Both the position numbers and the translations under genes were made by a program. From the IMG/VR virus record IMGVR_UViG_3300035661_000005: a stretch of 64,000 nt of DNA; one strand, 5' to 3'. Below, in pieces: positions 1 through 64,000 of this stretch. Source of the DNA: a virus (taxonomy: Duplodnaviria > Caudoviricetes). The notes below the pieces were generated by a model. The model worked only from the letters and a program-made list of their open reading frames with translations, searched no databases and had not been told where the DNA came from. Within the stretch, counting starts at the first letter, position 1; each line of letters opens with the position of its first letter.

Positions 1-60
1 CAGCACGAGGTTCAGGGCGGCTGAGGGATCGGCCGGAACCCCACAGGAAGGAACGAAGAC

Positions 61-387
61 ATGTCGCATCGCGTGACCACGAAGACCGAGATCAAGGACA
101 AGGCGCTCGCCGTGCAGGCGTGCAAGCAGATGGGGGTGACGTACGTGGAGCGCGGGGACACCCTCGACTTCACGTCCGGCGCGCTCCGCGGCGCGTCCCT
201 CAACCTCAAGACCGGCGACGTCACCGGGGACACCGACTTCGGTCATACCCATGACAAGCTCGGCGCGCTCCGTCAGGCGTACGGCGAGGCGAAGTACCGC
301 TACGAGTGCAACCGCCAGGGGATCATGATCGAGTCGCGCACGGTCAACAAGGCCGGCGAGATCGAGCTGATCTGCGCGGTCGGCTGA
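61..387 (+). CDS. DUF1257/Ycf35-like small protein
   Basis: MSHRVTTKTEIKDKALAVQAC start and Q.YGE.K pattern resemble DUF1257 proteins, which usually accompany Ycf46-type AAA ATPases; SD-like GAAGGA upstream. Confidence 0.65.
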   Translation: MSHRVTTKTEIKDKALAVQACKQMGVTYVERGDTLDFTSGALRGASLNLKTGDVTGDTDFGHTHDKLGALRQAYGEAKYRYECNRQGIMIESRTVNKAGEIELICAVG

Positions 388-488
388 CGGGTTCCTCCGA
401 TCCCAAGCCTTGAAGGGCTCACCCGCAACGGTGAGCCCTTCGACATTTCTAGGTCCAGGTTCCCAGCGTCCGGTGTAAGAGAAGACCA

Positions 489-3443
489 ATGGCAACGCCC
501 GAGCTGACGTTCTACCTGCGCAGTCTGACGCGCTTCATTTACTTCGTGACGGACGAGGAGGACCGTTTCCTCGTGCGCCTTCACCAGACGCTCAGGGACT
601 TCGCGCGGCGGACCTGGGTCTACAACGCGGCCTTCGGCCTCGTCCCCATCGAGTCCCTCATGAAGGACTGGACGGAGCGGACGCACACGGAGGACCCCGA
701 GACGCTCAACATCCACGGGGCGCTCGTCAAGATGTACAAGGACGATCCGAAGAAGGAGCAGAACTTCTACATCGTCACGGACCCCGAGCGCTGGCTCGCG
801 GACGCTCACGTGCAGCGGCGGTTCCTCAACCTCGCGCACCAGGTCCACCAGGACAACCGGGTCATCAAGATCGTCATCTTCGTCGGGACGCGCAAGTACG
901 TCCCCGAGAAGCTCGCCCGCTACGTGGAGGTCGTCCACGACAAGGGGCTGACGGACGAAGAGATCCTCGGGCTCGTGGAGGACGCGGCCAAGCACCTCAA
1001 GACGCCGGTTCCGGAGAACGCGCAGAAGCTCTTCAAGGGGCTGACGGCGTACGAGATCAAGATGGCCATCGGCCAGTCGATCATCGCAACGAAGAAGGAC
1101 CAGGTGAACCCGCGTCGGATCGACCCGACGATCGTGGCGGACTTCCGCCGCAAGCAGCTCCGCAAGTCCGACCTCGTGCAGTACATCGACACGGATAACA
1201 TGAGCTTCGACCAGGTCGGTGGCGCGGACCGCTTCAAGGAGTGGGCGAGGAAGGCGCGGGCCACGTGGTCGGATCGCGGCCAGAAGTTCGGGCTTCGTCC
1301 GCCGAAGGGTGTCCTGTGCGTCGGCGTCTGGGGGTGCGGTAAGTCCCTCTCGGTCAAGGCGCTCGGCGCGGCCTGGGGGCTCCCCGTGGTCCAGCTGGAG
1401 ATGGGACGTCTGCGTTCGAGCGGCGTCGGTGACTCGGAGGCCAACGTCTACCGCGCCTGCCGCATCATCGAGGCGGCTGCCCCGTGCGTCACGGGGGAGA
1501 CGGAGGTCACGCTGGCCGATGGGACGACGAAGCCCATCGAAAGCTTGTGGCAAACGTACGTGGCCGGCTCTACGGAACCCCTCCGCGTCCAGTGCTGGAA
1601 CGAGAAGTCGTTCCGGGTCGAGACGACGGGCGTCCGTGCGATCACGCGACGAGAGGCGGAGGCGTTCCGGGTCGAGGCCGCCCACGGCTTCTACCTCAAT
1701 GCCACCGCGAACCACCAACACTATGTCATGCGCGGTGGGATGCCCGAGTGGGTCCGTACGGACGAACTTCAGCCCGGGGACATGATGGCGGTTCCGACCG
1801 CACAGCGGGCGAGTGCTCAAGACGAAGGTGTCGACCCGGACGCGGTACTCCTTCAGTGCCACCCCTCTGGGATGCGTACCTACGGGCCCACCAACGAGCT
1901 TCGTCGGGGTGGTGGGGGCTACAGGGATGCGGTCGTCCCGAAGCTGCCTGTGAAGTGGACGTGGGATCTCGGGCGGCTCCTCGGTCTCATCGAAGGGGAT
2001 GGGTTCATCGGGGAGAAGGACGGGATCGGATTCACGAACACCTCGCCAACGCTCCTCAGTCGCTTCGAGGGCTTCATGGAGGGCCTGTTCGGCTTGAAGC
2101 CGTCGCGCAACGAACACAAACAGGGCAAGATCCCCAACCTGCCGGGGTTGAGCGACGATCCCCAGTTCAAGCCGTGCTGGACGAGCGTGGTGCAGAACCA
2201 GCTCGCAGCCGAGTTCCTCCGCAACGCCCGTAGGGCGATTCTCTCCGCACCCGTGGGAGTGCGGGCAGCGTTTCTCGCCGGATGGATCGACGCGGATGGG
2301 TGTATCGGACCCAACAAGGTCACCCTCACGGTCAAGCATCCGAAGATGTGGGCGGAACGGCAGCTCCTCGCCCGCCAGGTCATCCAGTCGTTGGGGGTCG
2401 TCCCGTCGAAGTTCGGCTACCCCAACCTAGAGATCACGGGGTCTCGGGCGGTCCGTCTCGCCTCTCTCATCGGGGAGTTCCTCATGGAGAAGAGTGCCAA
2501 GGCGGCCCTCGTCTCCTCGTCGGAGATCGGGTTCGATCGGAACATGGGTTATGCCTGTGGGCAGGTGCTCGCCCAGGCACGGGCCGCCTCCGGTCTCACG
2601 CTCGCGCAGATCGGGATGTCGCCGAGTACGGTGTGGAACCACGAGAACGGCAGGGTTCCGATCAGCAGGCGGCACCTGTACGCCTACATGGAAAAGCTCG
2701 GCGATGCGGGCCAGGATCTCAGGCGCCTGAGTCGCGCCGAGTGTGAGTGGATCAAGGTCATGAGCGTCGAGCCCATCGGCGTGCAGACCGTCTATGACTT
2801 GGCCTGTGAGGGCGAGGATACGCACTCGTTCATCGCAAACGGGCTCGTCACGCACAACTGCATCGTCTGGATCGATGAAGCTGAGAAGAGCCTTTCGGGC
2901 GCGGCTTCGTCCGCGCAGTCGGACGCGGGCACGACCAACCGCACGATCGGCATCCTCTCGACGTGGCTCCAGGAGACGGACGCGCAGGTCTGCCTCGCCA
3001 TGACGGCGAACAGCCTCAAGACCCTCCCGGTCGAATTCGTCAACCGCATGGACGAGCGCTTCTTCTTCGACATCCCGGACGAGGAGGGGCGCATCGAGAT
3101 CCTGAAGATCCACCTGCGGAAAGCGGGTCAGGATCCGGACCAGTACGACCTCGCCACGCTCGCCGACAAGGCTCAGGGTATGGTCGGACGCGAGATCGAA
3201 CAGGCGATCGGTGCGGCCATGATCGAGTCGTTCGCCCAGGACAAGCCGGCCCTCGACACGGACATCCTGACCGAGGAGCTGGCGCACAAGCCGCGCATCA
3301 TCAAGACCATGGCCGACGAGGTGAAGGAGATCGTCGAGTGGGTCGGGTACGATCCGGATGCGAACGACGGCATCCGTGCCCGGTTCGCTTCGAAGCCCGA
3401 TCGCAAGTCCGGCGGCCTCAAGCTCGTCTCGCCCCATGAGTGA
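489..3443 (+). CDS. Ycf46-like AAA+ ATPase precursor containing an intein
   Basis: Walker A GVWGCGKS, Walker B IVWIDEAEK, sensor MTAN, R-finger NRMDERFFFDIP; SFDQVGGADRFKEW typical of Ycf46 family. Confidence 0.9.
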   Translation: MATPELTFYLRSLTRFIYFVTDEEDRFLVRLHQTLRDFARRTWVYNAAFGLVPIESLMKDWTERTHTEDPETLNIHGALVKMYKDDPKKEQNFYIVTDPERWLADAHVQRRFLNLAHQVHQDNRVIKIVIFVGTRKYVPEKLARYVEVVHDKGLTDEEILGLVEDAAKHLKTPVPENAQKLFKGLTAYEIKMAIGQSIIATKKDQVNPRRIDPTIVADFRRKQLRKSDLVQYIDTDNMSFDQVGGADRFKEWARKARATWSDRGQKFGLRPPKGVLCVGVWGCGKSLSVKALGAAWGLPVVQLEMGRLRSSGVGDSEANVYRACRIIEAAAPCVTGETEVTLADGTTKPIESLWQTYVAGSTEPLRVQCWNEKSFRVETTGVRAITRREAEAFRVEAAHGFYLNATANHQHYVMRGGMPEWVRTDELQPGDMMAVPTAQRASAQDEGVDPDAVLLQCHPSGMRTYGPTNELRRGGGGYRDAVVPKLPVKWTWDLGRLLGLIEGDGFIGEKDGIGFTNTSPTLLSRFEGFMEGLFGLKPSRNEHKQGKIPNLPGLSDDPQFKPCWTSVVQNQLAAEFLRNARRAILSAPVGVRAAFLAGWIDADGCIGPNKVTLTVKHPKMWAERQLLARQVIQSLGVVPSKFGYPNLEITGSRAVRLASLIGEFLMEKSAKAALVSSSEIGFDRNMGYACGQVLAQARAASGLTLAQIGMSPSTVWNHENGRVPISRRHLYAYMEKLGDAGQDLRRLSRAECEWIKVMSVEPIGVQTVYDLACEGEDTHSFIANGLVTHNCIVWIDEAEKSLSGAASSAQSDAGTTNRTIGILSTWLQETDAQVCLAMTANSLKTLPVEFVNRMDERFFFDIPDEEGRIEILKIHLRKAGQDPDQYDLATLADKAQGMVGREIEQAIGAAMIESFAQDKPALDTDILTEELAHKPRIIKTMADEVKEIVEWVGYDPDANDGIRARFASKPDRKSGGLKLVSPHE
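1485..2858 (+). mobile_element. Intein (458 aa) with LAGLIDADG homing endonuclease and XRE-like HTH
   Basis: Starts CVTGETEVTLADG, block B NATANH, LGLIEGDG and FLAGWIDADG motifs, ends VYDL...HSFIANGLVTHN followed by Cys+1. Confidence 0.95.
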
Positions 3444-4584
3444 TCTTGCTCGACTGTCCCCGGAGGTCCGGACGCTCGCCCGTCCGGCCACCGTGGATCT
3501 CCTTGCGGTCCGTTTCGAGGTCCAGCGCAACGGCGCCCTCCAGGCGCTGTTCGTCCAGGCGAGGAAGGAGGGTTGGTCCACCACGCAGCTGGTGGACGCG
3601 GCCCTTCCGCTTCTGGAGGCCAAGCTGTCAGCCTCAACGGAGGAGCTGCGGCAAGCGGCAACCTACCTCGCCGACGAGTACTTCCAGATCGGGGACGCCA
3701 TGCTCCTGATCGACCGGCGGACGGGGAAGGCCCTGGTCAAGATCACGGAGGAGGACATCTGGCAAGGACCGGAGGTCCGCCGGGAAAGCGGCGCTCTCGC
3801 CAAGCCGCTGCCCCGTCTACGGCCCGAGCTGGAGGGGATGCTGGTCCAATGGGTCTTCGACCGGGAACGCGACAGCGGGGTCGAGGCAGCCCTGGCGGCA
3901 CGTCCGGGCCAGACGGCCTTCCTCGCCGAGGAAGGTAACCCCCGGCTCCGGGCCGCAACCCAGGAGGGGCGGCAGGCCATTGTCAGGGACGTTCGGGAGG
4001 CGGCGGACACGATCCTCCAAGGGCTCCGGGGCCTTCCCCTGGATTTCCTGAACGCTTTCGACGTTCGGACGGAGGATGGGGCCTACCCGGGCTCGTTCGT
4101 GACGCGGGAGGTGGCTTTCGCCCGGACGCGGACCAACGTCGCTGACCAGCGAACGGTGAACCTTCGCTTCGACCTCCTTGCATACCAGCGGGGCGCCATC
4201 GGGCACAGCTGGGTACGGGAGATCGTTCGGTCCCTGGCGCAGGCATACCCGCTCCCCCGCAAGGTGGACTACGGCGATCTGACGGTTGCGGACCTGGGGG
4301 GTGCCCCCATGTGGGCGACGAACGGCCACGCGATGTCAGCGTTGACCCGTACCTCGGGGGTCTCCGTGCTCGTCATCGAATCGGACGTGGCCATCGGTCT
4401 CAGGCCCGGGAAGGTCGGGACGCTTGTCCTGCACCCTGGGACCTACGATGTCCGCAGCCGGGAGGTCCACGATCGGTGGGAGGTGGCGGCGTCCGTTAAC
4501 TACTCCCTCTGGGTGGACTGGAGCCGTATCGTGGGGCTCCAGATCGTGAATGTGCCGGTACAGGCTGTGGTGGTAGGGCTTTGA
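3436..4584 (+). CDS. Hypothetical protein (382 aa)
   Basis: Start at ATG 3436 overlapping the ATPase stop; strong GC3 codon bias; the longer ORF-track start is likely spurious. Confidence 0.8.
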   Translation: MSDLARLSPEVRTLARPATVDLLAVRFEVQRNGALQALFVQARKEGWSTTQLVDAALPLLEAKLSASTEELRQAATYLADEYFQIGDAMLLIDRRTGKALVKITEEDIWQGPEVRRESGALAKPLPRLRPELEGMLVQWVFDRERDSGVEAALAARPGQTAFLAEEGNPRLRAATQEGRQAIVRDVREAADTILQGLRGLPLDFLNAFDVRTEDGAYPGSFVTREVAFARTRTNVADQRTVNLRFDLLAYQRGAIGHSWVREIVRSLAQAYPLPRKVDYGDLTVADLGGAPMWATNGHAMSALTRTSGVSVLVIESDVAIGLRPGKVGTLVLHPGTYDVRSREVHDRWEVAASVNYSLWVDWSRIVGLQIVNVPVQAVVVGL

Positions 4585-4602
4585 TGCCATCTCTTCTGTA
4601 GA

Positions 4603-5190
4603 ATGAGCGGCATCCCTACGATTTCGTCCCTCCGGTCAGCTGTGGCGCCTCCCTTCCAGATGGGCACGCCGGTGATCGTCATTGGGTCTGGCTTCGGAAC
4701 GAGCGGCTCGTGCTACCAGTTCCAGGATGGCTACCCGTTCCCGCTCGTTCTGAGCGGCTACTCGGACACGATCATCAGGTTCACCCTCTCGAACAAAGGG
4801 GGTCGAATGGATGCCCTGACCGGCTTCACGTTCCGCGTCCTGGTCGTGCCGAACGGGGAGATCGTCGGGGTCATGTCGGACACCTACACGGCGGTCCCAG
4901 CAGTCCCAGCAGTCCCCACCGACCTCAAACAAGAGGGTGCCTTCGTCACCCTTCGACCGAACCCTGATCGCTATCTCCCGGACCCCCTCCTGAAGGTCCC
5001 ATGCGGCTGGATCACGCAGGTTGTGCAAAAGAATGGCACGTACGTAATCTCGATGCGTCCTTCGTTCGACGACAAGCTGCGGCTAGGTGAGGTCGTCGTG
5101 GTCGCCGCCGACATCGAGAGGGTCTACTCGACCTCCGAGACGGCGCGCATGCTGAGCCTCGGCTACATTTGGCCCCTCTCCGGTGTCTGA
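4603..5190 (+). CDS. Hypothetical protein with IPT/TIG-like N-terminus
   Basis: PTISSL...G..VIVIGSGFG resembles the start of an IPT/TIG Ig-like domain. Confidence 0.65.
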   Translation: MSGIPTISSLRSAVAPPFQMGTPVIVIGSGFGTSGSCYQFQDGYPFPLVLSGYSDTIIRFTLSNKGGRMDALTGFTFRVLVVPNGEIVGVMSDTYTAVPAVPAVPTDLKQEGAFVTLRPNPDRYLPDPLLKVPCGWITQVVQKNGTYVISMRPSFDDKLRLGEVVVVAADIERVYSTSETARMLSLGYIWPLSGV

Positions 5191-5193
5191 ACC

Positions 5194-5406
5194 ATGCCCC
5201 GCTTCTACTCGTTCGTCGTCGTTGCTTCAGCCGAGTGCTCGTTTCAAGAGCACCTGCTGATGCTTGACCCGGGGGTCAACACGTTCAACCTTTCTCTGGA
5301 TGACGTGGAGGCATTCAAGGCGAATCTGGAAGAGCACGGGGTCGAGATTCGGCAGTGCAACGACCTCAGCGAGCCTGGGGACGATCCGAGGCTGCTGGAG
5401 CCATGA
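5194..5406 (+). CDS. Hypothetical protein
   Basis: Operon packing, codon bias. Confidence 0.65.
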   Translation: MPRFYSFVVVASAECSFQEHLLMLDPGVNTFNLSLDDVEAFKANLEEHGVEIRQCNDLSEPGDDPRLLEP

Positions 5407-5627
5407 GGGGGCGTGAGACTGTCAAGGCCCGGGTCGTGGAGTACTGCCGCAGGCGCAAGGCTCCGATCCTGATCGGAATGGTCCACATGGAGGCCCGGGT
5501 GGTAGGCACTCTCGATGAGGTGGAGGGCCTCCTGGATGAGCTGGTCGAGGACGGCGTCCTTCAGAAGTTCAACGGAAGTGAGGCGCAGCGGCGATTCGGT
5601 GTCCACTGTGCCTACGCTCTGGTGTAA
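5403..5627 (+). CDS. Small winged-helix-like protein
   Basis: ATGA overlap with the previous stop; EVEGLLDELVEDGVLQK is a wHTH-like signature. Confidence 0.6.
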   Translation: MRGRETVKARVVEYCRRRKAPILIGMVHMEARVVGTLDEVEGLLDELVEDGVLQKFNGSEAQRRFGVHCAYALV

Positions 5628-5636
5628 TACGAGGGC

Positions 5637-5966
5637 GTGGGGATCCGGCAGCGCAAGAACCTCCTGATCACGACGCTCAAGGCCCGAGCGTTGGCTTCAA
5701 AGCTAGCCCCCGACGTCGTGGCGGCCTTCGAGCTGATGTACCGGCGGGCGCGGACGGCGGGCGAACAAGATCAGGTGACGGTTGCCCTGGCGGCGCAGAC
5801 GGACGGCTGGAAGACGGACGACGACTCCTACTCACGGCTCTTGCGGAACGCTCTGGACATGGACGACGGCCCGTTCGCCGAGGAGGACGACGACCGGCTG
5901 CCCCCGCACATGGAAGAGGCCATCGCTCGTGCGCGGGTGGATGTTTCCCGGCGCCGTTCGGTGTAA
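5637..5966 (+). CDS. Hypothetical protein
   Basis: GAGG SD before GTG, codon bias. Confidence 0.65.
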   Translation: MGIRQRKNLLITTLKARALASKLAPDVVAAFELMYRRARTAGEQDQVTVALAAQTDGWKTDDDSYSRLLRNALDMDDGPFAEEDDDRLPPHMEEAIARARVDVSRRRSV

Positions 5967-5975
5967 GCCCCCCGC

Positions 5976-6578
5976 ATGAAGCCGAGAGTGCTGGTGGACG
6001 TCGATGGGGTCTTGGCTGACTTCCTGACGCCCGCGCTCAAGATCATCGAGAGACTCACGGGCCGTGCCTACCGGCCCGAGGAGATCCTGCGCTGGGACTT
6101 GTTCGAGACGATCGGCAAGGAGTGGGAGCAGCCCTTCCTCGCCCTCTGCAACGAGCCTGGCTTCGCGGCCTCGTGTCCGGTCCTGCCGGGCGCCCAAGAG
6201 GGTCTACGGGCGCTCCAGGAGGTCGCCACGGTCTACATCGTGACCTCGCCCCTGAACCACAACCCGACGTGGACGCACGAACGGGAGCTGTGGCTTCACG
6301 ACCACTTCGGCATCCACCACAAGCAGATCGTCCACACCTCGGCGAAGTACCTCTGCCTTGGCGACGTAATCATCGACGACCGGCCGAAGAACATCACGGA
6401 CTGGGAGGCGGAGCACCCGGACGGTCTCGGTCTGCTCTGGGATGCCCCTTGGAACCGGCTCGACGACGTGCGGTTCCGGGCACGGTCATGGGAAGAGGTC
6501 GTGACCCGCATCGCGGGCACGACCTTCCCTCCTCGCTTCCGGTACGCGAACCCCTCGACGGGGGACTTCAACCCGTGA
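5976..6578 (+). CDS. 5'(3')-deoxyribonucleotidase, HAD superfamily
   Basis: VLVDVDGVLADF (DxD motif I), IVTSP (motif II), IIDDRPKN (motif IV). Confidence 0.9.
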   Translation: MKPRVLVDVDGVLADFLTPALKIIERLTGRAYRPEEILRWDLFETIGKEWEQPFLALCNEPGFAASCPVLPGAQEGLRALQEVATVYIVTSPLNHNPTWTHERELWLHDHFGIHHKQIVHTSAKYLCLGDVIIDDRPKNITDWEAEHPDGLGLLWDAPWNRLDDVRFRARSWEEVVTRIAGTTFPPRFRYANPSTGDFNP

Positions 6579-6620
6579 CGGACCTATAGCCTCAAGACCT
6601 GCCCTCACGAAAGATCAAAG

Positions 6621-7454
6621 ATGAAACAGTACACGGACATGCTCCAGCACATCCTCGCCAAGGGGGTTCTCAAACCGACCCGAGCCGTCCTCCAGTCGAC
6701 GGGCGAGCGCGTCCACGCCTACAGCGTGTTCGGCTACCAGAACCGCTACGACCTCGCCGAGGGCTTCCCCGCTGTGACTACGAAGAAGCTCGCCTTCAAG
6801 GCGATCGTCGCGGAGCTGCTCTGGTTCCTGGCGGGGGACACGAACGTCAAGACGCTTCAAGCGCAAGGCGTTCACATCTGGGATCAGTGGGCGAACGCGG
6901 AGGGGGATGTCGGCCCCGTCTACGGTAGGCAATGGCGTTCGTGGGTCGGTCCCCAGGGCCAGGTGGTCGATCAGATCCGCGACGTGGTTCAAGGGATCAC
7001 GGACGTCAAGAACACCCCGCACGCATCCGTTGGCCGTAGGCTCATCGTCTCGGCTTGGAATCCAGTGGACGTGCCTGCGATGGCTCTCCCGGCTTGCCAC
7101 GCCTTCTTCCAGTTCTCCGTGACGGACGGGAAGCTCTCGTGTCAGCTCTATCAAAGAAGCGCTGACGCATTCCTGGGCGTACCCTTCAACATCGCCAGCT
7201 ACGCCTTGTTGACCCACCTCATCGCCCTCAAGACGGGTCTCCAGGTGGGTGACTTCATCCACACCTTCGGCGACCTTCACATCTACGCGAACCACGTTGA
7301 TCAGGTGCGTGAGCAGATCGCTCGCGACCCCTTCCCTCTGCCTCGTCTGCTGCTCCCTTCGGAGCTGCCGTCCCTGGAGAGCATCGATCCCGCACTGATC
7401 CGGTTGGATGGCTACCAGAGCCATCCGGCTCTGCGTGGGGAAGTTGCTGTCTGA
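6621..7454 (+). CDS. thyA: Thymidylate synthase
   Basis: ELLWFL, GPVYGRQWR, RRLIVSAWNP, ALPACH catalytic Cys, YQRSAD, GVPFNIASY, HIYANH. Confidence 0.98.
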   Translation: MKQYTDMLQHILAKGVLKPTRAVLQSTGERVHAYSVFGYQNRYDLAEGFPAVTTKKLAFKAIVAELLWFLAGDTNVKTLQAQGVHIWDQWANAEGDVGPVYGRQWRSWVGPQGQVVDQIRDVVQGITDVKNTPHASVGRRLIVSAWNPVDVPAMALPACHAFFQFSVTDGKLSCQLYQRSADAFLGVPFNIASYALLTHLIALKTGLQVGDFIHTFGDLHIYANHVDQVREQIARDPFPLPRLLLPSELPSLESIDPALIRLDGYQSHPALRGEVAV

Positions 7455-7552
7455 TCCCGAAAGGATCATGTCCAAGAAGTCCAAGACCCAGCTCATCGGC
7501 GCCGTTTCTACACGTTCTCAACGCGGTTCGGGAGCCCAGCGATGTGATCGGC

Positions 7553-7580
7553 TTGACAGGCCCGAACGAGCGGGTACTGT
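7553..7580 (+). promoter_or_regulatory. Sigma70-type promoter TTGACA-N16-TACTGT
   Basis: Perfect -35 and TAnnnT -10 in intergenic DNA. Confidence 0.7.
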
Positions 7581-7586
7581 TTGAAC

Positions 7587-7668
7587 TAGAACCTGTTCAC
7601 GGCCGAATTGGCTTACCGCCAGGCGGCAAGTCCTGCGGGTCATCTTCGGGTGGCCCGCAGTTGTTTTT
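7587..7668 (+). ncRNA. Candidate ~80-nt small RNA
   Basis: Lies between a consensus promoter and an intrinsic terminator, contains no ORF, internal hairpin CTTACCGC/GCGGCAAG. Confidence 0.5.
7633..7668 (+). terminator. Intrinsic terminator
   Basis: 12-bp stem CTGCGGGTCATC/GGTGGCCCGCAG, C(UUCG)G tetraloop, TTGTTTTT tail. Confidence 0.85.
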
Positions 7669-7979
7669 GGGGCGCGCAATGTTCGTCCGGTACGTGGATG
7701 AGGCTCTGACCTCCTGACACGCCAGATTCGGCGAGTGACCGATGCGGTCCCCGACATGCTGCGAGGGCCTGCAAGGTTCCCGCATCGCAACTGGTATCGA
7801 CCGGCCCGGTCGATCAAGAAACCCGCACAATTTCGCGAGCGCAGACGGCGCAACTGTCACACGTTTTGGAGCAGCCCAGACCCGAAAACGGCATGATTTG
7901 CAGGTGTTTTGGCCGAGGTGTCAGGATGTCAGCGCCTGATGCCGGGGCAATAGCCTTTCGATAGGCTAGACTGGATAGC

Positions 7980-9668
7980 ATGTTCTACATCCACGCCGCT
8001 ACGGATGACCTTGGCCTGAGCGCCAGCCCGGACGACCTGCCGGAGATCGAGAGCGCGCTCGAAGACCTCAACGACGACCCGAACATGGGGTCGTTCGGTT
8101 CGGGTCCGTACTGGCCGAAGATCCGCGAGCGTCTCCTGGGAGCTTCCTCGTCGCAGGACGTGAAGGAGGCCATCAAGGAGTGGCGCTACATCCGCATGTG
8201 GATCGGTCGCGGGCAGTGTGAGCTGTGCGACCACCAGCCGATCGTCTACCACTTCCAGATCGAGAACCGGATCAACAAGAACCGGCTGATCCTCGGTTCG
8301 GAGTGCATCAACAACTACCTCCAAATCGAGGGGGTGCCCTCCAAGGAGGTGCTACGCAAGCGCCTCAACCAGCTCCGGGCCATGGCGAAGGCCCAGGAGA
8401 AGGGCGAAGTCGGCGAGGACGCCATGCAGGCCATCGAGGCCCTGCAGAACCTGGAGCGTGAGGTCAACATCCTCATCGGCAAGGTGTCCCGCCCGGACCC
8501 CGACATCAACGTCAGCGACTACCTCCAGAGCCTGAACGTGCCCTACTACCGGCTCAACATGCTCGGTGGTTCCTCGATGGCGAACAAGACCGCCGCCGAG
8601 ATCGTGTTCAAGGCCCGGGAACTGGAGACGTTCCTGAAGTCGCTACAGAAGCGATCGAGCCTCTATAAGACCACGACGATGCTCCCGGCGGTCGAGGCCA
8701 TCATGCGCTTCCGGGACATGGGGGAACGTAGGGCCAAGCTCGAACAGCTCCGCAAGCACATCAACGAGACCTTCAAGCTGGGCGCCGCGGAAGAAGCGAT
8801 CGAGCTGATCTGGGCCGAGGTCCGGACGGCCAAGAAGGCGATCCTCGCCAAGTACCTGGAGAAGGTCGAGACGCTCAAGACGGACATCCAGAAGCGGTAC
8901 CAGCGGGAGATCGACCAGCTCAAACCCTACCCGCATCTCGCCTTCATGATCCAGGCGGGCGTCAATGCCCTCAAGGAGATGGCGGACGCCGATGCCGCCA
9001 AGATCGTCGAGTCGGTCAACTCAATCGAGAGTACCAACACGGTCAACAGGATGGTCCTCGGCAGTTGGACGCTCAAGGGGCCGAGCCTCAACGACTACGG
9101 TTTCTCCAACAAGAAGGACAGGAGCACCCTGGTCGCTGGAGCGGACGATGCGCAGCGGATCTACTCCCTCGCCACGGGTCATGCCTTCAACTACGCGGCC
9201 GAGTTGATGGTGATGTATCAGCTGCCCAAGGTCCAGGATGTGGCGGGTGTCACGCACGCCATCCTCTCAGCGGCCGACGATGGGGAGATCGACGGCGACA
9301 GCCGCACCTGGTTGAGCAACCCCAAGCTCATCGCGCGGTTCGAGGAAGAGGTCGACGAGATCAAGAGCCACCTCAAGGAAGCGCAGGGCCAGAAGGTCTT
9401 CGAGGCCATGGGCGCCGACCTCAAGTTCGACGTGCAGAAGTTCTACAAGTGCGTCGAGATGTCGAACGAATGGCTCGTCGGCTTCGGCAAGAGCATCTTC
9501 GTCCAGTGGAAGCGGGGGGTGCAGAAGGGCCTGTCGTTCAAGCAGCGGCAGGTCATCGAGCGTGAGATCGGCAAGGGGAAAACCCCCGGCCGGTCCCTCT
9601 GGGACGAGATGGAGTCGGAATTCAACAAGCGGAACCAGGCGAAATTCGCCTACAGCTACGCCCGCTAG
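7980..9668 (+). CDS. Hypothetical 562-aa protein with N-terminal Zn-binding domain
   Basis: GQCELCDH...LILGSECI Cys/His cluster, then helical; C-terminal LSFKQ module. Confidence 0.85.
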   Translation: MFYIHAATDDLGLSASPDDLPEIESALEDLNDDPNMGSFGSGPYWPKIRERLLGASSSQDVKEAIKEWRYIRMWIGRGQCELCDHQPIVYHFQIENRINKNRLILGSECINNYLQIEGVPSKEVLRKRLNQLRAMAKAQEKGEVGEDAMQAIEALQNLEREVNILIGKVSRPDPDINVSDYLQSLNVPYYRLNMLGGSSMANKTAAEIVFKARELETFLKSLQKRSSLYKTTTMLPAVEAIMRFRDMGERRAKLEQLRKHINETFKLGAAEEAIELIWAEVRTAKKAILAKYLEKVETLKTDIQKRYQREIDQLKPYPHLAFMIQAGVNALKEMADADAAKIVESVNSIESTNTVNRMVLGSWTLKGPSLNDYGFSNKKDRSTLVAGADDAQRIYSLATGHAFNYAAELMVMYQLPKVQDVAGVTHAILSAADDGEIDGDSRTWLSNPKLIARFEEEVDEIKSHLKEAQGQKVFEAMGADLKFDVQKFYKCVEMSNEWLVGFGKSIFVQWKRGVQKGLSFKQRQVIEREIGKGKTPGRSLWDEMESEFNKRNQAKFAYSYAR

Positions 9669-9677
9669 GGGAACGGT

Positions 9678-9968
9678 ATGACCAAGGCTCAGTTCGTCGA
9701 AGCACTCGCCACCAACCTCGGGATCCCCAAGCCGGAAGCGGCCAATATCGTCGAGTCGTACACCGCCCTCGCCCTCGCCACGCTCAAAGCGGAGGGCGAG
9801 ATCACCCTACCGGGGCTCGTGAAGATCGTCCTCAAGGACAAGCCGGCGCAGCCCGAGAAGCAGAAGATGAACCCGTTCACCAAGACCATGGTGACGGTCA
9901 AGGCGAAGCCGGCCTCGAAGAAGGTCGTCGCCCGTCCGGTCGGCCCGCTCAAGAAGGCCATCGCCTGA
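9678..9968 (+). CDS. hup: HU-family histone-like DNA-binding protein
   Basis: MTKAQFVEALA, GEITLPGLVKI, MNPFTK arm motif. Confidence 0.92.
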   Translation: MTKAQFVEALATNLGIPKPEAANIVESYTALALATLKAEGEITLPGLVKIVLKDKPAQPEKQKMNPFTKTMVTVKAKPASKKVVARPVGPLKKAIA

Positions 9969-10000
9969 TCGGTAGCCTACTGATACGGTGCCGATCAGGT

Positions 10001-10522
10001 ATGTCCGTCGGACTCATCGTAGCTGCTGACCCCAACTGGCTGATTGGGGTCGATGGGAAGCTCCCGTGGCGATATCCCGCCGACCTTCGACGCTTTCGGG
10101 CGTTGACGATCGGCGGGACGCTCATTCTGGGCTCCAAGACCTTCTACTCGCTGCCCAAGCCCTTGGAGGGGCGGACGACGATCATTTTGTCGCGTGGGAG
10201 GGGGCCAGCGGTCTGGAAGCACCGGCCAGATGTGCTAGTAGACAGCCTTGGGGCAGCTTTGGACAAGGCCAAGGATCTGGGGCGCCCTGTGTGGATCGCT
10301 GGTGGTGCGGAGATCTACCGCGCTGCTTTGGCCATGGACGTGGTGGACTTCATCGATCTGACGATCGTGCCGATTTTTGAGATCACACCACAACCGTACG
10401 AGCAGACGTTCACGTACTTTCCCCACAGCCACCTCGATCGTTTTCGGAGAGTGCAGGTCGAACGCAATGTCGATGACGACCGGCTCACCCATCAACGCTA
10501 CGAGCGCAGCCGGTACTCATGA
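10001..10522 (+). CDS. folA: Dihydrofolate reductase
   Basis: LIGVDGKLPWRYPADLRRFRALT, ILGSKTF, PLEGR, WIAGGAEIY. Confidence 0.93.
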   Translation: MSVGLIVAADPNWLIGVDGKLPWRYPADLRRFRALTIGGTLILGSKTFYSLPKPLEGRTTIILSRGRGPAVWKHRPDVLVDSLGAALDKAKDLGRPVWIAGGAEIYRAALAMDVVDFIDLTIVPIFEITPQPYEQTFTYFPHSHLDRFRRVQVERNVDDDRLTHQRYERSRYS

Positions 10523-10998
10523 GCAACGAGCAGAAACGCGCCTCGGTCTTCATCGCGGTCGAGAAGTCCAAGTACGAGACTCCCTACGATGTGGCCAAGG
10601 CGGTCATCCGTGCGGGTCAGGAGAAGCGTCGGCTCTTCAAGGAGCTGGAGCTACTCGACGTGATGTCCTACGGGGGGCGGCAGTTCGTCCGCTTCCGGTG
10701 TGACACCAAGGCCCCGCGGACGATCCTACGGCACCTCTTCACCAGTGAGAGGCGCAACGTAGTCATGCCCGCCAAGGATGGCATGACGTTCGAGGTGTGG
10801 ATCGGGACTCGGCGTGGATCGGTCTCCAGCTACCAGATGCACGAAGCCGCGAAGGATGGTTACGGCCGCATCCTCCGGGGACCGTACTTCAAGGACTGGA
10901 CGAGCCAGTTCAAGCCGAAAGTCTCTTTATCGCACCCGCATCAGCAGGGACATGATCAAGGTCGCCGCGGTTCAGTTTTCGCCCAAGTTCAAGGCTAA
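10519..10998 (+). CDS. Hypothetical protein
   Basis: ATGA overlap with folA; 3' end overlaps the nitrilase gene. Confidence 0.65.
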   Translation: MSNEQKRASVFIAVEKSKYETPYDVAKAVIRAGQEKRRLFKELELLDVMSYGGRQFVRFRCDTKAPRTILRHLFTSERRNVVMPAKDGMTFEVWIGTRRGSVSSYQMHEAAKDGYGRILRGPYFKDWTSQFKPKVSLSHPHQQGHDQGRRGSVFAQVQG

Positions 10999-11698
10999 GG
11001 AGGAGAACCTCCGCCGGCTCGTCGAATTCGTCTACGAGGCATCCAAGGCCGGGGCGAAGCTCGTCGTGTTGCCGGAGCTGGCGACCACGGGCTACTCCTT
11101 CATGAGTGCCGAGGAGGCGGAGGAGTTTGCCGAGAACGTCGACGTGGATGGGCGGACCTTCCGGGTCATGTCCCGTCTCTCGGCACGCTTGGGTGTTCAC
11201 ATCGTGTGGGGGATGGTCGAGTCCGAGCTGGGCTCCCATCAGCTCTACAATTCCCAGGTCATCGTGGCGCCAGATGGCAAGTGGGCCAAATACGCCAAGG
11301 TCAACCTCTGGGGGAACGACTGGCTCTGGGCCACGGAGGGGCGTGCGAATCCGTCCATCCTGGAGTGCGACTTTGGCGGAGATACGCGCAAGGTCGGCCT
11401 GCTCATCTGCCGGGATGTGCGGGACAAGAAAGATGACACCTGGGCCTCCTTCTACGAGAAGGGGGACGCCGACATCGTTTGCCTGTCTGCCAACTGGGGC
11501 GATGGCGGGTTCCCGGCGATCACGTGGATCGACTTCGCCCGGGACAACAAGACCACCCTGGTCGTTTCGAACCGCTGGGGCAAAGAGGTTCCCAACGACT
11601 TCGGTGAGGGTGGCGTCTGCGTCATCGAGCCTACGGCCAAGGTCCACTGCAAGGGGCTCATCTGGAGCCAGGACTGCATCGTCTACGCTGAGGTATAA
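10952..11698 (+). CDS. Carbon-nitrogen hydrolase (nitrilase family)
   Basis: MIKVAAVQF start; E-K-C triad LPELATTGY, YAKVNL, LICRD. Confidence 0.92.
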   Translation: MIKVAAVQFSPKFKAKEENLRRLVEFVYEASKAGAKLVVLPELATTGYSFMSAEEAEEFAENVDVDGRTFRVMSRLSARLGVHIVWGMVESELGSHQLYNSQVIVAPDGKWAKYAKVNLWGNDWLWATEGRANPSILECDFGGDTRKVGLLICRDVRDKKDDTWASFYEKGDADIVCLSANWGDGGFPAITWIDFARDNKTTLVVSNRWGKEVPNDFGEGGVCVIEPTAKVHCKGLIWSQDCIVYAEV

Positions 11699-11701
11699 AC
11701 C

Positions 11702-12772
11702 ATGATCGCCGCCAACGTCGTACGTCGTTTCCTCGCCTCAGGCATCCCGGACCTGCAGGGCATCCAAGACAACCTGGAAGCGCTCAAGGAGCTGGATGCG
11801 AACCTCACTGGCATCGAGGATGCGTTCGATAACCACTTCGATCTGACGGCGGCGAGCGCCCTGGAGCCTGTGGTCGACTCCCAGATCAAGAGCATCTTGA
11901 AGGCAAAGGAGGGCCTCAAGGCAGCCCAGGAGATGGTCAAGCAGACGGACATCATCCTGAACGCCTTCCCGGACGAGAAGGGGGCGCTCAAGACCAAGGC
12001 GGAAGCCGTCAAGATGGTCGAGCGCTTCACCAAGCACATGGAGGCGGCGCGGAAGATCGTCCGGACCATCTCGAAGAAGGCTCAGCCGGACGCCCTCAAG
12101 AAGGAAACGGCCATCGCGGAGAAGCTCATCTCGGCGCGGCTGGTGAACCCGGCGGCCCTCGACGTGATCCACTGGCAGACGCTGGAGCGAGGCTACATCC
12201 CCGGGGCCTACGGCCGTGACCAGAACGTCAAATGCGTGACCATGCTCTCGATCTTCCGGATCGAGGGCTCGCCCTGGAAGCGCAACGAGGGGGAGCCGAC
12301 CCTCCGGGAGTCCACGGACGCCCGCCTCCCTGGCGTTCACTGGACCATCGGCTACGAGCGGTCCGCCGGACCGTCGAGCGGCAAGGACTTCGCCGAGGCG
12401 GTCTTCAAGGCGCTCCGTGGGTGGCCTGGCCTCAAGGGTGAGGCCGAGGCTACCCAAGCGCGAGCGGGCACGGCGGCAGCCATCGCGAAGAAGCTCGACT
12501 CGGTCGCCCAAAGGCTCACTCGGCTCGACCACGACCGCGTCGAGATCTCGGACGACAAGACGGAGATCTCCACGTCGTACCGCTCGAACCTCCCGAAGGA
12601 GGGTGCGTACGATGTGGGTTCGTCCCGTTACGAGGAGATGGTCTCGGCCGAGATCAATAGGTGTCGGAGGACGTTGGATCCGGAGATCGCCAACTGGAAG
12701 GACGCCATCAAGAGCGTCGACGTCCACGACGGCGAGAAGGGCTGGATCTACATCACGGTCCGGCTGAAGTAG
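11702..12772 (+). CDS. Hypothetical protein with N-terminal NVVRRFL tag
   Basis: Strong codon bias; MIAANVVRRFLAS start. Confidence 0.85.
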   Translation: MIAANVVRRFLASGIPDLQGIQDNLEALKELDANLTGIEDAFDNHFDLTAASALEPVVDSQIKSILKAKEGLKAAQEMVKQTDIILNAFPDEKGALKTKAEAVKMVERFTKHMEAARKIVRTISKKAQPDALKKETAIAEKLISARLVNPAALDVIHWQTLERGYIPGAYGRDQNVKCVTMLSIFRIEGSPWKRNEGEPTLRESTDARLPGVHWTIGYERSAGPSSGKDFAEAVFKALRGWPGLKGEAEATQARAGTAAAIAKKLDSVAQRLTRLDHDRVEISDDKTEISTSYRSNLPKEGAYDVGSSRYEEMVSAEINRCRRTLDPEIANWKDAIKSVDVHDGEKGWIYITVRLK

Positions 12773-12774
12773 GG

Positions 12775-12802
12775 TTGATCGGGGGCGTGTAGGCCCTGTA
12801 GA
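12775..12802 (+). promoter_or_regulatory. TTGATC-N16-TGTAGA promoter, ATG 6 nt downstream
   Basis: Exact motif and spacing seen at many intergenic sites. Confidence 0.8.
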
Positions 12803-12808
12803 TGGATC

Positions 12809-13057
12809 ATGGCAAAGCTCACGAAGTTCTGGGTGGTCCGGGACCCGAGCCCCGTCTCCGAGATCAACGACATCCTCTTCGAATCCGATCCGGTCAAGTA
12901 CGCGGCCTACTGCGTCGGGGCCGGGTACCGCAATGTCAAGGACGAGCACACCGCGGTATACACGACCGAGGGCGAGGCCAAGAAGGACGCCCTGGCGCGG
13001 CTCCAGGCGGAGAAGAAGCCCGTCTCGCCGTACCGTGCCCCGCCTCCCGAGGGGTAA
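12809..13057 (+). CDS. Hypothetical protein
   Basis: Leaderless promoter upstream, codon bias. Confidence 0.75.
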   Translation: MAKLTKFWVVRDPSPVSEINDILFESDPVKYAAYCVGAGYRNVKDEHTAVYTTEGEAKKDALARLQAEKKPVSPYRAPPPEG

Positions 13058-13098
13058 CAAGTACGGACTAACCCCTCCCGGTGTAAAGAGAGGGTGCC

Positions 13099-15357
13099 AT
13101 GTCGAGGACGTCCACCCCACACTGCTCGTTCTGCAACAAGCCTCGGAACGAGGTGAAGGCCCTCATCGGCAACGACGAGGGTCCGTACATCTGCAACCGT
13201 TGCCTGGAGAACGGCTTCCGGGCGCTCTCGAACGCCCGGAAGGCCGCCGCGCAGACGTCCGCCAAGGACGAGCCCCTCCGCAAGCCGCGGGAGATCAAGG
13301 CGACGCTCGACCAGCACGTCATCGCCCAGGACCGGGCCAAGATGGACATCGCGGTCGCCGTCTACAACCACTACAAGCGGCGCGAGGCGCTCAAAGCGGG
13401 CACCGACCTCGGCGGGGTCGAGATCGCCAAATCGAATATCCTCTTGATGGGGCCCTCCGGCTGCCATCGGCGGGGCCAACGCATCCTCATGTACGACGGA
13501 TCGCTTAAAGCGGTCGAAGACGTGCGGGTGGGGGACTGTGTGATGGGGCCTGACAGCACCCCTCGCAACGTCCTGGAGCTGCACACCGGCACGGAAGAGA
13601 TGGTCGAGATCACCCCGACCAAGGGGGCCCCCTGGGTCGTCAACAAGGGGCACATCTTGACGGTCTTCGAGTACGACAAGGGTCTCGTGGACGTGTCCCT
13701 TCGGGAGTGGTTGGGCTGGTCGGAGAAGCGTCGCACGGAGTCGAAACTCGTGCGCGTGGGCGTGGACTTCCCCCTCTCCGGGAAGACTCTTCCTATCGAG
13801 CCCTACTTTCTCGGGGTTCTGCTCGGAGACGGGTCGTTGGCCCCCCATGTTCGAGTGACCTCGGCGGACTCTGAGATCGTGGCGGCTGTTCGTGCCTGCG
13901 CCCAGGACTTCGGGCTCCAGGTCAACTCTTACGCAAAGGCCACCACTTCGGCCCGTGACTACGTTCTGGCTGGAACGAAGGGCAAACGGAACCCGGTGGC
14001 CGAAGCCCTCGACTCGTTGGGCTTGTGGGGCAGCCGTAGCGAGAACAAGTTCGTCCCTCAGTCGTACCTCACGGCATCGCGTGAAGATCGCTTGGCTCTT
14101 CTCGCTGGTCTGATCGACACCGATGGCTGTTACCGGGACAAGCCCCCTTGCTTCGATTTCACCAGCAAGTCGGAGAAGCTCGCCCAAGATGTCGCCTTCC
14201 TGGCCCGCAGCCTGGGCTTTGCGGCGTATCCCCGGCCGTTCATGAAAGACGGTACGGCGTACTTCCAGATGAGTATCTCGGGGGACATCGACACGATTCC
14301 GGTCAAGGTGGAGCGGAAGAAGGCTCGGGCTCGTCACGAAAATGGGCGGGACGTTCTGCGGGTCGGATTCACGACTCGCGACCTCCCGGCTGAGGAGTAC
14401 TTCGGCTTCGTCCTCGACGGCGACCATCGGTACCTGCTTGACGACTTCACCGTGACCCACAACACCGGCAAGACGGAGATCGCCCGCACGATCTCGAGGA
14501 TGCTCCGGGTGCCTTTCTTCGTCGGTGACGCCTCCCGACTGACCCAGGCGGGCTACGTCGGCGACGACGTGGAGTCCCTCCTCCAGGGGCTCGTGCAGGA
14601 TGCCGACGGAGACGTGGAACGCGCCCAGTGGGGGATCGTCTTCATCGACGAATTCGACAAGCTGGCCCGCAAGTCGGGCCGCGGTGCCACGGGCTACCGT
14701 GACGTCTCTGGGGAGGGTGTGCAGCAGGCCCTCCTCAAGATCCTCGAAGGCTCGAAGATCGTCGTCCCCCGCGGCATGGGGCGGGTCGCGATGGGGTCCG
14801 GTAGCGGGGACGTGTTCGACACCTCCAACGTGCTCTTCATCTGCGCGGGTTCGTTCGCGGGGATCGAGGAGGTCATCGAGAAGCGTGTGAACAACCGGGC
14901 GAGCCTCGGGTTCGGCGCCGCGGAGCGGAAGAAGCTCACCAAGACGGACATCTACCTCCATGTGACCGAGGATGACGTCCTGGAATTCGGCCTCATCCCG
15001 GAGCTGATGGGGCGTCTGCCGGTCTTGACGACGGTCGTGGATCTGACCGAGGATGAGATGGTGCGCATCCTGACGGAGCCGCGGAACGCGATCATCAAGC
15101 AGTTTCAGGCGCTTTTCTCAATCGACGGTATCGACCTCCAGTTCGACGAGGCAGCGCTCCGGGCCATCGCCCGGGAGGCCAAGATGCGGCCCACGGGCGC
15201 CCGTGCCTTGCGCTCCATCGTGGAGAAGGTGCTCCAACCCTACTGCTTCGACGCCCCGAGCGACCCGACCATCAAAGCGCTCCGGGTGACGGAGGAGACG
15301 GTGAACGGGACGGGCAAGGCGATCGTCGTGACCCGTGAGGCTGCCGCCACGGGTTGA
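13099..15357 (+). CDS. clpX: ClpX ATP-dependent unfoldase precursor containing an intein
   Basis: C4 zinc-binding domain CSFC..CNRC, V(I)AQDRAK, GPSG/TGKT Walker A, LTQAGYVGDDV, FIDEFDK, RDVSGEGVQQALLK, GAR.LRSIVE. Confidence 0.97.
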   Translation: MSRTSTPHCSFCNKPRNEVKALIGNDEGPYICNRCLENGFRALSNARKAAAQTSAKDEPLRKPREIKATLDQHVIAQDRAKMDIAVAVYNHYKRREALKAGTDLGGVEIAKSNILLMGPSGCHRRGQRILMYDGSLKAVEDVRVGDCVMGPDSTPRNVLELHTGTEEMVEITPTKGAPWVVNKGHILTVFEYDKGLVDVSLREWLGWSEKRRTESKLVRVGVDFPLSGKTLPIEPYFLGVLLGDGSLAPHVRVTSADSEIVAAVRACAQDFGLQVNSYAKATTSARDYVLAGTKGKRNPVAEALDSLGLWGSRSENKFVPQSYLTASREDRLALLAGLIDTDGCYRDKPPCFDFTSKSEKLAQDVAFLARSLGFAAYPRPFMKDGTAYFQMSISGDIDTIPVKVERKKARARHENGRDVLRVGFTTRDLPAEEYFGFVLDGDHRYLLDDFTVTHNTGKTEIARTISRMLRVPFFVGDASRLTQAGYVGDDVESLLQGLVQDADGDVERAQWGIVFIDEFDKLARKSGRGATGYRDVSGEGVQQALLKILEGSKIVVPRGMGRVAMGSGSGDVFDTSNVLFICAGSFAGIEEVIEKRVNNRASLGFGAAERKKLTKTDIYLHVTEDDVLEFGLIPELMGRLPVLTTVVDLTEDEMVRILTEPRNAIIKQFQALFSIDGIDLQFDEAALRAIAREAKMRPTGARALRSIVEKVLQPYCFDAPSDPTIKALRVTEETVNGTGKAIVVTREAAATG
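13462..14463 (+). mobile_element. Intein (334 aa) with LAGLIDADG endonuclease in the ClpX P-loop
   Basis: GPSG|CHRRGQRILMYDG ... LGVLLGDG, LLAGLIDTDG ... YLLDDFTVTHN|TGKT. Confidence 0.95.
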
Positions 15358-15381
15358 TCGGCGCCGAGCTGCCCCTGTAGA
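15354..15381 (+). promoter_or_regulatory. TTGATC-N16-TGTAGA promoter, ATG 6 nt downstream
   Basis: Exact motif overlapping the clpX stop. Confidence 0.8.
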
Positions 15382-15387
15382 TAGGGC

Positions 15388-15672
15388 ATGACCGACAGCG
15401 TCTCCCTCCGCGTCGACTACATGGTCCCGGTCCTGACGAAGTCGAACAAGCCGAAGACCTACGAGCTTCGGCGGTTCGTCCTGGCGAATCGGATCGGCGT
15501 GGACGACTACGCGACGCTCAAGAGCGACGCGAACAAGCTCTGGGGTATCTTCCGGGCGGGCTTCGAGGCCAAGCTGGCGGAGCCGCTCAAGGGGTGGCCG
15601 ATCCACTTCCGCGTTCCGAGGATCGTAGCAAGGCCAAGGCGAACAAATGAGCAAGTCCCGCCGATATTTTGA
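15388..15672 (+). CDS. Hypothetical protein
   Basis: Leaderless promoter, codon bias. Confidence 0.7.
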   Translation: MTDSVSLRVDYMVPVLTKSNKPKTYELRRFVLANRIGVDDYATLKSDANKLWGIFRAGFEAKLAEPLKGWPIHFRVPRIVARPRRTNEQVPPIF

Positions 15673-16573
15673 GGTCACGGATGCCACGTCGCTGATCGGC
15701 GAAGTGCTGACGCTCGACTACTTCCATCCGGCGAAGAACGGCGCCATCCCGATCCCTGCGCACTTCGTCCGCGGTCCGGCGGAGACCCCGCTCGTCCTCG
15801 TGGTCGGTGAGAACGCGTCGGGCAAGTCGTTCATCCGTCGTCTGGTGACGGCAGTCTGCCGCGAGGTTTCCATCGAGTGTATCCACACCTCGATGGAGGG
15901 CCGCGGGGGCTCTTACGGTGGACTGCGGGGGTTCATCTACGGGGACGAGTCGTGGAAGTCGACGGGGGTGAACTCCGTGGGCACTGTTAGCATGGGGATC
16001 CGTACGTGCCTGGCCCGTGAGAAGTCGCACGTGGTCTTCTGGGACGAGCCTGATCTCGGCCTCTCGGAGAACGGGGCGGCCGGCGTGGGTCAGGCGATCG
16101 CGAGCTACGCGATGAGCCCGAACCCGAAGACGGTTGCGGCCGTCGTCGTGACGCACTCGAAGCCGCTCGTGCAGGAGATCCTGCATCAGTTGACCCCGCA
16201 CTACCTCCACCTCGGTGTGGGTCCTCTCAAGGCGCCCGCGACGCTCGCCGACTGGATCAAGATGCCGGTCGTCCCTCGATCGATCGAAGACATCGAGAAG
16301 GAGGGCCTTCGTCGCTTCAAGTTGATCCAGGCGATCCTGAACAAAAAAGAAAGACTCGTGACTCGCCATCGTGCAGCCAGCTCGTACGGGCACCTCATCC
16401 TGCATCTGGGGGCGGGGAGCTTCCGCATCTCGTGGACGGTGGATCGCTACTACGCGGGTAGCCGTCTTCGATATCCGCGCGGCTTCGAGCGCGTCACGGA
16501 TCTGGCGGGCGCGCGGCGGTTCGCGCGCAAGCACGGTCTCCCGGCCCCTGACTCCAAGGAACATGCGTTATGA
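15647..16573 (+). CDS. ABC/AAA-type P-loop ATPase, possibly fused to a small downstream ORF
   Basis: VVGENASGKS Walker A, VFWDEPDLGL Walker B/D-loop, VVTHS H-loop. Confidence 0.8.
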   Translation: MSKSRRYFEVTDATSLIGEVLTLDYFHPAKNGAIPIPAHFVRGPAETPLVLVVGENASGKSFIRRLVTAVCREVSIECIHTSMEGRGGSYGGLRGFIYGDESWKSTGVNSVGTVSMGIRTCLAREKSHVVFWDEPDLGLSENGAAGVGQAIASYAMSPNPKTVAAVVVTHSKPLVQEILHQLTPHYLHLGVGPLKAPATLADWIKMPVVPRSIEDIEKEGLRRFKLIQAILNKKERLVTRHRAASSYGHLILHLGAGSFRISWTVDRYYAGSRLRYPRGFERVTDLAGARRFARKHGLPAPDSKEHAL

Positions 16574-18768
16574 CCGACAAGCTGGCGCGCCCCAGGATGG
16601 CGGACGAGGTTCTCCGTGGGGACGAACCGGAGATCGGCCGTTGGTACTGGGTCCGTGACGATGCGGACGATGAGCCGTGTCTCGCGTGCGTTGTCACGAT
16701 GGGCTCGAACTTCATCGGCCTTGAGGGGGTTGGTTGCGCCACGCGTATCCACAACGACGACTTCTGGTCCCGTTGTACCTACGAGCCCAACGCCGAGCAG
16801 GTCATCCAGGGGAAGATTCGCGGCTACCAGGAGAACACGAAGCTCCTGGTGCGTAAGGTGCAGGAGATCACGTCGCGTCTCGCGATCACGCCGGGGCTCG
16901 CGCTCTCGGACGGTCAGCCCGAGAAGACGGAGACCGCACTTGTCGCGATGCGTGGGGAGATGCGTCCGGCGAGCGAGTACAAGGCGGCGCTCATCAAAGC
17001 GAAGAAAGAGGATCTCCCGCAGCTCTTCCAAGAGATCGAGAGCAACAACACGGCGATGGGCAGGTGGATGAAGGCCACGCTCATCCCGCTTCGGGCGCAG
17101 GCGGAGGGCCTGAAGTCCACCATTGGAGCGATCGAAGAGCGCATCTTCTCGGTCGAGCTGTACGCAGGTCTCGTTGAGACGGTCACGCAGTTCGCGGACG
17201 GCGCGCCCGCACCGACCCACGAGAAGATCCATCTCTTCCAGCGCCGGCACTACATGGACGAAGAGTGCCTCGTCAACTACGAGACGGGTGGGATGGAGTT
17301 CGCGAACCTCGGCGAGTTCGATCAGTGGCTCGCGCGCCCCGTGAACCGTGATCGCATCCTGCCGTACCCGCGCACCATCGCGGCTTTTCAGGTCCGGCGA
17401 AACCGGAAGGGACGTGACACGCTTAGCCTCAGTGACTTCATCAGTGTCATGGAGTTGGACAAGGCTGACAAGGCGACCTTCCTCTACATCCGCAACGGCG
17501 AGCAGCTCTTCCGCCTGGGCACGGAGATCGACTTCGGGGAGAGACTCTTCCTCGATCTCGATCAGCAGCTCGTCGACCGCGGGACGATCTGGGTCAAGAT
17601 GTCCTGCGGGAAAGTGAAGCGGATGATCTCCGATCACGAGTACCAGGCGATGCTCGAAGAAGAGCGTCGTATTGACGCGGAGTGGGAAAAAGCACCCGAG
17701 ACAGAGAGGTGGCGGCACTCGCACTTTCACGAGACGAGCGAGTACCAGCCCTTCGATCGCTCGAACGTCTACTACGACGAGATCGTGAAGCACCTCGCGG
17801 ATGAGGCCGCGCGCCACAACCGGCTCGTGCTCGTTCTCCAGGGGCTCCTCGATCGATCCCCGGTCATGCACCCGCACCCTGCGTGGTCGCTGTGGACGCC
17901 GGAAGGCTTCACGGCGGGCCTGACGCTCGTCTACGACGATTCTCGTGCTCTGGTCGCGGGGGAGCGCCCGGACTTCGAGGCCTATCGTGCGCGACTGAAT
18001 GCCTCGTTGAAGGCGGGGTCCATCACGGTCGGGCAGGACGACGCCTGGGCCCGTGCGGAAGCCGACAAGGAGTACGAGCGCGAGAGCGCGCGGGGACACG
18101 GGAGTTACCGCCCGACGCACCACCGGCCCTACGGCAACCCCGGCCCCGGGATGCTGGCTCGTGTGGTGCGGTACGCGCCGCGTGCGAAGACCTGCACCTA
18201 CGAATGGGAGCGGCAGCGTCGGACCTACGACGAGGACTACTACAAGGGTCGCCGCACGGTCCCCGTGTCGTTCACGACGGAGACCTCGAACATCTTGAAC
18301 GTCGACGCCTACCGGCCCGGCGACTTCAAGATGTTCTTCAACGACCCGCGCACGCGTGCGGACTACCTGGAGTGGGCGCCGCTGCTCTTGGAGGCCGAGG
18401 AGTACCACGCGGGCAACCGCAAGGTGCAGGAGCCCCCGGTCCCGACCGTCCGCAAGAAGTCCGAAGAGGGTTCCTGGGAGTACGAGAAGCGCAAGTGTCG
18501 TCGAGCCTTGCGAGGGAAGGCGGTGCGCCTTACCCGCGCCGTCACGACGCGGGGCGGGACCAAGTACGAGGTCGGCTCCCTCTGGCGCGTGACGGGCAGT
18601 CACGGCGATCTTTGTACGATCACGGGCATCACGCCGGACGGCAAGACTGAGATGAACGACGCAGGTTGCGTCGCGCGTCTTGTTTGCAACGTCGACTCCT
18701 ACTCGTTCGACGTGGACGAGACGATCCCGAAGGCACCGAAGGCACCGAAGCACGACGACGAGTCGTAG
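16570..18768 (+). CDS. Large hypothetical protein with coiled-coil N-terminal half
   Basis: 732-aa ORF, ATGA coupling, codon bias. Confidence 0.85.
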   Translation: MTDKLARPRMADEVLRGDEPEIGRWYWVRDDADDEPCLACVVTMGSNFIGLEGVGCATRIHNDDFWSRCTYEPNAEQVIQGKIRGYQENTKLLVRKVQEITSRLAITPGLALSDGQPEKTETALVAMRGEMRPASEYKAALIKAKKEDLPQLFQEIESNNTAMGRWMKATLIPLRAQAEGLKSTIGAIEERIFSVELYAGLVETVTQFADGAPAPTHEKIHLFQRRHYMDEECLVNYETGGMEFANLGEFDQWLARPVNRDRILPYPRTIAAFQVRRNRKGRDTLSLSDFISVMELDKADKATFLYIRNGEQLFRLGTEIDFGERLFLDLDQQLVDRGTIWVKMSCGKVKRMISDHEYQAMLEEERRIDAEWEKAPETERWRHSHFHETSEYQPFDRSNVYYDEIVKHLADEAARHNRLVLVLQGLLDRSPVMHPHPAWSLWTPEGFTAGLTLVYDDSRALVAGERPDFEAYRARLNASLKAGSITVGQDDAWARAEADKEYERESARGHGSYRPTHHRPYGNPGPGMLARVVRYAPRAKTCTYEWERQRRTYDEDYYKGRRTVPVSFTTETSNILNVDAYRPGDFKMFFNDPRTRADYLEWAPLLLEAEEYHAGNRKVQEPPVPTVRKKSEEGSWEYEKRKCRRALRGKAVRLTRAVTTRGGTKYEVGSLWRVTGSHGDLCTITGITPDGKTEMNDAGCVARLVCNVDSYSFDVDETIPKAPKAPKHDDES

Positions 18769-18786
18769 CTGGTGTACGTGAGCGGT

Positions 18787-18993
18787 ATGACGACTCGTCC
18801 TACCCCCACCCTCGCGGAACTGCGCGCGCTCTGTAAAGTCGTCTCGACCTGGGTTGACGAGAACCACGTCTACGACGCGGAGACTCTCTACCGGCGTACC
18901 CTGGAGCGAGGGAAACACCGGGTGCTGGCGAGAGAGCTGGGATCAAGTTTTACTGCCGATCTTGTGACAGGATTTCGCACGCGGACGTGGTAG
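18787..18993 (+). CDS. Hypothetical protein
   Basis: GGTGTACG element upstream; weaker codon bias at the 3' end. Confidence 0.45.
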   Translation: MTTRPTPTLAELRALCKVVSTWVDENHVYDAETLYRRTLERGKHRVLARELGSSFTADLVTGFRTRTW

Positions 18994-18994
18994 G

Positions 18995-19197
18995 AGGGAT
19001 CAACTTGCTCGGACGTTCCGAGGACAAACAAGTCGGTCCTGATGATCACCCGTCTGTAGTGAAAGCCATCTTGAGAGAGCGATACCGGATTCGCCGGGAC
19101 AGTTCCTCAAGGGGTAATTTCGCGCTCGTACCGTCGAGCCGGAGGCTTACTACCGAGGGATCTCTTTCGAGAGATATCGGCACAGCTTCAAATCAGG
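18995..19197 (+). ncRNA. Candidate multi-stem structured RNA
   Basis: At least seven nested helices, e.g. CTCGGA/TCCGAG, GTAGT-AAGCC/GGCTT-ACTAC, CTTGAG/CTCAAG, TCTCT-TTCG-AGAGA; strand uncertain. Confidence 0.55.
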
Positions 19198-19262
19198 TGG
19201 CAGCTCATGCATAAGTTTGAGTAACTTCCCGAGTACGGTCCCTGCACTACGACCCTACCCCC

Positions 19263-19373
19263 ATGACGATCGATCTCTCCGGGGACGTGCTCGACTTCCG
19301 ACTCTACGACCGGGACAACGGAGTGGGGGCTGGGGAGAGCGCCGTGCTCGACGCCCTCACGCGCCCATCCTAA
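19263..19373 (+). CDS. 36-aa small ORF (MTIDLSGDVLDFRLYDRDNG...)
   Basis: Codon bias; sits between the two structured RNA candidates. Confidence 0.4.
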   Translation: MTIDLSGDVLDFRLYDRDNGVGAGESAVLDALTRPS

Positions 19374-19513
19374 CGACTTCTCTTATCGGAGGCCCTGGAT
19401 AAGACCACCGCCTCGAAAGTCGTTCAGCGGGCGTTGGGGATCGGTAAGCTGGTTCGGCCCAACTTCCAGCAGATCGCCAGGTTCAGCGTGGGCCTCCCGA
19501 CAGAAACGCTGAG
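19374..19513 (+). ncRNA. Candidate double-pseudoknot RNA
   Basis: Stems CGACTT/AAGTCG, TCTTATC/GATAAGA, GCTGG/CCAGC, TCAGCGT/ACGCTGA; loop GGAGGCCC complementary to loop GGGCCTCC; GTTGGG complementary to loop CCCAAC. Confidence 0.65.
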
Positions 19514-19557
19514 TACGGTTTCCGGCAGGTCTTCCTCTATTCCATCTAGGCACGATC

Positions 19558-20352
19558 ATGGACCCCAAGGCACCCAAGGTTATGGCCCGGTTCGCAGCGG
19601 CGGTCCTGCCGTTCAAGCCGAAGCCGAAAGTCCCAACCACGACGATTCGCGGGGACAAGTACGTCCTCTCGACCTTCGGTGGGATGCTCGGTGACCGGGA
19701 GGATGACGAGGCCAGCATGTTCGGCGGGCGTCTCATCGGACCGCCCCCGGGTGCGAACAAGTGGTGCTACCTCTGGGTCTACGATACCGAGCGCCAGGTC
19801 GTGGCCATGTGGCGGGCTTCGGACGGGGACGAGAAGTACCACGGGTCCCCCCGTTCCGCGACGAGCTACATCGTCATGCTGGACAAGCGGGGGCAGCTCA
19901 ACCGCGTCACCAACGCCGAATTCCGGGTCATCGAGTCCGAGATGCGGCAGCGGGAGGACGCGGCCATCAAGAGCATGCAGCAGACACTCGAAGAGGCCAA
20001 GAGCGAGGCCGAGCGTTCGCTCGACGACTACATTCGGACCTTCTTCGAGAAGTTCGTCCTGCCGAAGCTCCTTCGGGGCCTCTCGGACGTGAAGTCTGGG
20101 GCGACGCCGATCGGGTTCCGGCCGTTCGGACCGGCGGCGGAGGGTGATGCGGCTTGGCTCCTTCGGCAGAAGTCCAGTTACGTCCTCGGGGAGGTGTTCA
20201 AGCGCGAGATGGACCCAGAGAAGGTCGTCATGTGGCTCGAAGGACAGGGCTTCAACGTCGGCATCGTCCACAACCAGGCGATCGATTGGGCGATCGGGGA
20301 CGTGCGGGACGAGGCTGCGGAGAGGTACTTGCCCAAGGCGCCGTACGTTTGA
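19558..20352 (+). CDS. Hypothetical protein with N-terminal KVMARF tag
   Basis: Codon bias; MDPKAPKVMARFAAA. Confidence 0.8.
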   Translation: MDPKAPKVMARFAAAVLPFKPKPKVPTTTIRGDKYVLSTFGGMLGDREDDEASMFGGRLIGPPPGANKWCYLWVYDTERQVVAMWRASDGDEKYHGSPRSATSYIVMLDKRGQLNRVTNAEFRVIESEMRQREDAAIKSMQQTLEEAKSEAERSLDDYIRTFFEKFVLPKLLRGLSDVKSGATPIGFRPFGPAAEGDAAWLLRQKSSYVLGEVFKREMDPEKVVMWLEGQGFNVGIVHNQAIDWAIGDVRDEAAERYLPKAPYV

Positions 20353-20376
20353 TCGGGCACGCTCCTGGGCTGTAGA
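20349..20376 (+). promoter_or_regulatory. TTGATC-N16-TGTAGA promoter
   Basis: Exact motif; leadered transcript with AAGGAG SD. Confidence 0.8.
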
Positions 20377-20416
20377 GGGGCTGTCAGATCCTCCACCCCG
20401 CGGGCGTCTAAGGAGC

Positions 20417-20995
20417 ATGCAGAACATCCGCCTCGCCCACGCCAACATCGTCTCCGCGTTCGACCACGTTACCGTGGGCTCGAAGGTGATCGACCACGAC
20501 GGCTTCCTCCTGGCCGCGTGCGAGGCGATCCGAGCGTTCGACTTCGTCAGCCAGAAGGTCCCCGGGCAGGGGTTCATCATGTGCCCGGCCGCGGTCCCCT
20601 TCGTCTTGGCCGGCGCCGGCAAGAGGACCAAGGACCCGAACGACTTCGTTCTCCGTGTGTACCGGGGGGAGGTCCAGCCCTTCCTCCGCCGGGAGAAGGC
20701 GGCGCCGGTCGAGGGCTGCGCCCTGGTGATCTACACCAAGGAGGCGTACCTCGCGGCCCCAGATGTCGCTAGGGAGCCCGAGGAGGTCGCCCGCATCCAG
20801 GCGGAGGACCCGACCCACGTGGTCGTGGCGGTCCTGGCGTTCGCCGGCCCGAAGCCCCCGCTGACGCCCTACCGGCTCGTCCACAACCTCGCCGGGGGCA
20901 ACAAGGAGGCCCTCGTGTGGACGGCGGACGAGATCCGCGAGAAGGCGGTCGAGTCCCTCGCGTACGACCGCGAGTGGGCGACCGTGGCCGACTGA
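20417..20995 (+). CDS. Hypothetical protein, possibly DUF3228-like
   Basis: AAGGAG SD; LVIYTKEAY..., VVVAVLA..., P.TPYRLVHNLAGG pattern recalled from DUF3228 (uncertain). Confidence 0.75.
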   Translation: MQNIRLAHANIVSAFDHVTVGSKVIDHDGFLLAACEAIRAFDFVSQKVPGQGFIMCPAAVPFVLAGAGKRTKDPNDFVLRVYRGEVQPFLRREKAAPVEGCALVIYTKEAYLAAPDVAREPEEVARIQAEDPTHVVVAVLAFAGPKPPLTPYRLVHNLAGGNKEALVWTADEIREKAVESLAYDREWATVAD

Positions 20996-21041
20996 CGGGC
21001 GGTTCTACTTGTGAGGGAGGCTTCCGGTAGGAGCATCCCTC

Positions 21042-21251
21042 ATGCCGTCTCCGGTCGATCGTTACCACGACGAGGTCAAGAAGAACAACCCGGACTACTC
21101 CGAAGAGCAAGCCTGGGCGACCGCGTGGAGCATCTACTGCAAGCACAAGAACCCGGGTTCGGACTCGTGCAAGAAGCCGACGTCCGAGTATCTGAAGGGC
21201 AAGGAGGCTTCCCTTGCCCTTCGCGTCGTCGCCCGGTTCACCAGCCGCTAG
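21042..21251 (+). CDS. Small protein with C-terminal RVVARF tag
   Basis: KNNPDYSEEQAWATAWSIYC; ends KEASLALRVVARFTSR. Confidence 0.8.
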   Translation: MPSPVDRYHDEVKKNNPDYSEEQAWATAWSIYCKHKNPGSDSCKKPTSEYLKGKEASLALRVVARFTSR

Positions 21252-21340
21252 CGGTCCAGCAGCCACTCGGGGACCGACCCACCCTGCGCCCCGTACTCGG
21301 CGCGCTTCTGCGCCCCGTAGGCGGCTGCCGCGACCCTCTT

Positions 21341-21370
21341 CGGCTTTCGCCTCGGCGGCTTTCGCCTCGG
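21341..21370. repeat. Perfect tandem duplication, 15 bp x2
   Basis: CGGCTTTCGCCTCGG twice. Confidence 0.95.
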
Positions 21371-21394
21371 CGGTCCGCCAGTCGGGAGCGGGCG

Positions 21395-21422
21395 TTGATC
21401 AACCGGCCCTCGTCATTGTAGG
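21395..21422 (+). promoter_or_regulatory. TTGATC-N16-TGTAGG promoter
   Basis: Exact spacing; -35 lies inside the palindrome GTTGATCAAC. Confidence 0.65.
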
Positions 21423-21455
21423 TGTCTACGTGGTTGATCCCGAATGGTGTAAGAG

Positions 21456-22292
21456 ATGAGTGTGCGATCCGGCCGCCTTCTCCGTATGCCGTACTCTCTT
21501 TCCCGGTGGACAGACGTCCCTGCGGCGAAGTGGGAATGGTTCAAGGATCGGCTGGCCGAGGGCCACATGCTCGCCTTCAACCCCCAGGACGCGATCCCGT
21601 CCCGGTGGAGCTTGAAGCCCGCCGAGACGCTCGGACTGGTCTTCTGGACCAAGGATCCCTCGAACCTGATCGCGGACGCGGCGATCCTCCAAGACTTCCT
21701 CGTAAAGATCCACGTCACCGTGACCGGCTGGGGGGAGGTCGAGAAGGGTGCGCCGAGCCTTGCGCAAGGAGCACAATTGCTCTGCGAGGCGGCGCGGACG
21801 TTCGGAGCCGGGAACGTCACGTGGCGCTTTTCCCCTGTGCCCCTCGTCCCGGACGTGGTCGATCGGTTCCAGCGGATCGCTGCGATGGCCGAGGACGCGG
21901 GTGTGCAGAGCGTCTACCTGAGCTTCTTGCAGACGAACGACCGCATGGCAGAGACGCGAACCGCCGAGGAGCGTTTCGTCATCCTCCAGGAGATCGCCAA
22001 GAGCGCGGGGGGCCGGGGGATCAATGTGCGCCTGTGCAACGAGGACGGCCTGCTCCGTGGACGGGTGGACCTGTCCCCGAACCTGACCACGGGAATCTGC
22101 GCACCCCCCGAGGATTTTGCGTTATCGGGTTCGGCCAAGGCACCCGCGGAAGGCTGCGGGTGCGTCTTGATGGTGGACCCCTTCACCGTGAACGAGACTT
22201 GTTCTATCGGATGCCAATACTGCTACGCTGCGGACGAGACGCTTTCACCTCGGAAGCGGAACACGACTCGCAGCCTGCCCGTAGTACCATGA
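21456..22292 (+). CDS. DUF1848 family protein (radical-SAM/SP-lyase-like)
   Basis: SLSRWTDVPA, VFWTKDP, VTWRFSP, C-terminal GCGC...TC.IGCQYCYA. Confidence 0.85.
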   Translation: MSVRSGRLLRMPYSLSRWTDVPAAKWEWFKDRLAEGHMLAFNPQDAIPSRWSLKPAETLGLVFWTKDPSNLIADAAILQDFLVKIHVTVTGWGEVEKGAPSLAQGAQLLCEAARTFGAGNVTWRFSPVPLVPDVVDRFQRIAAMAEDAGVQSVYLSFLQTNDRMAETRTAEERFVILQEIAKSAGGRGINVRLCNEDGLLRGRVDLSPNLTTGICAPPEDFALSGSAKAPAEGCGCVLMVDPFTVNETCSIGCQYCYAADETLSPRKRNTTRSLPVVP

Positions 22293-22543
22293 CCGAAGAG
22301 GACTCCCCCGACCTATCGGACTCGGACATCGCAACCGCCCTCCCGTGCGCAAGTGCATTGGAGCTGGCCTCGAAGATCCACACGCTCGTTTGCTCGACGT
22401 GCCAGGCGAAGGTGGCCGTCACGGCTCACGCTCGTCGAGTCCGGCTCCCGCACACGTACTGGCGGGTTGCCCTCGTGTGTCGGAACGGGCACCATGAGAA
22501 TCGACACTTCCAAGCGGACTGGGTGAACGGAGTCGCTGGATGA
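22289..22543 (+). CDS. Small Zn-ribbon protein
   Basis: CSTC ... CRNGH; ATGA coupling. Confidence 0.65.
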   Translation: MTEEDSPDLSDSDIATALPCASALELASKIHTLVCSTCQAKVAVTAHARRVRLPHTYWRVALVCRNGHHENRHFQADWVNGVAG

Positions 22544-22557
22544 ACGGAGTCGCTGGA
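22524..22557. repeat. Perfect tandem duplication, 17 bp x2, at a gene junction
   Basis: TGAACGGAGTCGCTGGA twice. Confidence 0.95.
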
Positions 22558-22991
22558 TGAGCTGCCCCAACTGTCACAAGACCCCCTGCGGCTGCTTCCA
22601 GAACGTCCGGCCGGGGAAGGATCCCGTCCCGGCGCCGACCGTCTGCGACCCATACCCGACGCCGCTCTCCAAGTGCATGCCGCTGAAGGAGCCGAACGTC
22701 TGGATCGAGCGGGGGGACAACTCGGGGAGCGAGAACGCCCCCGGCATCTGCCTCCTCGACACGATGTCCGAGGAGCAGGTCATCTTCGTCCTCGAACGGG
22801 ACCAGAAGGCCCGGGTGGACCTCCTCAAGGTGACGAACGACCCCCGGCTCCTGGAGCTGGCGCGGACGGTCGAGCCTCTCCCGACGCAAGAGGAGATGGA
22901 CATGCACCAGAAGTGGTTCAACCGTTCCGATTCCCCGACCTCGATCCCCTTCTACGCCATCTTCCGGGGTCAGCCCCCGTTCGCTCAGTAG
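22557..22991 (+). CDS. Hypothetical protein with Cys-rich N-terminus
   Basis: CPNCHKTPCGC; codon bias. Confidence 0.75.
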   Translation: MSCPNCHKTPCGCFQNVRPGKDPVPAPTVCDPYPTPLSKCMPLKEPNVWIERGDNSGSENAPGICLLDTMSEEQVIFVLERDQKARVDLLKVTNDPRLLELARTVEPLPTQEEMDMHQKWFNRSDSPTSIPFYAIFRGQPPFAQ

Positions 22992-22994
22992 CCC

Positions 22995-23285
22995 ATGTCC
23001 ATCGCCCGCAAGATCGCCCGGGAGCAAGCCTTTCGGGCTTCCAAGGTCGACGTAGCCAAGCTCCTGTCGGCCCTCCAAGGGCTTCCGCCGCAGCTTGAGG
23101 GGGTAGGGGAGGCCATTGCAGCCATGCAGGGCTTGCAGGGGATCCTTGGGGAGATGACGACCGGCGTGTCGGCCCTCAAGGCCCGCCTGGATGAGCTGGA
23201 ATTCATCGTGTCCACGGCCCTCGGGCCGGACAACATGGCAGAGCTGCGCGCAGCCCATGCAAAGCAGAAGGGCGATGTCGGATGA
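22995..23285 (+). CDS. Hypothetical coiled-coil protein
   Basis: Operon packing. Confidence 0.7.
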   Translation: MSIARKIAREQAFRASKVDVAKLLSALQGLPPQLEGVGEAIAAMQGLQGILGEMTTGVSALKARLDELEFIVSTALGPDNMAELRAAHAKQKGDVG

Positions 23286-23509
23286 GCCGGGTACGCACGC
23301 TGACGGGGGCGAAGAGGCCGCGCGGTCCGGTGGACCCGCAGGGGTGGAACCAGCTCATGCTGCAGGTGATCGCCCGGTGCGAGAAGCTGGGGGCCCCGGA
23401 CCTACCCGGACTTCGGGCAGCCCTGAGCCAGGGGAAGGCCGAGCAACTGCTTCGCCGCCTGGGCATCATCAGCCAAGCGGACATCGATCGGGAGTTTCCG
23501 CACAGGTAG
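23282..23509 (+). CDS. Hypothetical protein
   Basis: ATGA coupling. Confidence 0.65.
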   Translation: MSRVRTLTGAKRPRGPVDPQGWNQLMLQVIARCEKLGAPDLPGLRAALSQGKAEQLLRRLGIISQADIDREFPHR

Positions 23510-23802
23510 ACCCGGGGGACCTTCTCCGGTCATTCGAGACGGGCGACCCGGCGATCGTCTACCGGGAGGCTCAGCGTCTGGCTCGGGCATACCACGAGCT
23601 GACCATCGAGGCCGCGCGGCTTCGATTCAGGCTGAATTTCAGTACCCCCATTTGTGAAAATTGCGACGGGCTCAAGGCGGGTCCCGGTGTGGTGGCGACC
23701 TGTTACCAGATCCGGCAGTGCCACTTCCGGAACGTGAGGGAGGGGGACGAGTCGGAGAGGCAGAGACGAATTCTGGCGTCCATTACCCAGAAAGTCTCTT
23801 GA
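23506..23802 (+). CDS. Hypothetical Cys-containing protein (start codon unclear)
   Basis: CENC...C...C; coding-like from about 23506 but no ATG/GTG at the expected position. Confidence 0.5.
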   Translation, partial: VDPGDLLRSFETGDPAIVYREAQRLARAYHELTIEAARLRFRLNFSTPICENCDGLKAGPGVVATCYQIRQCHFRNVREGDESERQRRILASITQKVS

Positions 23803-23931
23803 CGATCCCATTTCCATGTGTTTCTACTAGAAACCTAGACGGGGATCAGATCACCTCGGAGCCGACCGCACCTGGTCTGCAGAGCCACCGGCGATCAGAT
23901 CAACACCCAGATCAAGAAAGAGCAGGATTCC

Positions 23932-24552
23932 ATGTCGACTCTCAAGGACGCGCGTACGCAGATCTCGGTTCGCATCACGGAGCAGACGGCCACGATCAAG
24001 GGGGCGGAAGCCTCGAAGGCGGTCTACGAGAAGGCGCTCGCGGACATCGACAAGCAGATCGCCCGTTCGGACGCGGCCGAGGCCAAGGCGACTGCGAAGG
24101 CGGCCAAGGCGACTGCGAAGGCCGAGGCGAAGGCCGTCAAGGCGGAGGCGAAGCCCGCCAAGGAGCCCAAGGCGCCGAAGGCCGAGAAGAAGGCGCCCGA
24201 GAAGAAGGCGGCCAAGGCGGCCGAGAAGAAGGCGGTCGGCGAGAAGCTCCCCCCGATGAAGGAGCGCATCAAGAAGGTGCTCGGGTCGAAGTCGATGGAC
24301 TGCCCGGCGATCATGGACGCGCTCAAGATCAAAAACTGGCTGCCGGACGCGAAGGACCCGAAGGCGTACGTGAGTTTCCTCCTCTCGGGGAACCCGAACG
24401 ACTTCAAGCGCGTCAGCCGCGGCGTCTACTGTGTCAACACGGACAAGGCCGAGGAGCCGAAGGTCGAGGCGAAGAACTCGAAGTCGTCGAAGTCGTCGGA
24501 CGAGATCCTCGCGGATGCCGGCGTCCTCGGTGGCCCGGCGTTCGGCAGCTGA
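23932..24552 (+). CDS. Histone H1-like Ala/Lys/Pro-rich protein with C-terminal winged helix
   Basis: KATAKAAK/KAPEKKAAK repeats, then MKERIKKVLG...FKRVSRGVY wHTH. Confidence 0.85.
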   Translation: MSTLKDARTQISVRITEQTATIKGAEASKAVYEKALADIDKQIARSDAAEAKATAKAAKATAKAEAKAVKAEAKPAKEPKAPKAEKKAPEKKAAKAAEKKAVGEKLPPMKERIKKVLGSKSMDCPAIMDALKIKNWLPDAKDPKAYVSFLLSGNPNDFKRVSRGVYCVNTDKAEEPKVEAKNSKSSKSSDEILADAGVLGGPAFGS

Positions 24553-24625
24553 TCGTGCCCCAGGCTGTCAGACCGAGGCATGTTCGAGCGTCCTCGGTCT
24601 GACGCCTCCGGTGTAAGGGCATTAC

Positions 24626-25000
24626 GTGACCCTTACCGAAGCGCAAGACAACGCCCTGTGTGTAAGCACCCGCAGGGTCCTGCTCAGCCACTTGATGGGC
24701 TTCATCTACGCCGAGAAGGTAAAGGTCGACCCTCGGTACGAAGCGTCTCTGCGAACGCAGAACGCTTTCTACGATGCAGCCCGGCACGAGTGGCTGAAGG
24801 TCGTCCGTGACCTCGGCAACATCTTCGAGCACAGGTGGCGGACCCACGTGTACGAGACGCTCCTGGGGCTTCGTGCGGGGGCCCTTCTCAAGGCTCGGCA
24901 GATGTTGATCGAGCTGGGGGTGGACGGGGAGACGGAGATCGCGCGGTACATCGAGACGATCGACCTGGGGGACCTCTTGCCCACCGCGGAGTGCCCGTGA
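24626..25000 (+). CDS. Hypothetical protein
   Basis: CGGTGTAAG element upstream. Confidence 0.7.
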   Translation: MTLTEAQDNALCVSTRRVLLSHLMGFIYAEKVKVDPRYEASLRTQNAFYDAARHEWLKVVRDLGNIFEHRWRTHVYETLLGLRAGALLKARQMLIELGVDGETEIARYIETIDLGDLLPTAECP

Positions 25001-25506
25001 AGCTCGGCGACCTGGTTCGGTTCGAGGATCAATACTGGGTGGTCCGTCGGTACGATCCGAAGCGGACCCGGACGGCGCTCCTCTTGGACAAGGACGGGCG
25101 GACGCGGGAGATTCCGTTCGACCACCCGGTTCAGGTCATCGTGAACCCGGGCGAGGCGTGGCCCTTCATCACGGTGAAGGACAACCCGGCTGGACAGCGC
25201 ATCGAAGGCATCGCCCGAGCCGTGGACATGGAGCCGGTACCACTGCGCCTCTACGAGGACTGGGTGCCTTCCGACCCTGCTCGGCCAGGCGGTCCGATTT
25301 TTCTGAACCCAGCCATGGGGCTGCGTACGGCAGAGACGCTGATCGTCACTTGGCGGCGTGGCCGATCCTCGACGGTGACGGTTCCAGCGGGCCTGGCAAC
25401 GGTCGGTGCCCGCGTAGCACGTGCAGAGGCGGCCCGCGTTCGGCCGGAGCAGGAGACGAGCTACAACGCCCTCCTGATGGACGCCCTGGGGGACGATGAG
25501 ACGTAG
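24997..25506 (+). CDS. Hypothetical protein
   Basis: GTGA coupling; acidic tail TSYNALLMDALGDDET. Confidence 0.7.
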   Translation: MKLGDLVRFEDQYWVVRRYDPKRTRTALLLDKDGRTREIPFDHPVQVIVNPGEAWPFITVKDNPAGQRIEGIARAVDMEPVPLRLYEDWVPSDPARPGGPIFLNPAMGLRTAETLIVTWRRGRSSTVTVPAGLATVGARVARAEAARVRPEQETSYNALLMDALGDDET

Positions 25507-26110
25507 GCTACCCGTCTACCTGGAGCACTCCATCGGCGCGGTCACGATGGAGGCGACCCGACTCGCCCTGGAATTCCACCGGGAGATCGAGAAGAAGGCG
25601 AAGACGACGTGTACGACAGGCTGTTCGGCCTGTTGCTCGTTCCCCCTCGACGTCAGCTTCTTCGAGGGGGTCTCGATCTACCGGGCGCTCATCGCCGCAG
25701 GTCGGTGGACCCCAGCTCTCAAGGTGAGTCTCCAGACGCACGCCAAGGCGACGGGCCTCCTGCCGGCGCACATCTGGATGCTGAGCCGTATTCCCTGCCC
25801 GCTCCTCGACAGGTCCGAGTGCATGGTGTACGCGTCCCGTCCGTTCGCGTGTCGGACGACCTTCTCCAAGGGTGACCCCTATCACTGCGACCCCCACCGC
25901 TTCGGTCCGCAGACGGGGCTGTTCCCCAAGGAGGCGGTCATCGCTCGGTTCGCCGAATTCGAGACGAGGCAAGCTCGGTTGGCCAAGATCCCGAGCTACA
26001 GGCTGCCAGTCAGCAAGGCGCTCCTCCTCGTCGACCAGGTCGTCCACGGGGAGATCGACGTCGACAACCTGTTCGCAGCCTTCTACGCAAGCTACCAAGA
26101 GGCCCGCTGA
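25496..26110 (+). CDS. YkgJ-family Cys-cluster (Zn/Fe-chelating) protein
   Basis: CTTGCSACC, CPLLD, CMVYASRPFACR. Confidence 0.85.
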   Translation: MRRRLPVYLEHSIGAVTMEATRLALEFHREIEKKAKTTCTTGCSACCSFPLDVSFFEGVSIYRALIAAGRWTPALKVSLQTHAKATGLLPAHIWMLSRIPCPLLDRSECMVYASRPFACRTTFSKGDPYHCDPHRFGPQTGLFPKEAVIARFAEFETRQARLAKIPSYRLPVSKALLLVDQVVHGEIDVDNLFAAFYASYQEAR

Positions 26111-26397
26111 TGCTCTGCGCCCTCTGTACCAGGCCGTGGCCGGACGACAAGTGCGTCGTCGTCGACCTGACACCGGAGGAGACGGCCCATCTGGCGGCGC
26201 TCGGTCAGATGGGGACGACGCAGCTCGTCTACTGTGGCCCGTGTCATCGAGTCCTCGCTGACCCGGTGCGTGGTGCGCAGCTAATCAAGGGGACGCTGAT
26301 GCTGCAGCTGCGAGCCATGGGCATCCCGAATGCCGAACAGGTCGCGGACAACTTCGCGAAGAAGCTCTTGGCACTCGCAACGAAGAAGAGGTCGTGA
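26110..26397 (+). CDS. Small Zn-finger protein
   Basis: CALC...C...CGPC. Confidence 0.7.
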   Translation: MLCALCTRPWPDDKCVVVDLTPEETAHLAALGQMGTTQLVYCGPCHRVLADPVRGAQLIKGTLMLQLRAMGIPNAEQVADNFAKKLLALATKKRS

Positions 26398-26855
26398 TGG
26401 ATCAGGCGTTCATGCAGGCGCTTCAGCAGCAGATGCCGGCGCTCAAAAGCCAGGCGCAGTTCAACGCATTCATGGCCAGCTTCGAGGCCCTTAGGGGGCT
26501 CATGAACGGGGTCTTCGCGCAAAACAAGGAAGCGGAGGCCCTGTACCGGGACGCCCTCGACAAGGCGATCGACGCGGGCCACAAGGTCACGGAGATCACG
26601 GTCAAGCTCGAAGATGTGCCGGAGGCGGCGACGTCGCGCGAGGCCGAACAATTCAAGCAGGCGCCGGTGCAATTCACGGAGTACGACACGCAGCGGGCCT
26701 TGTTGACCGAGCTGGAGGGCATCAAGACGGTGGCGGCTCTCATCGACTGGTGGACTGCCAATCGGGCCCGGATCGATCAGGTCCGGAGTGCCGGTCTGCG
26801 CAACCCGCTCCTCGACCTCGTGCGGGAGAAGAGAGCCCTCTTGGCTCGGGGGTAG
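26394..26855 (+). CDS. Hypothetical protein
   Basis: GTGA coupling, codon bias. Confidence 0.75.
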   Translation: MMDQAFMQALQQQMPALKSQAQFNAFMASFEALRGLMNGVFAQNKEAEALYRDALDKAIDAGHKVTEITVKLEDVPEAATSREAEQFKQAPVQFTEYDTQRALLTELEGIKTVAALIDWWTANRARIDQVRSAGLRNPLLDLVREKRALLARG

Positions 26856-26956
26856 ACATGCCTCTCGAAGAGTCCGCACAAGAGAAGAGTACGACTCGGT
26901 GATGTGTGCAACGCGGCGGACCCAACTGGCTGGCCCGCCTCATGGAGGCCAAAGGC

Positions 26957-27337
26957 ATGAAGGTTCTTGTGTGCGGTTCACGGGATTGGGCCGATAAGAA
27001 AGCGATTGAGCGGGAACTCAAGAAGCTCCCCCCAGGAAGCACCATCATTCATGGTGCTTGCCCTACCGGGGCGGATGCCTTGGCGGATGCCATCGCGATG
27101 AAGCTCGGCCTGAAGATCAAGAGGTACCCGGCCGACTGGGACGACCCGACGCTGCCGAACAAGAAGGCAGCGGGTCCGATCCGCAACGCCAAGATGATCC
27201 GGGAAGAGCACAAGCCGGGCGATCCGATCGCCATGGGGCTGGCCTTCACCGAGGATCTCACCCGTTCGCGTGGGGCCAAGGACTGCGTCGACCGCGCACG
27301 GAGGGTCGGCATCAAGGTCGATGTTCACGCTCAATGA
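26957..27337 (+). CDS. SLOG-superfamily (YspA/DUF2493-like) protein
   Basis: MKVLVCGSRDW, IIHGACPTGADALA, AAGPIRNAKM. Confidence 0.88.
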   Translation: MKVLVCGSRDWADKKAIERELKKLPPGSTIIHGACPTGADALADAIAMKLGLKIKRYPADWDDPTLPNKKAAGPIRNAKMIREEHKPGDPIAMGLAFTEDLTRSRGAKDCVDRARRVGIKVDVHAQ

Positions 27338-27519
27338 CGGGCCGTCAGATGGCCCACACGTTCTTCGGGGCGGTGCTCCCCGCCGCCCGCTACCCAACGT
27401 GGGCCGCTGCCTGGGTGGGCAAGAACGACGTGTCCTGCGTCGAGGCCATCTACCAAACCGATCGGGTGCGGGAAGAGCTGCCGGATCTTGCCGAGAAGGT
27501 CTGCAAGGTCGTACCGTGA
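27334..27519 (+). CDS. Small hypothetical protein
   Basis: ATGA coupling. Confidence 0.55.
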   Translation: MTGRQMAHTFFGAVLPAARYPTWAAAWVGKNDVSCVEAIYQTDRVREELPDLAEKVCKVVP

Positions 27520-27971
27520 GGGATCACCGCTGGTCCGGGTGGCCTGGAGCCTTCTGCCTCGACTGTGGGGCCGAGGACCAGCGGGAGATCTGTGTAGGAG
27601 AGCACGACGTCGGGATCTCGTGCATCCACGGTCACGTCCAGTGTATGGACCCCACACACCCGCCGCAGAAGTGCTCCGAGCACGTCAACACCGAGTGTCC
27701 TGGGAGGCCCATGCCTACGTTCGATCCGGATGCGACGATCGCGCACTTGCGCAAGCTCCTCACGAAGTACGACCAGGGCCAGCTGACCGCGGCCGAGGTC
27801 GACAGCATGCTCTACACCCAGCAGGTGGTTCCAGTACTCGAAGCGGTCGAGCGGGGTGAACGCTACTTGACCAGCTCATCCTGCTGCTGTTCGGCGCACC
27901 CGCCCGACCGCTCCTTCACATGCCGTGTGACGATCCACCCGCACGGACACGAGATCACGCGGATCGACTAG
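27516..27971 (+). CDS. Cys/His-rich hypothetical protein (possibly two fused ORFs)
   Basis: HRWSGWPGAFCLDCG..., internal ATG at MPTFDPD. Confidence 0.6.
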   Translation: MRDHRWSGWPGAFCLDCGAEDQREICVGEHDVGISCIHGHVQCMDPTHPPQKCSEHVNTECPGRPMPTFDPDATIAHLRKLLTKYDQGQLTAAEVDSMLYTQQVVPVLEAVERGERYLTSSSCCCSAHPPDRSFTCRVTIHPHGHEITRID

Positions 27972-28099
27972 CGGGGGCAGGGGCGTCCGGACGACTCCAT
28001 CCGGGCCATGTGCTCCTCGTACGCCTGCTGCTCTTCATCGGGGGAGAGCTTGCCGTCGAACATGCTCTTCATCAGGTCGGGGATGGACGTGTCCATCAT
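27968..28099 (-). CDS. 43-aa hypothetical protein (MMDTSIPDLMKSMFDG...)
   Basis: Translated manually; strong codon bias; overlaps the upstream stop. Confidence 0.55.
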   Translation of the reverse strand: MMDTSIPDLMKSMFDGKLSPDEEQQAYEEHMARMESSGRPCPR

Positions 28100-28157
28100 G
28101 TCAGGAGCTTGATCGCGTCAGGGAGAAGCTCCTTGACTCGCTGCACCTGGTTCTTGC

Positions 28158-28183
28158 AGAGCTTCTTGGCAGAGCTTCTTGGC
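28158..28183. repeat. Perfect tandem duplication, 13 bp x2, inside a small minus-strand gene
   Basis: AGAGCTTCTTGGC twice. Confidence 0.95.
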
Positions 28184-28305
28184 CTCGGCCAAGTGCGGCT
28201 CCATCTTCTCCACGATGAACTCCCCGAACTCGCTGTAGCGGGGATGGGCTTCATGCTCTCTACAAAAAGCGACCCGGCGGACTTGTTTCGGTGTAAGAGG
28301 GGTCC

Positions 28306-29268
28306 ATGCCCTTCAGCCCCGAACAGCTTGCCAACATCAAGATCGTCGTCACTCACGAGAACTGCCAGGACGGGATGGCCTCGGCCCTCCTTCTGAAGGA
28401 TGCCTTGCGGGACCGGCCGGTCGACATCCGGTTCGTGCAGCACGGAACGGTGGCCCTTGCGGAGCTGAAGGCGGAGCCCGGGATGCTCTTCTGCGACTTC
28501 GCGCCCCCGGCGGAGCGGGCCCAGGAGTTCCTGGAGGCGGGGGCCCTCATCCTCGACCACCACCGGACCGCCAGGGCCGTCGTGGAGTCCTTCGGGGCCA
28601 ACGGCATCTTCGCGGACGAGAAGGCGAACCCGGGCGTCTGTGGGGCCGTCCTGGCCTACGAGCACGTCTGGAAGCCGCTCAACCCGGAGCCCGTATCGCA
28701 CGAAGCGGCGTGGATCGAGAACTTCGCCCGTCTCGCGGGCATCCGGGACACCTGGCAGCGGCAGAGCCCGGACTGGGAGAAGGCGTGTGCCCAGGCGGAG
28801 CTGCTCTTCTTCATGGGCCCCGATCGGCTCCTCGCGGGCACGCTGTCCGGGCTGGCGGCCAAGTGGGCGACGGACTTCACCTGGATCGGCGACGTGCTCA
28901 TGGAGCGCAACGCCCGGTCGGTCCAGAAGGGGATCAAGGGGGCCTTCCGGTTCAAGACCGGCAATGGGCTCCGGGTCATCATGTTCGAGGGTGTCAGCAA
29001 GTCGAGCGACACCGCCGAGGCCGTGGGGTCGGAGTTCGACCTCGTGATCGGCTTCGGCTACGTGTGCGACGACCCGGCCCGGCCCCCGAAGCTCATCCTC
29101 TCAACCCGCTCCCACACGGACTTCGACTGCGCGGCGTTCGTCAGCCGGTTCGGCGGGGGCGGGCACACCAAGGCGGCCGGCTGCACCATCGAGGCGGAGC
29201 CCCTGGAGGCGACCCCGAACCCCTACAAGCTCGTGATGGACCTCCTCGACCTCCATGAGCGAGGCTGA
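28306..29268 (+). CDS. DHH/DHHA1 phosphoesterase (NrnB/oligoribonuclease-like)
   Basis: VTHENCQDG, CDFA, ILDHHRT, GGGGHTKAAG. Confidence 0.9.
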   Translation: MPFSPEQLANIKIVVTHENCQDGMASALLLKDALRDRPVDIRFVQHGTVALAELKAEPGMLFCDFAPPAERAQEFLEAGALILDHHRTARAVVESFGANGIFADEKANPGVCGAVLAYEHVWKPLNPEPVSHEAAWIENFARLAGIRDTWQRQSPDWEKACAQAELLFFMGPDRLLAGTLSGLAAKWATDFTWIGDVLMERNARSVQKGIKGAFRFKTGNGLRVIMFEGVSKSSDTAEAVGSEFDLVIGFGYVCDDPARPPKLILSTRSHTDFDCAAFVSRFGGGGHTKAAGCTIEAEPLEATPNPYKLVMDLLDLHERG

Positions 29269-29425
29269 CCGCTACACGATCCTCCGGCCGAACCGGCCTC
29301 CCCTGTCCTTCGTGGACCCGCGGGAGGCCGTTCGGTACCTGATCCGGACGACCGGCCCCGCCAAGATGCTCGACCGGCGCGGGAGGGTCCTGATGCCCTG
29401 CGTGCTGGTCGAACAGATCGGCTGA
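29255..29425 (+). CDS. 56-aa hypothetical protein
   Basis: Translated manually (MSEADRYTILRPNR...); codon bias. Confidence 0.55.
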   Translation: MSEADRYTILRPNRPPLSFVDPREAVRYLIRTTGPAKMLDRRGRVLMPCVLVEQIG

Positions 29426-29438
29426 CGCGACGGTCCGC

Positions 29439-31094
29439 CTACTTCGCTTGCAGATAGCGAGCGACGACGCGGGCCTGCATCGAGGAGAGGACAGAGCGGA
29501 ACGACTCAAGCTGGTCCCGCGTCATCTCTTTCTCGGTCACGTAGTAAGAAAAGGCCTCCGCGAACGCTTCGCTTTCGTTGCTCGCCCCGTAGGTCGAGAC
29601 CGGAAGCACAGGACGCCGATCCTCGGGGGAGACCTGTCGCTTCATCGCGTTCTCGACTTGATCGAGGAACATGAGCGCGTGCGTCAGATACCCCGCCTGA
29701 AGTTCCCAGGCGACGTCGATCCAGTGGTAGACCCGCCGCAGATTGTCTCGCGCGGTGAGAGGCTCGTACTGCCCGACCCCCGGGATGTCCTTGAGCGCCT
29801 CCAGGTGCGCGGTGAGCTTCTGCTGCGCCGTAACTGCATCCTCGTAGGCGTTCTTCGGCAGCCCACCGAGAAGCCCGGGCGACGAGAACTCGACGAGGTT
29901 CGGCGGCTCCACGTACTGCATCGAATCCGTGAGCGTCGCGTGCTGGAGCGCGTCGGCGATCATCTCGTCCGGGGTGACCTGTGCATCCGGGGGCGTCACG
30001 AACTTGTCGGCCTTCGAGAGATCCTCTTTGAGACGCTTGAGGGCGCTCGGAAGATAGTCGATGAACGTCCCCAGCTCTTTGCGGGCGGCCTGGGTTTTTG
30101 ACTCCCATCGTCGCGGATCGACCACGGGGTCCGTCTTCACGCGGAGCAGTGACTCGAACTTCCGTCGCTGTCCCTCGTGCATGAACTTGAACCAGTAGCG
30201 GTGCCCCAGCTCGTGCGCGAGCAGTTCCACAACGCCATGACTGGGACGCTGGTAGATGTTCACGACGTCGGGGCCGTAGGGGTAGTCGCCGCCGACACCG
30301 TACTCCGAGCCGTTCGGGTTGACCCCCCCACACTCGTCGCACTTCACGAAGATCGTCCCGTACCAGACGCGATCGAGCTTCTTCGCCTTGAGCATGTGGT
30401 ACGTCTCGTCGAAGAGCCGGACGTACTTCTTGGCGAGGTTCGAGTTCACGGTGCGGTCGTCGATGACGACCTTCATCCCGTAGAGATCGAACTGCGACTC
30501 GGCGCTCTGACCCCAGTCCTTCTCGATCCGCTCCGGGTTGACCTTGCGGGCTTCTTCGATCTCTGCGGCCTCGGCTCGAAGAAGCCCCAACACGTCGTCG
30601 AAGAGTTCGGTGAGGTGCCCATTTCGGGTCTTGTTCCAACGCCCCTTGGACGGGTCCGGGCGGGTCTGGACCTGAACTTCCAGCATCTCGTGGAACTTCG
30701 TCCGGTATAGCTCGAACATCCGTTCGGCATCTTCCGGCGTGAACGTCCCTAGGGGCATCCTGGTCGTGTGCGTCGCAACGCGCATCCAGTGCTGGGCCTT
30801 GCCCCGGAGGTCCAGCACCTGATCCCGAAGCTTCTTGAGCGCGACCCGCAGCTTGTTGGGCCGTTCCTTCGACTCGGAGTTCACCATCGAGGGGGACAGG
30901 CGGACGAGTCGGATCTGCTCCTCTAGCTTGTCGACGAACGCCACGAGCTTGTCGAAGGCTCGAAGCACGTCGTGCCAATCCGAGATCGTAGGATGCAGAA
31001 GCGAGAGCCACCCACGACGCACGGCCATGAGCCAAGACTTCGTGAGCATCTCGGCCTGGAACTGACGGGCCACACGTTCTTGCACGGAGATCAT
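29439..31094 (-). CDS. Zinc metallopeptidase, anthrax lethal factor-like (paralog 1)
   Basis: AHELGHRYW plus downstream YGASNESEAFAEAF, the LF-type Tyr and third-ligand Glu arrangement; RVARQF and RVVARYL tags. Confidence 0.8.
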   Translation of the reverse strand: MISVQERVARQFQAEMLTKSWLMAVRRGWLSLLHPTISDWHDVLRAFDKLVAFVDKLEEQIRLVRLSPSMVNSESKERPNKLRVALKKLRDQVLDLRGKAQHWMRVATHTTRMPLGTFTPEDAERMFELYRTKFHEMLEVQVQTRPDPSKGRWNKTRNGHLTELFDDVLGLLRAEAAEIEEARKVNPERIEKDWGQSAESQFDLYGMKVVIDDRTVNSNLAKKYVRLFDETYHMLKAKKLDRVWYGTIFVKCDECGGVNPNGSEYGVGGDYPYGPDVVNIYQRPSHGVVELLAHELGHRYWFKFMHEGQRRKFESLLRVKTDPVVDPRRWESKTQAARKELGTFIDYLPSALKRLKEDLSKADKFVTPPDAQVTPDEMIADALQHATLTDSMQYVEPPNLVEFSSPGLLGGLPKNAYEDAVTAQQKLTAHLEALKDIPGVGQYEPLTARDNLRRVYHWIDVAWELQAGYLTHALMFLDQVENAMKRQVSPEDRRPVLPVSTYGASNESEAFAEAFSYYVTEKEMTRDQLESFRSVLSSMQARVVARYLQAK

Positions 31095-32605
31095 TGCGCG
31101 CCCTCATCGGTAAGCGATGGGATACCCATTTCTTTGAGGAACCGGGCCACCACCTTAGAAGACATCGAGGAGATCACGGACCGGAACGATTCGAGCTGAT
31201 CTCGGGTGATCTCCCGCTCCATGACGTAGTGCATGAAGACCTCGGCGAAGGCCTCGCGAATGTTCGATTCGCCGTAGTCAGAGACAGGCGCCACACGCGA
31301 TTCGTCCCTCGGGTCGAACTTCTGGGCTTCGTTCGCGATACGGCGAGCGTATGCCTCGACCGCCTCCGCCCAGCCCTTGAAGGCCTCGTCCCAGGGTTTG
31401 TGTGTCTTCTTGATGGTCGCCTCGAAGCGCGTCCACGAGTTCGCGATCTCCGCGAGCTTCTCGGAGTCCTCGGCAAGCGGTCGGATGCCCGCTTCCGACG
31501 TGTACTTGCTGAGCGTCGTCACGAGCGTCTGGATGTTCCTCACGTAGCCCGCCACAAGGTCGTTGAAGTCTCGCTTCACGTCGCTCGGGAGCAGGTCCCG
31601 ACGCTGATAGCCCATCGCAGCGTCGACCAGTTGCTTGCACGCCCAGTAGATTTTCTGGATCGGGTTCGCCATCGGCACCTTCGGCCGATGCTTGTTCCGA
31701 TCCGGCGCGCGAACCAAGTCCTCGAACTTGGCGCGCTGGCCCGAGTCCATGCTCTTGAACCAGTAGCGGTGCCCCAGCTCGTGAAGCACGAGTTCGATGA
31801 CGAAACGTGCGGGCCGCGTGAAGATGCGCACGACGTCTTCGCGGGACGTGTAGTTTCCGCCGACGCCTCTCGACGTGTTCGGATTCTCGCCGCCGCAGCT
31901 CTCGCACTCGATCAAGACGGTCCCGTACCACGCCTTGTGGAGCTTCTTCGCGCGCAGGAGCGCGTACGCCTCGTCGAGAAGCCGAATGTAGTCGCGAATC
32001 TGCTTCGCGGTGACCGTCTTGTCGTTGACGACGATCTTCATCCCGTAGAGGTCGAACTCCTTGAAGCTCGGCTGCCCCCACGTGCTCTCGGTGCCCTCGG
32101 GGTCTACGTCGAGAGACTTGTCGATCTTCCTCGCGTCGGAACGAAGATCCGCGAAGAGCTTGTCGATCAGCTCGGTGATCTCACCCTCGCGCGTGCCGCT
32201 TGGTGCCTTCGGTGCCTTGAAACGAGTCGTCAGGAGCTGCGGAAACTTTGTCCGGTACAGCTCGAACATCTTCTCACCTTCGGCTGGGTCCGCCCAGTCT
32301 CGGATCCCAGTGGCGACCTCGTGCCAATGCCTCGCGCTGTATCGGTTGTCCTTGATCGCGGCCTCGATGCGATCAAACTGTACGTCGAGAGCCGTCTCCA
32401 AGGACTTGGGCGCGCGGCGAACGAAGTTCACCTGCGCTCGAAGGTTCTTGATGTACGCGAGCAGGCCGTCGAACGCCTTGAAAACGTCCTGCCACGTCTC
32501 GATGTGCGGGTTCGTCAGGTGCTCCCATGCGCGCTGGACGCCCGCGAGCCAATCCTTCGTCAGAAGCTCCGCCTCGAATGTGCGTGAGATTCGATCAAGG
32601 CTCAT
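31091..32605 (-). CDS. Zinc metallopeptidase, lethal factor-like (paralog 2)
   Basis: LHELGHRYW, YGESNIREAFAEVF; colinear with paralog 1; true start MSLDRISRTF at 32605. Confidence 0.8.
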   Translation of the reverse strand: MSLDRISRTFEAELLTKDWLAGVQRAWEHLTNPHIETWQDVFKAFDGLLAYIKNLRAQVNFVRRAPKSLETALDVQFDRIEAAIKDNRYSARHWHEVATGIRDWADPAEGEKMFELYRTKFPQLLTTRFKAPKAPSGTREGEITELIDKLFADLRSDARKIDKSLDVDPEGTESTWGQPSFKEFDLYGMKIVVNDKTVTAKQIRDYIRLLDEAYALLRAKKLHKAWYGTVLIECESCGGENPNTSRGVGGNYTSREDVVRIFTRPARFVIELVLHELGHRYWFKSMDSGQRAKFEDLVRAPDRNKHRPKVPMANPIQKIYWACKQLVDAAMGYQRRDLLPSDVKRDFNDLVAGYVRNIQTLVTTLSKYTSEAGIRPLAEDSEKLAEIANSWTRFEATIKKTHKPWDEAFKGWAEAVEAYARRIANEAQKFDPRDESRVAPVSDYGESNIREAFAEVFMHYVMEREITRDQLESFRSVISSMSSKVVARFLKEMGIPSLTDEGAQ

Positions 32606-32609
32606 CGTC

Positions 32610-33884
32610 CTACTCCGTCGACAGAAACCGCGTGACCACCCGGGCGGAGAGCTTGCTCTGCCACAGTGCGCCCGAAAGGCTCTGCCACTTACGCTCCGTG
32701 AACGACTCGCCTCGATCGAGCTTGTCGACCCCGCTCGCGATCTTGAACTGCCTGAAGCCGCGTTCGAGGACAACTTTCTGCTTGTCTGAGAGCGTCTCCC
32801 AGGTCTTGCCGCGACCCATCTGGCGGGCGATGGAGTCCGCGAAGTCCATCATGAACTTGTTGCCCGCAGCCGTCGCCGCTTCCCCGAGGCGGCGCACTTT
32901 GTCGAGCATCTCGTTGCCCGCCCCGGCCGGGGGATGCGAGACGGGTTTGGGGGCGGGATCCGGCGGAGCAGCCTTCGCCTTCTCCGCCTGCTTGTCCTTC
33001 TCGATGACCCTGTGCGCGGTGTTCTTGGCGGCCTCCAAGTCCTTGAAGATGGAGGGGCCGCGGTAGATACTCTCGCCGTTCTTCTGAACGTACAGCGTCC
33101 ACCCTTCGATGTTGTCGTACTGGGTCAACCGCACGTAGAGACTGGCCTCGTACGGCGGCTCCTGGTAGGTCCACTTGCCAGGTCCGGCGAAGAACCCGTC
33201 GCTGGGCACCCAGCCCTCGCGTCGGAACTCACGGCCAAGCGCCTCAAGCTCGTGGACCTCCTCTTTCCTGCGGCGCTCCTCTTCCTCTTTCTTGTGGCGC
33301 TCGGCCTCTTGCTCCGCCTGTGCCTTGCGGCGCAGCTCTTCGATCATGGGCAGCTTCGGCGCGTACCTCGAATGGAGCGCATTGAGGTACTGCTCCTGCT
33401 TGGGGGACAGGGCGTACCCACGACCGAGCTTCCCGGCCATGTCCCGTAGGAAGGCGGCGCCCTTGGCGTCGCCCAGCAGGTGCGCGACCTCCGACAACTG
33501 CTCGGTCGGACGATCCGTCCGAGACTCGTAGCGCGGGGTGCTCTTGGGCAGGATCGCGCGAGGAAGACGTCCGCCTGCGAAGGTCTCGCCAGCGTACTCC
33601 CTGCCGACGTACCAACTGTTACCCTCGTTGTCGTGGGCGTACCCATCGGCGTCGACGTAGACCTCAGACGCCTGCTTCATCATCGCGAGTCGGACGAGAG
33701 CGCGGTACATGGCCGTCTTCCCCATGCTGAGCGGAAACGTGACCTCGATCCCATCGTTTTCGGAGTTGCCGCCCCAGAGAACCACATCGCCGACTCCCCA
33801 CTCGATGGGCGGGAACGACAACCCTTCAACCACCTTAAGGAGACGAGCCATCTCCAACGGGACTCGGATTCCGATCACCGCCAT
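32610..33884 (-). CDS. Mosaic hypothetical protein with C-terminal RVVTRFL tag
   Basis: N-terminal ~70 aa resembles a collapsed 2H-phosphoesterase; two LSxKQ modules; coiled coil. Confidence 0.8.
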   Translation of the reverse strand: MAVIGIRVPLEMARLLKVVEGLSFPPIEWGVGDVVLWGGNSENDGIEVTFPLSMGKTAMYRALVRLAMMKQASEVYVDADGYAHDNEGNSWYVGREYAGETFAGGRLPRAILPKSTPRYESRTDRPTEQLSEVAHLLGDAKGAAFLRDMAGKLGRGYALSPKQEQYLNALHSRYAPKLPMIEELRRKAQAEQEAERHKKEEEERRRKEEVHELEALGREFRREGWVPSDGFFAGPGKWTYQEPPYEASLYVRLTQYDNIEGWTLYVQKNGESIYRGPSIFKDLEAAKNTAHRVIEKDKQAEKAKAAPPDPAPKPVSHPPAGAGNEMLDKVRRLGEAATAAGNKFMMDFADSIARQMGRGKTWETLSDKQKVVLERGFRQFKIASGVDKLDRGESFTERKWQSLSGALWQSKLSARVVTRFLSTE

Positions 33885-33909
33885 GTCGTAAGGGCTACCT
33901 GAAAAGAAG

Positions 33910-33938
33910 TTGTTTCATGAGGTAAGTGAGAGTATAAT
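33910..33938 (+). promoter_or_regulatory. Sigma70-type promoter TTGTTT-N17-TATAAT
   Basis: Consensus -10 in an AT-richer patch at the start of the endonuclease gene. Confidence 0.55.
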
Positions 33939-34581
33939 GAGGGTGTCGACTTACATCCTGATAGACCCTAAAACAGAGGAGATCTGCTACGTCGGGTGGA
34001 CCACCTACCCGCTACAACAGCGGCTACGATGGCACCTCCGTGAACGAAAGCGCTCCCATCGAACGCACTGGCTTCAAGGTCTAGTGCGGCAAGGGCTCGC
34101 CCCTCGCATCCAACACATACAAGAGGTCCCCATCGGAAGTTGGGAGCAAGCGGAACGGTATTGGATCTCGTTTTTCCGCAGCATTGGATGCCCGCTCGTG
34201 AACGGCACCGATGGTGGGGAGGGGATGCGTGGGCACGTCGTAACAGAGGAAACGAGAGCCAAACTTCGACGTGCCGCGTTGCGACAGTTTCAAGATCCGA
34301 AGGCACGTACCGCAGTGGGTCGGATCCACAAGGGGAAGAGGATCTCCGACGAACACAAGCAACGTATTGCCGAGGGCACGAAGAGGCGGTGGGCCGAGTG
34401 GCGGGCCTCTGGGAAGAGCGTGTCTGAAGAGACCTGTGCGAAGATCAGCGCCTCCAGAAAAGGACAGCGGCTCACCGAGGAGCACAAGGCCAAAATCAGT
34501 ACCACCACGAAAGGAAGGCCCAAGTCCGAGGAGCACAAGGCCAAGATCGCAGCGGCACTGCGGAATCGGAAGGCGTACTAA
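33937..34581 (+). mobile_element. Free-standing GIY-YIG homing endonuclease with NUMOD3-like repeats
   Basis: TYILID...CYVGWT, R..H, EQAERYWI, LVNGTDGGEG, repeated SEE(T/H)KAKIS motifs; lower GC than neighbours. Confidence 0.9.
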
Positions 34582-34605
34582 AGATTTTAACGTCGCCTCT
34601 GGGGT

Positions 34606-35090
34606 ATGCCCCTGGATCTCCCCGCCCGCGCCGGTTCCGAACGTGATCTCGCCATCCTCCACCGGGTCGCCGAAGGTCGCCACGACCCGATCGAATGGGC
34701 GTCCATCACCTCGACGTACGAAGGCCACACGGCCGGGGTGCGGATCAAATGTGTCCGCCTCGCTCCAGCAGCAGATCGCGGATCTTCTCGACTGCGTGCT
34801 GCTCACGCCGAAGCTCGCGGACCTCATCTGGCTCCAGCGACAGGTGACGCTCCCGCCGTTCCCCCGATGGAACACGAACAGGATGGACACCACCCAGGCG
34901 ATGATCGATCACTCGAAGAAGATCGACGACGCGCTGGCGGCCCTCGGCAACCCCACCGGCCTCATTTCGACGATCGGTAAGCACTGGCTCATCGACAACG
35001 ACAATGACGGCCACCTGATCTACGGCGTCCCGTGTGCGGAGAACTACGGCTGGCACTTCGACGGACCCAGCTACCAAGGGTGCTACGGGC
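34606..35090 (+). pseudogene. Frameshifted, truncated phage gene
   Basis: Coding-like frame MPLDLP...GVRI continues in another frame as NVSASLQQQIADLL...ENYGWHF after an extra A at ATCAAATGT; no clean 3' end. Confidence 0.6.
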
Positions 35091-35195
35091 CGCCAGGCTC
35101 GCTCCCCGCGTGCCCCTTGCGGGGGCCGGTGTTGTCTGTAGTTACACCGGACGGGGGCCGGCGACCGATAATCTATTTTTCAGTCCACCGTGGGC

Positions 35196-35459
35196 ATGAC
35201 CTACGATCGTCGAATGAAGGTGGCTGGTGGACACGACGCCAAGGGTACGTACGACTGGCTGGAGAAGGCCCGGGAGAACATGGCCGGCATCGGTGCCGAC
35301 GCCTACGTGGCCCTCGAACAGGTCGCTCGCTTCTCGGACGTTCCCGAGGCCGCCAGGTTCGCCAAGGCGCTCAGGGACCGGCTCGTGGAGATGGAGAAGC
35401 TCATCGAGATCTACCTCCACAACAACCGCGATCTGACCCGTCCGCCCCCGCGCGTCTGA
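35196..35459 (+). CDS. Hypothetical protein
   Basis: Codon bias; MTYDRRMKVAGG. Confidence 0.75.
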   Translation: MTYDRRMKVAGGHDAKGTYDWLEKARENMAGIGADAYVALEQVARFSDVPEAARFAKALRDRLVEMEKLIEIYLHNNRDLTRPPPRV

Positions 35460-35486
35460 GGCTTCCGCCCCCGCGCGTCTGAGGCT
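35441..35486. repeat. Perfect tandem duplication, 23 bp x2, spanning a stop codon
   Basis: TCCGCCCCCGCGCGTCTGAGGCT twice. Confidence 0.95.
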
Positions 35487-35489
35487 TCC

Positions 35490-35984
35490 GTGATCGACCG
35501 TTTTCGCGTTGTCGCCCGTTTCCTAGAGGCTCGGCCCACGGGTCCGGCCAAGGGCTGGGAACGTCGCAAGGAGAACGACAGCCTGGCGGAAAACAGCATC
35601 CCGCCGGAGCATCTTCTCTTCTGGCGGAAGATCAAGAACCACTTCAAGGGCACGCCAGATCAGCGAGCCGAGCAGTTCATGGAGTACCTCGACCTCCATC
35701 CCGGTGAGAGCGACGAGTGGCTCTTCGAACATGCCGATAAGGAGTTGGGGAAGGCGACCCGGAAGCACGAGCGCGAGCAGATGGTGAACCACAAGCTGGA
35801 GCAGAACTGCGACAAGGCCCAGACCAAGTACGAGGACGCCTGGTACAAGGAGCAGGAGCGTCAGACGCAGGAGAAGGCCAAGCTCAAGGCGCTCCAGGAG
35901 CGGGCCAATTCGACCTGCCGGGCGTGCCCAACCTGCGAACAGGTTGGCGACAACAAGCCCTACGACGACGTGGTTCCGTTCTGA
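35490..35984 (+). CDS. Hypothetical protein with N-terminal RVVARFL tag and DDVVPF tail
   Basis: Codon bias; CRACPTC near the C-terminus. Confidence 0.8.
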   Translation: MIDRFRVVARFLEARPTGPAKGWERRKENDSLAENSIPPEHLLFWRKIKNHFKGTPDQRAEQFMEYLDLHPGESDEWLFEHADKELGKATRKHEREQMVNHKLEQNCDKAQTKYEDAWYKEQERQTQEKAKLKALQERANSTCRACPTCEQVGDNKPYDDVVPF

Positions 35985-36277
35985 GCAGTGCTTGCAGGTC
36001 ACCTTGGACTCGTCCTCGGTGATGTTCTTCGGCGTGGCGGTGCGACACGGCGCACCGCCACGCGTAGACGTTGCCCTTGACGTGCATCGCCGGGAAGCCC
36101 TCCTTCTTGACGGGCGGTGACATCATCGATGACCCGCTCCAGGATGTGCGTCTCGGAGAGCTTGGCCCAACGATGAACGTGGGGTCGATCCCGGGCGGGC
36201 AGGAGACGTCATCGGCGGTCACCCCCGGTTCAGGCGCTTGACGGGGGCTTCATTCCTCCTCTTATACATCTGGCAAG

Positions 36278-37126
36278 GTGATGGCTTCGGAGAGAAGCAT
36301 GTCCCAGATGACCGAACGGGTGGCGGCCCGCTACAAGTCGAAGAAGCGGATCAAGACGCAGGACGGCGACACGATGACGGTCTACGAGTACTCGGACCGT
36401 CAGATCGCGAACCGCCACAAGCAGAAGGCGGAACGCTACGAGAAGCTCAAGGGCAAAATCAGCGACCTCCAGGCAAAGGTCAAGAAAGACCTGAAGTCCG
36501 ACGACCCGGAGAAGAAGCTGACGGCCCTCGCCGTGGCCCTGATAGACCACACGTACGAGCGCGTCGGCAACGACGAGTCGGCCCAGGACGGGCACTTCGG
36601 CGTGACAGGATGGCAGCGCAAACACCTGAGCTTCGGCCGGGACGTTTCCCTGAATTACGTTGGGAAGTCGGGCGTCAAGCACAAGAAGAAGGTTACGGAC
36701 GCGGCCATCAAAAAGGCCCTGCGGGACGCCTACGAGGCCCACGAGGAGGAGGATGCCTGCCTCTTCGAGTGGGAGGGTGGCAAGGTCTCCGCGGAGCATG
36801 TGAACACCTACCTGAAGGACTTCGGTGTGACGGCGAAGGACCTCCGTGGCTTCCACGCGAATCGCGAGATGGTCGACCGACTCAAGGCGGTCCGGAAGGG
36901 CAAGCTCCCCGAGGACAAGAAGGAACGGGAGAAGCAGCTCAAGGACGAATTCAAGACCGCCTTGGAGGAGACGGCTGAGATCGTCGGTCACGAGCCGGCC
37001 ACGCTGAGGTCGCAGTACCTCGTGCCGAACCTCGAAGACTCCTATGTGAAGGACGGGACGATCATCTCCTCTTACACGAAGAGCGCGTCCGAGCGGATCG
37101 TCGAGCGTTACCTGGCGGTCCGATGA
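36278..37126 (+). CDS. DNA topoisomerase IB, catalytic-domain-only form
   Basis: Pentad R (YERVGN), K (VGKSG), R (TAKDLRG), H (IVGHE), Y (RSQYL). Confidence 0.88.
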   Translation: MMASERSMSQMTERVAARYKSKKRIKTQDGDTMTVYEYSDRQIANRHKQKAERYEKLKGKISDLQAKVKKDLKSDDPEKKLTALAVALIDHTYERVGNDESAQDGHFGVTGWQRKHLSFGRDVSLNYVGKSGVKHKKKVTDAAIKKALRDAYEAHEEEDACLFEWEGGKVSAEHVNTYLKDFGVTAKDLRGFHANREMVDRLKAVRKGKLPEDKKEREKQLKDEFKTALEETAEIVGHEPATLRSQYLVPNLEDSYVKDGTIISSYTKSASERIVERYLAVR

Positions 37127-37170
37127 GCCTTGCCTCGCGGGTCCTCAGCCGGTTAGTAGATCCGTCCTAG
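37123..37170 (+). pseudogene. 15-codon tag-only stub MSLASRVLSRLVDPS
   Basis: ATGA-coupled to topoisomerase; encodes only the tag before running into an oppositely oriented remnant. Confidence 0.5.
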
Positions 37171-37430
37171 AGGGCGTCGGCCAGCACGGTGCGGAAGGAC
37201 TCGATCTGGTCCTGATCCATGTCCCTATCGTACACGTAGTGGAGGAACGCCTCGGCAAACGCCTCCTCGATGCTGCTCTTGCCGTAGTTGGACACTGGCG
37301 CGACGGGCTTCTTCCAACCTTCCAGATCGACGGGCCCACTCGGGAAGTCCCGGACCTTGACGGAGCTGTTCGTCCGCACGAGGTCATTGAATCGCGCACG
37401 GTTGGCGGGCGTCATGAACTTGAACCAATA
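37167..37430 (-). pseudogene. C-terminal remnant of a fourth LF-like metallopeptidase
   Basis: YWFKFM...VSNYGKSSIEEAFAEAF...QIESFRTVL matches paralogs 1 and 2, but HELGH and everything upstream is missing. Confidence 0.8.
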
Positions 37431-37462
37431 GGACTGTGCGCCACGACGAAGGCCGCCCCCGG

Positions 37463-37490
37463 TTGATCGCGCAAACCTCGCCGATGTAGA
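37463..37490 (+). promoter_or_regulatory. TTGATC-N16-TGTAGA promoter
   Basis: Exact motif; GGAGG SD before 37517. Confidence 0.8.
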
Positions 37491-37516
37491 GCGGGAAGCC
37501 GTTCCGGAGGGACTTC

Positions 37517-38380
37517 ATGCTCGACCTGCGCACCGTTCAGCTGACCTCGACCACCTACCCCGTCGTCCTCCAGCAGCTCATTGACGAGGTGGGTGAGATG
37601 GACGCGCACGAGGCGCATCTCGACCTCGACCTGCGGGGGATGGTCGGGCTGATGGGGAAGTACCCCCACAACAACGACGCCTACCACAACGGCGAGACGG
37701 TCCTCGTTCACGTCGGCTGGGTCATCGACGACGTCCACAAGACCACCGAGGGCTTCGACCCCGAGCGGCGCCAGGCGCTGCTTCTTGCGGGCCTCTTCCA
37801 CGACCTCGGGAAGGCTTACACCTACGCCTACAACGAAGAGAAGCAGAGGCACACCTTCTACGACCACCCGAAGGTCTCGGTATCGATCGCCGAGGTGCTC
37901 CTCGAACGCCACAAGGAGGCCTTGGGCGGGCTCTACCAGCGGGTCCTCGACCTGACCCGGCTCCACGACGTCCTCTTCGCCCTGGCGGCCAACAAGCCGA
38001 AGGGTGGGGGCTCGGTCAAGTACGTCGAGCTGCTCTTCAAGGAAGCCCTCCGTGTAGAGGGCTTCCTTGAAGACCTCCTGGCGTTCGCGAAGGCGGACTC
38101 GCACCGTGCCCGTTGCTACCAGGAGAAGCTCGCGGACATCGAGGGGATCCTCGTGGACCTGGAGCGCTTCAAGGGCGAAGCGGCGGCCAAGAAGGCGGAG
38201 AAGGCCCTCCTGGAGACCAACGCCAAGACCAAGCTGCCCGAGATTCAGGCGCTCCTCGTGGCGGAGGGGCTGCCAGCGGCGGCCGAGGAGCCGGACCTCA
38301 AGGCGATCCGGACCTACCTCGGGCGGGCGAAACGCTTCGAGCTAATCAAGCGGATCGAGGCGATTGTGACGGCTCCTTGA
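37517..38380 (+). CDS. HD-domain phosphohydrolase
   Basis: HN...GETVLVH, LAGLFHDLGK, HPKVS, RLHD, AKAD. Confidence 0.85.
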   Translation: MLDLRTVQLTSTTYPVVLQQLIDEVGEMDAHEAHLDLDLRGMVGLMGKYPHNNDAYHNGETVLVHVGWVIDDVHKTTEGFDPERRQALLLAGLFHDLGKAYTYAYNEEKQRHTFYDHPKVSVSIAEVLLERHKEALGGLYQRVLDLTRLHDVLFALAANKPKGGGSVKYVELLFKEALRVEGFLEDLLAFAKADSHRARCYQEKLADIEGILVDLERFKGEAAAKKAEKALLETNAKTKLPEIQALLVAEGLPAAAEEPDLKAIRTYLGRAKRFELIKRIEAIVTAP

Positions 38381-38516
38381 GAGGTCGGCCACACTTGCAG
38401 GCGTGCTCGGCGCAGAGGCTGCCGTGCTTCGGACATACGCGGGTCGCGGGCTCCTTGCAGATGCGGAGTCCGGCGACCCGCGTGTGGTCTTCTGCTAGGA
38501 ATTCGCAGACCGTCAT
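38346..38516 (-). CDS. 56-aa Cys/His-rich protein
   Basis: Translated manually (MTVCEF...CKEPATRVCPKHGSLCAEHACKC); coupled to the upstream stop. Confidence 0.55.
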   Translation of the reverse strand: MTVCEFLAEDHTRVAGLRICKEPATRVCPKHGSLCAEHACKCGRPLKEPSQSPRSA

Positions 38517-38713
38517 GCGCCCACCCAGTGTACGTCCATGATGGAACGGAAAATGGCGCTTGCCGCCACGGGGCTGACCGTACCGCCCGTGGCCCTCATG
38601 ACATCGCCGACGAAGAAGCCGCGCATGGACTTTCCATGCCGATAGGCGTCGGCCTGTCGCGGGTGACCGTTCACGATCCGGCGGCAGAGGGCTTCAAAGT
38701 CGTTCGGACTCAT
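38513..38713 (-). CDS. Stand-alone GatB/YqeY C-terminal-like mini-domain
   Basis: HPRQADAYRHGK..RGFFVGDVMRATGG..SP matches the GatB tail pattern NP..V..YK.GK..GFLVGQVMK.T.G.A.P. Confidence 0.65.
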   Translation of the reverse strand: MSPNDFEALCRRIVNGHPRQADAYRHGKSMRGFFVGDVMRATGGTVSPVAASAIFRSIMDVHWVGA

Positions 38714-39645
38714 GGGACGCTCGGCGGGATGCTCGGGGGCGGGGACTCGATCTGAATCGGCGTGGCTTCGAGGTAGCGTTGCGGCGCTCGGCGTCCAACG
38801 ATGATCAGCTCGCCTACGGGTCCGCGCTTCTCGGCCTTCGAGTTGATGTTCCGCCGAGCTTGGACTTCGCAGATCTCGTAGCCAGCGTACAGCTCGCGGA
38901 CCTCGGGCGTGTCCGAATTCGAGAGGACGACAGGGATGCCCCGTTTCGCGAGCCGCTTGAAGGCTTCGGCCACGCGCCGCTGGTCGTCCATCGTGAACCC
39001 ATCCCGCGTGTAGCTCGTGAATTTCGCCGTGGCGTTCACGGGGACGTAGGGCGGATCGAAGTAGACCAGGTCACCCTCTTGGACGTCGGACAGGACGGCG
39101 TCGAAGTCGATGCTGTGTATGCGCACGAAGCCGTTGAGCAGCTCGGATGCCCTCCGGATGTTCGCCTCGTCGAAGGTCCGGATCGTCGCCCTCTTGCCCC
39201 AAGGGACGTTGTACTCGCCCTTTCGGTTGACCCGATAGAGGCCGTTGAAGCCGGCCTTGTTCAGGAAGATGAAGCGACCGGCGCGTTCGATCGGTCCCCA
39301 TAGGGCCGCCTGGAGGAGCTTGTCCGGCTTACGATAGGCGTCGTAGATCGCCTTGGGTGCGTTCTCGTAGGACACCTCCCGTTCCCGGAGCCACTTCATC
39401 AGCTCATCGGGGAAGTCCCGGATCACACGGTAGGCGTTAATCAGCTCCTTGTTGACATCGTTCAGGACGAACCGTTTGCAGCGGCCCTGGTCCTGGGACA
39501 GCGCGAAGAAGACCGCTCCGGCGCCGGTGAAGGGCTCGTAGTAGGTCCGGATCCGCCGCGGGAAGATGTCGAGGAGCGCCCGGCTCAGACTCGACTTCCC
39601 ACCAGCCCATTTGACGAACGGACGTGCCACGACCGGCTGGGTCAT
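38710..39645 (-). CDS. dam: DNA adenine methyltransferase, Dam/D12 class
   Basis: RPFVKWAGGKS, YYEPFTGAGAVFF, GFNGLYRVNRKGEYNVPWG, VYFDPPY, LSNSD. Confidence 0.93.
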   Translation of the reverse strand: MTQPVVARPFVKWAGGKSSLSRALLDIFPRRIRTYYEPFTGAGAVFFALSQDQGRCKRFVLNDVNKELINAYRVIRDFPDELMKWLREREVSYENAPKAIYDAYRKPDKLLQAALWGPIERAGRFIFLNKAGFNGLYRVNRKGEYNVPWGKRATIRTFDEANIRRASELLNGFVRIHSIDFDAVLSDVQEGDLVYFDPPYVPVNATAKFTSYTRDGFTMDDQRRVAEAFKRLAKRGIPVVLSNSDTPEVRELYAGYEICEVQARRNINSKAEKRGPVGELIIVGRRAPQRYLEATPIQIESPPPSIPPSVP

Positions 39646-39688
39646 GCTCTGCACCCTACACCGGGGGGCACGCAGCCGGGTAGGCTTT

Positions 39689-40345
39689 TCACTCCTGCGG
39701 CAGCTCGCAGAGGAGGTCGAGGAGGTCGGTTGCCGGCGGCGCCTTGGCTGCAAGGCGGGCGATCGGTCCGTAGCTCCGTCGGTGGACGGGGCAGATCCCG
39801 TGGGCGGCCAGGGCCTCCTCGTGGGCCTTCGTGCCGTACCCCTTGTGGTGCTCGAACCCGTACGCCGGGAATTGCTTCGAGAGGGCGATCATGGTGCGGT
39901 CGCGGGTCACCTTGGCGATGATGCTCGCGGCAGAGACGGTGGGGACGAACGTGTCGGCCTTGGGGATCGACTGGATGTTGAAGCCAAGAGCGAGGCTACC
40001 GTCCGCGATGCGAAGGACCCGCTGGCTCGACGGTACCTTGGCGGTCAGGTCCCGGTGCAGGGTCTCGTGGCTGTGGAGCAGCCGCGTGTGGACGTTGTGC
40101 GCGTCGATGACTGCCGGGGGTGATACCTGGACGGCCCAGAGAAGCGACGGATCTGTCGTCAGCTCGGTGTAGAGCCGTTCGCGGTCCGCCTCCTTGACCT
40201 GTTTGGAGTCCCCGAGGCCGTGCGGGGGCTTCCAGCCTACGGGAGCTAGGACAGCAGCGACGAGCAGATCGCCTGCCCAAGCTCCAAGTCCGGCTTCGTC
40301 TGACCCACAGACGGCGTCGTACCCGGTGGGATCGTAGGTGTGCAT
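39689..40345 (-). CDS. rnhB: Ribonuclease HII
   Basis: GSDEAGLG, IADG, PKAD..V..VSAASIIAKVTRD, HKGYGT..H, HRRSY. Confidence 0.93.
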   Translation of the reverse strand: MHTYDPTGYDAVCGSDEAGLGAWAGDLLVAAVLAPVGWKPPHGLGDSKQVKEADRERLYTELTTDPSLLWAVQVSPPAVIDAHNVHTRLLHSHETLHRDLTAKVPSSQRVLRIADGSLALGFNIQSIPKADTFVPTVSAASIIAKVTRDRTMIALSKQFPAYGFEHHKGYGTKAHEEALAAHGICPVHRRSYGPIARLAAKAPPATDLLDLLCELPQE

Positions 40346-40523
40346 TGAACCTTCAGCTTCCCTTCGGGGAAGATGCCCTTGAAGATGTAGCGGACGGACG
40401 CGACGAGAGCGCCGACCTCGGAAAGAAGGGCGTCATCGGGGATGGCAAGTTCGAAGGTGATCTTCATGCTTGCTAGTCTCGCAGATCCTCGGCGTCCGGT
40501 GCAAGACTTCTACACCGAAAACC

Positions 40524-40823
40524 ATGGACCGCTTCGAAACCGCTCAGCGTCGTCGCAGAATCCTAGAGAAAGCCGTCGCCCACAAAGGGGGCCGGTGTGA
40601 GATCTGCGGCTACGACAAGTGCCTCGCCGCCCTCGATTTTCACCACTTCGACCCAATGGGGAAGGACTTCAACATCTCCTCACGGTTGACCAGCTTCAAG
40701 GCCGTCGAGCGGGAGCTGGCGAAGACCATTCTCCTCTGCGCGAATTGCCACCGTGAAGTACACGATGGGCTGCACCCAGGCTACATCGAGAACCCGGACG
40801 CAGCCCGCGGTCAGTACGATTAG
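40524..40823 (+). CDS. HNH endonuclease-like protein
   Basis: KGGRCEICGY, LDFHH, LLCANCHREVH. Confidence 0.85.
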   Translation: MDRFETAQRRRRILEKAVAHKGGRCEICGYDKCLAALDFHHFDPMGKDFNISSRLTSFKAVERELAKTILLCANCHREVHDGLHPGYIENPDAARGQYD

Positions 40824-40943
40824 TGGTGGTTGACGATCCTCTCGCCGTCCCACACGAGGGTTTCCCGCAGGACCCGGGTAGCATCCTGTATGGTGTTGCA
40901 GCCGAGGATCGAGTACTCGGCGCAGACCGGAAACGGACCCCGA

Positions 40944-41591
40944 TCAACCCATGGTCAGGTTGACGTTCAGGATCAGGCGGCCGTTGCGGTGGTCCGACTC
41001 CACGTCGACCCCGACCCCGTGCGCGGCAGCCTGACGGGCGGCCTGCTCCGTAGCCTCTTCGAGGTCGATCCAGAACTGGTCGTCCTGATCGGGGATCCCG
41101 TCGGCCGTGATCTGGAAGCCGTCTTCGTCGCGGGTCGACTTGAGGTGGACGGGACCGTAGGCCCGGGAGATGTAGGTCGAGGCCGCCTTCTCGGCCGCCT
41201 CGATGATCTTGTCCATGTCGGAGGCCACGTTGACGATCTTGGCGTCGTCGAAGGCCCTCTGCATCTGTCTGGCCAGCTGCTCCTCGATACCCATCGACCA
41301 CGCGCTGAGCATCGGGAGGGTGATGAACCACCAGCCGGGGTTCGACTCGTAGCGGTCCGGGGCCGAAATCGAGAAGCCGAGCTTCGCGGCATCCTTCAGG
41401 AAGTTCTCCCAGAGGGTGTCGATTTGCGCCTTGGCGCGGCCCGTCCCCGAGTGCGCGACGTCCTCGGCCAGCTGCATCGCGTTGTGGATGAGCTTCTGGA
41501 TGAGGGGTTCGAGCATTCCGCCGGTCTTGCCGCTGGCGGTCTTCCACTGGAGGCTCGTCTCGGGCACGCCATCGCTTAGAACGCGGTTCAT
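40944..41591 (-). CDS. Hypothetical protein
   Basis: Codon bias; N-terminal WKTASG. Confidence 0.8.
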   Translation of the reverse strand: MNRVLSDGVPETSLQWKTASGKTGGMLEPLIQKLIHNAMQLAEDVAHSGTGRAKAQIDTLWENFLKDAAKLGFSISAPDRYESNPGWWFITLPMLSAWSMGIEEQLARQMQRAFDDAKIVNVASDMDKIIEAAEKAASTYISRAYGPVHLKSTRDEDGFQITADGIPDQDDQFWIDLEEATEQAARQAAAHGVGVDVESDHRNGRLILNVNLTMG

Positions 41592-41690
41592 GCCTTAGTC
41601 TCCCGGATAGAAGGATCTGCCTTGTGGGCTGCGGCGACGGGGGCCTGAGCCCCCACTTGTCGTAGTAGCGGACCTTGACCGCTAGTACCC

Positions 41691-41722
41691 CCAGGGCCGC
41701 GGGCCTCCAGGGCCGCGGGCCT
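41691..41722. repeat. Perfect tandem duplication, 16 bp x2
   Basis: CCAGGGCCGCGGGCCT twice. Confidence 0.95.
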
Positions 41723-41759
41723 CCAGGTGCGGCTCCAGGAGGCCCCCAAGGCTCCCTCG

Positions 41760-41849
41760 ATGAGCGAGCGGGTCGCCGCTCGGGCCGCACACGCCCGCAA
41801 GATGCTCGTCCAGAAGTGGCGGGTAGTCTTGTTAGCCCTGCAAGGATGA
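41760..41849 (+). CDS. 29-aa tag-bearing micro-ORF MSERVAARAAHARKML...
   Basis: Stop overlaps the next ATG (ATGA); homologous copy on the minus strand at 43731. Confidence 0.5.
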   Translation: MSERVAARAAHARKMLVQKWRVVLLALQG

Positions 41850-43174
41850 TGGCCTCCCTGGCAGAGCGTGTGGCGACCCGGTTCCTTCAGGCGGACGCCA
41901 TCGGGGATCCGAAGGAGCTGGTTCAGCCCTTTGCGAGCCTGGTCGACAGGCTTGCTGTGCATCGAACCGAGGCGGAGACGGCGCTCCCCTTCCTGCGACG
42001 GCTGCCCGACAACCTCCTGAGCAGTCTGAGCTTCTCGGATCGGCTCAGGGTCCGAGAAAGCGTCCCGGGGCTCGCGGAAGCCCTGAAGGTGGCCCATGAG
42101 GCATTCGGGGCCCTGACTTACCTGATCCCGAAGTTCGCGTACCCGGGCAGCCAACTCTTCCTCTCGATCATTCAGACGTACGCGCTGCCGGCGTCTCTGC
42201 GGAAGAAGATCGAGATGGCCTCCCGGACCTACATGAAGACGACCCGGCTGCGTTGGCCGAACGCCGAAGGTCTCTCGGGTGAGATCGCCCGCATCGAGGC
42301 GTACCTGAAGTACCTCGCCCTCTACGAGTCGCACCTCAACTACGCGAAGGAAGCCATCGCAAAGGGGAAGGGGCACACGGAAGAGGGCGCGGAGGCGACG
42401 AAGGTCCGCGTCGGCAGCTTCACGCTGGTCAACACGGGCGGCTTCTCGGCGGAGGTCATGGGCAACGTCGCGGAGGCCATGAAGAAGGCCGAGGCGCTGC
42501 TCAAGTCCAGCGGGTTCGGCATCGTCTGCTACGGCGACGTGCAGGTCACCAACACGATCTCGAAGGGGAACGTGCTGGCTTTCTACCTGCCCAGCAAGGA
42601 CGAACTGTTCATCCGGGCCAACTTGAAGCCGACGTCGGACAGCATCCACATCATCCTGCACGAGCTGGGGCACCGTTTCGAGGCGAAGAAGTTGTCCAGC
42701 CGAGCGGGTGACCTCCGACGCCTCTACAGCCTCATCAATGGGCAGGAGTACACCCGCAAGAAGGAGATGCGAGCCAAGAAGCCCCCGATCGGTGACAAGC
42801 TGGTCGACAAAGGCAAGACCTACGAGGTGGCGGGCTACGACGTCGGCCGCAACGGGCTCATGGTCGTGCTGAAGCAGGAGGGCGACCCTCGGATCCAAGC
42901 CAAGGTCTCGCTGGAGGGCTACCTCAGCCGGAAGGGCGAGGGGGGCGCCCGCAACGTCGACGAGACGCCGGACTTCAAGGGCTTCGTCACGGAGTACGCG
43001 AAGAAGACCCCCTCCGAGAACTTCGCCGAGATGTTCGCCTACTACTGCATGGGGCGCCTGCCGGTGCTCCAGAGCGTGGCGTTCGAGGAGCTGTGTTTCG
43101 GTTCGTCCGACCCGCCGGGTGAGAGCATCTTCACGGCCCGGCGGGTCGTGGCCCGCTGGATCATTCAGATGTAG
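41846..43174 (+). CDS. Zinc metallopeptidase, lethal factor-like (paralog 3, divergent)
   Basis: IILHELGHRF, YAKKTPSENFAEMF; tags ERVATRFL and RRVVARW; true start 41846. Confidence 0.8.
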   Translation: MMASLAERVATRFLQADAIGDPKELVQPFASLVDRLAVHRTEAETALPFLRRLPDNLLSSLSFSDRLRVRESVPGLAEALKVAHEAFGALTYLIPKFAYPGSQLFLSIIQTYALPASLRKKIEMASRTYMKTTRLRWPNAEGLSGEIARIEAYLKYLALYESHLNYAKEAIAKGKGHTEEGAEATKVRVGSFTLVNTGGFSAEVMGNVAEAMKKAEALLKSSGFGIVCYGDVQVTNTISKGNVLAFYLPSKDELFIRANLKPTSDSIHIILHELGHRFEAKKLSSRAGDLRRLYSLINGQEYTRKKEMRAKKPPIGDKLVDKGKTYEVAGYDVGRNGLMVVLKQEGDPRIQAKVSLEGYLSRKGEGGARNVDETPDFKGFVTEYAKKTPSENFAEMFAYYCMGRLPVLQSVAFEELCFGSSDPPGESIFTARRVVARWIIQM

Positions 43175-43443
43175 ATCGGCTCGCAGCCGCAGTGGTCGCA
43201 CTCCTCCCAGATTTGGGTGGTGCGGGTGGCGGTGCGACAGCACCGGGAGCAGCCCTGGCGGGCCGGCTTCGGCACGATGGAACAGATCCAGACGCCGTTG
43301 CCGGACCAGATGATCGTCTTGATCGTCTCGACCTTGGTATCACCGGACTTCTTGATCACGGTGACGACTTGGCCGGGCCGGACCTCTTCAGTCGATCGAA
43401 CGCCCCAGGAACCGTCACGCAACTTGGTGTAGGTGTTGGTCAT
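43165..43443 (-). CDS. Small phage protein with C-terminal Zn finger
   Basis: TYTKLRDGSWGVR..., CSRC...CDHCG; leaderless promoter. Confidence 0.8.
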   Translation of the reverse strand: MTNTYTKLRDGSWGVRSTEEVRPGQVVTVIKKSGDTKVETIKTIIWSGNGVWICSIVPKPARQGCSRCCRTATRTTQIWEECDHCGCEPIYI

Positions 43444-43449
43444 GGTGCT

Positions 43450-43477
43450 TCTACAGGGAAGGGAGGGTTTCGATCAA
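43450..43477 (-). promoter_or_regulatory. TTGATC-N16-TGTAGA promoter, ATG 6 nt downstream
   Basis: Exact motif. Confidence 0.8.
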
Positions 43478-43517
43478 CCGCCCACCGTGAGGGCGGGCGG
43501 TTTGACTCGGGGTGGGC

Positions 43518-43731
43518 TCAGCCCGTCATCGCGAGGGCCATCGTCAGGGCCCGCTGGTTGAGGCGAGCCGAGTCGCCGAACCACATCGAGTCGAGGCGGT
43601 TCTCGTCGCGGCCCCGCTCGTATTGGAGGTACTCGTTGACCGCGTTGTAGGCGGCCCAGAGGGTGCCCTTGACGCCGGGGGTCGAGCATCTTGCGGGCGT
43701 GCGCTTCCCTGGCGGCGACGCGGTCGGCCAT
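43518..43731 (-). pseudogene. Chimeric remnant: tag-bearing start joined out of frame to a DUF932 C-terminus
   Basis: MADRVAAREAHARKMLD, then in another frame PGVKGTLWAAYNAVNEYL...RLDSMWFGDSARLNQRAL, homologous to the end of 44578-45567. Confidence 0.7.
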
Positions 43732-43741
43732 TGTCGGGCCT

Positions 43742-43963
43742 CTAGCGGGCTCCTCGGGGGCGACGCTGAGTCCGGCGGCTCTCGTCCGGGACGTCCTCGT
43801 GGTAGACGGCGTGCCCGCCGTCTACGGCCCACCCGGAGTACCGCTTGGTGCTCCACCGGCTGCCGTCCGCCCGCTGGTGCAAGATGTTGTGGGAGTAGAC
43901 GAACCGTACGACGGCGCTCTTCGGCGGAGTGAACTCGTCGTGTTTGAGGACGGCGCGGAGCAC
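43742..43963 (-). CDS. Hypothetical protein or fragment
   Basis: Codon-biased frame, ragged 3' end. Confidence 0.4.
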   Translation of the reverse strand: MLRAVLKHDEFTPPKSAVVRFVYSHNILHQRADGSRWSTKRYSGWAVDGGHAVYHEDVPDESRRTQRRPRGAR

Positions 43964-44007
43964 CCGGCGAAGGTCCCGGGTGCTCTAAGCGGTGCGGTTG
44001 TCTATCC

Positions 44008-44400
44008 TTACAGGGTCACCCGGATCTTGGTGTTGGGGTTGCCGTCCCACTCGATCCCCAGGCCCTCGGCGCGGAGCGCCTCGGTGACCAGCTTGCCGCA
44101 CTCGGCGGCCGGGAGGCCGAAGTCGCCCTGCTCGTGGACGCTGATCGGGCCGTACGCGATATAGAGTACCGGGCGGTCCTTGTTCCATCGGCGGCGCATC
44201 TGGGCGTCCACGTCCCGGGCGTCCTGGCGGGTGTAGAAGACGCACCCCTTGATCTTGGCGCGCCGCGACTCGGGCATCTTGCCTACGTCCGTCGCGATCT
44301 CGTACCCGGCGCACGAGCTGCAGCAGCTGAAGCTCTGGCGGGCGATGAAGCCCTGGGCGCGGAGGATCTTGAAGGCGGCGGTGAGCTTGGTGGTTTCCAT
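44008..44400 (-). CDS. DUF6891-like protein
   Basis: LTAAF..LRAQGFIARQSFSCCSSC, LVTEALRAEGL.IEWDG. Confidence 0.7.
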   Translation of the reverse strand: METTKLTAAFKILRAQGFIARQSFSCCSSCAGYEIATDVGKMPESRRAKIKGCVFYTRQDARDVDAQMRRRWNKDRPVLYIAYGPISVHEQGDFGLPAAECGKLVTEALRAEGLGIEWDGNPNTKIRVTL

Positions 44401-44406
44401 GCCGGG

Positions 44407-44434
44407 TCTACAAGGCGATGGGGTTGCCGATCAA
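44407..44434 (-). promoter_or_regulatory. TTGATC-N16-TGTAGA promoter, ATG 6 nt downstream
   Basis: Exact motif. Confidence 0.8.
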
Positions 44435-44577
44435 CCGAGAGCCTCAGACTTCGTTCTGCTGAGGCGCCAGAAGCTCGTTGACATCACCGCCGGGTTACGG
44501 GTGCCTTCCTTGGAGGGCGCTTTCGACGCCCGTCCCGCTAGTTGACAGTGCCTACTCGGTCGCACCCCTCTCCGGGC

Positions 44578-45567
44578 CTACGCGGCCATCAGGAGGGCCG
44601 TCTGGAGGGCTCGCGCGTTGACCCGGAGGGAGTCCCCGAACCAGAGGGAGTTGAGCCGGTTGTCCTCCGATGACCCCCGCTCGTGGGTCAGAAAATCCGT
44701 GGCAGCGTTGTAGAGGCCCCAGGCCGTGCCTCGCACGCCGGGGAGGTTGTTGCCCGCACCCTCCTCGAAGAGGCGGATGATCTTCGGCATGAGGCGCTCG
44801 CAGGAGTCCGTCTCCTCGGCGTTGGCGCCGCCCTCGATGACCTTCGGGTTGAAGACCCGGCGGACGAACTTCTCGATGTCGGCCTTGACGACGCCGCAGC
44901 GGGAGAGGGCACGGTACTGCTCGATCGTGGCGTTGAACTCGCCGGTGAGGTGCCCCATCGTCTCCTGGATGACCGCGAGGGCTTCCGTGGACTTCGCCGT
45001 GTGGCGGATGCGGAAGAGCTTCGAGCCGGCGTCCTTGTGCGCCATCGCGAGGGTGTTCGCGCACACGACCCTCGTGTTCGTCATGCCAGCCCGGATGGCC
45101 ATCGTTCCATCGTGCCCATTGGAGAGCAGGATGTAGCTGAGCACCGGGTCACCCGGAACGACATCAGCTTCCAGGCCCTTGATCTTGGCGAGCACCCAGA
45201 CGCGCCGCCCCTGGCGGAGGCTGCCGGCCGCTTCGAGGCTCGCGGCGCCCATGTCGAGGAACGGTTGAAACCAGTTGAACGCGTCGGCGTTCTGGAGGGG
45301 CTTGTAGGTCGGGCCGACCACGCCGAGGACCGAGCGGTCGGTCTCGCGCACCGTGGCGTAACCGGGGACCGGCAGATCCTCGCCGTCGTAGCTCATGTGG
45401 AGCGGCTGAAGCCGCACCTTCCAGTCGAGCCCGGCCGCCACGATCGCGTCCGGGATCGTCAGCTCGGTTCCCTCGGGGAACACCTTGCCGAGGCGGTGCC
45501 AGGCGGGCTCCCCGACGAAGAAAGCGTTGGCGGTCCCGTTGAGGTTCGTCTCGATTTCGTGGGCCAT
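44578..45567 (-). CDS. DUF932 family protein
   Basis: PAWHRLG, AAGLDWKV, LGVVG..Y.PLQN.DAF, AGSLRQGRRVW, NGHDGT, RVVCANTL, RHT, GTAWGLYNA. Confidence 0.88.
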   Translation of the reverse strand: MAHEIETNLNGTANAFFVGEPAWHRLGKVFPEGTELTIPDAIVAAGLDWKVRLQPLHMSYDGEDLPVPGYATVRETDRSVLGVVGPTYKPLQNADAFNWFQPFLDMGAASLEAAGSLRQGRRVWVLAKIKGLEADVVPGDPVLSYILLSNGHDGTMAIRAGMTNTRVVCANTLAMAHKDAGSKLFRIRHTAKSTEALAVIQETMGHLTGEFNATIEQYRALSRCGVVKADIEKFVRRVFNPKVIEGGANAEETDSCERLMPKIIRLFEEGAGNNLPGVRGTAWGLYNAATDFLTHERGSSEDNRLNSLWFGDSLRVNARALQTALLMAA

Positions 45568-45613
45568 GTTCGTGCTCCTCTGCTCTGATCTGGGTCCGTG
45601 TTCCTACGGTGTC

Positions 45614-45641
45614 TCTACACCGGGCTACCCTGAAGGATCAA
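45614..45641 (-). promoter_or_regulatory. TTGATC-N16-TGTAGA promoter
   Basis: Exact motif; leadered with AGAGGAG SD to the DUF932 gene. Confidence 0.8.
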
Positions 45642-45674
45642 CGGATTCGTACCGTTGTTATTCGCCGTGGTGCG

Positions 45675-45944
45675 TCACTCGAAGTCCGGCTCGTTGAAGT
45701 CGCAGGGATCGTCGTAGTCGCGGGGGTCGTTGTCGCCCGCGAAGTCCTCGTTCTCCCGCAGCTCCGAGGGCTGGCCGTCATCCATGTCCTCGTCCGTGTC
45801 CTCGTCCGTGTCGGACTCTTCGTCCTGGTTCACGGGGGCCACGCCGTCGACGTACGTGCAGCCGCAGAGCTGACAACGGGACTCGCCGGTCTCCTCGTTG
45901 AGGGTGACGTCCTTGGAATCGCAGGCGGGGCAGCGGGGGTCCAT
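45675..45944 (-). CDS. Zn-ribbon protein with highly acidic tail
   Basis: CPACDS...CQLCG then D/E-rich. Confidence 0.75.
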   Translation of the reverse strand: MDPRCPACDSKDVTLNEETGESRCQLCGCTYVDGVAPVNQDEESDTDEDTDEDMDDGQPSELRENEDFAGDNDPRDYDDPCDFNEPDFE

Positions 45945-46001
45945 GCCCTACGTACCGGCCAGCCATTCTCAGATCAACCGAAACCTGAAGATTCGTTCTC
46001 G

Positions 46002-46029
46002 TTGATCATCCCGGATCTCGATTTGTAGG
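46002..46029 (+). promoter_or_regulatory. TTGATC-N16-TGTAGG promoter, ATG 6 nt downstream
   Basis: Exact motif. Confidence 0.75.
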
Positions 46030-46035
46030 GGGAGC

Positions 46036-46269
46036 ATGGCCCTATCCTGCATCTACTGCGAATGCGGCTGCCAAGGGCACGGTTGCGAACTGGCGCCAGG
46101 CATCAGCTTCTGGATCTACGCCGACGGCCGGGGGCGGTTCACGCTGCACCGAGGCCACAGGTACAACCTGCCCAAAAGCAACGACTTCAAGACCTTCGAG
46201 ATGCGAGGACCGGACGCGACCAGACCTACTGCGGGCACTGGAAACGTTCGGTTCTCGCATCTGAGATGA
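46036..46269 (+). CDS. Small Cys-rich protein
   Basis: CIYCECGC.GHGC; leaderless promoter. Confidence 0.6.
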   Translation: MALSCIYCECGCQGHGCELAPGISFWIYADGRGRFTLHRGHRYNLPKSNDFKTFEMRGPDATRPTAGTGNVRFSHLR

Positions 46270-46390
46270 CCTCCGTGGTGATCGTCATTGAGTCCGGTGT
46301 GGGTGGGGTACGGGGAAGCCGAAATCCGGTGGGTCGCCCACTACCGAGCCCTCGTGGGGAAACGCCTGACGAATCTCACGGAGGGTCATC
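46205..46390 (+). pseudogene. Degenerate GIY-YIG endonuclease fragment
   Basis: RDQTYCGHWKRSVLASEMTSVVIVIE then, frameshifted, GEAEIRWVAHYRALVGKRLTNLTEG; aligns by eye with 33937-34581. Confidence 0.55.
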
Positions 46391-46411
46391 CAGGTGGTGT
46401 AGACCCCGACC

Positions 46412-46978
46412 ATGAAACTGACTAAGCAGATCGACATCGCGGAGGGGCTAGCGCGGGCATGGATGCCCAGCTTCCGCCAAGTCCCTCCAGGGCAGCCTCC
46501 ACGTCCCGCCTGGGAGCATCCAGCGGACCTGGTGCGCCTCCTCTCCGAGCGACGGGGGGACTACTCCGAGGCGGAGCAGCTGATGGCCGTGGCGATGGCC
46601 TGGACGCACGACCTCATCGAGGACGGCGTCAAGCCCGATGGGTCCCGCGTCACGGCGGGCGACCTCCGGGCTCACCCTTTCGACGTCCGGATCATCCAGG
46701 GAGTCATCCAGCTGACGAACCCACACGGCGTCTCGAAGACCCGCTACTACGAGACGCTCAAGAACATTGACTACCTCGCGAAGCTCGTGAAGTGCGTAGA
46801 CCACATCTGCAACCTCCGGGAAGGGAAGGACATCTTCGAGCCCGCCAGGTGGAAGCAGTACGTCGAGGAGACCCGCACGTACATCCGACCGCTGGCTCAG
46901 ACGCTCCGGGACGAGACGCGGGACTGGCTCTGGCTGGAGATGGATCGGGCCATGGCAGCCCGCCCGGTGAACGCATGA
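46412..46978 (+). CDS. HD-domain protein, (p)ppGpp-hydrolase/Mesh1-like
   Basis: EHP..LV, AWTHDLIED, F...I...VIQLT, LVKCVDHICNL. Confidence 0.75.
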   Translation: MKLTKQIDIAEGLARAWMPSFRQVPPGQPPRPAWEHPADLVRLLSERRGDYSEAEQLMAVAMAWTHDLIEDGVKPDGSRVTAGDLRAHPFDVRIIQGVIQLTNPHGVSKTRYYETLKNIDYLAKLVKCVDHICNLREGKDIFEPARWKQYVEETRTYIRPLAQTLRDETRDWLWLEMDRAMAARPVNA

Positions 46979-48660
46979 GACGCGCAAGCATCATCCTCGG
47001 CATCCTGCTCCTCGGCCTGGGTGTGGCGATCCTGCCCCTCTACCTGAGGGCCAAGGTGCGCTCGAAGCTCCCGCAAGGGGTGACCGCCAGCGAGATCAGC
47101 CTCGGTGTCTCCGGGGTCACCCTCAAGGGGATCACCGTCGACAAGGGCTGGATCAAAGGCGCCGTCGCCGAGATGTGGATCAGCCGGGACGAGCATACGA
47201 TCCGCGTCACCGGGGGAGACCTGGTCGTCGACCTCGACAAGCGCCCCAAGGAGGGCGCGGAGGACGCCAAGAAGCGCGACGTGAAGGCTTCCGGGCTCAA
47301 CGTCTATGTGAACCGGGGGAGGGGCTACGCCACCCTCAAGAACGTCACGTGGGACGGCGTACCCTACGTCTCCTTCGACTCGGCGGACTTCGGCTATGCG
47401 TACGGAACGACCCTCGTGAAGGGGACCGTGACCAAGGGATACGCGGGGAAGGAAGGCTCCTACATCGTCCGGGCGGACAAGGTGACGGCACACCTCGACG
47501 GGGATCTCCCCGGACCCGCGAAGAAGCTCGACATTCGAGACGTAGAGGTCGAGGGCCTGGACACGATCTACGGCGAGGACCAGTGGACCTTCAACGCGTC
47601 CAAGGTGACGGCGGGGCCGTTCGTAGCAACGACCATCCGGGCCACGGATGACGACGTCGGCCTGAACGCGACCGTAGAGGGCGTCCGCCTGGACTTCCCG
47701 TGGCTCGACGTGAAGCCTGCGACGTTCCCGAAGGCCACCCTTTGGGCGAACCTCTGGCCGAAGCGCCCATTCGAGAAGCCGTCCGGGTTCGTCACGCTCT
47801 CCAAGGGGACGACCTCGGCCACGATCAACTTCAACCTCGACGACCAGCGGCTCGAAGGGGCTGCCTCCTGCGCCGAATGGGCAAGCGTGCTTCCGGACAC
47901 GACGCCGGACGTGCTCAAAAACCTCCGCTTCACGGGGGACCTGGCCTTCTCGGTGTCCGTGAAGCCCACGCCGCACTTCGGGCTCGACGCCCGATGTAAG
48001 GCCGTGTGCGCCAGCCTTCCGAACCTGCGGAGGCAGTTCACGTACACGGCGTATCGGGCCGATGGCACCCCCTTCCAGCGGCTCTCCGGACCGAACCTGA
48101 CCGGGTGGCTCTATTATGACTTTGCGGGCCGGATGCCGATGGCGGTCATCAACATGGAGGACTCGGCGTTCCCCTACCACAAGGGCTACCTCACCGAGGC
48201 GTTCCAGAATTCCCTCGTCGACAATCTCGCGAAGGGCAAGTTTGCCCGCGGTGGTTCGACCATCACGCAGCAGACGGCCAAGAACCTCTGGCTTGGCCGC
48301 CAGAAGACCATTCTTCGGAAGGTCGACGAGCTGTTCCTCGCGCAAGCGCTCGAAAGCTGCCTGACGAAGGATCAGATCCTGGAGACCTACCTCAACATCG
48401 TCGAATTCGGCCCGGACATCTACGGGGTCCAGGAGGGTGCCCGGCATTGGTTCGGCAAGTCACCGGACGCCCTGGAGCCGAACGAGGCCTTCTGGCTCGC
48501 GAGCATCCTCCCGGCGCCGAAGCGGGCCACGGCACCGACTGACGAGGATCTGAAGCGGGTCGGGCGGATCATGGCTTCCCTGGCGGCACAGGGGAAGATC
48601 CCGGACTTCGGCACGGATATCGACGTGTCGGACGTTCCCGAGTGGGAAGCCCCCCACTGA
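46975..48660 (+). CDS. Membrane-anchored GT51 peptidoglycan transglycosylase (MtgA-like, no transpeptidase)
   Basis: N-terminal TM helix; GT51 motifs EDSAFPYHKG, RGGSTITQQTAKNL, RKVDE, KDQILETYLN, FGK. Confidence 0.9.
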   Translation: MRRASIILGILLLGLGVAILPLYLRAKVRSKLPQGVTASEISLGVSGVTLKGITVDKGWIKGAVAEMWISRDEHTIRVTGGDLVVDLDKRPKEGAEDAKKRDVKASGLNVYVNRGRGYATLKNVTWDGVPYVSFDSADFGYAYGTTLVKGTVTKGYAGKEGSYIVRADKVTAHLDGDLPGPAKKLDIRDVEVEGLDTIYGEDQWTFNASKVTAGPFVATTIRATDDDVGLNATVEGVRLDFPWLDVKPATFPKATLWANLWPKRPFEKPSGFVTLSKGTTSATINFNLDDQRLEGAASCAEWASVLPDTTPDVLKNLRFTGDLAFSVSVKPTPHFGLDARCKAVCASLPNLRRQFTYTAYRADGTPFQRLSGPNLTGWLYYDFAGRMPMAVINMEDSAFPYHKGYLTEAFQNSLVDNLAKGKFARGGSTITQQTAKNLWLGRQKTILRKVDELFLAQALESCLTKDQILETYLNIVEFGPDIYGVQEGARHWFGKSPDALEPNEAFWLASILPAPKRATAPTDEDLKRVGRIMASLAAQGKIPDFGTDIDVSDVPEWEAPH

Positions 48661-48675
48661 ACTAGTGGGGAAGTC

Positions 48676-48960
48676 ATGCCCACGGAACCGAAGCTCACAG
48701 ACGAAGAGGCCCAGGCGATGTTGGCGCGGCTGCCAGCTCACGGGCTGGTTCCCCGAGCCAGAGGACGGCGGCAAGCCGCTTCCGGGCGTCCAGGCGGTCA
48801 GGCTCATGCCTGCTGGAGAGGGTGAGACGACCATGGTCCGGGACGTGGACGGGGCGCCGTACAAGCGCGATGGTTGGTTCGCAACTACGACCGCGAGACG
48901 ACGTGCAGCGGAGCTTTGTCGAAAATCCGGCAGCGCAGCGAGATCAAGGACGGAGGCCAC
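48676..48960 (+). pseudogene. Doubly frameshifted small gene
   Basis: Coding-like segments in three successive frames (MPTEPKL.../QLTGWFPEP.../VRNYDRETTC...). Confidence 0.4.
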
Positions 48961-49311
48961 ATGAGCGAAGACTACGAATCGGACATCATCGTCACCGGGA
49001 GACACCTGCCATTCGTGCAGGTCGGCATGATCGTGCATCCAGACGACTGCCTGAACTGCGAACGAGACGGCAGTCCTCTGTGGTGCTCTGCGCTGGTCTG
49101 CGACATTCACGACGACGAGACTGCTGGGTCCGGCATGACGGCGACGCTGCTCTTTCGCAACGGCGAACGCCGCGAGGAGCCGTGCATCGAGTTGCGGCGG
49201 ATCTGGCGCCTGGCGCGCGATTTCGACCAGACCCGAGTCTACACCGGGCGATGGGGAGCTATCCCGCGGGGGTCGGTCTGGCCAGTGGCGGAAGTCAACG
49301 AGGACGCATGA
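48961..49311 (+). CDS. Hypothetical protein
   Basis: GGAGG SD before ATG 48961. Confidence 0.65.
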   Translation: MSEDYESDIIVTGRHLPFVQVGMIVHPDDCLNCERDGSPLWCSALVCDIHDDETAGSGMTATLLFRNGERREEPCIELRRIWRLARDFDQTRVYTGRWGAIPRGSVWPVAEVNEDA

Positions 49312-49426
49312 GTTCAGGCGGGGCAGGCGGGGATCCCCGATCGAGATTTCGACTACGTGCTCAACAACGTGCCCACGTTTGGAAGATCTCCGAAGGCTCG
49401 CGCTGGTCTTGGTGTAAGAGGAAACC

Positions 49427-49639
49427 ATGGCGAACGAACCGACTCAGGAAGTGGGGCCCAAGAAGCGGCGTGGTTTCGCGGCGATGTCTGCGGAGAAGCA
49501 GAGGGAGATCGCGAGTCGCGGCGGGAAGGCTGCCCACGCGAAGGGCACGGCGCACGTGTTCGATTCCGAAGAGGCCAGGGAGGCCGGTCGGAAGGGCGGC
49601 GTGGCGGCGCAGAAGGCCCGAGCCTCCAAGCCTACGTGA
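49427..49639 (+). CDS. KGG-motif general stress protein
   Basis: RRGFAAMSAEKQREIASRGGKAAH...EEAREAGRKGG. Confidence 0.93.
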   Translation: MANEPTQEVGPKKRRGFAAMSAEKQREIASRGGKAAHAKGTAHVFDSEEAREAGRKGGVAAQKARASKPT

Positions 49640-49664
49640 AGGCTTCTATCACAGCCGGGTAGGT

Positions 49665-50588
49665 ATGACCCTACTCGGCTGTGACGTCTCCAAATGGCAG
49701 GGCGTGGTCGACTACAAGGCCGTCGCGGCTGCCGGTGTGAAGTTTTGCTTCGCGAAGGCCGTCCACGGCACGACGCTCGACCCCCGGTTCGTCCTCAACT
49801 GGACGAACATGAACGGGGTGCTCTACCGCGGCGCGTACGGGTGGTACATCCCTGAGCAGGACGCCACGGAGCAGGCGGACGCCCTCGTGGACGCTATGCG
49901 GGATTTCTCGATGAACGACTTGCCCCCGGCGGTCGACTTCGAGCAGCCGACCAAGGTCCCCGCAGCGACGCTCCTGGCCAACATCACGACCTACGTGAAG
50001 CGGCTGCGTGAGCGAACGGGCCGCAAGCCCTTGCTTTATACGGGCAAGTGGTACTGGGCGGAATACGTCAAGGACTCCGACTGCCCGGAGCTGATCCAGC
50101 TCTGCGACCTGTGGCACGCGGAGTATCCGAACACGGGCCGGACGGGGGTCGACTACGAGGGTGCTCTGAGCGCCCTGGGGTCTCCGCACCCGCCGTCGCC
50201 ATGGGCCAAGCGGGGCATCGCGCCGAGGCTCTGGCAGTTCGACGGGGACAAGGGGCTGACCCTCCCCGGAGGCCAGGACGCCGACTTCAACCGCTTCGAC
50301 GGGAGCGACGAGGAGTTCGCCGCGTGGAATGCAGCCTCGATCCTCGTGGAGGGTTCGGCGACCGTCATCGTGGCGCCCCCGTTCAATTCGATCCGCGAGG
50401 TCCAGATCGAGCTGCTTGCCCTCGGCTACGACCTGGGCATCTCGGGCGCGGACAACCTGATCGGGCCGAAGACCACGACGGCGATCAAGGCGTTCCAGAC
50501 GGCCGCAGGGCTGACCTCGACCGGCATCGTGGGACCGGATACGAGGGCAGCCCTGCAGGCAGCGTGGCTACGGCAGAACGGGGGCTAG
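49665..50588 (+). CDS. GH25 muramidase (endolysin) with C-terminal peptidoglycan-binding domain
   Basis: GCDVSKWQG, FAKA, RGAY, PPAVDFE, LWQF; VREVQ..L..LGY...ADNLIGPKT..AIKAFQ...GL..TGIVGPDT. Confidence 0.93.
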   Translation: MTLLGCDVSKWQGVVDYKAVAAAGVKFCFAKAVHGTTLDPRFVLNWTNMNGVLYRGAYGWYIPEQDATEQADALVDAMRDFSMNDLPPAVDFEQPTKVPAATLLANITTYVKRLRERTGRKPLLYTGKWYWAEYVKDSDCPELIQLCDLWHAEYPNTGRTGVDYEGALSALGSPHPPSPWAKRGIAPRLWQFDGDKGLTLPGGQDADFNRFDGSDEEFAAWNAASILVEGSATVIVAPPFNSIREVQIELLALGYDLGISGADNLIGPKTTTAIKAFQTAAGLTSTGIVGPDTRAALQAAWLRQNGG

Positions 50589-50944
50589 GAGGCCTTCTTG
50601 GGCTCCGCGGCGGGTTCCGGAGCCACCACGGAGGCGACAGCAGGCTCGGGGGCAGGCTCCGGAGCCTTCTCGGGTTCCGGAGTGGCTGCCTTGGCCTTCT
50701 TCCCGCTCTTGGACTCCGGGGCCTTGACCAGCTCGGGGAGCTTCTCCGGGGCCTTGGGGGCCAGGGTCGGCTTGCCGGCGTTCGCGATCAGGTGGAGCAC
50801 ATGTTCCGGCGAATTCGCCGCCACGCCGTCCGGAGGCGCACCCCCACCGAGCTGCTTCACGTAGTCCTCTGCGTAGGCCAGCGAGAAGCCGTGGGTCTGG
50901 GCTGCTAGGACGCGCTTCCTAAGTGCTTCGAGGTCGAGATCCAT
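50585..50944 (-). CDS. Small protein with Pro/Ala/Lys/Glu-rich tail
   Basis: Codon bias. Confidence 0.75.
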   Translation of the reverse strand: MDLDLEALRKRVLAAQTHGFSLAYAEDYVKQLGGGAPPDGVAANSPEHVLHLIANAGKPTLAPKAPEKLPELVKAPESKSGKKAKAATPEPEKAPEPAPEPAVASVVAPEPAAEPKKAS

Positions 50945-50996
50945 GCTTTCACCGGGGTTGAGGGGTTCTACTCACCTCGGGGGCATAAGAGGAAAC

Positions 50997-51698
50997 CTAC
51001 TTCTTCACGGCGAGCACAGGGCTCTGCGGCGCGGTCACGACGACCGGAACCGGGGTGGGCGGGAAGAGGGTCGCGTAGATCGTGTCATCGAACGTGGGCT
51101 TGTTGTTCGAGTACCACTTCACCGCGAAGTTCATCCGGTTGGCCGAGGCATTACCCCCGCCGTCGCAGTTCCCGCTCGTGTAGACCCGGAGCCAGTCCTT
51201 CTGAGAGAGGCCCTTGGCCGAGCAGGTCGCGATCGACCAGCGGAGGAGACGGACACCGGCCCGGATGCACTTCTTCCGATCTGCGTAGATCTCCTGGGCG
51301 TTCCAGCCATCGACCACGTCGGCCTTCGGGTCCGAGTCGTACGCCGGACGATCGAGGACCGTGTTCCAGCGGGACGTGCGACCGCCGCCGATGTTGAGCT
51401 GCATGAGGCAGACGGAGTTGCCGTTGTCGCCCCTCGACGCCGGGCCTTTGCCCAGATCGATGTCCTTACGGAAACCAGCCTCGAAGTGCATGATGCTCTG
51501 GACGAGGATCATCGACTTCAGCTTGCCGTCGCTCCCGTTGAACATCGACTTCTCGGTCTTGAAGACCTCGACGATGTCGTCCGCGATCGACTCGTAGCGC
51601 GCCTCGGCTTCGGGCCTCGTCTCCGGCATGAAGGACGGCCGACCGGGGGGCGCGTAGGTGACCATGAACGACATGAGCCAGGTGGTGAGCGCATTCAC
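50997..51698 (-). CDS. Secreted lysozyme/SLT-like transglycosylase
   Basis: Hydrophobic N-terminus; HFEAGFR...GD.G.SVCLMQ resembles the SLT catalytic E and GLMQ motif. Confidence 0.6.
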   Translation of the reverse strand: MNALTTWLMSFMVTYAPPGRPSFMPETRPEAEARYESIADDIVEVFKTEKSMFNGSDGKLKSMILVQSIMHFEAGFRKDIDLGKGPASRGDNGNSVCLMQLNIGGGRTSRWNTVLDRPAYDSDPKADVVDGWNAQEIYADRKKCIRAGVRLLRWSIATCSAKGLSQKDWLRVYTSGNCDGGGNASANRMNFAVKWYSNNKPTFDDTIYATLFPPTPVPVVVTAPQSPVLAVKK

Positions 51699-51749
51699 GT
51701 TGAAAACCTCCGAGATGACGATTCCAAGCTAAGGGGTCGATGTAAGTAT

Positions 51750-51772
51750 GAGGCCGAACAATAGTCGGCCTC
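51750..51772. terminator. Hairpin, probable terminator
   Basis: GAGGCCGA/TCGGCCTC 8-bp stem in intergenic DNA. Confidence 0.5.
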
Positions 51773-51833
51773 TTGAGAATGGCAACCCAAGACTACAATC
51801 TGAATCCGCCGATCTAGAATCTGAGGTGCGTCT

Positions 51834-52358
51834 CTACGGACACACTTCCTGGAAGGACCAGATTCTGAGATCGCTCGTGAGCGCGGCTTTTTCTTCGCCC
51901 GTCGGTGCCCTTGGCACGGAAAGCTCCGACCCCGTGATGATCAGAGTGTTCCTCTTGTGCGGCATGTGAACGAGCAACTCACGGTGAGTCATGACGTGAA
52001 AGAGCGCTGCGGATCCGCAGGCCGTGCCATCCGTGTTGCACCCGAGGTAGATCAGCGTCTTGGCCGCTCGCGCGTGGTTTATCACCGCGAGGTCCGGAAC
52101 GTTGACAGGCCACGAGAGGAAGAGGGTGTCGACCCCGAGCGGGATGTCTCGGAAGTACCCGCGTTGGAAGGTCAACCCCGGGATGGGTGGAGGACGCCCC
52201 CAGTCCTCCTTGTCGATCGCGAGGACGCTCTTGGCGCCCAGGGCCATCAGCTGAACGGACAGAGAGAAGTCCCCGCACCCGAAGTCATGGGCGTCCCTGC
52301 CCTCGATGTAGGGGCGGAGTGCTTTGAGCTGCTCGGGGAAGAGGTGGCCGTAGGGCAT
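51834..52358 (-). CDS. Class I SAM-dependent methyltransferase-like protein
   Basis: AHDFGCGD motif I, VLAIDK motif II. Confidence 0.7.
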   Translation of the reverse strand: MPYGHLFPEQLKALRPYIEGRDAHDFGCGDFSLSVQLMALGAKSVLAIDKEDWGRPPPIPGLTFQRGYFRDIPLGVDTLFLSWPVNVPDLAVINHARAAKTLIYLGCNTDGTACGSAALFHVMTHRELLVHMPHKRNTLIITGSELSVPRAPTGEEKAALTSDLRIWSFQEVCP

Positions 52359-52528
52359 CAGCAGTCGACGCCAGCCTTGCGCACGGGCTCCGGCTGGTAG
52401 AAATCGGCGAGCTGGTCGACGGTCTGGCTCAGGAGCCATTCGCGGATGGCACGGAGCAGCTGATCGGCGAATTCGATGGCCAGCCCATCCAGGGCGTTCT
52501 TCAGACTCTGCTTCTTCGGCATGCGCAT
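52358..52528 (-). CDS. 56-aa hypothetical protein
   Basis: Translated manually (MRMPKKQSLKNALDG...); CGGTGTAAG upstream; coupled stop/start. Confidence 0.6.
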   Translation of the reverse strand: MRMPKKQSLKNALDGLAIEFADQLLRAIREWLLSQTVDQLADFYQPEPVRKAGVDC

Positions 52529-52550
52529 CGCTTACACCGAAGGGACGGCT

Positions 52551-53126
52551 CTAGGCCACGCCATCACACGCTCGAACCAGGAAGATCATCGCAACGATGA
52601 TCACAATCGCGATGAAGCCCGTCCGGAGCATGAGGATCTGAATCGACTGGCTCACGGGAGGACTCGCACGCGGCTCTTCGAGGGGATACTCGGGAGCACC
52701 TTGAGGGGGGATTGGGTGCCGCTTGTGGATCGCGACTTCGTATTCGACCACCTTGTCGTGGCGGCGCTTGTCGAAGATGCACACCTGCCCGAGGGCGATC
52801 TCGTTCGGCTTCGGCCATACGAGGGGGTGGCCCAACGGCGAAAGCCTGCCGTGGAGGGCGAGCGTCTCCTCATCGAAGGCGCGCTCAACCTTGGGTCGGT
52901 AGTCCAGCAGCCGCTCCGCGAATGCCTGCGCCGCTTCGAGCGTCGGAAATTGGATGGGTCGCCCGGTCAGGCTGACCTGACTCGACGCATCCCATGCGTC
53001 GAGTTGGAACAGATCCGGCGCCTTCTCCGTGATCACGCAGCTGGCTTCGTCCGTCCGAGCGTATAGCGTCCGTACGGGGTCCTTTTGCCTCTTGGGGGCG
53101 ACGCTGCGCAGCGACCATGTGAGCAT
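52551..53126 (-). CDS. Hypothetical protein with C-terminal TM anchor
   Basis: GFIAIVIIVAMIFLV; CGGTGTAGA upstream. Confidence 0.7.
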   Translation of the reverse strand: MLTWSLRSVAPKRQKDPVRTLYARTDEASCVITEKAPDLFQLDAWDASSQVSLTGRPIQFPTLEAAQAFAERLLDYRPKVERAFDEETLALHGRLSPLGHPLVWPKPNEIALGQVCIFDKRRHDKVVEYEVAIHKRHPIPPQGAPEYPLEEPRASPPVSQSIQILMLRTGFIAIVIIVAMIFLVRACDGVA

Positions 53127-53297
53127 CCTCACCTCTCTACACCGCGGCTTCGAGATCCGCGACCTCGAAAGGCACATCTCCGTTCTCGTCGATGATCCGC
53201 TGGGCGTTCGCGATCCATTTGAGACGCTGGGAGATGTCGTGTTCGCTGCGTTCGATGTCCGCTTGAGCGATCTTGCGAAATCTCACCTGCTTACCGC

Positions 53298-54164
53298 TCA
53301 GGGCTTGACGCAGTAAGTCCAGCAATAGAGCCCGCTGCCGGGGTTCGCCTCCCACTTGCCCGTCGCGAGGTTCAGCTGCCACCACTTGCCGAACGAGTCC
53401 GTCGAGACGGAGTTGATGCAGTCGGCCGGGCCAGGCGTCAGGGCCGGGTACTCGAAGGTCGATCCGAGCGCCCACCCGCATGTGTTCGGCAGACCCGACA
53501 TCGTGTCGTAGTGGTAGGGCAAGAGGCTGTCGATCTGAGCCTTCGTCGCCGGCTGCCACCCCGACCCGACCCAGCTCGTACACATCGCCGCCGCGTTGCT
53601 GGCCGGCTTGGTCATCGGACTGAGGGCCGGCTTGGCCGTCCAGTTGATGCCGAGCTTGGCGTCGTGGATGGCCGCGATGGCGGTGGAGGGACCGCTCGGG
53701 TTCGGGATGGTCACCGACGAGAACCTGGTCGGTGCCGTACAGGCGCAGGTCAGGGTGCCGCTGGTGGCGTTGCAGGAGAGCCCACAGGGGTCGGCCACGG
53801 CATCCCAGGCAGAGCCCGTCGTGTTGCACTTCTCCGGGACGAGTCCGTTGCAGCGGACCTCACCCGCCATGCAGGCCGGAGGCGGCTCCGTGTCGACCGT
53901 CCCGGTGTCTTTGGCGTCCGGGTCGCTGGTGTCCAGAAGGCCCGTGTCGGGCGTCTGCGTGTCCGGTTGCTGGGTGTCCGTCCCCGAATCGGCCTGGGGG
54001 GCCGTGTCGGTGGAGGTGTCGGTGGAGCCGTCGCTGGTCTCCGCGGGGCTATCGCTGGTCTCCGCGGGGTCGGCGTCGTTGGGGTTTTGCTGGGGGAACT
54101 CGAAGTTGGCGCCGGAGCACCCGACCATCAGGACGGTCAGCAGGGGGAGGCTGGAGTACTTCAT
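53298..54164 (-). CDS. Lipoprotein with D/T/P-rich linker, Cys-rich repeat and DUF1566/Lcl-like domain
   Basis: Lipobox LMVGC; C.AG..RC.G...C; IHDAKLGINW...AMC...W. Confidence 0.8.
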   Translation of the reverse strand: MKYSSLPLLTVLMVGCSGANFEFPQQNPNDADPAETSDSPAETSDGSTDTSTDTAPQADSGTDTQQPDTQTPDTGLLDTSDPDAKDTGTVDTEPPPACMAGEVRCNGLVPEKCNTTGSAWDAVADPCGLSCNATSGTLTCACTAPTRFSSVTIPNPSGPSTAIAAIHDAKLGINWTAKPALSPMTKPASNAAAMCTSWVGSGWQPATKAQIDSLLPYHYDTMSGLPNTCGWALGSTFEYPALTPGPADCINSVSTDSFGKWWQLNLATGKWEANPGSGLYCWTYCVKP

Positions 54165-54170
54165 GGCCTC

Positions 54171-54198
54171 CTTACAAGGTCAGAGTATGTCCGATCAA
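54171..54198 (-). promoter_or_regulatory. TTGATC-N16-TGTAAG promoter, ATG 6 nt downstream
   Basis: Exact spacing. Confidence 0.75.
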
Positions 54199-54236
54199 CC
54201 TGAAAATGTCCGCCTGCTTCTCCGCTGGCTGGTGTA

Positions 54237-54353
54237 GTGCCCTTTCAACCCGGCTGAAGGCCCTCGACCGGGTGTCGCAGGTAAGGAGGCAGCAACCCTC
54301 CGGGCTCGCTTCGCAAGCGTGGAGCTTCCCACCAGTGAGAAACCTAGGGGCAC
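54237..54353 (+). ncRNA. Candidate multi-branch structured RNA
   Basis: Closing stem GTGCCC/GGGCAC; inner stems CCCGG/CCGGG, AGGT/ACCT, GGAGG/CCTCC, GCTC-GCTT/AAGC-GAGC. Confidence 0.4.
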
Positions 54354-54368
54354 CATGTAGGTAAGATA

Positions 54369-55361
54369 ATGTCGAATGTGGTCACCAGTTGGGACGAGTC
54401 CGTGGACAGCACCGCCGGTCTACACACGCGGGCGACCCAGATCATGCTCCGCGCCTTCGCGGAGGAGTGCGGCCCCGAGGCGACCGCTCGGGTCTGGAAC
54501 AAGGTCCTCATCGAGTCGGCGAGGGAGGCGGCCCAGGCGGCGACGCCCTCGGCTCGCAAGCGGCTCCTGAACAACGACACCCGGGCTCGCGGGGCGCTCC
54601 GGACGGCGATCCCCGAGATGTGGGGCAGCTTCGAGATCGTCGATGGCGGGTGCCTCAAGGCCAAGGCCGCCCTGAGCAGCAAGGTGGCCGATCCGCCGAA
54701 GCCCACGGCGCCGAAGCTCACGCCGATGGAACAGAGCCTCCTCCTGGCCGCGGTCAAGGCGGGTGGCTTCACCTCCGACGCGGTCAATACGGTCAGCCTC
54801 GACGCCAACGACGCCGACCTCCTCCGCAAGGCGGCCGAGGAGTCCGAACAGGAGGCCCGGCACGACGCGGACTTCACCCGGTCGATGTGCCGCAAGGCGG
54901 ACGAGATGCTCGCCGAGTACAGCAAGCTCGTCGGCGACGCCCTCTGGTCCAAGCCGATCATCGTCGAGACCGTCACCGGCCCGGACAACAAGGTCCGCCG
55001 GATCATCTTCGTCCGCTCGGCGACGGCGCCGCTGTTCCGGACGCACGGCCCGATCGTCAAGCACGACTTCCGCGCCAACGGTAAGCCGGTCAACATCAAC
55101 CACGAGAGCGCCTACCCGCAGCTCGACGGCCTCAAGCTGATCCGGTCGAGCGTCCACGTGAAGAAGACCCATGAGTACTACGTGAAAGGTCTCAAGTACC
55201 AGGACGGCATGTACTTCAAGGGCTACTTCGTGGTCGACGGCCAGGAGATGGAGCATCTCGCCCGTTACTACCAGGTCCGGGGCAACATGGTCTTCGCGAT
55301 CACCCAGCAGGAGTACCAGGATCTGGTGAACCGCGTGGCCGGGGGCTACGACAAGACCTGA
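54369..55361 (+). CDS. Hypothetical protein
   Basis: Very strong codon bias. Confidence 0.85.
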   Translation: MSNVVTSWDESVDSTAGLHTRATQIMLRAFAEECGPEATARVWNKVLIESAREAAQAATPSARKRLLNNDTRARGALRTAIPEMWGSFEIVDGGCLKAKAALSSKVADPPKPTAPKLTPMEQSLLLAAVKAGGFTSDAVNTVSLDANDADLLRKAAEESEQEARHDADFTRSMCRKADEMLAEYSKLVGDALWSKPIIVETVTGPDNKVRRIIFVRSATAPLFRTHGPIVKHDFRANGKPVNINHESAYPQLDGLKLIRSSVHVKKTHEYYVKGLKYQDGMYFKGYFVVDGQEMEHLARYYQVRGNMVFAITQQEYQDLVNRVAGGYDKT

Positions 55362-55380
55362 TCCGGTGTACTGGGTCGAG

Positions 55381-55485
55381 GTGAACACCCTCGACCATCA
55401 GCTCGTTCGAGCTACCCGCAAACAGAAGCGGAAGCCTGCGGACACGTGGGAACGCCTCCTGGCTGACGACCTGGGGAGCCTGTAA
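55381..55485 (+). CDS. 34-aa peptide ending DTWERLLADDLGSL
   Basis: Translated manually; CGGTGTAC element and GAG SD upstream; carries the acidic tag. Confidence 0.6.
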   Translation: MNTLDHQLVRATRKQKRKPADTWERLLADDLGSL

Positions 55486-55625
55486 GACGCCCCCGTGCGG
55501 GCAGAAGTACCGGACGGCCCGGTGCCATTCATCCGGGAGGGCCGGATCGAATTCCTGGACGACTCTGAGCACAAGCTAGCGGATCAGACGGTCGATCTGC
55601 CCGAGGTCGGTGTAGAATCGAGGGC

Positions 55626-55889
55626 TTGAGCGTCAAGCCCTGGCCCCGTGAGCCCCGCACCGTCGACTGCTTCTCGGGGGCGACCTACCCGCCCGGGGAG
55701 CCTCTGCGGGACACGCCGGGCACCTTATCCAACGTCCGAACGTACGAGAACCCATGGCCGAGTCCACCGGCCCTCTGCAAGCACGGGGAGGGCTCGTGTG
55801 AGGCTTGCGGTACGACGGTCCGCCGGGACACCCTGCACACGACTGAGGGCGGCCGTGGGGCCGTTGGGCGGATCCTCAAGCGGAAGTGA
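55626..55889 (+). CDS. Small Cys-containing protein
   Basis: CKHG.GSCEACG; CGGTGTAGA upstream. Confidence 0.55.
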   Translation: MSVKPWPREPRTVDCFSGATYPPGEPLRDTPGTLSNVRTYENPWPSPPALCKHGEGSCEACGTTVRRDTLHTTEGGRGAVGRILKRK

Positions 55890-55929
55890 CCCGCGAGGAC
55901 GAAGGCTTCGATAAGTAGCGAGGTGTAGG

Positions 55930-56097
55930 ATGAAGATCGAGCCCGGTCAGATGTGCATGAACTGCTCGGATAGGCCCGCCACGGTGGCGCAGGGCACGGT
56001 CCCCCTCTGTGCCGAGTGCGCGGGGGTGGCGGACGGGCGGGGGGTCAAACTCCGGAAGACGAAGCATCCGAAGCCTGACCTCGTGAAGTGCGACTAG
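55930..56097 (+). CDS. 55-aa Zn-finger protein
   Basis: Translated manually: CMNC...LCAECA. Confidence 0.6.
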   Translation: MKIEPGQMCMNCSDRPATVAQGTVPLCAECAGVADGRGVKLRKTKHPKPDLVKCD

Positions 56098-56288
56098 GCG
56101 GTGCTTGCCACTGCCGCCAGGATCCGCTTCGGCAGCTCGCGCATGAAGGCGCGACGGGCGGCCGAGAGGAACTGACGGTTCCTCTTCGAGTAGCCGCGCT
56201 CGTTCAGGTTGTCCGGGATCCAGCCGCAGAGACCACACGTCTCGGTCGCCGTCGTCTGTCCGCAACAGGGGCAAATGGGCATGCTCAT
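56094..56288 (-). CDS. Zn-ribbon protein
   Basis: CPCCG...CGLCG; GGAGG SD. Confidence 0.65.
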   Translation of the reverse strand: MSMPICPCCGQTTATETCGLCGWIPDNLNERGYSKRNRQFLSAARRAFMRELPKRILAAVASTA

Positions 56289-56324
56289 CCGACGTTCCCT
56301 CCTGACAAAGGACGACGGTTCGGA

Positions 56325-56717
56325 TCAACCGTCGTCCTTCGTGAGTCGTTCGAAGTCCGTCTGCGGGGGAGGTTCCGCCTCCGGAGCCGGTGGGGCGGTC
56401 TTCTCGATGACCTTGAAGTGGGGTATGGGAGTGGGCTGGAAGGTCAGCCCGACCGTCTCCTGCAACATCCTCTCTGCAACCTGTCGCTGTACCGCGTGCG
56501 CATCTCGAATCGCCTGGACGGCGTTCATGAGCGAACGGTTGAGGTCGAGCTGGTTCCGCACCGCCAGCTCAAGCCGCTCGACCCGGTTCGCGAGCTGCGT
56601 CACCCGGTTCGGCATGTGATCTGGCATCACGGCGCGGCTACGCCACACCCAGTACGAAATGAGACCGTAACAGGCGAGCAGGGTGGCGTTGATGATCACC
56701 GAGGCGGTGGGGCTCAC
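56325..56717 (-). CDS. Membrane-anchored coiled-coil protein with acidic tag
   Basis: N-terminal TM; ends TDFERLTKDDG. Confidence 0.7.
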   Translation of the reverse strand: MSPTASVIINATLLACYGLISYWVWRSRAVMPDHMPNRVTQLANRVERLELAVRNQLDLNRSLMNAVQAIRDAHAVQRQVAERMLQETVGLTFQPTPIPHFKVIEKTAPPAPEAEPPPQTDFERLTKDDG

Positions 56718-56820
56718 GGTTCCCTTCTACACCGTTGATCGCCGGTCTGGTGCCTTGTAGAAAGGGCATGGGCGTCTACCTCTAGAGCTGGATCCGCTTG
56801 CGCTGGTGTAAGGGACAGGC

Positions 56821-57402
56821 GTGCTGATCGACCTTTCACGCAAGCCGATTCTCGTCATTCCGCACGAAAGCCCAGGACATCTCGTGGTTCGGACCATCGG
56901 GAACGCCGAGGTCACGGGCCTTGTCTCCAGGCTCTACGAAGCGGACAGCCGCTGGACCAAGGCCCTGATGCAGGTGGTCGATCCCGGGGGCACCTTCAAC
57001 CGGGGCGCGCTCACCTGCTACGAGACCCGCGTCCCTTGCGAGGTCCCCTTCAACCGGGACGCCGCCAGCAGCGCCGAGCAACCGATCCTCCCGAACCCCT
57101 ACGAGGTGGCTACTGTTTTCGTAGACGCGGTCACCAAGTTTCATGGCCTGTGGCGGATCGCGATCCAGATGGAGCCGTGCCGCAACAAGAACGGGCACAT
57201 CTACGAGTGGGTCTGTACTTGCACCCATATCGGGGCGCAGGTGGGGACACCGCTCGTGTCCTGCGTCTTGAGGGACCTGGAGACGCTCGGCTTCAGGGAG
57301 ACGCCGAAGAAGGAAATCTTCCCTATCAACCGGCATCTCAAGCAGACGGCAGAGGGCGGTCAACCCGAGACGGACTGGGATCGTCTCAAGAGCGACGAGT
57401 GA
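56821..57402 (+). CDS. Hypothetical protein with acidic tag
   Basis: Ends ETDWDRLKSDE. Confidence 0.8.
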   Translation: MLIDLSRKPILVIPHESPGHLVVRTIGNAEVTGLVSRLYEADSRWTKALMQVVDPGGTFNRGALTCYETRVPCEVPFNRDAASSAEQPILPNPYEVATVFVDAVTKFHGLWRIAIQMEPCRNKNGHIYEWVCTCTHIGAQVGTPLVSCVLRDLETLGFRETPKKEIFPINRHLKQTAEGGQPETDWDRLKSDE

Positions 57403-57439
57403 AGCGCGTGATCCTGACTTCGAAAAACTCCCGAAGAAC

Positions 57440-57691
57440 ATGACCCCCGAAACGCTCAAGCTGATGATCGAGCGCACGGAGGCCAGTCGGACGTACAAGG
57501 AGGCGATGCGGACCGCGTACTACACGAGCGTGATCAGCTTGATCTGGCTGTGGTTCGGTACGACGACGGGCCAGATCGTCATCGCTATCGTGGGGTCTCT
57601 TGTTCTGCAGGCGGCGGGCTGGCGGTACTGGCGTCTGAATCGCCATCTGACGGAGCTGACGGGCGAGACTGACGAACCAGGTCGCTGGTGA
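57440..57691 (+). CDS. Small two-TM membrane protein
   Basis: Two hydrophobic segments. Confidence 0.6.
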   Translation: MTPETLKLMIERTEASRTYKEAMRTAYYTSVISLIWLWFGTTTGQIVIAIVGSLVLQAAGWRYWRLNRHLTELTGETDEPGRW

Positions 57692-58277
57692 CCTGATCGA
57701 GAACGCGCTGGCTCGACTCAGCCAAGGGGGTCGGGCTTGCCAGCTCGGAGGCGAGCCGGTCGATCATCGCCTGGGTCGGCGCGACCTTGTCGGCGTCATC
57801 CACGTAAGGCGGGAGGGGGAACGGCGTGCCACCCGTTTTGAGGACGTGGATGCGGAGGACGCGGGAGCCCTTCTCGTTGTGCGGGGGGAAGACGAGGGAG
57901 GCGGTGAGGCCAATGCGCTCCATGAGCACGCGGAGGCCCTTCGCCTCTTTCGGGTCACCGTCCGGCCAGCCTTTGTCTCTGGGCCACACGCGGCCATCCC
58001 AGCCGAGCGAAGCGAGAACGGTCAGGGCATCGCCCATGGTCCGCTCGTTGAGCGGGATGGCCCAGTCCATCGATCCCGAGTGCTCGTCCACGTAGGACTT
58101 GAGCAGGATCCCCTGGATGAAGAGCTTGCCCTGGATGATGTACCCGAGGAGGGGCAGGAGGCGGTAGATGCTCGCCTGCATCACGGCCTTCCCGATCACG
58201 GTCCCGTAGGCGCGATCGGACTCCGGGGTGTTCCGTTGGTAGTCCTTGATCGCCTTCTCGATCTTCTTCGTGATCAT
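57585..58277 (-). CDS. Hypothetical protein
   Basis: Codon bias; 3' end overlaps the convergent gene. Confidence 0.75.
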   Translation of the reverse strand: MITKKIEKAIKDYQRNTPESDRAYGTVIGKAVMQASIYRLLPLLGYIIQGKLFIQGILLKSYVDEHSGSMDWAIPLNERTMGDALTVLASLGWDGRVWPRDKGWPDGDPKEAKGLRVLMERIGLTASLVFPPHNEKGSRVLRIHVLKTGGTPFPLPPYVDDADKVAPTQAMIDRLASELASPTPLAESSQRVLDQVTSDLVRQSRPSAPSDGDSDASTASPPPAEQETPR

Positions 58278-58280
58278 CTT

Positions 58281-58562
58281 TCATCTCCTTGCGCGGCGTA
58301 CGGCTTCGTCGAATCGAGAGTCCTTCTCGCGGCGCCGTATCAGCCGCACCTCTCGCTGGTCGTAGAATTCCTCATCTTCGTCCTCGATGTCCACGACGAC
58401 CGGCGGAGGGTCGTACCTCTCCGAGGCGGGGTCACCATCGAACGGGGACCACCCGAGAAGGCGGTCGAAAGCAGACGGGATCCGCTTCCGTCCCAGCTCC
58501 TTCTTCTTGGCCTTTTCCATCGCCTTGCGCTCGATGACCCGGTGGTCCGTGTTGTCGATCAC
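58281..58562 (-). CDS. Hypothetical charged protein
   Basis: Internal PSAFDRLLG; GGAG SD to the next gene. Confidence 0.7.
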   Translation of the reverse strand: MIDNTDHRVIERKAMEKAKKKELGRKRIPSAFDRLLGWSPFDGDPASERYDPPPVVVDIEDEDEEFYDQREVRLIRRREKDSRFDEAVRRARR

Positions 58563-59032
58563 GGTGGCGTACTGCCAGTACTCGCCCCCTCAAGGCATTT
58601 AGGGCAGGTGACCTTCCCGCCAGCCTGCAGCCGATCCAGGAAGAAGTCATCCCTGCATGGGGAGTAGGCGCTGGCCCCCTCGACCCCATTGACGACGTGA
58701 ACCAGGCCGTCCTTGATGGCGGTGGCGATGGGCTTGTCGACCCGCTCCAGGATGAGGACCCCCTGTCCGGCCTTGGCGCGGTCCAGCGTCACGAGGGGGT
58801 AGACGTAGGTCTCGTAGCGGGGGCGCTCGCCGAAAGACCACATCTCGTACCCCAGCTCGTAGACGGGGACCTTGTCGGGAATGTGTGGGGAACCCGAGCC
58901 CGAGGTCAGTCGTATGTAGTCTGGCGGGCCGTACCGACCGGGGAGCAACGCCGCAACCCGGGACGACCGCTCGAAAACCGTCGATGTCCCCTCCAGGCGG
59001 AGCACTATCTGGTAGAGGGGTCGATTGCGCAT
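58559..59032 (-). CDS. Hypothetical protein
   Basis: C-terminal VTCPKC; TGGTGTAAA upstream. Confidence 0.6.
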   Translation of the reverse strand: MRNRPLYQIVLRLEGTSTVFERSSRVAALLPGRYGPPDYIRLTSGSGSPHIPDKVPVYELGYEMWSFGERPRYETYVYPLVTLDRAKAGQGVLILERVDKPIATAIKDGLVHVVNGVEGASAYSPCRDDFFLDRLQAGGKVTCPKCLEGASTGSTPP

Positions 59033-59062
59033 GGAACCAATGGGGCTTTACACCAAGCCCGG

Positions 59063-59090
59063 TTGATCTGGGAGCCCCCCGACCTGTAGA
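59063..59090 (+). promoter_or_regulatory. TTGATC-N16-TGTAGA promoter, ATG 6 nt downstream
   Basis: Exact motif. Confidence 0.8.
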
Positions 59091-59096
59091 GAAGCT

Positions 59097-59264
59097 ATGA
59101 CGACCGAGCGCCCCTACGTCAGCAGTGACGAGCAGATCGGTGCCGAGATCGAGGCCGAGATCCAGGAGATGGCGGCCGAGGTCCGCGCCCAGGAGGCGTA
59201 CGAGGCCGCGAAGGCTGCCGAGCAGGAGCGCATGGCCGCCGAAGCGAACACCGCCCTCAAATAA
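59097..59264 (+). CDS. 55-aa acidic helical protein
   Basis: Translated manually (MTTERPYVSSDEQIGAEIEAEIQE...); leaderless promoter. Confidence 0.75.
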   Translation: MTTERPYVSSDEQIGAEIEAEIQEMAAEVRAQEAYEAAKAAEQERMAAEANTALK

Positions 59265-59559
59265 CCGGCTTGCGGGGCGGGGGCTTAAGAGGCTCGGGTT
59301 TGCCGAGGAAGTCTTGCCCCATGAGGCTACGATCCTTGATGGCGACCGGCTTGGCGGCCGGTCGCTCCTTGTCGAGGTCGTGTTTGTCGTAGATTTGGTC
59401 AGCCCAGGTCCGCTGCTTCGGCGAGAGTCCGGCGACGTTGCCCGAGGCGACCCGATCGTACATCGCCTGGAAGCTGGACCTCTCCGAAGGCGTGAGCATC
59501 CCGTCGGGGAGGCTCAACAAGGCCCGGAGCACTTGGAGGTCGGTCTTCTTCTTGGGCAT
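59257..59559 (-). CDS. Small protein with LSPKQ module
   Basis: SFQAMYDRVASG...LSPKQRTWADQIY. Confidence 0.7.
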   Translation of the reverse strand: MPKKKTDLQVLRALLSLPDGMLTPSERSSFQAMYDRVASGNVAGLSPKQRTWADQIYDKHDLDKERPAAKPVAIKDRSLMGQDFLGKPEPLKPPPRKPVI

Positions 59560-59684
59560 CACATCACCGGAAGGACAGGTTGAGGTTCGTTCGGATCGTT
59601 TCGCTGCGCAGGATCTCATGCAGCCCTGAATCGGTCACGCGATCGTCTACACCGGAGGGGCTGCCCTCGGTGTAAGAGATCTCT

Positions 59685-60941
59685 GTGGGCTACCTAAACC
59701 CCCCGCTGAGCCCGACCAGCTTCCTGCTCTGGCTCGGGGACACCAGGATCAAGTCTTGGACATGGAAGCACACCCATGTCAACCGAACGGAGGAACCCGT
59801 GACCCAACCCGTGACGCCAATGCCGGTGAAAGAGCCGGAAGTACCAAACCTCCTGCTGGAGGCGTTCAACCGCAAGATCGAAGAGGATGTTCGGCCGACG
59901 CTGACCCTCCTGGAGACAATTCGAGATCAGCTCGCGACCTATGAGGCCAAGGTCAAAGAGGATGCGAAGCAGAAGGCCCTCGGAGCGATGCTCGCGGCCA
60001 TCGGCCAGCCGATCAAGACGGCGGCTCCGTCCACAGAGGTCGAGAAGGGCTTGCGGTCGAGCATCTTCTCGCTCCTCGAACAGCTGGGTGGTGCGCCCCC
60101 TCTCGTAGAGGCCGTCTCGGACAAGGCTGAGGCCGAGACGGTCCGTGCGGATGTCAGCCCGGAAGAGGATCAGAGGCAAGCCGACCCCGACCTTCTCAGC
60201 GAGGAGCTGGATGCCCAGCTGTACCTCGAAGAGATCGATCGGTTCGGTCAGGAGGCCCACCAGCTCGTCAAGGCGCGTGCCGAGTGTGAGCTGCAGTGGC
60301 TCGTGGCTTCGGTACGGTTGACGATGTGTCGGCTTCCCGTGCAGAACGAGTACTACGGCAAGCTCTCGAATGCGATCCCCATCCTGTCCGCCATCCGGCG
60401 CCAGATCGGGGTCACGGACTTCACGAAGGGGCTGGCTCAGGGGCAGACGTTCCCCTGGGAGCAGATCATCCGTGATAGCGCCCAGGCGATGGCCAAGTTC
60501 GACGCCATCGCCGAACTTGGCCACGAGCCGAAGCCGAAACCGAAGACGCAGGGCACCCAGGGACAAGCGGAACCCACGAGCTACGCGTGGCCGAAGCTCC
60601 CCTCGCTCCGCTCCAAGCTGCAGGGTAAGACGTTCGCCATTGTCGGGGGCATCGCGGTCAACGAGAAGACCGCGCTCATCAAGAAGCGCTTCGGCTTCGA
60701 CGTGGAGTGGCTGGAGATCGACCAGGGGGCCGCCCGGCAGACCGACGCCATCTCACGGAAGATCCGCAGCGGCACGGTCGGGGCCGTGATTCTGCTGGAG
60801 TCCTTCATGCCGCACAAGGCCACGTCGGCCGTCTCCGACGCGTGCAACGCGGCCCACGTGCCCTGGGTTTACGGTGGTCGTTGCGGCGTCGGAGCGATCG
60901 AGGGTGCGCTCAACAGCCTGGAGGACAAGCTGGCGAGCTAG
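59685..60941 (+). CDS. Protein with C-terminal DUF2325-like domain (start uncertain)
   Basis: FAIVGG, VILLESFMPHK, ACNAAHVPWV..GRCG. Confidence 0.75.
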   Translation: MGYLNPPLSPTSFLLWLGDTRIKSWTWKHTHVNRTEEPVTQPVTPMPVKEPEVPNLLLEAFNRKIEEDVRPTLTLLETIRDQLATYEAKVKEDAKQKALGAMLAAIGQPIKTAAPSTEVEKGLRSSIFSLLEQLGGAPPLVEAVSDKAEAETVRADVSPEEDQRQADPDLLSEELDAQLYLEEIDRFGQEAHQLVKARAECELQWLVASVRLTMCRLPVQNEYYGKLSNAIPILSAIRRQIGVTDFTKGLAQGQTFPWEQIIRDSAQAMAKFDAIAELGHEPKPKPKTQGTQGQAEPTSYAWPKLPSLRSKLQGKTFAIVGGIAVNEKTALIKKRFGFDVEWLEIDQGAARQTDAISRKIRSGTVGAVILLESFMPHKATSAVSDACNAAHVPWVYGGRCGVGAIEGALNSLEDKLAS

Positions 60942-61630
60942 TCGTCCAATGCGAAGCCTCGGGTGAGGATGCGCATCGACTTCACCGAGGGGGCCTTTTT
61001 GCGGCGATCCTTGAGGAGCGGCGCCGGCCATCGGCCTGGGACCGCCTCCTCGAAGAGTGACGGGGGCTGTTTCAAGTTGGCTACCCCCTCCGTGAAGGCC
61101 ATTCGTGCCCACACGTCCCCATCAAGAACGGCGATCCCGGCCAGGTACTCCTGCTCCACCTTGATGGCGGCCTCGTGGATCGCCTCTGCCTCCTGGAGGG
61201 TTCGCTTGCGGAGGTGGATCTTGTTCCGCCCGCCGGGGATGACCCCAGAGAGGACGATGATCCGGTCGTAGACGGGACTCGTGTCGAGGCTGAAGATCGC
61301 CGGGTCCTGCTTGATATTGAATCGCTTGGCCGTGGTCAGGGTGGCCCCCACAGCCATCGCAGCGGCCCTCTGTGCGTCCCATGTCGTTTCGTCCACCCCT
61401 CGGGGCACCCGGGGAGTCCCATCCAACCTAGCGCCGACAGTGCCGTAGCAATTGTAGCGATCGCAGGCGTAGAAGCGGCCGAAGCGGCCCCTCTCCAGGT
61501 GCGTAGGGCCGCCACAGTCGGGGCACGCGACGACGCCTTGGTAGGTCACCGGCGTGTTGTTCATCTGCCGCCGGATGACGTTCCACCACTTCGTCGAGTA
61601 CTGCCGTTCTACTGTGACGGCTCCGGGCAT
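60938..61630 (-). CDS. Protein with topoisomerase-type C4 Zn finger (DUF3268-like)
   Basis: CPDCGG...GRFGRFYACDRYNC.GTVGA..DGTP. Confidence 0.7.
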   Translation of the reverse strand: MPGAVTVERQYSTKWWNVIRRQMNNTPVTYQGVVACPDCGGPTHLERGRFGRFYACDRYNCYGTVGARLDGTPRVPRGVDETTWDAQRAAAMAVGATLTTAKRFNIKQDPAIFSLDTSPVYDRIIVLSGVIPGGRNKIHLRKRTLQEAEAIHEAAIKVEQEYLAGIAVLDGDVWARMAFTEGVANLKQPPSLFEEAVPGRWPAPLLKDRRKKAPSVKSMRILTRGFALDD

Positions 61631-61750
61631 GGTTCCTCGACCCGGGTGATGGTCGGCAGGGGCGTTCCACTGATCTGCCGTGGATGACTCCGAGCACGGT
61701 CCTTATCCATGCCCCGTCTACAGGATGAGTCACGGCTGGATCGATAAGAC

Positions 61751-61776
61751 CAAAGCCCCGCGCGAGCGGGGCTTTG
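61751..61776. terminator. Bidirectional intrinsic terminator
   Basis: CAAAGCCCCG/CGGGGCTTTG 10-bp stem. Confidence 0.8.
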
Positions 61777-61796
61777 CATGCTGTCCGGCGACCCGG

Positions 61797-61904
61797 TCAG
61801 CTCTTCGCCGCCGACTTCTTGGCAGCGGTCTTCGCGGGAGCCTTCTTCGCAGCGGGAGCCTTCTTCGCAGCGGACTTCTTCGCGGGAGCCTTCTTCGTGG
61901 CCAT
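61797..61904 (-). CDS. 35-aa Ala/Lys histone-like miniprotein MATKKAPAKKSAAKK...
   Basis: Perfect SD AAAGGAGGTG, own promoter and terminator; below the ORF-track cutoff. Confidence 0.85.
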   Translation of the reverse strand: MATKKAPAKKSAAKKAPAAKKAPAKTAAKKSAAKS

Positions 61905-61932
61905 GTGGAATCACCTCCTTTCGATCTGGTTT

Positions 61933-61960
61933 TCTACACCGGGTGTGGAGAACCTGTAAA
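61933..61960 (-). promoter_or_regulatory. TTTACA-N16-TGTAGA promoter
   Basis: Same spacing and -10 as the TTGATC class, with a sigma70-like -35. Confidence 0.7.
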
Positions 61961-61964
61961 GCGT

Positions 61965-62387
61965 TTAGTCGTCAGCGAGGAGGCGATCCCAGGCGGTATC
62001 CGCCTCCCTGGGCTCCGGACTCGCCTCGATGGGGTACCACCTGTGGCCAGCCCTCCGAGCGTCGGCCCAGGCGGTGAACGAGACGACGTGGTAGTCGAGG
62101 CCCTCGGATGGCCAGTAGACTCGATCCGGGGGTCCACCGACCTCGTCCGGCTCGATGTCCGCGGCGTCGTAGAAGAAGATCCACGCGCCGTTGGTGATCC
62201 GGATGAAGACGGGGTTCGCCTCGGCGGGCTTGATGTTTGCCCTGCCAGCCGCGATCTCGATGAAGCCATCGGTAAACCGTTGGGCCAACTCCTCCGCGGC
62301 GATCGAGTTCTTGGTCAGGAACAGGATCGACCGGCCCAGGAGAAGATCGGCGACGGCTAGCTCGAACAGTTTGCGATCTAGGCGCAC
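61965..62387 (-). CDS. Hypothetical protein with acidic tag
   Basis: Ends DTAWDRLLADD; TGGTGTAGA upstream. Confidence 0.75.
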   Translation of the reverse strand: MRLDRKLFELAVADLLLGRSILFLTKNSIAAEELAQRFTDGFIEIAAGRANIKPAEANPVFIRITNGAWIFFYDAADIEPDEVGGPPDRVYWPSEGLDYHVVSFTAWADARRAGHRWYPIEASPEPREADTAWDRLLADD

Positions 62388-62396
62388 GATCCAGGT

Positions 62397-63008
62397 CTAC
62401 ACCAGGTTGTCGTCCCACCGATCGAGGAAGTCGCTGTTCGCCAGCCGTTCGAAGTCGGTTGGGATGGATCGACGCTCCAGGGCGTGGGGCACTTCCCTGT
62501 TCGCGCTGATACGGCTCGTCCGCGAGGGGTCCTCCGTGACCCGCATGTGAGGCTCGGGGATCTGCCTGCGAGGCTCCAGTGCTTGCCGCGCACGCTCGGC
62601 GGGGGTCATGTCCCGGAAGGCACGAACATTCCCCACGACCTGGCCGTCGCTCGGCCCCTCCAGGCGCTCCCGTCGGAACGTGCTCGGCGGCGGGCTCTCC
62701 CGATCGACTCGGAAGCGGCCACGGCGTTCGGCTGGGCCGGCTGCGACATCCAGCCGCAGGTCGTCCATGTCGAAGGAGATCTCGTCGGGCACGGGGGTAT
62801 CGGGCGGGAAGTTAGTGACGAGGTTGGATACCCAGGCGTCCTCGCTCATCGGTGGCACACGCCCAAGGTCTTCCCTGGCGGTCACAACTCGGATAGGGAC
62901 TCCAGGGGTGACGAGGCGCGACTGCTGCATGGCAGTCGCTGCCGCCAGCTCCCGTTGTGCGGAAGCCGACAGTAGCATCGCTGGATCCAGCGGAGGTAGC
63001 TTCGGCAT
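62397..63008 (-). CDS. Disordered Arg/Pro-rich protein with acidic tag
   Basis: Ends PTDFERLANSDFLDRWDDNLV; probable start MPKLPP at 63008. Confidence 0.65.
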   Translation of the reverse strand: MPKLPPLDPAMLLSASAQRELAAATAMQQSRLVTPGVPIRVVTAREDLGRVPPMSEDAWVSNLVTNFPPDTPVPDEISFDMDDLRLDVAAGPAERRGRFRVDRESPPPSTFRRERLEGPSDGQVVGNVRAFRDMTPAERARQALEPRRQIPEPHMRVTEDPSRTSRISANREVPHALERRSIPTDFERLANSDFLDRWDDNLV

Positions 63009-63145
63009 ACCCTTCGACCTACGGCACAGGCTGCGCGAAAGCAACACATAACCTGTGGAAATCGTACACGTTTTCAAGGGTCGGCGTGGAAGGGTGCGAG
63101 ATCGTTAGTGAAAGTTCTTGGATTCCTCTGGTATGGAGGTCCCCC

Positions 63146-63463
63146 GTGCGGCCACCGCCGAATCGGAAACCGAAGTCCTGTCACGGCAACGAGCACATAG
63201 GCTATCAGCACTGTGCGGGGTGCAGGAGAGGTCGGCCTCAATGCGCGGCCATGCGGAAGAAGAACCCCAAGCGAGCGCCATGCGGCTGCGACGCCTACCA
63301 CTTCCCGCACAGGAAGGGCTCGGGCCGCTGCGGGAACCTATTCCAGCAGACGATGGACGCCACGCCCGAGGACGAACGTGGGACGGTCCTAGAGCGGTTC
63401 GCGATCGAGTGTCCGGACATGATACCGCACACCCGCGACGAGTTTGCCGACGTCCCCTTCTGA
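63146..63463 (+). CDS. Cys/His Zn-binding protein with DEFADVPF tail
   Basis: GGAGGT SD before GTG 63146; HCAGC, CGCDAYHFPHRKGSGRC. Confidence 0.7.
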   Translation: MRPPPNRKPKSCHGNEHIGYQHCAGCRRGRPQCAAMRKKNPKRAPCGCDAYHFPHRKGSGRCGNLFQQTMDATPEDERGTVLERFAIECPDMIPHTRDEFADVPF

Positions 63464-63480
63464 TCGGTGTATAAGGCTTC

Positions 63481-63774
63481 GTGGTCAAGGACGACAAATC
63501 CCCGCCGGTCAGCGATCCCCGATGGGCCGAATGGTCCAAGCCGCTCCTGGAGTACCTAGCGGCCCCGCACACGTGGAAGGAGATGCGGGCGAGCGTCCGC
63601 ATGCCGGAGGACAAGCTCCGTAACTGCCTTATCTGGCTAGAGATCTACGGGCTCGTCGTGGACTACGAGATCGAGGGCGTGGCGACGTGGATCAAAACCG
63701 GGGGCTGGCGAATTCCAGGATCGCCCGGAGACGCAGCTGCCCAGCCCGGCCGAGAAAGCTCACGGGGGTCCTGA
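63481..63774 (+). CDS. Small winged-helix-like protein
   Basis: LRNCLIWLEIYGLV; CGGTGTAT upstream. Confidence 0.6.
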   Translation: MVKDDKSPPVSDPRWAEWSKPLLEYLAAPHTWKEMRASVRMPEDKLRNCLIWLEIYGLVVDYEIEGVATWIKTGGWRIPGSPGDAAAQPGRESSRGS

Positions 63775-63893
63775 CCGCCCAGCCGAGGTCCAGGAGGTGC
63801 GCCTCCTTGTCGCCGAGGCTTCGCCTCAGCGCCGCTGCCATGCCGGGGTACTAGCAGTTCTCGTGGAGCGCCCGTGTGCGTCAGAGGCAGTGG

Positions 63894-64000
63894 TCATCGT
63901 CTATGCCATCCAGCGATGCGGATCATGGCACGGAAGCTCGCCCCCTTGGTCTTCTTCGACCCGAGGCTGAGCGGGAACGTGACGGTGAGCTTGTCGTCGC
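63894..64000 (-). CDS. 3' end of a gene entering the window (putative 2H-phosphoesterase-like)
   Basis: DDKLTVTFPLSLGSKKTKGASFRAMIRIA is homologous to DGIEVTFPLSMGKTAMYRALVRLA in 32610-33884. Confidence 0.55.
   Translation of the reverse strand, partial: DDKLTVTFPLSLGSKKTKGASFRAMIRIAGWHRR

Follow-up and report, generated by a model that had tools for sequence, protein, structure and literature searches.

A tryptophan- and acid-bearing peptide on unrelated small phage proteins looks like an undescribed docking tag

Introduction

The stretch of DNA analysed here (64,000 nucleotides, hereafter the window) belongs to an uncultivated giant phage that infects bacteria and comes from mat and sediment samples. 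Several unrelated small proteins encoded near one end of it carry nearly the same peptide of about 12 residues, built around a tryptophan and a run of acidic residues, and the question raised by this locus is what such a peptide does on proteins that share nothing else. An earlier note had proposed, from the letters of the window, a short linear docking helix by which unrelated proteins plug into one hub. The results given below agree with this in the main: the peptide looks like an undescribed docking tag.

Results

The tag and its carriers

The pattern P-x-[TS]-[DA]-[WF]-[DE]-R-L-x-x-D-[DE] stands at the C-terminal end of five ORFs between 55.4 and 63.1 kb, and all five instances listed previously were found in their places. 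Further copies are internal in a sixth ORF, in a start-less frame ending at 61060 and 2.2 kb beyond the window; the seventh (RRRPSAWDRLLEE*, + strand) and the eighth (VPSAWDRLLVDETE, window-equivalent 66164, L001:12684) had been missed by the earlier note. The broader consensus can be written as P-x-[TNS]-[AV]-W-[DE]-[R>A]-[LI]-[L]-[DE]-D-D. The scores listed below are those of a tag PSSM built solely from tails that members of the 193-aa protein's family carry in other phages.

55381..55485, + strand: 34-aa peptide, a basic stretch plus DTWERLLADD (55441-55470, +), 12 residues from the stop; PSSM 19.8 bits
56325..56717, - strand: 130-aa protein with an N-terminal hydrophobic anchor, a Pro-rich linker and C-terminal TDFERLTKDD (56331-56360, -)
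56821..57402, + strand: 193-aa founding family member with a beta-rich core, helix 168-177 and tag helix 185-191 (TDWDRLKSDE; 57370-57399, +)
57585..58277, - strand: 230-aa protein with a GWDGRVWP motif, conserved neighbour of the family gene
58281..58562, - strand: 93-aa protein with internal SAFDRLLG (58446-58475, -) after a basic stretch
60942..61060, + strand: start-less 39-codon frame ending RRRPSAWDRLLEE*; PSSM 23.9 bits
61965..62387, - strand: 140-aa ORFan with C-terminal TAWDRLLADD (61968-61997, -); PSSM 26.1 bits, the window maximum
62397..63077, - strand: 226-aa low-complexity protein (193 aa if started at ATG 62978) with TDFERLANSD (62430-62459, -), 18 residues from the stop

A comparison with shuffled controls had been suggested beforehand as a check on C-terminal enrichment, and the enrichment is clear: in a GC3-based set of 108 genes, [WF][DE]RL was found five times within the last 25 residues and once elsewhere (Fisher p = 2.8e-4), residue shuffles giving an expectation of 0.087 C-terminal occurrences, and the full pattern appeared in none of 300 shuffles. 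PSSM sites of at least 16 bits numbered five in the window and its extension, against 0.11 in 200 codon shuffles. The weaker matches proposed earlier, ETSYNALLMDALGDDET* (ending 25506) and DSYSRLL (within 5637-5966), do exist, but without statistical support.

Likeness among the copies ends at about 12 codons, beyond which the flanks are unrelated. Within the tag the codons differ synonymously (CGC, CGT, CGG and CGA for Arg; CTC, CTG and CTT for Leu), so that it is the peptide, not the DNA, that is conserved, and a DNA-level repeat was rejected from this codon comparison. All copies are in frame, and both strands are used. Polar residues, Pro and Ala make up 70-90% of the 20 residues preceding each tag, and the linkers are usually Pro-rich or charged. 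The last residue of the tag is D, E or G, or else another 4 to 60 residues come after it, and some copies are N-terminal.

The carriers occupy a neighbourhood of small accessory genes that adjoins a 2H phosphoesterase and DUF2325. Their description as otherwise unrelated holds, since the family HMM matches the other carriers in their tails only; its second-best match is the 34-aa peptide, again in the tail. No carrier, the 130-aa protein included, matched Pfam or PHROGs, and the 140-aa carrier found no homologue but itself among 5.8 billion proteins. Most carriers are ORFans whose sequence is present in DNA runs only (microbial-mat and sediment samples); none of the RNA runs contains window sequence.

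The frame at 60942-61060 runs antisense to the end of 60938-61630 (-), with no ATG, GTG or TTG downstream of the stop of 59685-60941. The related contig L023 carries, behind its DUF2325 homologue and at the matching position, a 185-aa gene ending PSVWDRLLGTGFDD*, and the frame probably represents what is left of the 3' end of a tagged gene. A -1 frameshift into it was also considered; no obvious slippery heptamer was seen at the end of the ORF.

No close relatives were found among cultured phages (megablast, tblastn) or, for the window's own proteins, in IMG/VR, and a pattern scan of JGI metagenomes and GTDB genomes returned none. The tag profile retrieved only Colicin S4 from the PDB, a chance match (E = 1.1), and no description of the motif was found in the literature.

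The founding family

By profile search the 193-aa protein has relatives in huge phages, on contigs as long as 452 kb, and they make up a family of at least 83 sequence clusters. The window copy (56821-57402) matches the family HMM at 6e-55, and homology extends over the full length, from the N-terminal MLIDL..P...P.E....VVRT through the beta-rich core. Within about nine residues of the end, the tail reads [TNS]-[AV]-W-x-[RA]-[LI] and then an acidic run (PETDWDRLKSDE* in the window). Tryptophan lies within the last 26 residues in 92 of 95 members, at a median of nine residues from the end; across family sequences of about 30% identity the only invariant residues are M1, R24, E68 and W186, the last being the tag tryptophan. 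Conservation amounts to 0.55 in the tail columns against 0.31 in the preceding 30 residues, and the extreme N-terminus and the core are conserved along with the tail.

In the AF2 model of the 193-aa protein (pLDDT 88.5), the helix at 185-191 follows a linker and has moderate confidence (pLDDT 62-71), so the tail could pack on its own core. No credible fold match was obtained in the PDB, AFDB clusters, VIA wide, BFVD or the ESM Atlas (best Z 3.5, TM <0.4), and a protein atlas feature search gave no usable match.

Related phages

Relatives were retrieved via the family gene. In each of three of them (L023, L024 and L025) the tag is found on several distinct ORFs that share no homology, with four sites of at least 16 bits in L023 (plus F and internal variants), four in L024 and three in L025. 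Their carriers are not homologous to those of the window, although synteny holds at 30-60% identity. The tag had been described as C-terminal, which is correct for the five carriers of the window, but in the relatives it is found at N-termini and internally as well. It is N-terminal on a 141-aa ORF of L023 and on L12-CTD-like proteins of two relatives (PF00542, 39.8 and 28.8 bits). In these L7/L12-C-terminal-domain-like proteins the tag occupies the place of the ribosome-anchoring N-domain and therefore behaves as an anchoring module. A distant family-bearing phage, G001, has neither a PF00542 match nor a homologue of the 418-aa DUF2325 protein.

On three contigs of more distant relatives the family protein is the sole bearer of the tag; one of these is a 416-kb record, searched over its entire length with a single strict pattern. 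The picture of many clients is therefore limited to one sub-clade. The tag is not peculiar to the window phage but is the ancestral tail of a conserved huge-phage family, and its spread to ORFans is confined to that sub-clade. The basic tag of the window genome (R-V-V-x-R-[FY]-L) is present in the relatives too.

The GGTGTA element

Most carriers had been said to lie behind GGTGTA, and this is true of four of the five C-terminal ones. The sites before carriers are as follows.

56805..56811, + strand: GGTGTA[ACG] example, starting 16 nt before a carrier's start codon
55365, + strand: GGTGTAC, followed 16 nt later by the GTG start of the 34-aa peptide
56727-56733, - strand: GGTGTA[ACG] before a carrier
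62397-62403, - strand: GGTGTA[ACG] before a carrier

The 130-aa gene (56325..56717) and the 140-aa gene (61965..62387) each have GGTGTAG 16 nt 5' of the start. GGTGTA[ACG] occurs at 37 sites against 8.1 expected, with a modal distance of 16 nt to the start codon, likewise in five related loci. Given this spacing of 15-16 nt, the element may act in transcription, as the promoter of leaderless mRNAs, or in translation, as a signal. The ClpX and Ycf46-like AAA+ genes of the window lie behind it too.

The 230-aa neighbour

Homologues of the 230-aa protein adjoin the family gene, or stand one small gene away from it, in the window, L010, L012 and L023, and a further contig without DNA has a matching layout of the two genes; none was found on the L003 and L024 contigs. 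The model of the 230-aa protein reached pLDDT 73, and fold searches gave no match. This conserved GWDGRVWP protein is a candidate partner.

Discussion

The proposal of a short linear docking helix common to unrelated proteins is well supported by the enrichment, the invariant tryptophan, the non-homologous carriers in three relatives and the predicted helix behind Pro-rich linkers. The tag has the marks of the SLiM class: it is short, conserved amid diverging flanks, placed in flexible regions of unrelated proteins and independent of position. We therefore favour, with a probability of about 0.6, a portable short linear docking motif, amphipathic and of Trp-Leu-Leu-acidic type, that tethers diverse proteins to one receptor. 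Trp(0), Leu(+3) and Leu(+4) are predicted to share one face of a two-turn helix, followed by two to four acidic residues; this face would insert into a hydrophobic pocket rimmed by basic residues on one shared receptor, and diverse accessory proteins would thereby be tethered at one site. The 193-aa family protein would be the ancestral client, and in one sub-clade that includes the window phage, many small genes that evolve fast would have acquired the tag by copying or by renewed evolution.

As to the receptor of such a docking motif, the translation apparatus or another conserved host machine is a serious candidate at somewhat less than even odds; a platform encoded by the phage itself, for instance the family core or the conserved 230-aa neighbour, is proposed tentatively, while the N-domains of the phage ClpX or AAA+ proteins seem unlikely, and some other receptor equally so.

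Several known systems offer a likeness. McdB carboxysome adaptors have an invariant C-terminal tryptophan in their last residues, for which other aromatics work less well (PMC11321042). This weaker function of other aromatics parallels the F variants of the tag. In McdB and in the cargo motifs of the kinesin-1 light-chain TPR, as is proposed for the tag, one key tryptophan with acidic flanks brings unrelated proteins to one positively charged pocket. The motifs differ, since the tag, [TNS]-[AV]-W-[DE]-R-L-L-D-D, has an obligatory Leu at +3, whereas those of kinesin and McdB read L/M-[DE]-W-[DE] or R-[VI]-W-P-D; the carriers of the tag are phage proteins, unlike kinesin cargo or McdB, and the sequence examined revealed neither a kinesin nor a microcompartment shell. 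W-[DE]-R-L with its acidic flanks also fits the loose kinesin W-acidic and Atg8 [WFY]xx[LIV] patterns, which is a resemblance only.

T4-like clamp-binding C-terminal peptides, bacterial QL[SD]LF and the SSB tip DDDIPF likewise place hydrophobic/acidic ends on several proteins that meet at one hub. The tag differs from these in having no Gln and no LF/PF terminus, in running from hydrophobic to acidic, in its use at N-termini and in its carriers, which are not recognisable replication proteins. Neither sliding-clamp consensus (QL[SD]LF or [ST]LDFL[FY]) fits it, as the family logo lacks a conserved Gln upstream of the Trp and an LF or FL[FY] core. The T4 capsid-targeting sequence and encapsulin cargo-loading peptides are short portable terminal peptides common to unrelated cargo of virus-like systems, but the tag is unrelated to them in sequence and has no link to head genes.

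ClpX signals such as the LAA end of ssrA and the SspB XB tail LRVVK are also short terminal peptides, read by an AAA+ machine, and the tag could in this manner be a degron or tether for the phage ClpX (13099-15357, intein-containing) or the Ycf46-like AAA+ protein (489-3443), leading to unfolding or timed turnover. Both ATPases are encoded in the window behind the GGTGTA element, like four of the carriers, and G001 combines the family with a zinc-finger ClpX and further AAA+ proteins, although this co-occurrence is one case. The terminal-degron version, put forward in the earlier note, is disfavoured by the N-terminal and internal copies, which are unlike a degron engaged by the pore, together with the acidic end. 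In ClpX C-motifs the outermost C-terminal residues are non-polar or basic and bear a free carboxylate, as in LAA-like and RRKKAI-like ends, whereas the tag ends in Asp or Glu, and acidic C-termini (ssrA-DD) block C-motif recognition by ClpX; the basic tag of the window genome is closer to the SspB XB tail than the acidic one is. Moreover, invariance of the tag in a conserved, well-folded family protein suggests a stable function, and we regard a degron as improbable. A local, phage-encoded receptor is also unlikely, if slightly less so: it would be the beta-rich family core, in which case tails would chain to cores and other tagged proteins would join or cap the chain, or the 230-aa neighbour. 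The family protein is the sole universal carrier, conservation of its tail extends to the extreme N-terminus and the core, and the 230-aa gene adjoins or nearly adjoins it in four loci; yet neither model matches a known peptide-binding fold, L003 and L024 have no 230-aa homologue, and adjacency of genes can mean co-expression alone.

That the tag is a processing site for lethal-factor-like zinc proteases (29439-31094, 31091-32773 and 41675-43174) is very improbable. The 34-aa, 93-aa, relic and 226-aa carriers do have [KR]2-4-x0-2-P-x-x-[WF] before the tag, an 83-aa ORF of L024 shares this arrangement of basic cluster, Pro and aromatic residue, and the HExxH proteases (weak Pfam matches) are nearby, one being conserved in L003. 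However, neither the family consensus nor the 130-, 140- and 193-aa carriers have the basic cluster, and the conserved part is a Trp-Leu-Leu-acidic helix, not a cleavage-site pattern. Least credible, and largely refuted, is an origin in chance matches, in duplicated 3' ends of the family gene that persist without function or in a translated DNA/RNA element. One copy (60942-61060) resembles a gene relic, and the strong GC3 bias gives the copies look-alike codons, but chance is excluded by the shuffle and PSSM statistics. Also against this reading are a similarity that stops at about 12 codons amid synonymous differences and unrelated flanks, the constant frame on both strands, non-homologous carriers in three other phages and a tryptophan invariant at about 30% identity.

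A wider scheme, speculative and doubtful as a whole, would give a clade of high-GC huge phages an addressing system made of peptides, with two portable codes: an acidic one, the Trp tag (..AWDRLLDDD), and a basic one (..RVVARFL). The former would anchor changing orphan effectors and an L7/L12-like factor-binding module on the host translation apparatus or a phage platform, and the two oppositely charged amphipathic helices may pair.

Docking peptides common to several proteins are a main route by which eukaryotic viruses rewire cells, and very few are known in phages. The tag connects a conserved huge-phage protein of unknown fold with turnover-prone orphan genes; one receptor, once found, gives a place of action to dozens of proteins that homology cannot annotate. 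Its small size suits it to direct use as bait and to engineered systems that need a portable tether, and since an L7/L12-like protein bears it, a re-equipping of host translation by huge phages can be tested directly.

Results

Copies of the tag in the window

All five C-terminal instances of the Trp-plus-acid tag claimed in the earlier note, as well as the internal one, were found where they had been placed, and two further copies were added to them; a Pro located 2–4 residues upstream proved to be part of the pattern.

55441-55470 (+): DTWERLLADD, C-terminal
56331-56360 (-): TDFERLTKDD, C-terminal
57370-57399 (+): TDWDRLKSDE, C-terminal, in the 193-aa protein
61968-61997 (-): TAWDRLLADD, C-terminal
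62430-62459 (-): TDFERLANSD, C-terminal
58446-58475 (-): SAFDRLLG, internal
ending at 61060 (+): RRRPSAWDRLLEE*, additional copy in a start-less frame
window-equivalent 66164: VPSAWDRLLVDETE, additional copy in L001, a Logan contig adding 2.95 kb beyond the window

In a six-frame scan, [WFY][DE]RL occurred only 12 times in 64 kb, and seven of these matches cluster at 55.4-62.5 kb, six lying no more than 20 codons from a stop. The enrichment test proposed earlier, in which the last 25 residues were compared with the remainder of the proteins and with residue shuffles for a GC3-based set of 108 genes, gave five C-terminal occurrences of the core motif and one elsewhere, against 0.087 C-terminal occurrences expected (Fisher p = 2.8e-4), and the full ten-residue pattern did not occur in 300 shuffles. 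The copies use different codons for Arg (CGC, CGT, CGG or CGA) and Leu (CTC, CTG or CTT), have unrelated flanks and are in frame on both strands; thus, it is the peptide that is conserved, and a nucleic-acid element was rejected.

The frame bearing VPSAWDRLLVDETE is probably coding, since its GC3 is 0.72-0.85 over about 65,900-66,260. The GC3-favoured frame switches near 65,900 inside this ORF (window-equivalent 65700-66280; L001:12231-12800), which would mean that the gene either is frameshifted or truly begins further downstream. A 35-aa ORF consisting almost entirely of Ala, Lys, Pro, Ser and Thr (61797-61904, -) lies between two tagged genes, with GGTGTAG 36 nt upstream.

The founding family

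One homologue, 34% identical to the 193-aa carrier (56821-57402, +), also ends in the tag (EPETAWSRLVDDDP), although the 30 residues before it scarcely align. Among 1.84 billion representatives searched with a profile, 83 clusters belong to the family, nearly all with the tag at the C-terminal end. In an alignment of 45 sequences, mostly 25-40% identical to the window protein, the only invariant columns are M1, R24, E68 and W186, the last being the tag Trp. Among 95 members, 92 have a Trp within the last 26 residues (median 9 residues from the C-terminal end) and one has Phe in its place; the tail logo reads P(-4), [TNS](-2), [AVL](-1), W, [DEST], R (60) or A (14), L (60) or I (23), [LRT], [DE], D, D. 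In the AlphaFold2 model, the core is beta-rich and confidently predicted (pLDDT 88.5), residues 168-177 are helical, and beyond a linker the tag forms a short helix (185-191, pLDDT 62-71). Fold-library searches with this model revealed no similar fold, Pfam and PHROGs contain no model for the family, and no description of the motif or the family was found in the literature. The contigs bearing its members reach 281, 416 and 452 kb, and the adjoining genes encode NAD-salvage, NADAR, kinase and nucleotidyltransferase proteins.

When all six-frame ORFs of the window were searched with the family HMM, the 193-aa protein scored 6e-55, and the next matches (55330-55482, 61968-62396, 65699-66277, 60629-61057 and, more weakly, 56328-56726) covered tails only. 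This bears out the claim that the carriers are otherwise unrelated: judged by sequence, the other window carriers do not belong to the 193-aa family. For the 140-aa carrier, no homologue was found anywhere.

The tag in related phages

A 12-position matrix built solely from the family tails of other phages was scored in all frames, with the following result.

Sites scoring at least 16 bits
Window plus extension: 5 sites (0.11 expected from 200 codon shuffles)
L023, syntenic relative (18 kb): 4 sites
L024, relative (15 kb): 4 sites
L025, relative (10 kb): 3 sites
L003, L010 and L012, related contigs: 1 site each, on the family member only

L023 retains the gene order of window 51.8-61 kb, with 30-60% identity between the proteins, and none of its tagged ORFs (90, 176, 154, 107 and 185 aa) is homologous to the window carriers, so the genes that bear the tag vary from phage to phage within one sub-clade. 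In the whole 416-kb IMG/VR record of a distant relative, G001, one strict DNA pattern detected a terminal tag on the family member only.

The 185-aa tagged gene of L023 follows a DUF2325 gene, and the same position in the window is occupied by the start-less frame ending at 61060, with no ATG, GTG or TTG past the DUF2325 stop; this copy is most plausibly what remains of the 3' end of a lost gene. At 60938-61060, this plus-strand frame with its high-scoring tag lies exactly antisense to the final 40 codons of a zinc-ribbon gene (60938-61630, -), an overlap that looks like gene replacement leaving a 3' relic.

In relatives, the tag is also found at protein starts. A 149-aa protein (L023:2024-2473, -) begins with MSHWDRLDEDVFEE, and its homologue (L024:13556-14089, +; 37% identity) has SWERLLDEG and TAWEHLLE close to its own start. 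Both end in a helix pair resembling the L7/L12 C-terminal domain, and these segments pass the Pfam threshold (PF00542, cut-off 25.9) at 39.8 and 28.8 bits, with matches covering profile positions 8-37 and 10-36 of 67. In bacterial L7/L12, the N-terminal domain anchors the protein to the ribosomal stalk and the C-terminal domain binds translation GTPases; in the two phage proteins, the tag takes the place of the anchoring domain. L7/L12 is known to be encoded by huge phages (PMC7162821). A 141-aa ORF of L023 has an N-terminal and an internal tag copy; in L025, one copy is internal and another terminal.

Genomic setting, basic tag and upstream elements

The source of the window is an uncultivated huge phage. 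The G+C content of the window is 64%, even across the length. Its genes encode a GT51 transglycosylase, HExxH peptidase-like proteins and two AAA+ proteins, a Ycf46-like ATPase (489-3443) and ClpX (13099-15357); both AAA+ genes are split by inteins that bear LAGLIDADG homing-endonuclease domains. One of the window proteins is carried by a 200,835-bp contig, metagenome runs from microbial mats and sediments contain the DNA, no RNA run was among the matches, and no relative was found among the cultured phages searched. A related contig carries a 704-aa TnpB/Cas12f-like gene (HTH_OrfB_IS605 and Cas12f1-like_TNB) within L003:9166-11280.

The basic R-V-x-x-R-[FY]-L tag described earlier is real and recurs in relatives, including the N-terminus of a peptidase homologue in L003 and the C-terminus of a PolyA_pol-family protein in G001/L012.

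Sites of the basic tag, R-V-[VA]-x-R-[FYW]-L
Window: 19576, 21222, 29471, 31156, 32642, 35505, 36317, 37094, 41867, 43142
Relatives: L003:16651; L012:3196, 4669, 8903

GGTGTA[ACG] has 37 window sites (4.5-fold over-represented; e.g. 472, 5621, 13080, 28290, 56805 and 59669) and begins 15-16 nt upstream of start codons, with no Shine-Dalgarno sequence in between. The spacing is identical in five related huge-phage loci (L003, L010, L012, L023 and L024), which points to a promoter shared by the clade that yields leaderless mRNAs, or to an unusual signal for translation start. A second class, TTGATC-N17-GTAGAT-like and ending about 5 nt before ATG, lies, for example, upstream of 12809, 15388, 44400 (-), 46036, 53298-54164 (-) and 59097; it looks like a sigma-70-type promoter, which would also yield leaderless transcripts.

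Discussion

In the earlier note, a docking role was proposed for the tag, with a degron as one version of it. As a terminal degron the tag fits poorly, because its end is acidic and its position is not always terminal. The same logic as that of the phage tag is found in clamp-binding peptides, the SSB tip, capsid-targeting peptides and ClpX tags, none of which shares its defining features. The closest parallels to its possible mode of action are the tryptophan-acidic motif, by which cargos of many kinds bind kinesin light chain in a basic pocket, and the C-terminal Trp of McdB adaptors, which is invariant, other aromatics being less effective (PMC11321042). The phage consensus differs from both, and neither receptor was identified in the sequence examined.

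Two phage proteins are possible receptors. ClpX could act through its N-domain: ClpX and AAA+ genes accompany the family in G001, and those of the window have the GGTGTA element in common with the carriers. The other candidate is the local 230-aa GWDGRVWP protein (57585-58277, -), whose gene adjoins the family gene, or is one small gene away, in four phages that are divergent. This protein has an invariant GWDGR.WP..D.GWP motif and no Pfam hit, and its model matched no known fold.

The observations are consistent with a short linear docking motif, and this part of the earlier proposal is supported, since the tag is short, conserved while its flanks drift, preceded by Pro-rich or charged linkers, helical by prediction, portable among unrelated carriers and usable at either end.
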